From Eledone cirrhosa (Eukaryota): 64,000 bases of DNA. Below, in pieces: positions 1 to 64,000 of the stretch; the first letter of the stretch is position 1; the number at the start of each line of letters is the position of its first letter. The translations under genes and the position numbers were made by a program. The notes below the pieces were generated by a model that ran no database searches, was not told the DNA's origin, and saw nothing but the letters and a program-made list of their open reading frames with translations. The stretch is from contig OZ024741.1 of assembly GCA_964016885.1 (NCBI GenBank), positions 124,806,001 through 124,870,000 of the forward strand. The letters are read 5' to 3'.

Positions 1-88
1 ACACGAGTGAAAGTATAAAGAAAAAGAGATGAAATCGAAAATGCAACTGGAGTCTTATTTTTTTTTAAATATATATATTTATTTGGTT

Positions 89-126
89 CCTTTACCGGTT
101 TCGCAGTTCTTCTGCTTTTCAAAAGG
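89..126 (-). ncRNA. Minimal type I hammerhead ribozyme, variant U3-A8 core (family B)
   Basis: Reverse strand reads CCUU-UUGAAAA-GCAG aagaa CUGC-GAAA-CCGG-UA|AAGG. Stem I is CCUU/AAGG, stem II is GCAG/CUGC, and stem III is the palindrome ACCGGU. Confidence 0.72.
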
Positions 127-157
127 TGAGTTGAGATGGAGGGTCTGTGGTTTTTCT

Positions 158-215
<58 letters not shown>

Positions 216-789
216 TATATAAATATGAATGAACATACACTGAGTCACATATCATAGGAATTGATTTCTGCCTCTCCCTTATCGGTATTTTTTAACACAA
301 CATATATGTGTATATTTAATGTGTATGTTTGTGCGTGTAAATATTAAAGAGACCAAGAAATATAGAAACACACGTTACGTATTATTACAGTAGATGTTTC
401 AGTGAATAAGAATTAATTTGTTTGAATTTTGGAGAATTTTAGACAAGTCATAATTGTCATTTACTCGGGTCTACCTAAAATTTGTGAGTGAAACTGGAGA
501 TACGGATATTGTCTGGAAGAATGTCAAAGAGCCAGACTTCTCTCACCCTGTCAAGCTGAATCTCCCTGAACATTTCGTTACGGTTCTGGCTGTTACTGGA
601 ACCCTCAGCCACTTTCATGTTACTGGATGTTCCGTTGATCCTATCGTATGCATGTTCCTCTCTTATTTCTAAAATACATTCATGGTGTCAAAAGGTATTG
701 AATATATTTAAGTTATATTCCAATATCTATTCAAACTGAATTAGATTGTAATGTATGTGTTCTGCAATAAATACAGTATTTTTCTTTAA

Positions 790-1085
790 TCTCCGTCATT
801 TGCTACGATGAGTGTTCCGTTTATTCTAACAACGGACAGCCTGCTCGTGAAATTAAGCACTGCGCACTTATGTGTACCCATTACTTTTTTCTCAGACAGA
901 TTCAATGTGACACAGTGTATGTCGAGACCGGCAATTTGAATTACGCGTAGCGTTCATTTTCTCCAACTGAGTAGACTGGTACAACGTGAAATAAGGTGAT
1001 TTGCTCAAGGAGAAAATGCAATGCGTGTGTCACGAATCGAAATCCAGATTTACGAATGTGAACCGAATAACCTAACCACTAAATC
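790..1085 (-). mobile_element. Diverged tRNA-derived SINE (family 2)
   Basis: The minus strand has a tRNA-like head (A/B-box remnants near 1030-1085). The body resembles copies at 25130-25490, 27700-27893 and 63385-63578. Confidence 0.55.
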
Positions 1086-1956
1086 AAAAAAATACTCGGT
1101 TTTATGCGGAAGCCGTATTGAGCTAATTAGACCCATTGTTACAACTAATTGATATTTACTGTAATATATTTAATCCCATTAGACATTATAAAGTTGTACA
1201 AACTGCAATATTAGTAAGTGAGTATATATTAAAATTTGAAATATCTCAATAAGATCACTTTCTTTTAAAACTACGAAAGCCAAAGTGATTAATGGAATAT
1301 AACTTAGCAGGGGATCAATTTACAATAATTTATATGAGAAGTATCCTAATCGATGTTATTTTGGACATTTAATATATCATGCGATATATCATTCTTTCTT
1401 TTACTGGTTTCAGTCAATATAATGCGGCCATTTAGTCTATCACATCAACAATAGTACTTATTTGTGCAAGTTAAGTACTTATTTTATCGATCCAGGAATA
1501 AACTTAGAAAGATACATGCAGATAATAATAAATATTGTTTAATATTTATTCTTATACAGACATTACGTAATATGACAGCTGCAGCTTGAAAAAGTCTGTC
1601 TTCACTTTACTCATATTTAGCGTGGGTTGGTGGTTGGGAAATATGAATGATGTCTGAGTTAGGGATTATGGAGGATGTCGTGGATCTAGTATAAACATTT
1701 AGTTTGCAATAGGCTTTGATTTATTGAGTGTATTAGGTATAATTTTGGCATTCGATGGTCTTATCCACTGGGTGTTTTGTTTATTGTTGCTTTTGTTTTC
1801 GTAATGTATTATTTATGTAGAGGGACATACAGTGGTTACTTCATATTTGTCCTAGGGGTATCTACATTCGAATTTATGTATCTGACGGTCATATTTGCTT
1901 AATTACAGACACACATATATATATGTGTGTGTGTATGTACGAGTGTGAATGTATGA

Positions 1957-2026
<70 letters not shown>

Positions 2027-2352
2027 GTGTGGGGGGCGGGGGTATAAATATATTTATATATAGATATATAGATATATACAGAGGGAGGGAGAGATCGAGA
2101 GAGAGATCAGGATTTTACCAGTTTCAACAAAGTAAGACCAATATTCTGCAAAGTATTCAATGCTTGGGACAGTAGAGTGAAACTATATTAAACAGAATTG
2201 GGACCAACGACTGAGCTCTTGCCGTTTCGATAGCTATTTCCTAACGAAAATACGCTAAATTTAGTTTAATTTTAGGTTTAATCAATACAAATAAAATATA
2301 TATATTCACTCACACACACATACACATTTATATATATATATATATATATATA

Positions 2353-2542
2353 TAACAAAGAAGGTGTGGTAAGATACCAGGTGGGCCATAATGCACCAGA
2401 ATACACGATACTTAGGGTAGTAGAGTGGATAATAGGCAAAGAGTCAGTTAGATCCGAACTAAACCAGCAGTATACTATTGGCTTAGTTCGGATCTAGCAG
2501 TCGAAACGACCGGAGCTCAGTCGTAGAGGTCCTGTCTGTTTT

Positions 2543-2545
<3 letters not shown>
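2353..2545. mobile_element. (TA)n-flanked foldback pLTR cassette, diverged relative of family A, with 3' half of a hammerhead
   Basis: 2353-2436 resembles the family A tail at 31658-31742. The right arm reads GUC-GAAA-CGAC cggagcuca GUCG-UA|GAGGUCC. The 5' core strand is missing. Confidence 0.65.
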
Positions 2546-2637
<92 letters not shown>

Positions 2638-2639
<2 letters not shown>

Positions 2640-3740
2640 GGCAACACTAGCGAAGCAATTCTCATGTTTAATAACGTTAAGAACAAGAATAAGTCTAAGT
2701 TTATACAATTTGACATCGACGAATACTACTCTTCAATCTCACCCCGAACTTTACGTAAAGCCCTATCTTTGCCAAAGTCAATTTTGACCTAACGGAGGAC
2801 GAAATTAATATTATTCTAGAGGCTAGGAAAACTATTATCAAGTTTGATAACTGCTACTGGGAACGTAAGGACAGACCACAAACTTCGACATTACCATGGG
2901 CTCTCAACGACTCAGCGGAGGTCACCGATCTTGTGGGAATTTACATAGCCCACATACTACATGGAAATTTTAGTAATCTACAGGAGGTAATATATAGAGA
3001 TGACGCGCTCTTATTAGTTAATAAGATAAATAACCAAAATCTTGAAAGGCTACGGAAAAACATTAGAAAATCTTTTAGTGAACTGGGTCTAAAAAGAAGG
3101 TACGAATCTTAAAGTAGTAAATTTTCTAGACGTAACTCTTAATTTAAATACCGGACTGATACGACCCTTGCACAAGATAAATGAGAACCTTACCTATATC
3201 AAATTTAACTCAAACCACCCACTTTCCATGATCAAATCGGTTCCCCGTAGTATTTCTCTTAGAATCTCTCGCCTATCGTCTAACTCTGAGATTTCTAGTG
3301 AACATGCTGAATACTATAATAATGCATTAAGGAATGCCGACCACCGGGATACAATAGAATACATTGATAAGAATCTCCATAACACACATAGCTCTACACG
3401 AAATCAAGGAATACTTACCCGGCGTACAGAAATACAAGCGCACACACGCTGTACCACCAGACATAATAATAATAGAAAATCATCACCAAATAAATCACGT
3501 TGTAGAAAGTATATCTGGTAAAATCCCATTTTTAATGCTTCGCTTAGTACAAAACTCTCTTTCATTCTTTAAGTTAATCAACAAGCATTTCCCTAGTTCC
3601 CATAAATACAGTAAGATTCTAAACTCTAAGACCATTAAGCTATCATGCTCCACTGGACCAAACCTTGAAGCATACATAAAAAAAAACTTAACTTAAAGCA
3701 ATTAAACAACACTACAAAACAAAATACTTTAATAACAGAT
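2638..3740 (+). pseudogene. Degenerate Penelope-like reverse transcriptase and linker fragment
   Basis: Frameshifted motifs FIQFDIDEYYSSI, FDITMGS, DSAEVTDLVGIY, YRDDALL, NFLDVTLNL and KHFPSSHKYSKILNSKTIKLS. It starts directly after a (TA)n tract. Confidence 0.85.
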
Positions 3741-4282
3741 GAGCATAACGTAGTATCGGCCTCCCAACCACTAAATGGGAGACGGGTATTACACAACCCA
3801 CCTATACTGTTATCCCAACCTCGGTGGAATTTGAACTCAGAACATTAAAGGGCTATGACTCTATGCTGAAAAGCATGGTGTCTGACGCTCTCTCGATACT
3901 GCCAATCCACCGCCCTTACCGAGACTTGTGGAAGAGCCCTTCTCTCACTGTCTGAACAGTAATAGAACAAATCAAACTTGGATATCAGATATATGAAGAC
4001 TTGTTTAATTAATTATGTATTTATTTTTCATATTATTTAATTATTTATTATTTTTTAATTAATAAAATTCTGACATCAAAATCATTCTGCTATATTCTCA
4101 TTAAATACTCATTTTTTACTATCCAGTTGCATTAAAATTAGTCAGCATTCTCGAGTCGTGTTTCTTTGAAAAATGATATGATCAGAGACGTGTGTTTAAA
4201 CTGAATCAATTACATTGTGGAAGGACTAATTTGAATAAAACATACACATATAACAACTATTATGTTTTACTATTATTTATAA

Positions 4283-5290
4283 ATGTGCTATGCAGCATGG
4301 AGTTATTGGTTATTTTGTATTCTGAGTTCAAATCCCTCCAAGGCTAGCTTTGCCTTTCATCTTTACGGGGTCGATAAAATAAAGTACCAGTCACGCACTG
4401 GTCGATTTAATCACCCCACCCCCACCCCCCCAAAAAAAATATTGCTGTCTTGTGCCTATATAAGAAAGCATTATTATTTATAAATTATTCTTATAGGGTG
4501 GTGGATTGGCAGTATCGGTAGAGGGTCGGACGCCATGCTTTGCAGCAAAGAGTTACGGCCCTTTATGGTCTGAGTTCAAATCCCGCCGAGGTTAACTTTG
4601 TCTTTCATCCTTACGAGGTCGATAAAATAAAGTACCAGTAATGCACTGGGATAATTGTCGGCCTTGTGCCAAAAGTAGAAATAATTATTATTTATAAATG
4701 TGCTATGCAACATGGAATTATTGGTTATTTTGTATTCTGAGTTCAAATCCCGCCGAGGTTAACTTTGCCTGTCATCTTTATAGGGTCGATAAAATAAAGT
4801 ACCAGTAATGCACTGGGTCGATTTCATTGACTTCCCCCCTCCTCCAAAATTGTTGGCCTTGTGCCTAAATCAGAAACCATTATTCTTTATAAATATGCTA
4901 TACAACATAGAGTTATGGACTTTATATTTTGAGTTCAAATCCCGCCGAGGTTAGCTTTTTATTTCATACTGATGTGATCGATAAACTAAAGCAACAGTAA
5001 CGCACTGCAGTCAATTTGAAATTATTGGCCTTGTGCCGTAATCAGAAACCCTTATTTATGAATATGAGGGAGGTGGATTGATAATATCAGTAGAGCCTCG
5101 GATACCATGTGTCGCAGCATTGAGTTACGGCTCTTTACGTTCTGATTTCAAACTCCGACTGAGGCTAGATTTTCGTCCTTATGGAGTCGTTAAAATAAAG
5201 TACCAGTAACGCAGAGGGGTCGATTTTATCGCCTTTTCTCTTTGGCCAAATTGCTGACCTTATGACTAAATCAGAAACTATTATTATTTA
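4283..5290 (+). mobile_element. Tandem cluster of about 5 tRNA-derived SINE copies (family 1, Deu/Nin-like core)
   Basis: Repeats of GAGTTCAAATCCCGCCGAGG (B-box) followed by GCCTTTCATCCTTACGGGGTCGATAAAATAAAGTACCAG at about 4325, 4572, 4739, 4931 and 5143. Confidence 0.85.
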
Positions 5291-6941
5291 TAAATGTATG
5301 CAGTCATATCTGAGTGATTGAGAATTTCGATTAGCAATTATGAGGTCTTGTTCCACTTAACTGTTTGTCAACTTAGACAAGAGTCTTTAGTCGACCCAAA
5401 CCTCATTAGGACTTCTATAGAATTTTCCACTACTTATAGTAGAAAATTCTATAGAACTCCGTAGGATGGGTTTTACCTGTAATTGATAAGTCCAGCCTTG
5501 TCCTACTTGTGTCACGTGATACCTGTATCTCAAAGGACAAATCTTATCACATATTGTGATACGTTGTACCTGTAATTCAATTGATCAATCTCTTCACATT
5601 GCGGGATTCACTATATCTGTAATTTAGTGGGCCAGTCATGTCACATACTCTGTCATGCTGATTATGCTTGGAAATTACGTCATGAGTAAACCTGCTTGTG
5701 GATAAAAAAACAATCACTTATATGTTAATTAATGAATTGAACGTTCTGTTGGTCGATCGACTGAATCGTCGTCGGCAAAAACTGACGCAGGATTCAACAG
5801 ATATGGAATATCATTCTTTTTTCTCTCTGCTTATCCCCTCTCTCTCTCTCCGCCACTCTTTCTCTCCGTCTCTCTCCCACCCTCTCTTTCTCTCACTCTC
5901 TCTATCTATCTATCTATCTCTATCTTTCTATCTTTCCGTGTTGTAATAACTAAAATTGTTCTTCCCTGATTCTATTTTTAATAAAACCAAAGCCTGCATG
6001 AAATGTAAAATACACGCACCATTATTTCATTTTAGTCTAATTCATTCTTTCCATTTCTATTCATTTTAAAATTGCAGAATCTTCATACAATTTATATTTT
6101 TGTTTTTGTTTTCATTTGTTTTCTTTTGTTTCGTGTATTCGGTGATAAACTTGTATCATATATTTATATCTTACAACAATTTTAAATTAAGATTTTCAAT
6201 ATAGTTTTCCGTGTTGGTTTTTTTATGCGTGCTAGAAAGACATAATACATTATACGGCATTCGAGATTCAGACTAAAAGGTTTACAGAATATTGTTTCGT
6301 TCCGAAATGTGTTAAATTAAATTACAGCTATGCATCGACTTTGTTTTAGATTTCCTTTGGGAAAATATAATGTGCATCATATATTGATGCGTGATTGCGC
6401 CCCGGATAAAGCAAAATGTTCTTTAGGTTATAGAGAGCAATATTCAGATACAATTACATTTCCTGGTGGGAACTTGAAAAAACAAAATATGTTGTACTTC
6501 CAGCTATCTATAGAATAATTTGCAGTATTGTCTTCCTTACATATAGCATTCGTTTGCAAAATTGAAAATGGGATTGTGTGTGATGTATATACTTTTCACT
6601 TTTCGATTCAAGTAGTAAAACATGACCTGTTTTTTTATTCATTATTTGCACATAATTATTTCTAAACCTACACGCACACATAACAAATAATACGGATATT
6701 CTATTATACTTTTATGTTGTTATTATTGTTGTGGTCATGCTGTGCCACCTTTTTAACGATTAGCTGATAATGTGTACACCAGTCTGCTACTTATTTTATC
6801 GAATTCCATTTGTCGAAAGAATCATAAGGAAACAGCAGCAGTTGTTAGAGGTGTGCAAATGTAAACTCACGCACACACACACACTTACAGCACCCACCCC
6901 TAGCCGATATATAAATGAATATATAAATAAGCATATATATA

Positions 6942-7087
<146 letters not shown>

Positions 7088-7307
7088 TGCGCGTGTGTGT
7101 GAACGTATAATATATAACTGATTAATTAGAGATATAGAATTCGATGCGTGGAGAAAGTTATATTCATTTTATTTTATGTGCAATATTATACCAGTGATTT
7201 GAGGGGCAGAATTTTAATGCACTTGCAGAACCCATCACCCTATTCTTCCTACACTCTCTCTGCCTCTCCCTTTACTTCACTTACTTTCCTTACCTCATTT
7301 TCTCACG

Positions 7308-7358
<51 letters not shown>

Positions 7359-7549
7359 GGTTTGAGGTTCACCACTGGATAGAGCTGGTCAATTCCGTAT
7401 GGTCAATCTTAATGTAATAATATGGAGAGTACTCAACGTAAAGCAGTTCAACCGTCTTTGTTTTTGTAGTTGGTGGTGCTAGTGCGGAGTTAAATATTAT
7501 AATGAAATGACAGGAGGCTGGACTTGTGTAAATCCTTGAAAGGTTTATT

Positions 7550-7607
7550 ATACTATGATCATTTCAATGACCGGGTTCCGTATGAAATCGGTGATATCAT
7601 CAGGTAT
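7550..7607 (-). ncRNA. Minimal type I hammerhead ribozyme
   Basis: Reverse strand reads AUAC-CUGAUGA-UAUCACCG...CGGUCAUU-GAAA-UGAUCA-UA|GUAU, with palindromic stem III AUGAUCAU. Confidence 0.7.
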
Positions 7608-7740
7608 TCGAAATATAATAAATGAATGTAATAGATAAAATCCATGAGACTGAAAATCAAAGACCTGAGGACGACCGCCAGGCAGCATCTTCCACCTTTG
7701 CCGGTCGCCCTCGAGTGAGGTGGCTAAAGCTTATAGTGTG

Positions 7741-8232
7741 CTACTACCGGTCAAATAGAGGAAAACAGAAATGGAGAGGAAGATAAGTCAGCTTTAATAT
7801 CATGCCACAAGAAAAAAGAAGAAGGGGGAAGGAAGAAAAGGAAGAAGAAGAAAAGTCAGGGTTAGTGTCCAGCTACAAGAAGAAAGACAGAAAGAAAGAG
7901 GAAGATAGGTCGGTACTAATGTCCAACTACAGTCAGGCCAGGAATGTCGCGAAAAAATTTATTCTAAGGGACCCGTATGTTAACAACTACTACCGATCAA
8001 ATATAGGCAAACAAAAAGGGGGAGAAAGATAAGTCAGCGTTAATATCATGCCACAAGAAGAAAGACAGAAAGAAGGGGGAAGAGAAGGAAGAAAAGGAAG
8101 AAGAAGAAAAGTCAGGGTTAATGTCGAGCTACAAGAAGAGAGAAAGAAAGAGAAAGAAAGGTCGGTACTAATGTCAGACTACAGTCAGGCAAGGAATGGC
8201 GCGAAAATTTTTTTTTCGAAGGGACCCGTATC
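7741..8232. repeat. Two tandem ~246 bp units with internal motif/purine-tract subrepeats
   Basis: CTACTACCG.TCAAATA starts at 7741 and 7987. Each unit has 4 related GTCAG/GTCGG..TAAT.TC motifs, mostly separated by A/G tracts. Confidence 0.8.
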
Positions 8233-8554
8233 TTAGCAGAGGGTCTGTATGTTATAATGCGTTACATTTTTGTTTAGATTTATAGGATAAAGTTAAAAAA
8301 TTAATATTTAATATTAACATTATAAAATTAAAGAAATTAGAAAATTGAAAGTTTAACATTTTTAACGTTGCGAGGTTTAAGCAAAGAAAGAGTCTTTTAT
8401 GAAGAAACTTAAATTTTATTATAGAGTTATTTTATGATAGAGTTATTTTATTTATTATAGAGTTATTTTATTATAGAGTTATTTTATTTATTATAGTTAT
8501 TTTATTATAGAGTTATTTTATTTATTATAGAGTTATTTTATTATAGAGTTATTT

Positions 8555-8621
<67 letters not shown>

Positions 8622-9659
8622 GTATGGTGAGCTCATGTGGGGACATGCAAATTTATAGTATCTCAGTGCATGAGCATACCACTCTTTACAATAACCGTAT
8701 CCCCTCAGCGCTTCATAAAAGGCCGAGAGATCCGCTACATGTGTGTGTATGTGTGTGTGTGTGTGTGTGTTCGCGTGTGCGTGTGTGTGTGTCTGTGGTA
8801 GTATACTATTACGTGAATCTAATGTCCTTTGTCTTAGTACGAATGCCCGAATGGATGCATCTGAATATCACCCTATCAAACGTTGCGATGTATTTCTAAA
8901 AGTTTAGCTGACTGGTAATATATATTAGCATATTTGGAATCATTGCTCTAAATATATCCCAGAATACGTCAAACATCTAAGACATCAAAATATGTGTTGA
9001 CCACTGTAAATGAAATATAACGGTAAATGAAAGCCAGAGAATAATAACTTGGTAATTGCTAATTATTTGGCTGACAAAAATGCTAACGAAACCATTAATT
9101 CCAATATATAAGATTGACAGCCAATATAATTGGATGTTGAAGATTAATATCTTAGAGAAGGAACTCCATATTTATTTAGTTTAAGATACATAATTGAATT
9201 TATGTTTCTCTTTGATATATATTATTTTTCATATAATTTTCAGCTAATATGGTGGTATTCTTTTCAAGTAAATGATGCTGCTTCCAAGTAATTATTTTCT
9301 ACGGATGCTCCAATAAACATAAAGATTGTTATTCTATAAACTCAGTATAAAATAGAATAAATAACGAATACAAAGAGATTATATTAAAGGTAGCATTCTC
9401 GTTAAGAAATCATTTCAAAGATTTGATATCTTAATGGAAATGTATACTTAATAAATAGAAAATTATAAAGAGACATGATCATTTGTTCTTTTATTTTTTT
9501 TTAAATTGAATTCTAAATCAAATAATTAAATCAAATAATAAAAATGTATAAAATAATCAATCTAAAATCAACACATACCTATTTGATGTTTAACACTATT
9601 AAATGTCTCTTCATTGATATCTAACGCAATAAAATCTAACGAAATAAGAGTACCTAAGT

Positions 9660-9726
<67 letters not shown>

Positions 9727-9790
9727 CATATATATATATATATAAAAAGACAGACTAAGAAAGTTATATATGTATGTATAGAAATGTATG

Positions 9791-9828
<38 letters not shown>

Positions 9829-9833
9829 TATGG

Positions 9834-10437
9834 TCAGGTCACCAGTTGGTGCTACTGGTAACATGTATCCCAGTACAACCTGTCTCATGGTCGGGTCGTT
9901 GGCGACTAAACTGGCAACCCCACCAAGGTTTCTTGGTGAGGAGGGTGACTTTGGACATCCTGCAGGACTAAAAACAAAACCTGTCAAAGGGAAAAGGAGC
10001 TCTTATGAGTCAATGGCCATCCAAAATCACCGGGAGAGATGATCCCTTAGCCTTCTAGGCAGACTTCTAGGAGAAGGAAAACTCTGATATAACACCTGCA
10101 ACCCTGATGGTATCCAATGATGTTGACTTATTCTTCTTTTTGGTAAATATCATCTTGGTTAAGAGAGTGGGACTGGCTTTGTGCAGTGCCTTTGCTCACT
10201 ATAAAAGCTTCAGGGCACAGGCATTGCTTTATATCTGGAGATCTCTCTGCACTTGTCGTCACATGGTACCATGGGCCCAACACTGTGTCAATAATTGTCG
10301 CAAGTGAAGTGTTTGTACCAGAGTTTTCAAGTCGCTGGCTGGACTAAAAAGTCACATTCGTTCAGCGCATTGGTAGGGGTTCTCCTACATGGATATAAAG
10401 TAGTGGTCGTACTCGAAAACGAGTTGGCAGCCACCAT
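9834..10437 (+). mobile_element. Non-autonomous RTE-type retroposon (~600 bp, bipartite)
   Basis: RTE-like 5' motif CTAGGAGAAGGAAAACTCTG and a 3' remnant C2H2-like peptide (SVCTRVFKSLAGLKSHIRSAH). Near-identical copies lie at 11498-12104 (-) and 49444-50052 (+). Confidence 0.75.
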
Positions 10438-10447
10438 ATATAGGTAT

Positions 10448-10478
<31 letters not shown>

Positions 10479-10480
<2 letters not shown>

Positions 10481-11247
10481 TAAAATATAGAGAAAAATAC
10501 TGCAGGTAGCACATGGATAACATGTAATAAAATAAGTCCCTCATCAGTGATTTGCTGAAGATCATAGATATTTCATTGCATTAAAAATCATATATCTCAC
10601 GTCGGTGCAATAATAACCAAAATAAGTTATTAGGACAATTAAAACGCGTAAAGCGAGTGAGACAGGAGAACAACAAAAAGTATAGCTAACCGTAGAGGAC
10701 AGAAACAAGCTTCAAAAATTATTCTGTTTAGCGTAAGCTAGGTGAATATATGAGCGCTTAGAGAATAGATCCTACACGAACGAAGACTATGAGCAGAGAG
10801 AGAAAAATAGCGTTCGTGGTGTGCAGGATGAAATGAAGAGAAGAGAGAGAAAAACAGTGAGTGAGTGAAAGTGTGAGGAAGAGTTAACGGACATGACAGA
10901 GGGGGAGAAACAGAGAGAATGGGGGAACAGTAAGAGAGAGATAAAAAAACACAGAATCGCATTGGTAAATATATGTATTAAAATATAGAGAAAAATACTG
11001 CAGGTAGCACATGGATAACATGTAATAAAATAAGTCCCTCATCAGTGATTTGCCGAAGATCATAGATATTTCATTGCATTAAAAATCATATATCTCACGT
11101 CGGTGCAATAATAACCAAAATAAGTTATTAGGACAATTAAAACGCGTAAAGCGAGTGAGACAGGCGAACAACAAAAAGTATAGCTAACCGTAGAGGACAG
11201 AAACAAGCTTCAAAAATTATTCTGTTTAGCGTAAGCTAGGTGAATAT
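10479..11247. repeat. (TA)n-flanked partial tandem duplication (~270 bp repeat, ~498 bp period), pLTR-like
   Basis: 10479-10750 is repeated at 10977-11247 with very few mismatches. Both ends abut (TA)n. Confidence 0.8.
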
Positions 11248-11260
11248 ATATATATATATA

Positions 11261-11450
11261 GTGGTGGAACACTGGAAGGTAATAACCGTAGTGGCAGAGC
11301 ACTCAGTCCAAGGGACGAGTTAGATAGAAGTGGTTACATAACAGTTAGTTCACCATACCGAGAACAATTGTATCACCTTCGCGGATCCTGAAGATCCGCG
11401 AAGGTGAAACAATTGTTCTCGGTATGGTGAACTAACTGTTGCGTAACCAC

Positions 11451-11453
<3 letters not shown>
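11261..11453. mobile_element. (TA)n-flanked foldback pLTR cassette (family D) with hammerhead core at the apex
   Basis: Inverted arms meet at about 11387. The right arm starts CUGAAGA-UCCGCGAAGGU-GAAA-CAAUUG-UU|CUCGG. An intact copy is at 53321-53360. Confidence 0.8.
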
Positions 11454-11497
<44 letters not shown>

Positions 11498-11502
<5 letters not shown>

Positions 11503-12104
11503 TGGCTGCCAACTCGTTTTCGAGTATGGCCACTACTTTATATCCATGTAGGAGAACCCCTACCGATGCGCTGAATGAGTGACTTTTTAGTCCAGCCAGC
11601 GACTTGAAAACTCTGGCACAAACACTACACCTGTGACAACTACTGACACACAGTGCTGGGCCCATGGTACCATGTGACAAGTGCAGAGAGATCTCCAGAT
11701 ATAAAGCAATGCCTGTGCCGTGAAGCTTTTATAGTGAGCAAAGGCACTGCACAAAGCCAGTCCCACTCTCTTAACCAAGATGATATTTACCAAAAAGAAG
11801 AACAAGTCAACATCATTGGATACCATCAGGGTTGCAGGTGTTATATCAGAGTTTTCCTTCTCCTAGAATTCTGCCTTGACAAAGGCTAAGGGGTCATCTC
11901 TCCCGGTGATTTTGGATGGCCATTGACTCTTAAGAGCTCCTTTGCCCTTTGACAGGTTTTGTTTTTAGTCCTGCAGGATGTCCAAAGTCACCCTCCTCAC
12001 CAAGAAACCTTGGTGGGGTTGCCAGTTTAGTCGCCAACGACCCGACCATGGGACAGGTTGTACTGGGATACATGTTACCAGTAGCACCAACTGGTGACCT
12101 GACA
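11498..12104 (-). mobile_element. Non-autonomous RTE-type retroposon copy
   Basis: Reverse complement of 9834-10437, bounded by (TA)n. Confidence 0.75.
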
Positions 12105-12242
12105 TAAATATATATATATATATATATACATACATATATATATATACATAAATATATATATATATATATATATACATACACACATACATATTTATATATA
12201 TATACATACATATAAAACTTTCTTAGTCTGTCTTTTTAGATA

Positions 12243-13605
12243 GATACTACCTATAACGCCGTGCCCTTATAATATATGTCAGTATGTCTGGCTCTCTGTA
12301 TTACGACATTATGAAAAAATTGGCAGTATCGGTAGAGGATCGGACGCATAGAGTTACGGTCCTTGCCATTCTGAGTTCAAATCCCGCCAAGGTTAACTGT
12401 GCCTTTCATCCTTACAGGGTCGATAAAATATAGTACCAGTAATGTACTGGGTAATTGCTGGCCCTGTGCCAATAGTAGAAACAATTATGACAAACATTAT
12501 TCTCATTGCTAACGTATTATCTTCGCTATTTTCCGAACGAAAATTATCGACTTCCTGTTTTCCTTCGGTCGCAACGTTTTTCGAAATATTTACTTCTGCG
12601 TTTACAACTTGATTTTTTTAGTTTCAGAAGATCCCATTAAGGGTGAAAGCACACGTTGTAAGCAATGTCAATGTTATAGCTGCTACATAGGACTCCCATT
12701 ACCACTGAAATTTCACCTTTGCGTTCTGCATTTCCATCCGCAGGCAAACATGGAATGTTCTTCATAGTAGTCAGTTTATTGAGGGAGAAAGAGAAGGGTC
12801 TCGAATTTGCCGTCCAAAAAACCCATTGACAATAACGAAGACCGCTAACATCAACGCAGAATGATACATTGTAGGTCGCTTTAACCCGTCGTTTATTAAT
12901 CAAAAAACTTCTTGCCAATAAACTTTAACACTTTGTGCGCCATTCATCTAACTGTTGACCAACATATACCAACTAAACGGAGCGTTGACAAGAACGATAG
13001 CGAATGAATCTTCGAGGTAAGCAGTTTCCTCCCGAGCTGTTAGTTCACGCGGGATTCTCTGCTGCACCTTTTCATAATAATACCGAACAACGTACTGCTG
13101 GTCACTCCTTCCTCCAAAAGCCGTACAAAGTGGACATGTGCATCGGGCATATGGATCGGGTGCAAATCTACACCAGACCTACACGAGAAATTCGCAAGGG
13201 ACTGCACCGAGAGGGATAGAGGGAAAGAGTAACTTAGTGGAAAGTGTGCGAATGAACTTTTGAGGTAAGTAGCCTACGCCTTACTGCTATGACACTGGAA
13301 CCTTCTGCCAACTTAACCTGTGACTTTCTCTTTCACATTTACTCCAATACACCAAAACAGAGTGGAAACGCCGGGGGACAACTGTCACAGAAGGAGTATG
13401 AAAAGAAGAGGTTCAACAATATTTCTATGAACAATGCACGTAGACAGCTAAACTGTACTTTCAACTTCTTAATTTTCTCCAAATAAAACAAGTTTCCTCT
13501 CGGTATATTTTCGTGAATATTTTACAGGCACTCACAAATAAACGTTTCTGATTGGAGGTGGTATTACCAATGTTCTTACCCGTGAAACGCCGGGATACAC
13601 TGCTA

Positions 13606-13606
<1 letters not shown>
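12243..13606 (+). mobile_element. Probable non-autonomous Helitron (5' boundary uncertain) containing a family 1 SINE at ~12321-12488
   Basis: The 3' end has a hairpin CCCG tgaaacgc CGGG followed by ATACACTG-CTAG|T. 12530-12650 is shared with 27540-27655. Confidence 0.55.
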
Positions 13607-13674
<68 letters not shown>

Positions 13675-13744
13675 TGTGTGTGTGTATGTATGTATGTATA
13701 TATAAATATATATTAGATATTAGATTAACAATGATAATAATAAC

Positions 13745-13948
13745 GGTTTCTTATATAGGAACAAGACCACCAATTTGGGGGGAGGAAATGTCGATTATAT
13801 CATAACTAATGCGTGACTGGTATTTTATTTTATCGACCCCGTAAGGATGAAAGGTAAAGTTAACCTCGGCGGGATTTGAATTCAGATTATAAAGGGCCGT
13901 AACTCTATGCTGCAAAGCATGGCGTCCGACCATCTACCGATACTGCCA
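13745..13948 (-). mobile_element. tRNA-derived SINE (family 1)
   Basis: Reverse complement of the unit at 4500-4690. Confidence 0.85.
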
Positions 13949-14899
13949 AAAGGGCAAGTTATTTTACATATCCCTTTCATTGGTTTACGATCGTTTCGGA
14001 GGGTTGATCATATTGACATATTGACTGATCTATAGCAGTTAAAGAACTGTATACTATCAAACATAATATATGGCTTCGATCATACCGTCATCTTCGGAAA
14101 CAATGATGTTAGAATCTTTATTGGTAGTATATAAACTGGGTAGATATAAGAATAGACATACCATACAAATATATATTCCAGATTGCCTCCTTTGGTTCAT
14201 AAAAATAGTGGAAGGAGTGTTCTAGGAGCCTGTCCCCACTACCATTTAACGAATAAGAGGACGAAGAAGAAGAAGAAGAAGAAGAAGAAGAAGAAGAAGA
14301 AGAAGAAGAAGAAGAAGAAGAAGAAGGTGTGAGTGCCTTGTGCTATGGGTAATAAATCTTCTGAGAAAAGATGCCTTAATTGAGGGATGTTATGCATTTG
14401 GTTGATAATTAACCTGTTTTTACATGTCTTCTAATTTAGATATAGGTAAATTATTTCATTAGTATACAAGTTTATTAGATAAGTTACTGTATTGCTAACT
14501 TGAGAAAGTAATATTTAATAAATAATATTCAATAAATTAATAATATTTAATAACTTGTTTATTAATCGGGGTTATATGTGTATACATTCAAGTCCAATGT
14601 TGATTTAGGATTGGTAATTAAGTTTGGATAAAGGAAGAAGTTTGTGCTAATTATATAGGTTGTTTGGGATAATTCGTAAGTCATATAGAAATAACAGGTG
14701 AAGTATAATTCCAATATCGGAAAATATTGAGTGATATAAAATTCTCCATGCTAATATTATTTCTGGTTAGGTGATATTAATACATGGTAATTTAAGTTGT
14801 ATTTAAATTCTATTTAAATTTTAATATTCCTTGTGAATATTTATTTGAGTTTAGATAGAAGAATATGTTTTTCATGAAGTCAATTTGGTTTGATAGATT

Positions 14900-17234
14900 G
14901 TAAGTTATTTTTATTATTGAAATGAAGAACTACTACACCCGCCTAGGAGGGAACGGATTAATGCTGATTTAATTAATTACCAACATTCATTTATTTTATA
15001 GGCAGATTATTTGGGTAAGAATATATTATTTCTAGGTATGTCTCAGTTGATTGAAGAAACTAGTTATGACTACTTCCTTCTTTCACCTTTATATGAGTTA
15101 GTTCTCTCCAAAACACTTCATTTTTGGTTGTATTGTATTTTTTTCATTTTAAAATTGTTAATAGTTTCTGCTAGTGAGGTGGTGTTAGCTAATTTAGTAT
15201 TTTTAAAAGAATGGCTATGCGAATAGAACCTTTTAATAAAAGAATTAGATGTAGCATCTATGTAGGATTGTATATACTATACTGCTAATTAAGAAATTGC
15301 CATTAAGCTTTAATTTTACAGTTGCATCTGTTTGTTTGAGATGTGTTATATAATCTAAGATTATTATTTATGCTATTATTATTATTTTTGTTGCTATCAT
15401 TAATGTTATCACTGGTTGTATTGGTGTTTATTTCGTTGGTAATGCGACTACTTGAGGATGGGATTATGGATGGTAGTATCGGTAGAAGGTCGGGCGCCAT
15501 GCTTTGCAGCACAGTTACGTCCCTTTACGGACTGAGTTCAAATCCCGCCGAGGTTAACTTTGCCTTTCATCCTTATGGGGTCGATAAAATAAAGTACCAG
15601 TAACACACTGGGTTAATTGCTGGCCTTGTGCCAAAAGTAGAAACAATTATGGATATAGAATTGTTAGATATTAGGTTTGTTTACCTTAGATTAGTTGGTG
15701 TTAGGCTGGTTGCGGGTGTGTTTTCAATGATATGACCAGTCTATGAGATTATTACAGCCAGATGATTGCTGAATATTAGGTTGTGGGTGTGTAGTTAGTA
15801 TTATAAGATGTGTGTTGGTTTACATTGGAAGTAATATTAGGTGTAAGACCAGTTCCGTTTATTTGTGGGGGTGGGGTGATTTATGTGTGCATTATCTACT
15901 ATTCAACTTTTATAGAAATTAATTGCGCTTATATGTTGCTGCAGATTGGTTGATGTCAAGTAAGAAAATTTAACGGTAAAGCGGTTAAGGATTTGGTGAT
16001 AGTTATGGTTAGGTGGGAAGTGCTTATCTAAGATTGCAAAGATCTTTTTAGGAATGTGTCCCTGTATGTTGAAAGGTGCATTATACCATGTGATTTTTCT
16101 TTTACGACTTCTATTTCTTGTTTTATCTATATTTTTATAGTTATTCTCAATTTGATTCGGTGTATTGGTGTAATTAGAGGAGTTGGAGGGAATATTATAT
16201 CTATTATTATTGCTTATATGGTGTAGAATAGGTTTGCGATTGATATGTTCATGTGATTCAGGAGTATCATATTGTTGTCTAGCTATGTCTGTATGATTTG
16301 CAATGATGGCATTATTTTGCAGTTCGAGCACTCCATTATCAGAAATATTAGTAAACGTTTGGTTGGAAAGGTTAACAGGTGGAGGTATTTGTATAGGTGT
16401 GGCTGAGTCCGCTACTGCAGAATGATTATTTATAGAAATAGGTGATTGTATATTTAAGGTTACTTCAGGAGGTTTTTATTTAAATCCTCCATTCGTTTAC
16501 TCGAGTTATTAGCATTGTTAGTAGCGTTGTGGTTCGATGCTAAAATAGTATGGCATGCGTTAATAGAAGGAAGATTAGAAGTGTTGTCCATAGGAAATAA
16601 GTTCTTAATTTTCACGGAGTTTGTAGATACAGGGTTAGTTCTATATTTGAGAATTAAATTAACGGAGGAAGTTTTAGTAGAAATATGACTATCAGAACTG
16701 TTCTTAGGCACTCATTTTTTGTGCTTTTTGTAGATCGTAGGCACTGGGTCAGTGATGCTATTATTCGGTATATATGTGATGTGGTGTTTGTATCCGCTTC
16801 TAACGAGGGCTTCATTGTAGTACTGCGCATTTTTTAGATGTCCTGATTAGCTGATAGACTTGAGATCCTAAGTGATATGTTGTAGACTAGGTTGTCGAGG
16901 ATAGATCCAGTGTGGTTAGATTGCTTATAAACAGGTTTTTTGGGGGTTTATAGTATGGTTGATAAACATCAGTAGATAAGTCGAGTGTGATGTCCAGGAA
17001 GTTAAGTCTTTTAGTACTATCTTCGAAGGTTATTGAGAGATTGTAATAGTTTTTAAGGACATTTCAAATCTGCGTTTTCATTTTTTCTATGGATGAGAGA
17101 CTGAGATTTTTTACCCGCCAGAAGACAGTCATCTCGATATAAACCACTTTCTAGGTGAGGAAACGTGGATTTAATGTTAGATAGGAGGAAGAGACACAGA
17201 AGGTCTTTAACATGAGCCCCGAATCCATCGAACC

Positions 17235-17235
<1 letters not shown>
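14900..17235 (-). pseudogene. Degenerate Penelope-like element (RT, low-complexity insert, linker, eroded GIY-YIG), interrupted by a SINE
   Basis: Minus-strand motifs SGLYRDDCLL, LNFLDITLDL, RKITWYNAPFN, LDKHFPPNHNYHQILNRFTVKFSY, RCNC and SYIDATSNSFIKRFYSH. It begins at a (TA)n tract. The 3' boundary is approximate. Confidence 0.8.
15470..15650 (+). mobile_element. tRNA-derived SINE (family 1) nested in the PLE remnant
   Basis: Same head, B-box and core as 4500-4690. Confidence 0.85.
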
Positions 17236-17301
<66 letters not shown>

Positions 17302-17344
17302 AAATACAAATATTAATAAAATAGATGTTCTTTTGATCAATTGA

Positions 17345-17397
17345 ATTTTATTATACATATTTCGGAGGTACAACAATACGTCCTCATCAGACAAAAT
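17345..17397 (-). ncRNA. Minimal type I hammerhead ribozyme (family C)
   Basis: Inverted copy of 17498-17550 with the core intact. Confidence 0.8.
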
Positions 17398-17497
17398 ATA
17401 ATGATACATGACCTACCCTGAGATGTTAAATGGTTGAGATTTAATCAAGGTAAAATCTTAACCATTTAACATCTCATGGTATGTCATGTATCATTAT

Positions 17498-17550
17498 ATT
17501 TTGTCTGATGAGGACGTACTGTTGTACCTCCGAAATATGTATAATAAAAT
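17498..17550 (+). ncRNA. Minimal type I hammerhead ribozyme (family C)
   Basis: AUUUUGU-CUGAUGA-GGA c GUAC uguu GUAC c UCC-GAAA-UAUGUA-UA|AUAAAAU. Canonical core, 7 bp stem I and a minimal stem III. Confidence 0.85.
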
Positions 17551-17897
17551 TTAATTGATCAAAAGAACATCTATTTTATTAATATTTGTATTTTAATATT
17601 AATAACTCTGGAAAAAAAATTATTTTTCACTGTAGAGTGCTTCCAATCTACTGTAAAACTCATTCTTTGATATACTCATTGAATATTGTTTAACTCTTTA
17701 ATATATATATATGTATATATATATATATATGTATGTATGTATGTATCTATGTGTATGTATAATTCAAATTCAAAAAGTATATTCATATATAATATATACG
17801 TGTGTGTGTATGATTTAGATGTATATATGTATGTACATATGTTTACATATGTATATATGTGCATGTTTATAGAAATATATGCATATATACGTATATG

Positions 17898-17991
<94 letters not shown>

Positions 17992-18309
17992 TATAGGTGT
18001 GTGTGCGTGTGTGTTTATTTTGAATGCGTTGTCTTAAGGTGTGATTTTGCATCTCACACGCGATACTGTTCTCATCTTTCCGTCTATAGTGTCTTATAAG
18101 CTCAAACTGTTCGATTACTTTTCACAGTAAAAACAACCTACGTTCAAGGAGTTAAATAACATACATTCAAAATTCATTCAAAATTCAAACTTCATAGCTG
18201 CTCAATCGCTCACCATGAGGTATCACGTATATAGACGAGGAATCAATATTCACAAAACATCATGAAAAACTGACGTTAAGTATGTGATACCGTCTCCATT
18301 CTCTTTATG

Positions 18310-18364
<55 letters not shown>

Positions 18365-18513
18365 ATAAGAGAGCACATCTTTCAGACGACCCAAACAATA
18401 CAATCGAAAACCAGCTTACAAGAGTTTTAAATTTACCCTAATAATAAATGTTTTGAAAACCTAGATCGGAGAAAGTAGGCTTCGCTAACATTAATTTAAA
18501 CTCTGTATCTCAA

Positions 18514-18559
18514 TTTTACTTTTGGAAAGCATAAGAACTGTGAAACCGGTAAAGTAAAA
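18514..18559 (+). ncRNA. Hammerhead remnant, U3-A8 family B (A6 mutated)
   Basis: UUUUACUU-UUGGAAA-GCA uaagaac UGU-GAAA-CCGG-UA|AAGUAAAA, with an 8 bp stem I. The downstream 18579-18625 matches the reverse complement of 1-56. Confidence 0.55.
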
Positions 18560-18672
18560 AAATAAATTTTCTTAAAAGACTCCAGTTTCATTTTCACTTT
18601 CTTTTCCCTATACTTTCACCCGTGTATGACATCTGATTCATTTGGTTTTTTCTTTTTAATAAAACTTCATTT

Positions 18673-18709
<37 letters not shown>

Positions 18710-18755
18710 GATAATGGGGTTTAGAACCCTCAGATAAATGGAAAAAGATGAGTAT

Positions 18756-18826
18756 TGACGTACATGGGAGTCGAACCCACATCTTTTTTTATCCAGACCA
18801 CTGTATAATCATTACACCAGTACATC
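18756..18826 (-). tRNA. tRNA-like cloverleaf in repeat unit (anticodon stem eroded, loop CUGGAUA)
   Basis: Acceptor GAUGUAC/GUACGUC and T arm GUGGG-UUCGACU-CCCAU. Probably not a decoding tRNA. Confidence 0.45.
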
Positions 18827-19134
18827 ACCCATCTCCTTCCATTCAAATTAGAAGCTACATTCTTAGTGAGTATAAATGACAAGTAAGTATGTTTTGAAAC
18901 AGTGAGCAGGTTTGAAATTAGAAAATAGAATAGCTTTCACCGTATTTTTGACTAAAGAAATTTTAGTCTGATAATGGGGTTTAAAACCTTCAGATAAATG
19001 GAGAAAGATGAGTATTGACGTACATGGGAGTCGAACCCACATCTTTGGTTACCTTATCACTGTTTCAAAACATACTTACTTGTCATTTATACTCGCTAAG
19101 GATGTAGCTTCTAATTTGAATGAAGGAGATGGGT

Positions 19135-19205
19135 GATGTGTTGGTGTAATGGTAGCACAGTGGTCTGTATAACCAAAGATGTGGGTTCGACTCCCATGTA
19201 CGTCA
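19135..19205 (+). tRNA. tRNA-like 71 nt cloverleaf in repeat unit (loop CUGUAUA)
   Basis: GAUGUGU UG GUGU-AAUGGUA-GCAC A GUGGU-CUGUAUA-ACCAA AGAU GUGGG-UUCGACU-CCCAU GUACGUC A. Canonical arm spacing, A and B boxes, and a T5 run about 10 nt downstream. Confidence 0.6.
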
Positions 19206-19394
19206 ATACTCATCTTTTTCTATTTATCTGAGGGTTCTAAACCCCATTATCAGACTAAAATTTCTTTAGTCAAAAATACGGTGAAAGCTATTTTATTTTC
19301 TCATTTCAAACCTGCTCACTGTTTCAAAACATACTTACTTGTCATTTATACTCGCTAAGAATGTTGCTTATAATTTGAATGGAAGGAGGTGGGT

Positions 19395-19465
19395 GATGTA
19401 CTGGTGTAATGGTAGCACAGGTGTCTGGATAACCAAAGATGTGGGTTTGACTCCCATGTACGTCG
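19395..19465 (+). tRNA. tRNA-like cloverleaf in repeat unit (loop CUGGAUA, T-loop mutated)
   Basis: Second plus-strand copy, with acceptor and D stems intact. Confidence 0.45.
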
Positions 19466-19834
19466 ATACTCATCTTTTTTCCATTTATCTGAGGGTTCTA
19501 AACCCCATTATCAGACTAAAGTTTCTTTAGTAAAAAATACGGTGAAAGCTATTCTATTTTCTAATTTCAAACCTGCTCACTGTTTCAAAACATACTTACT
19601 TATCATTTATATATATATATATAGTAAAATAATGGAGTAAAGGACTCGCGTATAATCCTGTAATTTAATTAGCTCAAAGGAAAAAGTGTTCCTGGTCACT
19701 CAAAATACAATATAGAGAGGAAGAACACAGGAGAGTGTGTTTTCATTTACAGGATTTATAACCACCGGCGTGAAGAGAATATAAGCTGTGAAAGGTATAG
19801 GAAATGTATTTCCTACACCTCTGAGCAGCCTAAT

Positions 19835-20681
19835 TTTCATTTATCGTTTTCGGTACGCCCGGCCGACTAACTCATTCGATATGCAAATTAGGCTGTTCCG
19901 CCGTTAATATGCGTAAGGAAAGTATATACTTTCAAACGTTCAATCGACTGACAGGAAGGTATACGGTGCTAATAACAGCTAGTAAGCTAGAAACTAGTTC
20001 ATGTTCCTTTGTCATTGTTGAACAAAAGAACAACGATGGTTGCCGAACACTGTTCGGCTTAATTCGGGCTGTTTGTTTACAACCAAGCCGAACATTATAA
20101 TAAATATTCGGTAAACCCATACGTACATATATGTATGTGTACATCTATATATATACATACTTCTGTACGTCTGTATACATATATGTATGTACGTATACAT
20201 ATTTATATTTAAGTATCAGCCGTACTAAAAGTGAGAAATGAAATTTCATTTTTTCCATTTATCCTTTTCGGTACGCCCGGCCGACTAACTCACCCGATAT
20301 GCAAATTAGGCTGCTCAGCCGTTAATATCCATAAAGAAAGTATATACTTTCAAACGTTCAATCGACTGAAAGGAAGGTATACGGTGTTGATGACAGCTAG
20401 TAAGCTAGAAACTAGTTCATCGTTCCTTTGTCAGTGTTGAACAAAAGGGCAACGATGGTTGCCGAATACTGTACGGCTTAATTGGGGCTGTTTGTTTACA
20501 AACAAAACGAGCATTATAATAAATGTTCGGTAAACCCATACGTACATATATGTATGTGTGCATGTATGTATGTATATACATACTTCTGTACGTATGTACA
20601 CATATATGTGTGTACGTATACATACGTATATTTAAGTATCAGCCGTACTAAGAGTGTGAAATGAAATTTCATTTTTTCCAT
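19835..20681 (+). mobile_element. Tandem dimer of a ~418 bp hammerhead-bearing unit (family E)
   Basis: TTTTCGGTACGCCCGGCCGACTAAC at about 19847 and 20265. One HHR motif per unit (19963-20004 mutated, 20381-20423). The same family is at 38271-38980. Confidence 0.8.
20381..20423 (+). ncRNA. Minimal type I hammerhead ribozyme (family E, C3U in this copy)
   Basis: ACGGUG-UUGAUGA-cAGCU agua AGCUa-GAAA-CUAG-UU|CAUCGU. Confidence 0.6.
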
Positions 20682-21411
20682 CTATATATATACTTTTGCA
20701 TCATTCGTCTTGCACATCACATTGGTCAACCTGATGTTATAGTAGAAGTCACTTGGTTATATTTTACAGAGAGTGACAAACACATAATTGTCTGATATAT
20801 TGTATGATATAATTTCAAAAATTATGCTAATTATAGACGGAATACGACAGATATAAATAATGGCGTCATTATTCTAAGTCTTGTGTGCTGAATACAATGT
20901 TTGGTAATTACATGGCTAAAATCTATACCTGTATTTTCTATTGTAAAATTGCTCAAGGTTTATTAAACTTTTCTTTAGTGTTTTTATTCTGCTTCATATT
21001 TCCTGACTTGTCACTTTCTCAGTAAATACATCATTATTTGATAAATTATGGCTTTTTCATTTACTATATACATATTATAAATTGCTTTTCCACTGTAGAC
21101 TTTGGATGAAAGCTTTATTATAGAAGCATGTGTATAAACATCTTACAAGTTAGCTGTGGCCCTCAGCAACTCAAAATACATTTATATGATTTAAGCGGCA
21201 GTAAGTTGATTTGTGTGCTGCAGTGTCATATTGCATGGGATATCTATTAATCATTGTCAGTTTAGACTATACTCATATAACATTGCAAAGACCAAAATAT
21301 ATTTACAATCATTTTAGTTTAGAGATTTTAACTGACACTTTCATGGGAATAATTCTCTCTGAACGTAAATGAAAATAAATGGTCGAATGACAGTGCTATC
21401 ATAGATTCAAG

Positions 21412-21460
<49 letters not shown>

Positions 21461-21463
<3 letters not shown>

Positions 21464-21680
21464 ATAATAATAAATTTGATGACTAAAATCCAAAGAGGGC
21501 TCGATAAGGATAAATATATATCAAATATATAAGGACCGTAGAGCAAATATTTATTAAAATAACAGATTAAAGTTTAAGTAAAGAATCGCTGCTTTCACCC
21601 TTAACGGGATCAGAAGATCCCGTTAAGGGTGAAAGCAGCGATTCTTTGCTTAAACTTTAATCTGTTATTTTAATAAATAT
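21461..21680. mobile_element. (TA)n-flanked foldback pLTR cassette (family F) with degenerate hammerhead-like motif at the apex
   Basis: 21547-21611 and 21616-21680 form a near-perfect palindrome around ...GGGATCAGAAGATCCC.... The same family is at 60062-60181 and at the PLE end 37611-37675. Confidence 0.8.
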
Positions 21681-21719
21681 ATATATATTTATATATTAAC
21701 ATACATACACGCACCTGCA

Positions 21720-21836
<117 letters not shown>

Positions 21837-22059
21837 CTAGCAATATGAGTGAGTAGTGAGGTACAGAAACATCTGCCGTACAGCAGAGGCGAGGATGTGA
21901 TATAGTTCGACGGTGCAAATGCCTACGATAAAGTTGATCATGTAGATACGTTTCAAGCTGCGAAGCCGTGCCATAGATGGACAACTAAGAGATTGGCAGC
22001 ATGATTTGTTAAAAGTCAGTGACCAGACTGTGACATCTAATGGAACTCTTACATTAATA

Positions 22060-22390
22060 GCGAGTGTTGTTAGTTTAGGGGTTAAGAAGGCTATTGATTA
22101 AATAGATTGCAATATTTTCTTCAGAAAACTATGAAAGTGTGTTACGAAAACACAACGTCATCAGGCATTGCTGAATGTGTGTAACGAATGAATTTGATGT
22201 TATATTTGGCCTACTTCAATGCGATGTATTTCATTTCATTGTCGTGATTGACTGGTTGGTAAAAATCGCCAATATCGAGTATCCTGAAAACGTCTTTGTG
22301 ACCTTGAATATGCAGACAAAATCGGCGTGTTGGTCAATGAACTTGAAAGAAAGTAAAACTAGTTCATGCACTGGTCTCTACAGCTAAAGA
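22060..22390 (+). pseudogene. Old RTE/LINE reverse transcriptase fragment
   Basis: EFDVIFGLLQCDVFHFIVVIDWLVK (an eroded GVxQGD motif) followed by DLEYADKIGVL (an eroded YADD). Confidence 0.55.
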
Positions 22391-22667
22391 AGTTATTCTG
22401 TTATTTAACATATACCAAGTTAATATAACCCTAGATAGAACATTACTTGAACCAAGTGTCATCTTTCTTAAAAGTTAACATGTAAGAATTCAATTATAGC
22501 AGGTAAAGCGCTTGGTCAGCCTGTAAAATATGTGCAAGTCGAGTGTCAACATAGCAATAAAAATGAAAATCTTAAAAGTATCGATCTTGTCTGTCGAATG
22601 AGTCTTGTCTGTTCTCTTCTACGCAACTAAAATGTCCATCCCAACAAAGACGCTGTAGCAGTAAAAA

Positions 22668-22877
22668 TAATGATTTCTGGTTTAGGCAAAAGGCCAACAA
22701 TTTTTGGGGGGAGCGGAAAGTCGATTAAATTGATCCCAATATGTTACCGGTACTTTGTTTTATCGACCTCGTAAGGATGAAAGGCAAAGCTAACCTCGGC
22801 GAGATTTATACTCAGAGCGTAAAGAGGCGTAACTAAATGCCACAATACGCTTTGTCAGATGCTCTAACGATTCTGCC
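22668..22877 (-). mobile_element. tRNA-derived SINE (family 1, older copy)
   Basis: Contains the reverse-complement core TTTTATCGACCTCGTAAGGATGAAAGGCAAAG. Confidence 0.8.
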
Positions 22878-25129
22878 TATAAGGCCTTTGATACATATAA
22901 CAAATATTCATTTTACAGCCGTCGAAATTTTTTTTCTTTTCTAAACTAAAATTGTTTGATGGTTCCCTCGATGACAAAACCAAAAAAAACAATACTACTC
23001 ATTAGAAAAGCTGTTGTTTTTTTATATATATATTATCTCCCTTGGTGCTTTTTCTGGTTGTTGAAGTTCAACCGAACGAAGAAAATTCCTTATTTAACAT
23101 TAAACCGCAGATAAATCTATCTTTAGTCTCTAGACTCATCTCTTTCCCATCTCTATAATTATTTATGAGAAAACATAAAACCATGCAAAATGTACTCCGG
23201 AGATTCTAAGACTTGTTTGTACTAACGTTCCGTTTTTTTTGGTTGTTTTTTTAAACTTTAATATATCTCACCACTGAAGTTTTGACCGAATTAAATTTAA
23301 ATTTCCTTTTTTTGTTTTGTATAATAAAGCATCTGTTGTATAACTAAAGCTGACAGTTTTACGAGTGTGCTTTGGCCCTTTCCCCCTCACCACTCCGTTT
23401 GAGTCTCCCATTGCATCAGGAGTGTGGGAAGACCATTGTGGGAGACACTTTTGTACAGCTAGCCTTTGTACAGCGAGCCTTTGTGGTTGTCACCATAGCC
23501 ACCCGTCTCATTGCCCTAACATATCACTGATGGTTTCGTAAACCACATTTAGCTATTATCCCCTATGCATTTTCTTCTTTCCATATCTCACAGTTAAAAT
23601 GGAGATAAATGAGAATATTATTACCGAATAGAATTGCACAATAAAGAAAGTATTGTTTAAAAAAGGATTAAAATAATAAATAATATTTTTAAAAGAGGAG
23701 GGGAATGAGAGAAAATGGTGGGAAAAAACAATAAGATAATGAAAAGGGGGAAGGGAAATAAAACAATACACACTCTACAATTGGTTTGGTGGTATATCGC
23801 AACTACATTTAACAATGTGTCAAAATATAGAAGCAGTCTGCTTTGCTTTTCTATGTGATGAATATTTGCATTTAAAACATAAACCATTTTTATTAATACA
23901 CGTTAAGGCGAATGCTTTCACATTTCAAAAGTGCGTAAAACTCAAAGCATTCATTAAATATATGAACATATAAACAGAATGCTGAATAGCTGAATGCTTA
24001 ATGAGTTCAATTCCTAATCATTAGGTTCCGAGTTCAAATCCACTAAGTGACGTCTCGGGCAAGTTCATGGAAGCTGTTTGGAAACCCGTTAAAAGGACAC
24101 TACCTGTAATTGAAAGGACCAGCCATGTCACGAGCTCCGTCATGTTGAACCACTCTAAACATTACTTTAAGGCTACAGTTGATTGTTAATTTCATAAGCA
24201 GCAAGGAAGTCCCGTTGATCGGACAACTGGAACACTCATCGTCAAAACGAACAGAGACCCATTCTATATATTATAAGTTCACCTCAGTGCTTCACTATCT
24301 TGATTTCCTATATTGATTCAATTTCGGATTGAATTCAATTTTGATGTTGGATCACCATCGATTCCAACGAGTGTGTGGACAACGGAGTAACCTGCTCATG
24401 AAACTAAATGTGCAAGTTATTGAGCATTCCACCGTAAATTCTTTAAGTAGATATCAGGGAAATTCAGCGTAACACTGTATTTGACAAGGCTGGCCTTTTG
24501 AATTTGAGGAACGACTCGTTCCCGCAAGCTGAATAGAGAGGAATGATGTGAACTAACATATCTTCGGAAGACAACACACCACTGGAAATCAACCTCATGA
24601 GAGTTGTGAGCTGAATATCCTACTGTGATGAGGCGTGAGACTGGAAGTGAAGTCATGTTGTCGACTAGGATACCCCTTTCGGTCCCTTTTTCCGTCTGAC
24701 AACAGCGGAGACAGTTGGTCTGTGTGAGACTCTCCCAATTCTCTTTAGCTGAACAAAAGTGCGAGGTGGTTCAGGCTGCTCTAATGAGCGAGTGAAAGAA
24801 CCAACAGTTTCATTTCTTCACTTGCATCTACAATAGATGTAAGCCCTGCATATTTCTGCTATTTTGGATTATAAAGTAATACTACCTTTCTTTTTATGAA
24901 ATGTCATTTACATACTACAATCTCCGAGTCTCACAAATACGCTCCACGTGTGATGTGTTGTAGACTTAATATATCGCCCAGTTTGACATCAGCAGAATCA
25001 AATTGTAGCAAAATAATTTCAGACCGGGTCTATGGTCTTGGGATAACATTTTCTCATCCTTCTAACTGCATCAAATGACTTGAAATATTATCATGAGTGC
25101 TGCCTACACTTCTCTAATTAGGTCATAAG

Positions 25130-25490
25130 CAAGTGGATGCATTATAGCCAAATGCTTAATAAGTTCGACTTGCAATCATCAGACCCAGGTTCCGACACTA
25201 CTGCGTGATAGCTTGGGCGAATGTCATTTACCATTTTCTCAGATCAACACCCATGCCATTTGAGGGAAACTGAGTAGATGGAAACTGTTTCGAAGCCTGT
25301 CGTAGAGACTGTACCTGTAATTCAAATAGCCAGCACTGTACACACTAAGGCATGTTAAATAATCATAAGGATTACGTCATGAGCACACTTGTCTGTGGAA
25401 TATTCAGTCAGTTAGTTGTTAATATCATGAGCAGGCTGTTCCGTTAATCTAACAATTGGAACACTCATCGCGGAAACCGATGTAAGTACA
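25130..25490 (+). mobile_element. Diverged tRNA-derived SINE (family 2)
   Basis: Head remnant plus body motifs ACCTGTAATTCAA..CCAGC and GGAACACTCATCG, shared with 23990-24260 and 5340-5790. Confidence 0.55.
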
Positions 25491-25599
25491 TTATTGGTTT
25501 CTTTCCTTGAAGCTATGCGAAATCAAAATACTCCAGTTTAATTCATGAAGGTATTATTCACCGGAAAGACAGATAAAATAATATATACATCATGCGAGA

Positions 25600-25812
25600 G
25601 CGGTGGATTAGCAGTATCGGTAGAGAGTCGGACGCCATGTTTTGCAGCAAAGAGTTACGGCCCTTTATGATATGAGTTCAAATCCCGCCGAGGTTAACTT
25701 TTCCTTTTATCCTCACGGGGTCGATAAAATAAAGTACCAGTCACGCACTAGGGTCGATTTAATCGACTTTCCCCTCCCCCCAAAATCACTGGCCTTGTGC
25801 CTATATAAAAAA
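25600..25812 (+). mobile_element. tRNA-derived SINE (family 1)
   Basis: Full head-core-tail match to the other family 1 copies. Confidence 0.85.
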
Positions 25813-26075
25813 AACCAATATATACATCATGTTCTTCCATTTTGTTTAAAGTTATCTCTGAAAGACGAATGTGTTGAGTTCCATTTACATCTCTTAATTT
25901 ATTAGTCTTCTTAGATTTTCTGTTCTGTTTGACATTCACGTACTTTTTTAAAACCCTCTCCGTCTTCAATCTAATTTTATCACTTTAGAAGAGAATATAT
26001 GTTTGATAAACTCTGTTATACTGGAAAAAATTAATTAATTCATTAGTATGGCGAACGTTACTCTTTTCACCTGTC

Positions 26076-26149
<74 letters not shown>

Positions 26150-26569
26150 ATATATATATATTATTCCAATGTTCTTCTGATTCTATGTATATAATTGAAG
26201 ACTGTCTTCTCAATCAAATAAAATATTTCGTTTTATTTCCATTTGATTGGGATTATCTTTACAATCAAATGAACTATTGTCCTAGAAATGTTCATTTAAT
26301 TTTTTTTTTTTTGTATAATTAAATTTACAAAAGAGGTAGAATGAGTTGTAAAGTAAAAATTAAACATCAATTGCATCTAATCGGGAATTACAGCCAGTTT
26401 ATGGCATCATGAAATGAAACATTTTGATACACAAAAGTAGAGTAATTAGTCAAAAATGTTTTAATTGCTTCAATTAGACCAAATCGGCAATCACGTCTCC
26501 AAGTGGTTCGTTTGTACTTTAAAATGTTGATGTCATTTAAATCTAAACACACACATACGTGCGCACACA

Positions 26570-26606
<37 letters not shown>

Positions 26607-26927
26607 GCGCGCGCACACATACACACACGCACACACACTCACACACACACATGTATATATATATATATATATATATATCAAAGTTAATAAAAGATAAACG
26701 GAAATAACAAGGCAAACGACACAATACAACGAAGAGATATATTAGTTTAATGCTTGATATAGTAGGAAAACAGCCTTTAAGTTTTGCAGACTAGTTCTTC
26801 ATCAGAAGATACAATGAGAAATAAAAGATGTAATAGAAGGATAGAAACGAGAAGAGGAAGGAACAAAACGCTTTTTTGAGAAGAAGCACAAGTGGTATTC
26901 AATCATACATTGTGGAGAAATGTTGTC

Positions 26928-26989
<62 letters not shown>

Positions 26990-26992
<3 letters not shown>

Positions 26993-27322
26993 AGCAAGGT
27001 TAAATTCTATAACAATGATTTAAATAGAGCAGGTTACCGTGATAAAATTGAGTATATAGATAAAAATGAGTACAGCCCCCGTATAGAAATTAGCATACAA
27101 TTTATGACAATTCTAATAATGTTGATATCCAAAACCTAAGATATGGAGTCAGAACAAATCTGATTTCGAATCGATATAGCTCCTATAAAACCAATAGGAC
27201 CCATAAAAGAGTTCTATCCCGTTCTGTTTTGTGGTATAGTTCACAATTATCATTAGGAATCAAGAACTTAGCCCATTTTTTTTTTTAATACTCTTGTTAA
27301 ATGTTTTCCGAAAACCCATAAG
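26990..27322 (+). pseudogene. Penelope-like linker fragment, left part
   Basis: FYNNDLNRAGYRDKIEYIDKN matches YYNNALRNADHRDTIEYIDKN at about 3310. It ends LVKCFPKTHK and continues at 29854. Confidence 0.65.
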
Positions 27323-27699
27323 CTGACGGCCGTATGTAAGTAACAAACTTTCTGCCAAGCGGCTGGACCAAACTGCACCAAATTTGCACCATAGATGTAA
27401 CGTTTTCCAAGTAAGAAAATGAGGGTATTTGTGTCTACTGAATTTTGTTAAGGGATTAAAGACATTATTTAAATATTCACTTCTTTAAAATTTTCAAATG
27501 TCAACACTTCCGGTTATACGACATTCCTAACGTCTTCACGAACCAAAGTATCATCTTCCTGTTTTCTTTCGGTTGCAACGTTTTTCAAAATATTTACTTC
27601 TGCGTTCACAGATTGATTTTTTTTTGTTTCAGAAGATTCGTTTAGGGTGAAAGCAGCGTTTCTTTGCTTAAACTTTAATATGTTATTTTATAGAAAGAA

Positions 27700-27893
27700 A
27701 CGATCGACTTTCGTCAAATCGAACCGAGGGAACAATGTTTCCGTTGGTCTTTCCAATTGCTAATACTATCTATCGGTCGCAACTCCAGGTAGAAGGAGCG
27801 ACGTGACATAACGCACCACCTGGTCCAGGAATCGAACTCACAACCTTACGATTGCGAATCCAATTCTCTAACCACTCAGCCACACGCCTTCAC
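27700..27893 (-). mobile_element. tRNA-derived SINE (family 2)
   Basis: Minus head GGCGTGTGGCTGAGTGGTTAGAGAATTGGATTCGCAATCGTAAGGTTGTGAGTTCGATTCC with A and B boxes. A sister copy is at 63385-63578. Confidence 0.8.
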
Positions 27894-27928
27894 TTATATA
27901 TATATATTAAAATAACATATTAAAGTTT

Positions 27929-27965
<37 letters not shown>

Positions 27966-27975
27966 GTATGTATAT

Positions 27976-28077
<102 letters not shown>

Positions 28078-28078
28078 G

Positions 28079-28330
<252 letters not shown>

Positions 28331-28718
28331 TTAAAATAACATATTAAAGTTTAAGCAAACAAACGCTGCTTTCAGACTATACAAATCTATTGAAACTAAA
28401 AAAATCAATCTGTGAACGCAGAAGTAAATATTTTGAAAAACGTTGCAACCGAAAGAAAGCAGGAAGATGATACTTTGGTTCGTGAAGACTTTAGGAATGT
28501 CGTATAACCGGAAGTGTTGACATTTGAAAATATATAATTATATATTCGTGTTTAGATATGTTGGCATACACAAAAACAAAATATAAACAAACGTATTTAT
28601 TTCACGAAAGCACAGACGGCTTATCGTCATTGTTACTGCCGATATGCCACCCAAAAAGTCCTAGCCTGGCCGCAAGATCAGATTTTCCATAAGAAAAAAT
28701 GTTACTAGAGCAACAGAG

Positions 28719-28903
28719 AGACTAAGCTTCGCGATTACCATCAACAAAGCTCAGGATCAAACCCTAAAAGTGGCTGGCCTTCATTTGGGAAAACCATGGA
28801 CAATGTGGGATGCTCTAGAGTGAGCTCGCCAAACTATCTCTTCATCTTTGCTCCCGAGGGCCGAACAAAAAATATGGTATACTCTGAGGCTCTAACAATG
28901 TGA
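28719..28903 (+). pseudogene. Helitron RepHel Pif1-helicase C-terminal fragment
   Basis: RLSFAITINKAQDQTLKVAGLHLGKP / HGQ / VGCSRVSSPNYLFIFAPEGRTKNMVYSEAL, matching Pif1-type motifs V-VI with small deletions. Confidence 0.85.
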
Positions 28904-29680
28904 TTTATGTATTTTCTGTTATTTGGAATTTCCATTATGGTTGTACAAATTATTGTAAAGTTTGTTAAAAAATGTGTTCTCTGTTCAACATTTATTGTTG
29001 TAATTATCAATTTTCTTTAAATACTGCCTGAGAAAAGAAACCTACAATGAAAGAACATCTTAATGTTTACCCAATCCAAATGTATTTATTAACATTTCTA
29101 TCTGCAGGTTCTTAGCAAGCTTACTGGCGCTTTAGTATGGTATTCAATTCTCATATCGTTTTTGATTGATACGGTGCAGCTATTCATATGTTTTAAACAT
29201 TAAATAACGATTGCTGATGTATATTGTACGACAGAATTAGCTGAAAAATATTTTGAATGAACAAATAAAAGAGATATAAAAGAGAGATATTTGTTGGTTG
29301 GTTCCTTCCCTTATCACACGAAAAAAACGAAAAGTGACAATCGGAAAGTATGTACAGGATTGGGATAAGAGTATATCCAGGAAAGTTTATTGATACTAAT
29401 TTTATAACACCAAAGAAGAAGAAAGGCATACCACGTATGCTAACCAACCTGACTGCTATTTCTAACAGGTTGAGAATCAACCATAAGGGATTCTCTCTGC
29501 GATTTCGTTGTCAGTGATGATCGTGTTTCGTGGCCTATGTCTCCGATTCCAATGGTGGTTTATACACACGTACACACATGAACACTCAAACAGGCACACA
29601 CACACATATATATAAACACACACACACCCATATATATACACACACACATACACGAACACTCACACATACACACACACATA

Positions 29681-29719
<39 letters not shown>

Positions 29720-29853
29720 CACACAAACATACACACACACACAATACACACACACACTCTAAACAAGACAATGCATTTAATACGGACGTTTTCTCTTCTG
29801 CCAGTCTTCTCTTATCATGTGTTAACCTTGGCGAAGCAGGGTACCTCAGCTAG

Positions 29854-30140
29854 TATAGTATAATATTTAACCGACACACAAACTTTCTTACTTGACTACT
29901 AAAAATATTGCCCAAAATATAGCTACAATTAAGAATAAAAACATCGGAACTAGGGAGTTAACACATAATAGTAATTTTGGAATCACTAATGGAATTAACA
30001 ACATTACAATTAACAACGATCACACAAGCAACATAGACGATGAAAACCTAACGACTTACAGACACAGAGTGGTATATTTGAACAGTAACGTAAGTAATTG
30101 TAATTGTAAAGAAAGTAATTTTTGTCGGTTAAAAGAATTA
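29854..30140 (+). pseudogene. Penelope-like linker fragment, right part
   Basis: YSIIFNRHT / LSYLTTKNIAQNI ... CNCKESNFC (CxCx5C motif). Confidence 0.65.
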
Positions 30141-30552
30141 AAACGAAGGTAAGTCTTAAAACAGTTAAAACAAAGGTAAGTTAATGGGGAAAAAATTAAA
30201 TAAGTAAATCTTCTCTATCTAATTTTTAAGCGATTTTATTATGTTTACATAGAAAATAAAGACGAATAGACAAAATAAGTAAACCGATATATTTTTCCAT
30301 TATAACTTTTTCAACTATCTATCTTTAGTTAGTATATAAGTAAATTAAATTTAATATATATTAACTAGGCTATAATACATACATCTTTTCTTATAATAAT
30401 AGTTACACAAAGAGTTAATATTTTCCTTTATAATACCTACTTGAATATAATTGTTGAAAGGATAAATTAGGCCACGGTAATTGCATCTCTTCCTTCAAAC
30501 TAGTTAATTTATCTCATAGCATTATAACCATATCAGTTATATAAAAAAAAAG

Positions 30553-31330
30553 CTAGTGCAGCCTGGCCTGGCCTCAGACAGGCTCACGCGGCAGCTCGAC
30601 CAGCACCGCCTTGCCTGTTTTCGTGAGGCCTCCAAACCCCAGAGAGGTGCCTGGCTCCATGCCCTGTCCTCCTTCTCCACTGGCACGCAGCTGAATAACG
30701 ATAGCTTGCGAATCGGCGTTTCATTTGGGCATGGCCACCGGCTCTGCGAGCCACATAATTCGGCCTCCACCCGCTTTCCTGTCGCTATATTGCCGGCCGC
30801 ATACCACTCCATGCTGCCCTCAACGAGGTCATAAAGCATGGCTTGGACGCTACAGGCTTCCCCTCCCAGCTCGAGCCGGTGGGAATGGACCGAGGGGACG
30901 GCAAAAGGCCAGACGGTATGACCATCTTCCCGTTCCGCGGTGACAAGACTCTCGTCTGGGATGCCACTTGCAGCTCACATTCTCCAGCCGTGACCTGGTG
31001 CAGTCTACGACTAACTCAGGTTCTGCTGCACGTCGGGCTGAGGAGACAAAACTCTCCAAGTATCGATCGCTCTCCGACAGGTTTGCGGTCATATTCTTGG
31101 CAGTGGAGACTTCTGGTGTCCTTGTCCCTAGGGCTACCTCCCTACTCACCACCATAGGCGCTGAGATGGCCAACCGCAGGTATGAGCCTCGCGAGTTGGA
31201 ATGGCTCTTAAAGCGCATCTTCCTTACTGTTCGCCGGGGCTGTATGGAGGCCAGCACGTGGGACCCCATTTTCTCACCATACGGAGAGATGGGGAGAGCG
31301 AGAGAGATGGAGGCGATGACAGTGGGAGTA
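30553..31330 (+). pseudogene. CRE-like non-LTR retrotransposon 3' fragment (restriction-like endonuclease)
   Basis: GC-rich island with frameshifted GAWLHAL..GTQLNNDSLRIGV, LEPVGMDRGDGKRPDGMTIFPF..LVWDATC and AEETKLSKY..LAVETSG (PD..D/K type). Confidence 0.75.
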
Positions 31331-31607
31331 GGAGTTGGGCTGTTCTTTCATGTTTACTTAGGTTACTATTTTCTAATGTATATTGTTAGCAAGTCATAAT
31401 CTAATTATAGTTTTCAGATAACAATAAGGAAGCCATACCAATTGGTAAATAGCTTCCGCTCGTATACTACCAATTTAAATTATACATAAACACGGATAAT
31501 TTACCTTTAAATTTGATAATTCTAATTTTTCCTCTTTATTTAGTTTCAATATGATTCTTGCATCGTAAAATATTTTTCTTTGGTATAAAAAATATATATA
31601 TATATAG

Positions 31608-31659
<52 letters not shown>

Positions 31660-31750
31660 CGAAGGAAATGTGGTAAGGAACCAGGTGGACCATAACGCAC
31701 CAAAGTACTCAATACTTGAGGTAGTAGAGTGGGTAATAGGAACCAGTAAG

Positions 31751-31844
31751 ACCCCGACAGCTGAGCTCAAGCCGTTTCGACGGCTAATTCTGGACTAAAT
31801 GAAAATTTATCCTGGTATTTAAATAGCCTATCTTCTCAAGGGGT
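31751..31844 (-). ncRNA. Type I hammerhead ribozyme, U3-A8 core (family A)
   Basis: Inverted copy of 34827-34920. Confidence 0.7.
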
Positions 31845-33027
31845 AATTCCATATATGGTCAAAGTGATTGTCAAAAATCAGTAGTAATTCTGTGGTTGCA
31901 AATTAGTAGGGGAGATGGTGGCTAAACCTGCCAGTAGGAGAAAGAGGGGAGGTGGTGGAGTAGACCCAATCAAGCGTTGGTAGTGCCAGCTACAGCTGGG
32001 CATGAGGTCAAAGAAGATACAGGGGAGGGGGAGGGGGAGGAAGTCGGAACGGTAGGTAGAACAATGGGGGTTAGAAATATATAGGAAAGAAAAAATACTG
32101 AAGTGAAGAAAAGCAAATAAGTGTAAAGAAAAAAGTAAAGTAAATTAAATTCTACGACCTAGGTCTCAGGCTATTGTTAGGCTAGAATAAAATAAAGAAA
32201 GGAAGAAAGAAGTAAAGAAATAAATAAATAAAGAAATAACGAAATAAGTAAAAGAACTAGGTGGGACGGTATAGGCAAGGACCCTTTTAAGAGGTATAAG
32301 TACGTAAATGATACGGTGACGGGTCAACAAAAGGGGCCAAAATACTAAAGAGACTACCACGAAATAAACAATAAAGGTTTCCATCCCGGGCCAGCAACGA
32401 CCCAGTGCAGCAAAGTGAACTTGTACGAGATAATAATTCTGAGTCCCGAGAAAAATATATACTAATGCTAACTCTAAAAGATCTAAAACAAGCTACATGA
32501 AAGTTCGTACGAAATAAAGGTAGAATACGGAGAAATAAATTCAGAATCCACCCCGCCCAGAAGAAAAGCGAAGCAAGAAATACTGAAACGAAAAAATAAG
32601 GCATAAGTGCCACTAAGAAATATAGAGGGCACAGAGAATAGTGGGAGCGGTCGGAAAAAGGGGGCAAGTATCCGGGGTCTAAGCCAACTGCTATAAAGGG
32701 CGGAGTCCGCCAAATCTATCATAGACTAGGGGAGGGGTGGTGGGGGTACTACGGCTACATGGGGCCAAAGAGCAGCCTCGGGTGGGCGAGAAAAGACGCC
32801 GACAAAGGAGAAGAGCTGGGGTAGAAGGACAAAGGAGAGAGGGGGGAAGGAAATAAAGGAAGCGATAAAAGAATACAAAGACGATCTTACGTCTTCCTTG
32901 GCAAGCAGGGGTTACCCATTGCAAAATCGGCAAGTGGGGTGTTATAGCCCTAGTCTAACCCCCCCCCCCCGGGTCATTATGGGGTTTGAGGGCGAGGTAA
33001 GTCCTACGCAATCTATGTTTACATGCA

Positions 33028-33728
33028 ATGTAACATGGTTCAATCCTCCCCACAACGCAGAGGCGACTACTCCCATCGGGAAACTATTCTTTAGGCTCAT
33101 TGAAAAACACTTCCCATTACAACACCGCTACCACAACATAATTAACAAAAATACCATCAAACTCTCTTACAGCACTACACCAAACTTCGCACAAAACATC
33201 GTCTCCTCTAACAACAAAAAACTCAACCCCGATGGCAGAAATAACCTAAATAGCAGTGGAGAACCGACCAGGAGGTGTAACTGCCCGGATAGATCTATTT
33301 GCCCACTCGACAATAGATGCAGAGACCGTAATGTGATCTACCAGTGCAACGTGAGGACGGATACCTCCAACACAGCCTATATAGGACTTACCGCATGTGA
33401 CTTCAAGACCCGGCTATACCAACATAGACATACCTTCCGAAACCCCGCCCGGCGTCACGCCACTACACTTTCGGGCCACATATGGGACCTCAAGGACAAC
33501 AACATCACCTATGATCTCACTTGGAGATTACTGTCCAGAGCCAATTCTTACACGGGAGGACGCCGTCCGTGCAATTTATGCTCGGAGGAAACTTTACAAA
33601 TGCTGTTTTCGACGGACCAACTCCTAAACAAGAAAGATGAACTGGTTACTGCATGTAAACATAGATTGCGTAGGACTTACCTCGCCCTCAAACCCCATAA
33701 TGACCCGGGGGGTAGACTAGGGCTATAA
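33028..33728 (+). CDS. Penelope-like linker plus GIY-YIG endonuclease (5'-truncated, open frame)
   Basis: VTWFNPP, KHFP, CNCPDRSIC (CxCx5C), VIY...YIG, FKTRLYQH, LTWR, CNLC, SEE, LNKK and ACKH. The first ~43 codons of ORF 32898..33728 come from the inverted arm. Confidence 0.88.
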
Positions 33729-34826
33729 CACCCCACTTGCCGATTTTGCAATGGGTAAACCCTGCTTGCCAAGGAAGACGTAAGATCTTCTTTGTATTCT
33801 TTTATCGCTTCCTTTATTTCCTTCCCCCCTCTCTCCTTTGTCCTTCTACCCCAGCTCTTCTCCTTTGTCGGCGTCTTTTCTCGCCCACCCGAGGCTGCTC
33901 TTTGGCGCCATGTAGCCGTAGTACCCCCACCACCCCCTCCCCTAGTCTATGATAGATTTGGCGGACTCCGCCCTTTATAGCAGTTGGCTTAGACCCCGGA
34001 TACTTGCCCCCTTTTTCCGACCGCTCCCACTATTCTCTGTGCCCTCTATATTTCTTAGTGGCACTTATGCCTTATTTTTTCGTTTCAGTATTTCTTGCTT
34101 CGCTTTTCTTCTGGGCGGGGTGGATTCTGAATTTATTTCTCCGTATTCTACCTTTATTTCGTACGAACTTTCATGTAGCTTGTTTTAGATCTTTTAGAGT
34201 TAGCATTAGTATATATTTTTCTCAGGACTCAGAATTATTATCTCGTACAAGTTCACTTTGCTGCACTGGGTCGTTGCTGGCCCGGGATGGAAACCTTTAT
34301 TGTTTATTTCGTGGTAGTCTCTTTAGTATTTTGGCCCCTTTTGTTGACCCGTCACCGTATCATTTACGTACTTATACCTCTTAAAAGGGTCCTTGCCTAT
34401 ACCGTCCCACCTAGTTCTTTTACTTATTTCGTTATTTCTTTATTTATTTATTTCTTCACTTCTTTCTTCCTTTCTTTATTTTATTCTAGCCTAACAATAG
34501 CCTGAGACCTAGGTCGTAGAATTTAATTTACTTTACTTTTTTCTTTACACTTATTTGCTTTTCTTCACTTCAGTATTTTTTCTTTCCTATATATTTCTAA
34601 CCCCCATTGTTCTACCTACCGTTCCGACTTCCTCCCCCTCCCCCTCCCCTGAATCTTCTTTGACCTCATGCCCAGCTGTAGCTGGCACTACCAACGCTTG
34701 ATTGGGTCTACTCCACCCCCTCCCCTCTTTCTCCTACTGGCAGGTTTAGCCACCATCTCCCCTACTAATTTGCAACCACAGAATTACTACTGATTTTTGA
34801 CAATCACTTTGACCATATATGGAATT

Positions 34827-34920
34827 ACCCCTTGAGAAGATCGGCTATTTAAATACCAGGATAAATTTTCATTTAGTCCAGAATCAGCCGTCGAAACGGC
34901 TTGAGCTCAGCTGTCGGGGT
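34827..34920 (+). ncRNA. Type I hammerhead ribozyme, U3-A8 core, long stems II and III (family A)
   Basis: ACCCC-UUGAGAA-GA u CGGCU...AGCCG UC-GAAA-CGGC uugagcuca GCUG-UC|GGGGU. Predicted cleavage is after C34915. Confidence 0.78.
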
Positions 34921-34952
34921 CTTACTGGTTCCTATATATATATATATATATA

Positions 34953-37675
34953 TTGAAAAATGGAACGGGATACATATATAAGTATTACGGTAAAACTAAT
35001 CGGTGCGTCATTAATGAAATCAACGATGCTGGGTTTAAAATCACCTCTGATCTCAACATCCTGGACCAGACTGTACCTCTGGACCCTATTTCTCCCCACT
35101 TTACCCTGAAGGATCACAAATCTAATTTTCCGAACAACCTTTCTATTCGGCTTATTAACCCTACGAAGTCCGATTTAGGTAGACTTAAAAGGATTCTTGA
35201 TAGAATTATACCTGAAATTAGAAGTTTGGCCCCTCTTGCACTGTGGAACAACTCTTTCGCGGTGATTGATTGGTTCAACGGCATATGCATCAAGGAACAT
35301 TGCCGTTTTATCCAAACCGACATCAATAATTACTACTCCTCCATCACTTTACCACTTCTCCTTAGAGCTATCAATTTCGCAAAAACACTCACAGTGGTTA
35401 AGGATTTCGAAGTTGATGTCATCCTCAATGCCTGTAAGTCGGTGATTAATTTCGACGACTCTATTTGGATTAAAAAATCTAATAGTACCCCCATTCGACG
35501 TGAGTATGGGCGCCAGCGATTCTGCGGAGCTTACTGATCTTATCGGCCTTTTCCTTCTTTTCTCTATCAAGGACGAATTCCCCAACGTGGGCGGTGGTTT
35601 GTACCGTGATGATGGTATTTTGACCATGACTAAGTGCGGCCCACGTGGTTGCGACAGGTTCAGAAAAGAACTCACAACCTTCTTTAAAGGCTTCAACCTC
35701 TCTATATAGGTTGAGGCCAACCTCTCGGTCGTTAATTACCTCGACGTTACCCTCAAGTTATCGAATGGCTTGTATTACCCGTATAAAAAGCTGAATGATA
35801 CCCTTAATTACATAAGTAAGCATTCTAAACATCCTGCCAGCATAACTAAGAACCTGGTAAGAAACGTTTCTTTGAGGCTTTCCAGTCTATCTACAAACGA
35901 GGATATTTTCACCGACCATTCCACATATTACAATGAAGCTCTTGTTCGGAGTGGATTTGTCGACAGAGTACGAGAATAGACCTAGGAAAAATAGATCCCG
36001 ACGCATTATATGGTATAACCCACCATATAATATGGAGGTGGCCACACCATTAGCTAAGATCTTTCTATCCCTTATTACGAAGCATTTTCCCCCTACACAT
36101 AAATATAGTAAAATTTTTAATAGAAATGCTATTAAAATTTCTTACTCTACGACTCCTAACCTTGCACATAATATCACAGCTTCAAATTTAGCTAAACTAC
36201 CTAATCGTAGGAACACATGCAACCCTGTAGTTAGTACTAACTGTAATTGTAGGAATCGGGTTGACTGCCCCCTATCCGGGAAATGCCTCTCTAGTAACAT
36301 TGTCTACAAATGTAAGGTTGAAAGCCCCACGTCCCGTAGGGCCTACATAGGGTTAACCACCAATAGATTCAAGCAGCGTCTTTACATGCATACACATACT
36401 TTTCGTTACCCTATAAGAAGGAATATGACGTCACTTTCAGCTTATATCGGAGTATCAAAGACAACCACACCCAATATAAGTTATACTGGGAGGTCCTAGC
36501 TAGGGCTAGATCGTGTAACGGAAATAAAAGACTATGTGACCTCTGCGCCGATGAGGCGCTGGAAATACTCTACGCCACAGACCACATTTTAAACAAAAAA
36601 TCTGAGGTAATTTCGGCTTCTAAACATAAATTGCACAAAACTTTCCTGTATTACAGCCCCACATTATACCCTAACGGATAGTACGATCTATACGCGGATA
36701 TTTTACGTCTTGATGTGGTAGCTAAGTATATATTATGTTTATATCATTACTTATTTGCATAGGTAAGTATATATTACCTGTATGTTTTGTGCAGGTATGT
36801 ATACTTTCTCGTACGTATTAGTGATTGTATATGTTATGGCGTATATTTTATATATTCTGGTACATATGCTTTTGGTTATGTGTATACGTGAGTTTTGTGT
36901 CTGTGTGAGTATGCGGGTTCGTACGTATGTAGGGTGTGTGTATACATGTACTTCGTGTTTTGGTTGACGTACGTCTCCGAACATATGTGTATTTACATGT
37001 AGGTATGTGTGCGCGCTTGTTATATACGTATTTATTTATTTATATACGTTTATTTAATTATTTGTATACATGCACACACACACAAACACACACATATTTA
37101 TATGTGCGCGCAGTTGTATACCTATGGCCAGTGTTTCCGTGTATGCTTGTGTATGTACGTATATGGATGTATTTATTTAATTTCAATTACCTCTCTATTT
37201 TATTTACTTTATTCTTAACTCTGAAGTCGAGAATCATTCGGTTTCCTAGTTAGAATTTTAGTCTACGACTTCAGTTATACCATTTACGTGGTTTTGTCTT
37301 TGCGTGCAATTGTTCTCCACGTTCCACATATGATGTATTATCTTCGTTTTTTCCGTTCTTTGCCAGAGAACGTCTCTATGAACCACCAAAGAGAATATTA
37401 GTCTACGACTTCTTTCATACCATAAACGTGGTTTTGTCTTTGCGTATAATTATTTTTCACCGCTCCAAATAATGACGTATTATATTCGTTTTTTCCCGTT
37501 ATTTGCCAGGGAACGTTTCCACGAACCAAAGTATCGTCTTCCTGTCTTCCTCCGGTTGCAACGTTTTTTGAAATATTCACTTCCGCGTTCACAGATTGAT
37601 TTTGTTAGTTTCAGAAGATCCCGTTAAGGGTCAAAGCAGCGATTCTTTGCTTAAACTTTAATTTGTTATTTTAAT
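34953..37675 (+). mobile_element. Nearly complete degenerate Penelope-like element: RT + GIY-YIG (34953-~36683) and probable 3' region ending in the family F terminus
   Basis: TLKDHKSNF..IRLINPTKSDLG, FIQTDINNYYSSI, SMGASDSAELTDLIG, LYRDDG, NYLDVTL, RRIIWYNPPY, CNCRNRVDC, IVY..YIG, CDLC and LNKKSE. Several frameshifts or stops. Bounded by (TA)n. Confidence 0.88.
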
Positions 37676-37695
37676 ATATATATATATATATATAT

Positions 37696-38220
37696 AGGAA
37701 CAAGTAAGACCCCGACGGCTGAGCTCAAGCCGTTTCGACGGCTAATTCTGGACTGAATGAAAATTTATTCTGGTATTTAAATAGCCGAGCTTATCATGGG
37801 TTAATTCCATATATGGTTCAAAGAGATAATCAACAGGATTGGTCACATCACAAGTTAATAGTAAATCTGTGATGGCAAATTGATGGGGGAAGGGGTAGCT
37901 AAACCTGCCGGTAGGAGAAAAGGGGAGACGGCAGGTTTAGCTACCCCTTCCCCCACCAATTTGCCATCACAGATTTACTACTAACTTGTGATGTAACCAA
38001 TCCTGGTGATTATCTCTTTGACCATATATGGAATTACCCCTTGATAAGCTCGGCTATTTAAATACCAGAATAAATTTTCATTCAGTCCAGAATTAGCCGT
38101 CGAAACGGCTTGAGCTCAGCCGTCGGGGTCATACTTGTTCCTATTACCCACTCTACTACCCTAAGTATTCAGTACTTTGGTGCGTTATGGTCCACCTGGT
38201 TCCTTACCACTTTTCCTTCG

Positions 38221-38223
<3 letters not shown>
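37696..38223. mobile_element. (TA)n-flanked family A foldback with two U3-A8-type hammerheads (37709-37801 minus, 38036-38129 plus)
   Basis: Inverted arms meet near 37920. The short end is on the left and the tail-bearing end on the right. Confidence 0.88.
38036..38129 (+). ncRNA. Type I hammerhead ribozyme, U3-A8 core (family A)
   Basis: ACCCC-UUGAUAA-G cu CGGCUA...UAGCCG u C-GAAA-CGGC..GCCG-UC|GGGGU. It differs from the 34827 core only at the free N7 position. Confidence 0.78.
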
Positions 38224-38270
<47 letters not shown>

Positions 38271-38274
<4 letters not shown>

Positions 38275-38980
38275 GGAAAAAATGAAACGAAATTTCATTT
38301 CCCACTCTTAGTACGGCTGTTACTTAAATATAAGTATGTTAACGTACATACATATATGTATACAGACGTACAGTAGTATGTATATATACACACATACACA
38401 GATATATATATGTACTTATGGCTTCACCGAACATTTATTATAATGCTCGGTGTGTTTGTAAACAAACATCCCGTATTAAGCCATAGTGTCCAGCAAACAT
38501 CGTTGCTCGTTTGTATACATATATGTTGTACGTCGTATGCATATATGTATGTACGTGTACATACTTATATTTAAGTAACAGCCGTACTAAGAGTGGGAAA
38601 TGAAATTTCGTTTCATTTTTTCCGTTTATCGTTTTCGGGCACCCGGCCGATTAACCCACTCGATATGCAAATTGGGCTACTCAGCCGTTAATATGCATAA
38701 GGTAAGTATATACGTTCAACAATCTGGCAGGAAGGTATACGTTGCTGACGATAGCTAATAAGCTTGAAACTAGTACAGCGTTCCTTTGTCAGTGTTGAAC
38801 AAACGAGCAACGATGTTTGCTGGACACTATGGCTTAATACGGGATGTTTGTTTACAAACACACCGAGCATTATAATAAATGTTCGGTGAACCCATACTTA
38901 CATATGTATGTGTGCATATGTGTATATATACATATTACTGTACGTCTGTATACATATATGTATGTACGTTAACATACTTA
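38271..38980. mobile_element. (TA)n-flanked foldback of family E
   Basis: 38271-38512 is inverted relative to 38560-38625 and 38800-38980. Homologous to 19835-20681. Confidence 0.8.
38739..38781 (+). ncRNA. Minimal type I hammerhead ribozyme (family E, canonical core)
   Basis: ACGUUG-CUGACGA-uAGCU aaua AGCUu-GAAA-CUAG-UA|CAGCGU. Confidence 0.8.
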
Positions 38981-39074
38981 TATATATATATATATATTTA
39001 TATATATTTACCGTTAGACAGTTTATTATATGTTACTTATATTAGCTTAAAATATATATTATACTAATAACTAT

Positions 39075-39490
39075 AAGGAAATGTGGTAAGGAACCAGGTG
39101 GACCATAACGCACCAAAGTACTCAATACTTAGGGTAGTAGAATGGGTAATAGGAACGAGTAGGACCCCGACGGCTGAGCTCAAGCCGTTTCGACGGCTAA
39201 TTCTGGACTAAATGAAAATGTTTATCCTGGTATTAGAATAGCCGAGCTTCTCAAAGGGTAATTCCATATATGGTAAAAGTGATTGTCACAAGGATTGGTC
39301 AAAGGTTTGTTGTTGAGACATAATAATTCTATCATGGCAATTTGTGGAGGGAGGGGTAGCTGAACCTGCCAGTAGGAGAAAGAGGGAGATGGGGTGCAGG
39401 AGACCCAGTCATGCGTTGATAGTGCCGACTACAGCTGGGCATGAGGTCAAAGAAGATACTAGGGAGGGTGAGGGGAGGAAGTCTGAATAG
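39075..39490 (-). mobile_element. Family A pLTR fragment with hammerhead (39164-39259)
   Basis: Matches 31661-32050 and 53551-53977. The minus-strand core is UUGAGAA. Confidence 0.85.
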
Positions 39491-39724
39491 GAAGTCTGAA
39501 CAGATCAGAACAAACATCACGGACGCTCTATCTCAAAATTATTTTTGAAAAGCATTAGCAATGCGCAACCGGTAAAACTTAAAACCTAAACTGAATACTA
39601 ACCAATACAATTACTAATTCTCACTTATTCCTAATTAAACTATTTTTCACTGCGAACAATTTGTCAGCATTTTCTATTCCGTTTACCAATATATAATAAC
39701 TTGTGTGTTACACCTCTATTCTTT

Positions 39725-39786
<62 letters not shown>

Positions 39787-40504
39787 CATATATATATATA
39801 TATTATTTGTTTGTTAAAATAATCAAATTAAATTAATTCAACAGTTAAACACACATAGGAATAATAAGGTTGTTATCAAAGAGCCAGAAGATTGGCAAGT
39901 TGACCCTAAATATTACTAATAGCTCTAGGAAAGCTACGAACGACACTACATCTTTTTAACTTTGATTTTCTAAGTGGTTTATAATTATTAATTTTCATTA
40001 CACTTTTGTAGCTGTCTCGGCGGCCTAATTGGAAGAATCATAGACGTTGGTTATCCTGGTCTGAAGTTCGATACTGGTCGGGAGTAGGGTTCCCGGTAAA
40101 CATTTTCAGTTTTTTTCTATGGGATGTAAAATAAAAACTGAAAAAGATTACACGTACCTCTCGACCAGGATTGAACCCAACCCAGGATCGTCACCGTCTC
40201 TAGTACCTACTGCTAGGCCACTGAGACTACTACGAAAAACTTATGAAAATTCATACTTATAAACCTTTCAAAATGTTCAATACAAAATGATGTCTTTCTT
40301 AATGTTATTGCTCCTACTTAAGGTCGACTTCTAAATCATTTGATGTTCCATAAACTAAATCGTTTTGTTTCTCGTCTATCTAGACTATATTTTAACCATG
40401 TTTCATTTTTGTTGCACCTCATTTCTCCCTCCCCTCTCTCTATCTCTCCCCATCTCTCTCCCTCACACTCTCTCTCTATATATATATAATATTTGTTTAT
40501 TAAA

Positions 40505-41130
40505 AGTGTATGACCACTGATAAAAACAATGCCAATCTCCAACTCACAATCTACAACCAGCAAATTGCTCCAGTTATGGAGTTTGTATATCTCGGTCACA
40601 AACTATCATCAAACATCAATAGAATGGTTACTGTGCAATATCGAATCGCTCTAGGTCGGGAAGCTTTCAACCAGAACAAGGAAATACTAAGATCAAAGCG
40701 AGTTTCTTTAAAGGCTAAGATCTTTGATACTTACAGCCTACCAGTTGTGTTATATGGTTTTGGCTGTGTTAATTGTACGCTCTCTACATTCTAGAATCAC
40801 ATCATGAGACTTATGACTAGCAAGCGGCTCAGCGACCGTATCTGTATCAGTGAGGCTGCTCAACATTATCAAACTTAGACCAATTACATCAATTGTCAAT
40901 TCAAGAGTACTCAAACTATACGGCCATATATAAAGATAAACTGGTGGTGTGAGTAGGTTATGCCTTGAAGAGAGGTTGGCTTGTAAGAGAAGCAGAGGCC
41001 GGCAGCCAAAACAATGGTTTGACAATGTCAACTCATGGACTGGACTTGATCTTTGCTCTTTAAATTCTGCTGCTGATAATCGAACTTTGTGGAGAGAGAT
41101 ATCACATGTTAATGTGCAGTCTGAATATAT
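40505..41130 (+). pseudogene. RTE-type LINE ORF C-terminal fragment
   Basis: EFVYLG..RIALGREAF..KIFDTYSLPVVLYG and RSRGRQPKQWFDNV..AADNRTLWR. Confidence 0.8.
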
Positions 41131-41220
41131 ACACCAACTTCAACACTAATTTATTTGACAGATGTCTTTAACCCATTGGTACCAAACATTATTTGGTCAG
41201 TAGTTCGTGTATATGTGTAA

Positions 41221-41300
<80 letters not shown>

Positions 41301-41350
41301 ATTTTTAAAAGGGGTACGTCAATGTCTATTTATAAAACTGTTATATATTG

Positions 41351-41415
41351 TATTTTGTCTGATGAAGGCATACCATAATGTAACTTGGTATCCTTGAAAT
41401 ATATATAATGAAATA
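41351..41415 (+). ncRNA. Minimal type I hammerhead ribozyme
   Basis: UAUUUUGU-CUGAUGA-AGGcAUACCA..UGGUAUcCUU-GAAA-UAUAUA-UA|AUGAAAUA, inside a (TA)n-flanked cassette at 41298-41455. Confidence 0.78.
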
Positions 41416-41454
41416 AATATGGTTTTATAAATATAGTTTCCATTTATTAATATC

Positions 41455-41493
<39 letters not shown>

Positions 41494-41534
41494 ATATATT
41501 TATATTTATATCATATTTATATATATATAGTTAT

Positions 41535-41569
<35 letters not shown>

Positions 41570-41590
41570 CACACACACACACACACACAC

Positions 41591-41633
<43 letters not shown>

Positions 41634-42088
41634 GGCTAAATAGTGACTCACTACTTAGGCTTAGGAAAATGAATAATAAAACTCTACTTCGGTATTGAGT
41701 ACTGTTTTCTCTCAGCCACGAACCACATACTTAGAGGCAGGCGAAACTCCAGAGTAACAATTCTCACTAATTAGATTCAACCCTTTACCATTTATATTAC
41801 TCTATATATATTATTGTATTTTCGTAGTAAATATATTATCTCGCATGAATATCTCACATAATATCGAATCTACGAGATTTTGATATCATTTATTTTGAGA
41901 ACAATACCTTAACATAAGCATCAGCAGCGAGTTGTAGCTGGTTTAAACAAAGAATTGTGGCCGGTTATGGCCGGTTTAAATACTAAAGGGCGAATAATTA
42001 TTAACCCTTTTATATTCATATTATAATATGAATATTTAAACACTACCTCTGTATTGTGTACGTTTTCTTTTGGCTGTCAACTACATAC

Positions 42089-42228
<140 letters not shown>

Positions 42229-42824
42229 GAAAACAGGGAGAAAGAGACGATTATTAGGAAGAAAAAAAATTTTTTTTCCTTTTTTATTTATTTCTCTCTT
42301 TTTTCTGGGTTAGAAAATGATTAAAACGAAATATTTTACTTTGTTTGAAGTGTTAAGGTATTAGTTGATTTATTTATTAATTAACAAAGGTATTTATTTA
42401 TCTATTTATATATTTAATAATTGTCTATTACCGGTTTCAGCATTTTTATGCATTATCAAATGATAGTGATATGTATTAGTGTAGTATGCAGATGTTAAAG
42501 AAATGGTGCAGAAAGAATAATGTTATTTACAAACAAGGTTTATGAAGTGAAAAGAAAAAAGAAAAAAGAAAATAAGGGGCGTAATGTGGAGCATAAAAGT
42601 CAATGTGAAGGAAAAAATAATGTTATTTACAGGCATAGTTCTTGAAGTTAAGCAGATCAAAATGTGTTAATATAGCAAGGGTGCTTAGTTGATCTTTGAT
42701 GGAGGCAAATGGTGGAATGGAGTTTGATATGATTTCCCTTTTTAGAGAGTTAATATGCAGGGGGAGGCAATCCATGCTGGATGATATTTAATTTATTTAA
42801 GAAAAAGGGTTAGGTAGGTACTTG

Positions 42825-45010
42825 ATAACATAAAAACCGAAATTGAACTCCTTAAATTGAGAGCCGAAGCAAATGAAGATAGGATCAAATCAATCGACGA
42901 TGAGATTAATCAAGCAATTATCAATAAAACCAAAGACACCACCCTAGAAAATATTTTTAAAATATGGTTAGAGGACTGTAATAAGGAAGAATTAAAATCC
43001 CTTCAACGTTGGGAAAGAAACGAAAGCTGGTTCTCTAACTATGAAACACTTTTCCAAAAAGAACACACATCCAAGAACCCCTTCATTAAAACCATAACAA
43101 GAAAACTTAATCAACACTCAAACAACACACAACAACCAAGAACAACAAAAAAAACAATACCCCCACCCCCCCGCATACCAACAAAAGAAGGCAGCACCTC
43201 GCCCCTACCTCCTACATCTTCCACACAACTACCACACGGATTTCCAAGCAACAAATATAGTAATAGAGAATCAGCTACAAGATAGACACTACAACTTCTC
43301 TCCCACCAGGAGAAACCATAGAATCCCCCACACTTACAACCCCCTAACATCCCCACACAACAAACCCACAACCATCTTTACTTCCAACATAGAACCCAAA
43401 CTACACAACTACCGCACATGTCACACAGGGCTTCACAACCACACACCAGCTATAAGGAAACCTTAATCTACCCTCCTCACTAACCACATCCTATTACAAC
43501 AACACCAGCAGGGGACAATACAACCACATGAGACACCCTAACCACTACAGCCACCATAGCTACACACCATATAACAGCAACAGCAGGACTCAATATAACC
43601 ACACAAGACAACCCTACTACAACTACCACCAAGTCTACACACCCTACAACAACAGCAGTGCTCAGTGCAACCATACGATACAACCCAACTTCAACAACCT
43701 CCACAACTTCTCACCCTATTACCACGTCCATCAAATCTACACACCCTACATCATCAGCAGGGCTCAATACAACCACACGATAAAACCTAAACTCAACAAC
43801 CACCAACAGCAGAGGCCAATACAACTATAAGAGACATCCAAACTTCAACAGCCATCACAACTTCCGTAATCATTTTTTAGACACAGCACACAGACACAGG
43901 ATAATAAGATAACACAAAACACACAGGAGACACAAAATGTAATAAAAATTGTTAATTTAACCTCTAAAGAATTAACAACAGACCAAATCAACATACTCTC
44001 CAAAGGTCTAAAATTTACACCAACTCCCTAACAACCAAACTACCCCGAAATGAAGGAGGATATTGCAGAATTCTGTAGAAAACTAAGACTCAGCGAACAA
44101 CTATACGACAAATACAATGAGGATGACTCTATAGCCAGAAATAGAAGCAACTATACCCCACCAAAAGGAAAGAACAAATTCCTCGATCAATTCTGCGAAC
44201 ACATTACTAATTACCCATACCACCACCTACACAGACATAAACAAAAACCAAACCTAAGCAAAAAAGAATGGAATGGTCTTAACAGTCTAAAAAACGACAA
44301 AACCCTAACAATCAAAGAGACAGATAAAGGGAGTGCAGTAGTCCTTATGGAGACAGATTACTACACGACTCTAGTACTCTCAACTCTAGAAAACCAAACA
44401 TATTATGAAAAGGCCCAACACTACACACAGCAGAAAATAATGAGAAACCTAAAATCCCTAACAACCCTTTACAAAGAAGGCCTTACAGACAAGGAATACA
44501 ACTACATCACCAATTTCAAAAGCAGAACCAGCCTCTTCTACGGTATCCCAAAGACACACAAAAGCGAAGTAATAGGTAGGGCCTGCAAGCAAGCCACAGA
44601 CGTTTACGTCAATATAGTCCCTCCTGATGACCTTAAATTAAGACCCATAATAGCAGGCACCACATGTGAAACCCACCGCCTAAGCAACTTCCTAGATATT
44701 CTGCTTAAACTTTTCCTAAAACACATAAAAAGCTTCATGAGGGACGGCCTTGACATGCTCAACCACCTCACAACAACACTCAATAATGAACATACCCTAC
44801 TAGTAACCTTTGATGTCATCAATTTATATTGCAATATCACACAAAATAGGTATAGAGGCAATACAATTCTGGCTTGAAAATTTACCTAGTGAACTCCTAC
44901 AACGCATCCCTAAAGAATTTGTGTTGGAGGGACTCAAATTCATCTTGGAAAACAATTTCTTCGAATTCAATGCCAAATACTACAGACAGAAATCTGGGAC
45001 TGCTATAGCT
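42825..45010 (+). pseudogene. Penelope-like element of a second lineage (Neptune/Naiad-like RT N-terminal half), truncated
   Basis: LSKGLKFTPTP, IKETDKGSAVV, FYGIPKTHK, LRPIIAG..THRLSNFLDILLK, LVTFDVINLYCNI and FILENNFFEFN..YYRQKSGTA. Clade assignment is tentative. Confidence 0.85.
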
Positions 45011-45247
45011 AAATATTATGAGGTTGTGTAATTACTTATAGCATTTGCACAAGGCCATCAATTTTGGGGAAAGTGAAAATCGGTTACATCGACATGAGTT
45101 CTTATATGGTACTTTATTGTATCGACACTAGAAGGAGGAAAATAAAGCTAACATCAGCGGGATTTCACCTCTGAATATATAAAGTTGTAACTAAATCCCA
45201 TAAAGCATTGGGAATGAAATATTGCTAATCCTTCAGCTTTGTGTTGG

Positions 45248-48200
45248 TCAGCAAATAAGTATCTGTACAGTATTAGATACAAAGTTTTGGAATGTTTTAC
45301 ATATTTTTACTGTTCCATTAATGGATTGTACTTGTAATTTCATAACTAGTTGTGTTCTTTCTGTTCCTGTGAAGACCAGCTTCTCAAGATTTGTATTGAG
45401 GCAGTTACTAACATATCCCAGTGCCCCAATAATCACAGGCATAAATCTGAAGGTATAATCAGGGTGGAGTATCGGCAGATTTCTCATCAGTTCTGCATAA
45501 ATATTCTCCTTTTCGTTAATCTTTGATATTATATTGGCATATGCTGGGCAGCTAACTTCCACTACTGTGTATGCCTTCTTTTCCCTGTCCCATATAATAT
45601 CTGCTCTGTTATACCTGCATTTTATTGGGGTTTTTACTGGAACATTCCACCAGTACTCTTTCATATTATATATATGTATGTCTTCCACGTTGCTGTAGCT
45701 TTTATTGTGTTTATTATTGGGGCTATCTTTTCTACGGATTGCATTGTACAGTGTTTTGGCACCTACATCAAGCCTCATAGGTAGATAGTATCGCGATGAC
45801 ATTTTTGGACAACTGCTGATGACATGGGTGATATCTTCGATGTTAATTCTTCAGAGTCTGCACTTGTTATCACATCTATGTGTTTTGCCTGCACTCCTAT
45901 CTCTTTTCTGAATCAGGTATTTCGTGTTGATTTCCTGTTCTTGGATTGCAAAAGCGTATCCTTCAAAGTGGGAGCCAATATAGCGGTTGTTGGTCCAAGA
46001 TAGACTACTTTCTTTACCTATATTATTCTCACTCTGGAGCTTCCTGGCAACATATCCATGCATGATTTTTTGCTGATAAGCATGCAGTTTTTCATCCATG
46101 GATTCACTGCGATTATGCTGAGCGACTTCCCTGGGTGTGAGTTTTTGATTATCACACAGGGAATACCTCTCGAGGACTGCCTTCCCAACTCTCATGATCT
46201 TATCTGTTTCATGTAGATAGACTTGCTCGAGAGACGGGCTCGAGAGACGGGCTCGAGAGACGGGCTCCGACAACATCTACTAAACTCTTTGAGTTTAGTA
46301 GATGTTGTCGGAGGCATATGATGCGACATTCAAATGCTGTCTGGACTGATGTTAGGCCTCTGCCTCCCTGCTTACGTTTCAAGTAAAGCCGGTCTATGTC
46401 ACTGTTGATGTGGAAGTTCCCGGAGTTGTTTAGTATGTTTCGTCTATGGTCTAATTGAGTATTCCAAAAGTTGGTGTTAGGACAGGCACAGCAACACACA
46501 TTGTGAGCCACTGTTTTGTGTTGCGCAGAGATTTCCGATGACCATATGATTCTTAATCGGGTGTAGTATTCCCTGGTTACGCGTTCCTTATTACAGATAC
46601 CATTATAGGATATGTTCTCATCTATCCCCAGGTAGCTGTAGCAGTCCTCATCAGATATCGGTGAAACAGTTAGGCCATTGATACAAATGTTGCTAGATTG
46701 GGTTGTTGTTTTTCCCCGCTTTACAGTCATATATGAGCATTTATCTTGGCCAAACTCCATTCCTATATCCTTTGAGAACGTTGTAACCAGGTCAAGATTT
46801 TTCTTCATCCCATCCATGTTCTTGGCATAGAGTTTCAGGTCATCCACAAAGAAATTATGGGTTAGGTCCGTATATCTATCCTCCTCTGAGTCAATGGTGT
46901 ATCCTTCACATTTCTTGAGCACAAAGGACAAGGGGTTTAATGACAGGATGAATAATATCACAGAGAGACTGTCTCCCTGAAATATATCCCTGTGATATGT
47001 TATTTTATCAGTGAAAATAGAGTCCTCCTTCTCTGTCTTTAACTTTAGGAAAATAGCCCAAGAAGAAGACAGCCTCTCTATGGCTCTGATTATAATGTCT
47101 GGGACATTAGCTAGTCGGAGGGCCTCTATCCTCCATGATTGGGGAACAGAATTTAAAGCTTTCCTGTAGTCCAACCACACTGTAGCCATATTCCTCCTAA
47201 GTTGTCGCATCTCCGACATCGCATTTTTGTAGATTAGGAGTTGTTCAGCACATCCCCAAACCCCTTTCTTTCCAGGTGCTTGTTCATTTGTGATGATCTT
47301 ATTATTTTCACAGTGATCTTGGAGGAATATGTTCAGGCAGGCTGTATACATCTTATACATCAGGTTCTGGCATGGAATGGGTCGGTGGTTTTTGCCAGGA
47401 CGGTGTCTTTGTTCTTGGGGACCAATAATGTTTGTGCTAATGTCAACTATTCTGGTATAAGTGTATCTCCCTTAAGAACTTGGTAGAGGTCGGTAAGATA
47501 TATCCGATAGAATATCAGTTTTTGGTATCAGTAGCCGACAATCACGTCTCTTCCTGGTGTTTTCTTATCTTGGAGTTATATCGTATGTGTTTGTTGTAGT
47601 GTAGGAGCAATAGTTCTTTTGGATTTATTTTAGCCACACTGCATCTTGGTTGAAATTCTTCTTTTCACCCCATATTTTTCTCCAAAAGGAATCTATGTCT
47701 TTTTGGGATGGGGCCTCAATGACACTTATTATTTTGCCCTTCATATCTCTATAGACTGATGTTTGGTTTCGTCTGAATCTTTTATTCAGCACTTTTCTTT
47801 CATCTATCATCTTCAGGTATCGGTGTTTTTCGCTAACGGCTTTCAATTCTTGTTTGAGTGTGATCAGCTTATATTGAAGAGTTCTGGTTCTACTGTTACC
47901 AAACATCGTCTCTATTTCATTTTTCACTCTTTTTGTGTCTGTTTACATGTAAGGAGCATTGTCACATATCCTATGTTTTTTCGTAGGTCAGAAATATCTT
48001 TTTCTATTTTAGTTATATATGATGGTATTTTTGGTGATGTTTTGTTCTTGTTAATATCTCTGCTATCACCAAGATAATACTTCACTGTCATTGCTAAGGC
48101 ATATAAATAGGCGTTGATTTGCCAAAATGTTGGGGTTTTTATCCGTCGTAAATATTCATCCCCTATTTCGTCCATAACACGTAATATTTCATTATTTGTT

Positions 48201-48800
48201 TTTTTTATTAAATATTGTTGTTTTAATACGTTCAGCAAGAGAAATGTTTATACATGAATTAATTTCTCTTTGGAAGAGTTCGTTGAGGGAAATTTTCAAT
48301 TGTTTATACTTTTGATTAGTATCATTATCGATAGAATTTTCCACAATTGTCGAGGTAGACTTGGATGATACACGTGGTGTCAAATGTGGTCGATTATTAT
48401 TATTATTATTTCTTCGATTATTATTATTATCGATAGTGTTTTTCCAAGCATTCGAGGTAGACTTAGATGGTACACGTGGTGTGTGTCAAATTTCTTACAG
48501 GCATAGTTGTTTCAAGGTACTGTTCGACCTGGCTGCTAGGAAGTCTAGTACCATGCTGACCTGTAGCACGCGTTGTTGATTCCATGTTTGTTCTGGGGGA
48601 CTTACAATTAATAATATTTATCTTATTTCTACGTTCGACAAACGTTGCTTGTTGGCGTAATTGTTTCGTTGTGAAACGATTTAGCTCTGGGTGTATTTCG
48701 TCCCAGCGTAGCCTCATTCTGTTCATATAGCCAATGGGGGTATTGTTTTTTGCCATTTTATAACAATTAAACAAATCATCATTAAGTTCGCAACCCCAAG
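45248..48800 (-). pseudogene. R4/Dong-like non-LTR retrotransposon (RT + CCHC + restriction-like endonuclease), frameshifted
   Basis: EQAPGKKGVWGCAEQLL, WLDYRKALNSVP, FQGDSLS, FFVDDLKLY, RKQGGRGL, AIQEQEINTK, KCRL..ITHVISSC and RADII..VVEVSCP..KENIY. Confidence 0.88.
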
Positions 48801-49154
48801 AGAAATGCGATTTATAATTTCCGTTTCTTCTGTAGCTACAACTGATTAAATTTTGTTTACATTTCTCATTTGTCTTCGGTATTCAACTGATGTTGTTGTT
48901 GATGTTCTGTTCAGCAATGCTATTTCTATCAAATCCTTGTAAAATGAATTATGTATTTAGTCGGATCTCTACGAATTCGAATAGAAGGTGTCTTCCGTGG
49001 ATATAGTTAGAAGAACATCCAGTTATTCAACATGGCTGGTAGTTGTGGCATTACTCTCGGAGATAGTATGCATCTTAAATTTAATGAATAGTCTCCGACG
49101 TCAAAATATGCGACTGATCGCGTTGACTGACTATGTATGTATGTATGTATGTAT

Positions 49155-50052
49155 TCACGGCACAGGCATTGCTTTATATCTGGAAATCTCTCTGTACTTG
49201 TCGTCACATGGTACCATGGGCCCAGCACTATGTGTCAATAATTGTCCCAAGTGTAGTGTTTGTACCAGATTTTTCAAGTTGCTGGCTGGACTAAAAGGTC
49301 ACACTCGTTCAGCGCATCGGTAGGGTTCTCCTACATGGATATAAAGTAGTGGCCGTACTCGAAAACGAGTTGGCAACCACCCTGTATGTATGTATGTATG
49401 TATGTATGTATGTATGTATGTATGTATGTATGTATGTATGTATGTCAGGACACCAGTTGGTGCTACTGGTAACATGTATCCCAGTATAACCTGTCTCATA
49501 TTCGGGTCGTTGGCGACTAAACTGGCAACTCCACCAAGATTTCTTGGTGAGGAGGGTGACTTTGAACATCCAACAGGACTAAAATCAAAACCTGTCAAAT
49601 AGCAAAGGAGCTCTTAAGAGTCAATGGCCATCCAAAATCACCGGGAGAGATGACCCCTTAGCCTTTGTCAAGGCAGAATTCTAGGAGAAGGAAAACTCTG
49701 ATATAACACCTGCAACCCTGATGGTATCCAATGATGTTGACTTGTTCTTCTTTTTGGTAAATATCATCTTGGTTAAGAGAGTGGGACTGGATTTGTGCAG
49801 TGCCTTTGCTCACTATAAAAGCTTCACGGCACAGGCATTGCTTTATATCTGGAAATCTCTCTGCACTTGTCGTCACATGGTACCATGGGCCCAGCACTAT
49901 GTGTTAATAATTGTCACAAGTGTAGTGTTTGTACCAAAGTTTTCAAGTCGCTGGCTGGACTATAAAGTCGCACTCGTGCAGCGCATCGGTAGAGGTTCTC
50001 CTACATGGATATAAAGTAGTGGCCGTACTCGAAAACGAGTTGGCAGCCACCA
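49155..50052 (+). mobile_element. Truncated (49155-49380) plus full (49444-50052) non-autonomous RTE-type retroposon copies separated by (TATG)n
   Basis: High identity to 9834-10437. Followed by an older RTE remnant (DRFVYWGVL / SLDAEIGLRIGKA) at about 50060-50160. Confidence 0.75.
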
Positions 50053-51463
50053 TGTATGTTGCTGACAGATTTGTGTATTGGGGAGTACTCTGAGTGTGAC
50101 CTGCTCTCTAGATGCTGAAATTGGTCTGCGTATTGGCAAAGCAACTGAGTCATTTAGAAGGTTCGGCGACCGCTGTAGTGCAGGAACGCAGGTGAGTCAA
50201 CGGCCATTCAATAAGGATTTGTTTGTAGAGTGAGAAACTCCTAGTCTCTGTAGGAGAAAGTCAGTCTGATATGTAACCTGCGACTTCGTTTTCAGCCAAT
50301 GATGTAGACAAGCTCTTCTTTTGGGGGCAAATGCATCGATGTTCGGAGAGTGGGATTGGCTCTGAGCAAATCCTTTCCGCACTTATAACAGCTTCAAGCA
50401 CAGGTAACGTTTTGTATGTGACATGTGACATTGTTTTCCAATGTATGTTATTGCTGGCCATAAGCAAGTTCCTAGCAGGACTAAAACGTCACATTCGTGC
50501 TCATGCTTAAGTATCAACCGATGGCATTACTCGAAATCAAGTTTTGGCAAATATTACTATTGCAAATAAAGCACAAGTTCAAATGTTCGTTGGAAGTTCA
50601 TATCATTCTGCCGCCCAGAAAAAGATTTTGCCTTTAAATTACTCGAGATTCACTACAATGGATACGCTTAGAATAGAGGCTATTTTGTTCGAGAGTCCCT
50701 ACGGGCTCGAGTCTCAAAGAAGGAGCTCTGCTGGACTGTTCAAATTATGTCTTTGCTTATTACAGGTTCTTATCTCATCTTCGTTTAATTAAGTTGGAGG
50801 ACTCATCCTTTCCTTTTTAGAATACCTTTCTATTAAATTAACTAAACTAAAGAATAAATTTAAAAATATGTCGGTGTGAGTTCGTATCATGTCAAAAATG
50901 TAGTTTTCCCTTTTCGTACATGTGTATACATTGATAGAGACATTGCGAATCGCATGCACAAACACACACACACTTACACACATAATTATATGAAGAGAAA
51001 TACCTCTTGGATGGCGGTATGTTTGATAGTCTTCAATATAACTGAATATTTGATTTATCTCTGCAACCAGGTTTTTTGTTCTGAGCACGTGGAATCCCTA
51101 GAGATAGGGTTTTCAGTGCAAATGCATTAATCTGTTGTACGATACGCGTGCGTGTTGCTAAGGTCGTTTATTAATATCGGAGAACGTTTAAGTTCATTTA
51201 TTTCGTCCATTTTGTTCATTGCCTCGTTATCATTGAATGCTGCTTATGTTGTTGTTGTTGTTGTTGTTGTGCATTCCTTATACTGAGGAATATTAACAAG
51301 AAACACTGTTATCTGTTGTTGCTGGATATATCGATGATATTGACTGCATTCAACCCAACGAAATATCCGCTCAATAAAATGTAAACGATATTTGCTTCAA
51401 GTGATCTTTTTATATCTTAAAGTTGAACCGATGCAAAATATTTATGATGATCAAGAGAATGTT

Positions 51464-51496
<33 letters not shown>

Positions 51497-52964
51497 CTTA
51501 TTCTTATTCTTTTTCTTCTTCTTCTTCTTCTTCTTCTTCTTCTTCTTCTTCTTCTTCTTCTTCTTCTTCTTCTTCTTCTTCTTGGTGGTGGCGATGGTAG
51601 TTGTAAGGATGCTGTTTACTTTATGAATTTTTTCGCTATTACTCGTTTCAGTGTATACTTTCACAAGAGCACTAAGTACAGATGTGTACCTCGTGAATAA
51701 ATATTTTGTTAGCACTCTACATACAATAAGTACAGAAACTGAGAGTGTTACTTTCTGTTTGTATATATGCAATTATTTTTATATGTGTATGTGATTGGAT
51801 GTATGACTTATGGGTTTCATTATGTATTTGGCTTTTATTGAGCTTAGTTTTGCTTACCCTACCGAAGACATTTTGTAAATCTAAAGTAGAGTAACTTTGC
51901 CAATAAAGATTTTTTAAAACTTTATAGTATTTTACACAGAAAATGGTCAGACTTACATAATACAAAGGACACAATATATCATGTAACCAGGGAGGCATAC
52001 TATCTGAGATAAGAGATGTTAAATTTTCTTATATTGATTTCAATCTTTAAACTGCTATGCTGATCAACCGCCACACTCACTCGCATACCTTCGTCTCACT
52101 CTGACTCTCTTTCTCTCTCACACACCCACACATCATGTACATGCTACTTGAGCCATTATATATACTCTTTCTTCAACCCATATGTTAATTGTCTTTGTAT
52201 CACCTTTTTTATTTATTCTCCTTTTCTAAATTGTATGCGTGACATCTGAAATTAGACTAAAGAAATGCTAAAACAAAGGTTTGTGCTGCCTCATTGTCCC
52301 AAAGAATAGAATAATAAATAATGATAATAAATAAATAATAAATATGGCAAATCTGACCTTTTCATTCAGTGAAAGGAGATGAAAGAAAAATAGGCCACAA
52401 TAATGAAATACTTAAGAAAATAACGAGGGGGGGGGGTTAAGAAGTCAAATGAAGTGGCGGACGTGATTGATAGATAGAGAGACCGAGAGAAAGATCAAGA
52501 TTTATAGATAGGTAGAAAGGTATCGATAGTGTGCAAGATAAATACTTCTTTATATACATCATGTCTTAATGGGAACATAGTTTAATTTATCTTCAAGATG
52601 GTGCAATTATTTTCAAATCACATTTTTATGGTTTATTAAACATTTGACATATTTTCGCAACAAAGAAATTTATGTATGAATATATATATATAGACAAAAG
52701 AAATAATAAAATTTTGTAGGAAATTTTGGAAAAATGCCTAAATTAAAAGGTAAGATTTGAGGACTACAGTTTCTAAAGATTAAAAGAATAAGAACTAAAG
52801 AGGGACATGAATGGCATGAGTGAGAAATAATACCGTTATTACTTCTGGCACTAAAATTTGGGAGGTTGTTGTATTTTAATATTTATCGAATTCCATACTA
52901 CATTTACAACCACAAGGAAGGCAAAACAGAAATTAGATATAGTCCTACACTACACACACACACA

Positions 52965-53043
<79 letters not shown>

Positions 53044-53320
53044 TAAGGAAAGCGAAAAATCAGTGAATTTTTCACACGTTGTCCATACGTCACCAAACAT
53101 CTATTATATAACTACAAGGCTCCGGTCTGGTTCTTTGTAATTTTATTTTTCATTTTTTTTATTTTATTTTCAACCAAAACACTTTCCGGACTTTCGCAGT
53201 TATCTCCCTTACACCCCCCCCCCCCCGCACGAGGTCTAGTATTGCCTGTGTGAAGTGACCGAATTTCTGCGCACGCGCGTTCGTACGGTTGTCCTTCCTG
53301 TTCTTATAACCATACACATC

Positions 53321-53360
53321 CCGAGCTGAAGATCCGCGAAGGTGAAACAATTGTTCTCGG
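53321..53360 (+). ncRNA. Minimal type I hammerhead ribozyme (family D)
   Basis: CCGAG-CUGAAGA-uCC gcgaa GGu-GAAA-CAAUUG-UU|CUCGG. Perfect 5 bp stem I and palindromic stem III ACAAUUGU. Confidence 0.8.
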
Positions 53361-53472
53361 TATGGTGAACTAACTGTTGTGTAACCACTTCTACCTAACT
53401 CGTCCCTTGGACTGAGTGCTCTACCACTACGGATATTACTTTCCAGTGTTCCACCACTATATATATATATAA

Positions 53473-53527
<55 letters not shown>

Positions 53528-53550
53528 ATTATATATATATATATATATAT

Positions 53551-55200
53551 AACGAAGGAAATGTGGTAAGGAACCAGATGAACTGTAACGCACCAAAGTA
53601 CTCAATACTTAGGGTAGTAGAGTGGGTAATAGGAACGAGTAGGACCCCGACGGCTGAGCTCAAGCCGTTTCGACGGCTAATTCTGCACTAAATGAAAATT
53701 TTCATCCTGGTATATAAATAGCCGAGCTTCTCAGGGGGTAATTCAATATATGGTAAAAGTGATTGTCACAAGGATTGGTCAAAAGTTTGTTGTTGAGACA
53801 CATAATTCTATCATGGCAATTTGTGGAAGGAAGGGGTAGTTGAACCTGCCAGTAGAAGAAAGAGGGAGAGGGAGTGGAGGAAACCCAGTCGTGCGTTGAT
53901 AGTGCCAACTACAGCAGAATCCTAAGGATAAGAGGTCAATAGAAGTATACTAGGGAGGGGGTGGGGAGGAAGTCGAAACAATAAGTAAATCAATATGAGT
54001 AAATATATAGAAGAATAATAAGAATGTTAAAAAAATCTTTAAAAACAAACAATTTCTGTTTACTATTCCCTTACCACAATCATCAATTCTCTCACTGGGA
54101 CTGCTAAACTATAGAATAGTTTACTAGGTGAGACGGAATTGTAGTGAGAGAATTTTATGAGTTAGTAGTAGTCAACCAAGTCTATCTTACAGTGACAGGT
54201 CAATAAGTAGGGGGCAAAAATACTAAAGAAACTACTACGAAATAATAATTCAGAGTCCCGAAACTAATACGTAATAATAATTCAGAATCCCGAAAATCAA
54301 TACTAATACTATATATAAGGGTGCCGCTACGAAACAAAAATTCTAGTACAAACTATATAAATGTTCGTACGATATATATGAAAAATTTGATACGGAAAAT
54401 TAATTCAGAATCCCCCCCACCCCAAAAAATAAATAAATAAACAAATGAATAAATACTGATATACGATAAACTAAAGCAGAGATACCACTAAGAATTGTAG
54501 AAAGCACGGAAATGGGGCAGCCATCGGACAAGAAAGCAAGTATCTGGGGTCTATCACATCTGCTATAAAAAGCGGAATCGGCCGACACCGCTTTTTATTT
54601 CGTAGTAGTTTCTTTAGTATTTTTTCCCCCTACTTATTGACCTGTCACTGTAAGATAGACTTGGTTGACTACTACTAACTCATAAAATTCTCTCACTACA
54701 ATTCCATCCCACCTAGTAAACCTTTCTATAGTTTAGGAGTACCAGTGAGAGACTTGATGATTGTGGTAAGGGAATAGTAATCAGAAATTTTTTTTTATAC
54801 TTTTAACAATCTTATTATTCTTCTATATATTTACTCCGTATTGATTTACTTATTGTTTCGACTTCCTCCCCCTCCCCCTCCCTAGTATACTTGCTTGACC
54901 TCCTGCCCTTAGGAACCTGCTGTAGTTGGCACTATCAACGCACGACTGGGTTTCCTCCACTCCCTCTCCCTCTTTCTTCTACTGGCAGGTTCAGCTACCC
55001 CTTCCTTCCACAAATTGCCATGATAGAATTATGTGTCTCAACAACAAACTTTTGACCAATCCTTGTGACAATCACTTGTACCATATATGGAATTACTCCT
55101 TGAGAAGCTCGGCTATTCATATACCAGGATAAAAATGTTCATTTAGTCCAGAATCACCCGTCGAAACGGCTTGAGCTGAGCCGTCGGGGTCCTACTCGTT

Positions 55201-55204
<4 letters not shown>
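53551..55204. mobile_element. 1.65 kb non-coding family A foldback in (TA)n with hammerheads at 53644-53739 (-) and 55095-55190 (+)
   Basis: 53631-54245 is inverted relative to 54596-55204. The terminal ~350 bp and internal patches are homologous to the 31658-34934 arms. Confidence 0.88.
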
Positions 55205-56397
<1,193 letters not shown>

Positions 56398-56399
56398 TT

Positions 56400-56548
56400 G
56401 TAACAGTATCGGTAGAGGGTCGGACGCCATGCTTTCCAGCATAGTTACGTCCATTTACCATCTGAGTTCAAATCCCGCCGAGGTTGACTTTGCCTTTCAT
56501 CCTTACGTGGTCGATAAAATAAAGTACCAGTAATGTAGAATCAATTAT
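56400..56548 (+). mobile_element. tRNA-derived SINE (family 1)
   Basis: Head, B-box and core match the family. Another copy is at 57100-57285 (-). Confidence 0.8.
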
Positions 56549-56697
56549 TTCAATTTACAGAGAAGTTCTGGTATGTTTACTTGTCAATGTATTAAAATGG
56601 TCTATATTTATATACACATTGTGGCAGTCTCGGTTAAACATTTTGTATCGATACAGACAAAACTTTATCATACACTCCGGTTGCTAGTGCCCCTCCC

Positions 56698-56734
<37 letters not shown>

Positions 56735-56779
56735 ATGTAAAACGAAAAATCAGTGATGCATCTGAACTCAATTTACTGT

Positions 56780-56867
56780 GTGTTACAATTGTTTCGCCGG
56801 CAGACAGCTCGAGACACGATCATTGTATGGATCTGTCTGATTCTGGACCTGCGGGTTCGTCGGACAC
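56780..56867 (-). ncRNA. Degenerate hammerhead (U4C)
   Basis: Reverse strand reads GUGU-CCGACGA-(long imperfect stem II)-GAAA-CAAUUG-UA|ACAC, next to a (TA)n tract. Confidence 0.45.
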
Positions 56868-58237
56868 TTGCAATAATTTCGGATCAAATTTTTTCACTGG
56901 GATGTTAGCGTCAAAAAACATCTTCCTCGCTTGTCCTGCTGTTGGCTGTTCTTTTTCTACGTCATCATAAATTGTGGCCAATAGTTGCTGTCACACTGGC
57001 CATCAGCTGTCCCTGTTTAACATTTATTGGATTCGAAATGTCACACACACACATATATATGTGTGTTTATCTATATATATATATATGTAATGTATATAAT
57101 TGTTTCTACTTTAGGCACAAGGCCAGCAATTATCCAATGCATTACTGTTACTTTATTTTATCGACCCCGTAAGGATGAAATGCAAAGTCCACCTCGGCGG
57201 GATTTTAACTCAGAATGGCAAGGGGCCGTAACTCTATGCGTCAAAGCAAGCGTCCGACCCTCTACCGATACTGACAATCCAACGCCCATTTTAAATCTAA
57301 ACCATAAAAGGTGTGCGGGACTGCGTACGGTTTTTTTTATCCCGTTTGTAAAATAAGTTGGATTACTTTGAATAAATAATGAATGAATATTACATAATTT
57401 ATCTACTCAATTTCGTAAACAAAAATAATTTCGTAAAAATAAATAATTTCAAATTGACTTCTTTTCAAAGTTGCACTTCCGGTATATCGACGCCACCACC
57501 ACCATTTCAACTACCATATATTTAGAAAGAGAGAGTTTGTGATGAGAGAAAAGAGAGATGATGACTTTCTACACGCTGACGTGTATGATTGTGCACATAC
57601 ATACGTCTATATTTATGAGTATATAACTATTATAAGTATATAACTATAATCGCGCAAACACAAACTCATAAAAATACACTCTCACGGACATAATTCACAC
57701 AAATACACTTACTTTCACACACATATACATACATTCACACATACTTTCACACAAACTTACATACTTTCACACAAATATACATACATTCACACATATACTT
57801 TCACACAAACATACATACATTCACACATATACATTTACACAAACACACACATACAGTCATGATATCGCTCGGTTTAATTGGAGATGGGAGGGTATACTTT
57901 CATACAAATATACATACATTAACACATACTTTCACACAGACATACATACATTCACACATACTTTCACACAAACATACATAAATTCACACGTACACATTTA
58001 CACAAACATACATGCATTCATACATATACATTTACACAAACACACATATACAGTCATGATAGCGTTCGGTTTAATTAGAAATGGGAGGGTAAAACAAGTA
58101 TAACGTTTTATTTATTTATTAACTCATTTTTTTTTAACTCATCTAAACTATAATAAAGTAAGGAGCGCGGGACTGCGTACGGTTTATACTTTTTTATCCC
58201 ATTAGTAAAATAAATTGGATTACTTTGAATAAATAAT

Positions 58238-58421
58238 TGTCTCTACTTTTGGCACAAGGCCAGCAATAACTCAGTACATTACTGGTACTTTATGTTATCG
58301 ACCCCGTAAGGATGAAAGGCAAAGTGAACCTCGGCGGGATTTGAACTCAGACCGTAAAGGGACGTAACAATGCTGGAAAGCATGGCATCCGACTCTCTAC
58401 CGATACTGCCAATCGACCGGT
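58238..58421 (-). mobile_element. Family 1 SINE with 18 bp target-site duplication
   Basis: TTACTTTGAATAAATAAT occurs at 58220-58237 and 58422-58439. An empty paralogous site is at about 57363. Confidence 0.88.
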
Positions 58422-58594
58422 TTACTTTGAATAAATAATGAATGAATATTACATAATTTATCTACTAAATTTCGTGGCTGTTGATTAAATATATTTTGTT
58501 TATTTAAAGATTCACTTCTTTAAAATTTCGGAAATGTCAACACTTCCGGTTGGCCATCGCTTGAATAAACATACTAATTTTCTGTCACTAATTT

Positions 58595-58668
<74 letters not shown>

Positions 58669-58887
58669 ATGTGTTTTATGTGTTAATTATTTCCGTAGAA
58701 ATGGTAAAGGAAAGAAGAGTGCTCTATGTATAGTACAGAGGTATTTAATTATGTAATAAACAACGCAACATTAGCCAATGTTTCACGAAGTTAGACGTTT
58801 CTGTTAGAATCGACTAACTTCGTGAAATCTTGGGTAATGGAATAATTATATTGTGACGTTTATTACATAATTAAATATATCTCTCTA

Positions 58888-58970
<83 letters not shown>

Positions 58971-59264
58971 GTTTATATAGCAAAGCCTTCTAGAGGACTA
59001 GAACTACTTCATTCGTATGAAATCATCAGGCATTCCTGATGATTTCATACGCATGAAACAGTTTTCGTCCTGTATAAATCTATATAAATCTCTGTCGTCA
59101 CTCTACGCATGTATTGGGTAGCTTATTAACTGTGGTTATCCCCGACCTATCTCGTGATAACCATATATATATATATATATGTATGTTTGTGTCTCTGTGT
59201 GTGCATGTATACATGTATATATGTATGTGTATATATATATATATATATGTTATGCTCTCGAGTG

Positions 59265-59752
59265 CTATGTAACATGTAAGCCAGTACAACCTGTTTCATG
59301 GTCGGGTCGTCGGCGACTAAACCGGCAACCCCACCAAGCTTGCTTGCTGAGGAGGGTGATATTTGGACACCTGCGTGATGAAATACAAGAGCCGGTGAAG
59401 GGCGGAGTCAACAGCCATCCAAATAGTACTTTTTTTCTTTTTTCATCTTGGATTGAAAGACCCCCAGTTGTTGTCACAACACATTTCTAGGGGAGGGAAA
59501 CTCTGAAAAAAAAACCTGCGGCTTCGGAAACATCCGATGTTGTTGACCAATTCTCCTGTTCGGGTAGTGTTTTCGATGCACAATGAATGTGATTGGTCAA
59601 GTGCAAGGCCATTCACCACTTAAAAAACATTCAAAGGCATTATTTGTTCAGGATATGTTACAGGTTCGTGTGGCTGGCCGTATCCTAATGGTGCACCATT
59701 TTCTGTAATCTGACAAGCGATTGCAATACTCTTAGCAAAATTTGCAGCCACC
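59265..59752 (+). mobile_element. Diverged relative of the non-autonomous RTE-type retroposon
   Basis: CCAGTACAACCTG..CATGGTCGGGTCG..GGCGACTAAAC.GGCAACCCCACCAAG and CTAGGGGAGGGAAACTCTG are shared with 9834-10437. Confidence 0.6.
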
Positions 59753-59773
59753 TATATATACATATATATATAA

Positions 59774-59888
<115 letters not shown>

Positions 59889-60029
59889 AAGAACAAAAGA
59901 TGAAATCTAAAATGCAACTGGAGTCTTATTTTAAAAAATATATATATATTTATTTGGTTCCTTTACCGGTTTCGCAGTTCTTCTGCTTTGCAAAAGTAGA
60001 GTTGAGATGGAGGGTCCTTGGTTTTTCTC

Positions 60030-60063
<34 letters not shown>

Positions 60064-60178
60064 TTATTAAAATAACAGCTGAAAGTTTAAGCAAAGAATC
60101 GTTGCTTTCACCCTTAACGGGATCATCTGAATCCTTATCGAGCCCTCTTTGGATTTTAGTCTTTAAATTTATTATTTT

Positions 60179-60239
<61 letters not shown>

Positions 60240-60582
60240 GAGAGAGAGAGAGAGAGAGTCAGAGAGGGACAGATAGAGAAAGCGATGAACAGGGAGAGAG
60301 GGGAAATAAATTGTGTATTGATTGTCTACGATACATGGTAAATTAAGTTTCAAAAGTATGTGCCACCCATTCATTACAGCCACCACCCTTGTACAGTTGA
60401 ATGAATATGATAGCAATGATAAATGTGGTACGGATGCAACTTTGAAAGATGCAGGGCAGCCATGAAAACTGTAATCTGTCGCTAATCAGTTTAATTGTGA
60501 CAATGATTTCATATAATTCAAAATATACGGTTAATTGAATACTCAATTTTAGTTCACTTGACTGATATTATATAAAAACCTG

Positions 60583-60584
60583 CG

Positions 60585-60615
<31 letters not shown>

Positions 60616-60661
60616 GCATACACACACACACACACAGCCATAGATACACACACACAGGCAT

Positions 60662-60695
<34 letters not shown>

Positions 60696-61425
60696 GCATA
60701 CACACACACAGAGACATAGATACACACACACACACATACACAGACAGGCATACACACACACACACTCATACACACACACAAGCATACACACACACAGGCA
60801 TACGCACACACACAGGCATAGATATACACACACAGGCATACACACACACACAGAGGCATACACACACATACACACATACACAGGCATACACACACACACA
60901 CACATACACAGACATGCATACACACACACACGCACTCATACACACACAGACAGGTATACACACACACACAGGCATAGATACACACACACACTCACACACA
61001 TACACACACATACACAGACAGGCATACACACACACTCACACACACACACATATACACATACACACACATACACAGACAGGCTTACACAGACAGGCATACA
61101 CACACACGCGCACTTACTCAGACAGGCACACACATACACACCCATGCACAGACCGGCATACACACACATAAACGGACAGGCATATATATACACACACACA
61201 CATACATACACAGACAGGCATACACACACACTCACACTCACACGCATACAGAGACAGACATACACACACACTCACACACACACATACACAGATACACAGA
61301 CAGGCATACACATAGACACATGCACATACACACACATACATACACACACACATACACACATACACATACACATACACATGCACATACAGGCATACACACA
61401 CATACATACACACACACATACACAC

Positions 61426-61456
<31 letters not shown>

Positions 61457-61980
61457 TACAGGCTTACACACACATAGACACACACGAGCACACACAGGCA
61501 AACACATACTCACCCATACACACACATACCCTCCCCACATACCCTACACCTACACCAGTCATACCCCCACGTATACCCCCCCCCCCACACACACACTCAC
61601 ACACATACACACACATACATAAACACACACAGACACACATACACACACACATACACATACAGGCATACACACACATAGACACACACGAGCACACACAGGC
61701 AAACACATACTCATCCATACACACACATACCCTCCCCACATTCCCTACACACACACACCAGTCATACCCCCACGCATACCCCCCACACACACACACACAC
61801 ATACACACGCATACATACACACACACAGACACACATACACACACACATACACACACATAAACACACACGAGCACACACAGGCAAACACATACTCACCCAT
61901 ACACACACATACTCTCCCCACATACCCTACACACACACACACATACCCCCCTCTCCACACACACACATACACACACGCAC
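60583..61980. repeat. Complex (CA)n-derived satellite with higher-order units
   Basis: CAGGCATACAC subunits, plus three related blocks containing ACACGAGCACACACAGGCAAACACATACTCA at about 61482, 61681 and 61865. Confidence 0.9.
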
Positions 61981-62381
61981 AAATGGTTTTGCAAATGACT
62001 TTATCTAGAAAATTGCAATGTTTTGTCATTTTAAAATAATTGAAACTGATATAATATTTCCACGGTGAAGCTTATTTTGTCACTTCCTGGAGAGATTCGA
62101 CGATAAATCAAGGAATTATAACAGACCGTGATATATGTTTATGTTATTCAATAGTCGAAGATTGTATTCGCATTTAGTCGGCTTCAGCGGAAATCTATTT
62201 ATCGTTCATCGTTTGATATTTGAAGTAATTTAGAAACAGACACTGAAAAGTGATATACAAAGATATTCCGCCAAACCGAGATGCATAACTGATATACTGT
62301 ATTTGTGGTAGGTATAAATGTATGAAAAAAAAAGATATATATATATGTATACGTCAAGGGTGAAAGCACCGATTTTTTGCT

Positions 62382-62444
<63 letters not shown>

Positions 62445-62458
62445 CTTATATATATATG

Positions 62459-62632
<174 letters not shown>

Positions 62633-62655
62633 GTGAGAGAGAGAAAGAGAGAGAG

Positions 62656-63012
62656 ATTAAAGAGTTAAACAAGATTCAATGAGTATATCAAAGAATGAGT
62701 TTTACAGTAGATTGGAAGCATTCTACGGGAAATAATATTCCAGACTTATTAATATTAAAATACAAATATTAATAAAATAGATGTTCTTTTGATCAATTAC
62801 ATTTTATTATACATATTTCGGATGTACAACAGTACGTCCTCATCAGACAAAATATAATGATACATGACATACCCTGAGATGTTAAATGGTTAAGATTTAA
62901 TCAAGGTAGTACCTTGAATATTTTGTCTGATGAGGACGTACTGTTGTACATCCGAAATATGTATAATAAAATGTAATTGATCAAAAGAACATCTATTTTA
63001 TTAATATTTGTA

Positions 63013-63019
<7 letters not shown>
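62656..63019. mobile_element. Family C foldback with hammerheads at 62801-62853 (-) and 62920-62972 (+)
   Basis: Same sequence as 17300-17701 in the opposite orientation with a different inversion point. Both cores are canonical (CUGAUGA/GAAA). Confidence 0.88.
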
Positions 63020-63081
<62 letters not shown>

Positions 63082-63384
63082 AACCCAAGAAGCTAGATTT
63101 ACCATCTTTCTAGTGGGTCCGGGTAAGCTTCTTACATTCATATGATTTATTGATTTATTGATATTTTATCTGAGTGACCCGAATCTTCCTGATCGTAATT
63201 TTTCGGTCGTATGGGTGATTTTAGACATAATCTTTGTGTGTTGGTATTTTAACGATAGTTATAGCTCTAATTTATCTGAATTATTGAGCCCTCTGCCACT
63301 CATGTCGAATTTGTTTATCGTGAACTCGTGAGCCGATTTTTCGATACTCGATTATTCTACTATATATATATATATATATATGGA

Positions 63385-63578
63385 CAGTTGATCAACTTTC
63401 GTCAAATTGGACTGAGGAAACACTGTTTCCATTGGTCTTTCCAATTTCTAATACTCCAGGTAGGAGGAACAACGTGAAACAAAGTATCTTGGTCAACGAC
63501 ATAACGCATCACCCGGCCCGGGAATCGACCTCTCAACCTCACGATTGTGAATCCAATTCTCTAACCACTGAGCCACGA
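63385..63578 (-). mobile_element. tRNA-derived SINE (family 2)
   Basis: Homologous to 27700-27893. Confidence 0.78.

Positions 63579-64000
<422 letters not shown>

Follow-up and report, generated by a model that had tools for sequence, protein, structure and literature searches.

A tRNA-bearing, protein-less 260-bp repeat family of Eledone cirrhosa with Penelope-like insertions and 5' ends that may record tRNA methylation

How does a repeat spread that encodes no protein and carries a tRNA cloverleaf where related elements carry a hammerhead ribozyme? This question is raised by an insertion at positions 18705 to 19610 of a 64,000-nt stretch of the Eledone cirrhosa genome, termed here the window. 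A preliminary description had proposed a non-autonomous element in the style of Penelope-like elements (PLEs) that bears a tRNA fold and no hammerhead. Such an element is supported by the present analysis, and its architecture argues for mobilisation by a PLE protein. About even chances are given to the full reading, in which a Pol III-driven, tRNA-derived and protein-less retroelement of 260 bp is mobilised by a PLE and its RNA is methylated like a tRNA.

The locus is a single insertion between two (TA)n tracts. It comprises inverted arms with a unit period of 260-261 bp and three 71-nt cloverleaves. Positions in the unit are counted from t1, the first cloverleaf base (window 19135 and 19395); t0 is the preceding base and t-5 corresponds to position -6. 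tRNA position 9 is t9, and tRNA position 58 is t56. The parts are as follows:

18677..18705, no strand: left (TA)n target tract (sequence)
18704..19051, minus strand: left arm, which starts at t36, spans a complete unit and stops at t123 of the following one, an atypical 3' end (96% identical to the subfamily A consensus)
18756..18826, minus strand: cloverleaf copy with a decayed anticodon arm (Rfam tRNA, 29.9 bits)
19016..19051, minus strand: 5'-truncated cloverleaf half (t36-71) at the arm junction (sequence and arm mapping)
19051..19611, plus strand: right arm, from about t176-182 via two cloverleaves to the long end at t216 (arm mapping; 96% identical to the family consensus)
19117..19134, plus strand: 5' strand of the long stem that extends the acceptor stem, with A at 19129 (-6) as putative Pol III start (fold z = -2.8; 5'-end cliff)
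19135..19205, plus strand: 71-nt cloverleaf with G9 at 19143 and A58 at 19190 (Rfam tRNA, 50.4 bits; ARAGORN; pairing)
19142..19152, plus strand: box A-like promoter element, the same in subfamilies A, B and C save one extra A in B (subfamily consensuses)
19184..19194, plus strand: box B-like element/T-loop, with T for A58 in subfamily C (subfamily consensuses)
19208..19226, plus strand: 3' side of the stem extension; its T5 run (19215-19219) may be a Pol III terminator (sequence, fold)
19395..19465, plus strand: second tandem cloverleaf (Rfam tRNA, 37.2 bits)
19536..19569, plus strand: short-3'-end zone of the family, the putative first start zone of reverse transcription, unused at this locus (family ends)
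19595..19611, plus strand: long-3'-end zone, the putative second start zone; the stretch separating both zones is the tail (family ends, arm pairs)
19608..19623, no strand: right (TA)n target tract (sequence)

The labels box A-like and box B-like follow the established box consensus. An AT-rich block of 12 nt (window 19102-19113 and equivalents), which precedes the cloverleaf by about 25-35 nt, is the same in A, B and C and may be an upstream promoter element. The main outlines drawn earlier, namely (TA)n flanks, tandem and inverted units of ~260 bp, outward arms (left minus, right plus) and a 71-nt cloverleaf in the units, were recovered, the last by Rfam tRNA matches and an ARAGORN call. Three details proved to be peculiar to this copy or had to be corrected. 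The short end CAGACTA|TA is shared by only 1 of 176 subfamily A ends that abut TA or CA. The end that is ~90 nt longer has no counterpart in the family, where short ends lie at t141-174, long ends at t200-217 and the tail measures ~45 nt. Because of this position of the short ends, the cloverleaf ends 70-100 nt before the usual short end, not ~50 nt.

In the 3.0 Gb host genome, exact probes matched 1,048 times (T-arm), 3,401 and 3,476 times (3' part) and 4,196 times (another probe), versus 0 matches of the control patterns compared with the 1,048 and 3,401. The genome-wide abundance of the unit is not due to chance. Its thousands of copies fall into three subfamilies: A (260 bp, including the locus), B (271 bp) and C (282 bp; 158 matches of a specific probe). 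Identity to the own consensus is 92% in C versus 95-96% in A and B, and C is the older subfamily. Contigs of three further organisms (791, 7 and 11 contigs) match the unit as well. The A/B samples stem almost wholly from one contig (C1). The two arms of one insertion are not independent, which is corrected solely in the count of one arm per locus. Four loci with long arrays (L070, L366, L421, L422) were omitted from the end-position analysis, the BLAST-best loci L001-030 and the D-arm-selected loci L257-286 from the cliff counts, and the T-arm-selected loci L031-080 from the mutation spectrum. Two of the long arrays are possible source loci: L421 (3808-9891) contains ~23 head-to-tail units and continues past the fetched stretch, and L422 (4128-6912) contains ~11. 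In L068 (1118-1353) and L036 (1625-1861), the cloverleaf appears inverted between the arms of the extended stem, which suggests template switching there.

The insertions are built like those of PLEs. Adjacent segments point outward in 174 of 179 cases, and an inverted 5'-truncated copy adjoins at the 5' end. Among the 147 arm pairs with both ends in the main zones, 137 combine one long with one short 3' end (p = 1e-29); 27 additional pairs have an end outside these zones. The tail (~45 nt in A/B, ~60 nt in C) is present at one end only. Both arms belong to the same subfamily in 133 of 134 pairs, and partner arms share ~4 times (A and B) or ~2.5 times (C) more variants than random pairs; for private variants of subfamily A, the values are 1.64 versus 0.39 per 100 nt. 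TA is found within 15 nt on at least one side of 297 and on both sides of 194 of 318 insertions. Non-simple flank repeats occur at 11 of the 318, in a screen that counted only repeats of at least 8 nt. Partial tandem copies (pseudo-LTRs) are seen at the locus and at many others. In the available text of PMC8557442, the same layout of tandem copies, inverted partner and (TA)n targets is described for PLEs, including the hammerhead-less Naiads. An active PLE begins copying at two places within its RNA, which delimit the tail, and extends both target strands; hammerhead cleavage is dispensable in vitro (PMC11167929, accessible part). The arm layout seen here matches the former source, and the two end zones with both strands extended match the latter. 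The TA insertion and the two fixed end zones expected earlier were seen in the sampled copies, which are not ordinary SINEs with target site duplications (TSDs).

A partner PLE was searched for at 210 loci. PLE fragments lie near the unit at 32 of them, and none is attached to the 5' end of an arm. The linkage to a PLE ORF envisaged at the outset was therefore not found. Nor do 66 free 5' ends share a common upstream flank. Neither tblastn nor low-stringency blastn brought up a related PLE 3' end, whether in the 1.69 Mb of sequence fetched or among 20 Neptune-like 3' regions; the best likeness among the few PLE families sampled was a weak 20-nt match (E 0.08), mostly TA, to the long end of subfamily C. 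Since no ORF is joined to the unit and no related PLE end was detected, mobilisation in trans is inferred, the enzyme likely being a Penelope-like reverse transcriptase (RT)/GIY-YIG protein.

The window harbours further elements. An abundant PLE at 44032-44877 (5,791 candidates; also L434 and L456-L475) has a CxxC finger before its GIY-YIG domain, ends in (TA)n and is presumably Neptune-like. Its scanned 3' regions contain no canonical hammerhead pattern, and its last bases weakly resemble the long end of subfamily C (E 0.08). Pfam named only one of 8 window ORFs, a non-LTR reverse transcriptase fragment at 46209-47471 on the minus strand (RVT_1, E 4e-17). More tandem or inverted repeat families are located at 11241-11459, 19834-20685, 31592-34953, 37694-39483, 49154-50059 and 53326-55225, some with hammerhead-like motifs or PLE-like ORF fragments.

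The absence of a complete hammerhead stated in the preliminary description holds. In an Rfam E-value scan of 18650-19660, tRNA alone exceeded the cut-off, a scan at Rfam gathering thresholds yielded none, and a minimal pattern run on both strands of the three subfamily consensuses gave one stemless match, in A only. A ribozyme as source of the T-loop ends described below was rejected on the same searches. A separate family with a hammerhead (window 17296-17700 and 62655-63021, and L234; 3,095 probe matches) makes up the terminal repeat of a PLE; the ORF upstream of it is presumably of the GIY-YIG type. It has a tail of ~100 nt and inserts like the tRNA unit. Since 28 of 30 arms of this family run past their own predicted cut site, the suggestion that the tRNA fold stands in place of self-cleavage is doubtful.

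The 5' ends of the copies are not evenly distributed. A stop in the T-loop, which the preliminary description had overlooked, is the strongest signal among them. They were sampled by 3' probes, and a T-loop stop was defined as an end at t55-64 among passes reaching t64. Such stops account for 15 of 24 passes in A, 25 of 36 in B and 5 of 60 in C (A/B versus C, p = 2e-11), and for 33 of 48 versus 4 of 53 when one arm per locus is counted. Counted by eye, read-through copies with an A/B trailer number 38 among the first 100 matches listed and those with a C trailer 81 among 100 matches listed, 12 of the 81 with an A-type loop. T-stem and CATG are the same in A, B and C; loop bases 58-59 alone differ, and C lacks A58. 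The CATG palindrome or the T-stem alone can be dismissed as cause of the stop, both being unchanged in C, which has no pile-up. Fold-back palindromes are found at only 17 of 46 A/B stops. The main pile-up is at t61-63, on AT or CATG microhomology. Among the first 100 of 157 truncated arms, counted by eye, starts inside the loop are mostly at t58 and fewer at t55-57; two arms, one of them from a C copy, start at t54.

A second A/B cliff lies at about t-5: 36 of 117 passes stop at t-12 to t7 versus 5 of 81 in the following 20 nt, and upstream of +1, 19 of 100 start at t-10 to t-1 versus 1 of 81 at t-20 to t-11. In C, this -6 cliff is weak (3/32). The third cliff is found in C at t10, where 21 of 54 passes end at t10-21 versus 1 of 33 at t-2 to t9 and 8 of 127 A/B passes at t10-21. 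All three cliffs have a ~10-nt tail on the 3' side, as would be expected from trimming. Beyond -12, 81 of 117 A/B passes go on, and therefore most long templates began further upstream.

tRNA positions 58 and 9 are the usual sites of m1A and m1G. An end at a purine 6 nt upstream of a tRNA is what initiation by Pol III would give, and it does not suit cleavage by RNase P. Methylations on the Watson-Crick face block RTs, according to the accessible part of PMC8062790. The -6 purine cliff, the stops at the m1A58 and m1G9 sites and the RT-blocking nature of such marks together point to Pol III transcription and tRNA-like methylation. As the copies break off at usual tRNA methylation sites, the DNA likely records RNA marks.

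The spread of the unit would comprise four steps. Transcription by Pol III would start ~6 nt before the cloverleaf and occasionally read through T5, so that tandem sources yield RNA of more than one unit; this step is rated slightly better than an even bet. Very probably, the PLE protein then cuts both (TA)n strands, and both resulting ends serve as primers at two sites within the RNA. Host enzymes would treat the fold as a tRNA, and m1A58 probably stops most A/B cDNAs; that m1G9 stops many C cDNAs is proposed more tentatively. Finally, the two cDNAs would be cut back at their ends as far as a short microhomology, in many cases CATG at t61-64, and then joined. The promoter would be kept only in read-through copies.

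Several observations speak against parts of this scheme. With the T5/T6 run in their path, most Pol III transcripts should terminate before they get to the start zones, and C lacks the invariant box B adenine, yet it was amplified. C is older and may have used another RT. Since the main peak is at t61-63 rather than t57, the scheme has to include trimming, and some arms extend to t55. Misincorporation at A58 was not seen in read-through copies (2/72 for A and 1/16 for B, against a baseline of 2%), and a T-loop cut or a block by tertiary structure would leave the same pattern as a methylation stop.

A T-loop cut is part of the alternative that survives best, though it is considered unlikely. 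Here, too, a PLE mobilises the unit, but the fold would be a processing signal at which RNase P/Z or a T-loop nuclease cuts host read-through transcripts of tandem arrays. Linear or circular templates would arise as they do via retrozyme hammerheads, and the T-loop pile-up would be an RNA end, not an RT stop. The T5/T6 run behind the cloverleaf (T5 in A and B, T6 in C), the amplification of C despite its broken box B, the long arrays (~23 units in L421) and the many arms exceeding one unit fit this explanation, and a nuclease might need a canonical T-loop just as the pile-up does. The other two cliffs do not fit: a circle would yield no cliff at -6, and we know of no processing cut at tRNA position 10. 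Moreover, cuts by RNase P should give a cliff at +1 and cuts by RNase Z a peak at t72; the copies show neither, and 19 of 100 A/B passes start within 10 nt upstream of +1. Of the two roles originally suggested for the fold, that of a Pol III promoter gains from the cliff 6 nt before it, and that of an RNase P/Z substrate loses.

A block by tertiary structure is less probable still. In this case, the unit would be PLE-mobilised from Pol III or read-through RNA, and the folded elbow (U54-A58, G19-C56) would stall the RT with no need of methylation. The in-loop starts (first 100 of 157, by eye) can be read both ways, as the furthest truncated arms reach t55, beside C56, and the commonest start, t58, is just 3' of A58. 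The missing mismatch signature at A58 agrees with an elbow, which the loss of A58 in C would likewise undo, but the position-10 cliff of C is left unexplained, because the D-stem should already be unwound there.

Does the tRNA part contribute to the spread at all? It is very improbable that it is a mere passenger, i.e. a SINE head or a tRNA captured by a PLE-derived unit. Between A and B, 1 of 71 cloverleaf positions is substituted versus 28 of 187 in the remainder (p = 8e-4), and between A and C 9 of 71 versus 71 of 185 (p = 4e-5). Of the nine changes between A and C, four affect stems, where pairing is kept or restored each time; the others are located in the anticodon loop and the T-loop. 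The preferential conservation that had been looked for thus exists between subfamilies, 3- to 10-fold and with pairing kept. A passenger would explain that cloverleaf and rest decay alike within subfamilies (A, 0.025 in the cloverleaf against 0.032 elsewhere; C, 0.063 in both) and that the cloverleaf hinders copying, with about two thirds of A/B arms losing it; neutral decay of dead copies is, however, expected under either view. As far as can be judged from sequence comparison, the cloverleaf is under selection in source copies, and inserted copies decay about evenly. The last alternative, already largely refuted, is either an ordinary tRNA SINE moved by a LINE and inverted through twin priming, or a DNA element of the MITE or rolling-circle type, for which tRNA boxes, fixed 3' and variable 5' ends, the long hairpin around the cloverleaf and TA targets could be cited, but twin priming yields a single 3' end and here both arms have one (long plus short in 137/147 pairs), TSDs are not regular, few copies start at the tRNA, and the cliffs at tRNA modification positions indicate an RNA template.

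The identity of the cloverleaf was also followed. The consensus anticodon is GGA in A and B and GGC in C, and the Tyr(GTA) call of ARAGORN at the locus reflects a copy-specific mutation. A functional tRNA gene family was rejected, since the anticodon differs between subfamilies and copies decay at about background rate. A strict pattern for the parent tRNA had 0 matches in viral contigs. A looser one retrieved tRNAs of various isotypes, 45 from prokaryotes and 29 from phages; the best was 54/71 identical, with 27 positions fixed by the pattern. Among host genes, tRNA-Gln (6 loci, terminators T4 to T10) reached 43-47/71 and 16 scored Rfam matches 35-45/71. Host tRNA-Thr and tRNA-Gln gene clusters with T4 to T10 runs were encountered at L242, L244 and L550-L555. 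A separate repeat of ~1.75 kb (L243, L245-L253; ~1194-2930 in L247 on the tRNA-sense strand) has copies that are 95% alike, an internal inverted repeat of ~175 bp and a tRNA of 53-72 bits with mostly GGC as anticodon; no PLE protein match was found in it.

How does the unit compare with known systems? By analogy, it appears to work like a non-autonomous PLE or a retrozyme (PMC7229834, PMC4209133, bioRxiv 10.64898/2026.07.22.740005, each in its available part). The non-autonomous PLEs MRC1/Chlamys are likewise protein-less and head-to-tail with an inverted 5'-truncated partner and a tail at one end, and Naiad and Neptune share the (TA)n targets (PMC8557442, accessible sections). Compared with MRC1/Chlamys as described there, the unit has an added conserved tRNA-derived module, a tail of ~45-60 instead of 30-40 nt, and no 3' likeness to an autonomous PLE in the loci and 3' regions searched. 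Animal non-LTR retrozymes, proposed to be non-autonomous PLE derivatives, also consist of low-GC units of ~300 bp in monomers to long arrays (PMC7229834, bioRxiv 10.64898/2026.07.22.740005, available text); the units here are of low GC and 260-282 bp, in arrays of up to ~23, with a tRNA fold and no type I hammerhead. The -6 cliff suggests that templates are partly linear.

The TRIMp3 elements Cassandra, Helenus and Ajax follow the same promoter logic: they are non-autonomous, and their repeated unit contains a Pol III promoter that derives from a small RNA; transcription of Cassandra starts within the repeat (PMC10886601, accessible part). In that text, they have two LTRs, PBS/PPT, 5-bp TSDs and depend on LTR elements, whereas the tRNA unit has PLE-type ends and, in the screen for repeats of at least 8 nt, no regular TSD. 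In place of an LTR-internal-LTR layout, it has inverted arms that are truncated at the 5' end and stop at TA tracts. Like SINE2 elements, it is non-autonomous, numbers thousands of copies and has boxes A and B of tRNA origin, both intact in A/B; in C, box B is changed at A58. It differs from them in its permuted unit, paired outward arms and the whole cloverleaf kept and followed by a T run; its copies neither start at the tRNA head nor possess a LINE-type A-rich tail with TSD. MALAT1 mascRNA-type signals are also tRNA-like folds within longer RNAs, but the copies of the unit lack the cliff at +1 and the peak at t72.

Both LINEs (SINE2) and LTR elements (TRIMp3) are known to have non-autonomous counterparts derived from tRNAs. 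In the literature searched, which covers few subscription papers, neither a tRNA-derived PLE-mobilised element nor a genomic record of m1A58 in truncation points was found. The available text of 10.1101/596502 mentions short non-autonomous Penelope elements of butterflies without detail, and that of PMC13282606 reports 893 unclassified SINE families in one cephalopod. The family may already be in Repbase/Dfam as an unclassified SINE or Penelope. It is conceivable, though we lean against it, that the family is to the Penelope class what SINEs are to LINEs, and the first of its sort: an element of tRNA origin, transcribed by Pol III, that uses a telomerase-like PLE enzyme, with an RNA that is a true tRNA-methyltransferase substrate and thousands of germline insertions that record m1A58 and m1G9 as 5' cliffs.

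For the PLE reaction, which is poorly understood, the unit offers a natural template of 260 nt, with two start zones, extension of both target ends and joining by microhomology. As the family spreads without a hammerhead, it bears on the purpose of the hammerhead in PLEs. With an A58-dependent cliff and a natural control lacking A58, limitation of retrotransposition by tRNA modification becomes directly testable in vivo. If m1A58 and m1G9 are indeed recorded as 5' cliffs, tRNA methylation would thus be a brake on transposition, from which subfamily C would have escaped at A58 by an altered T-loop.
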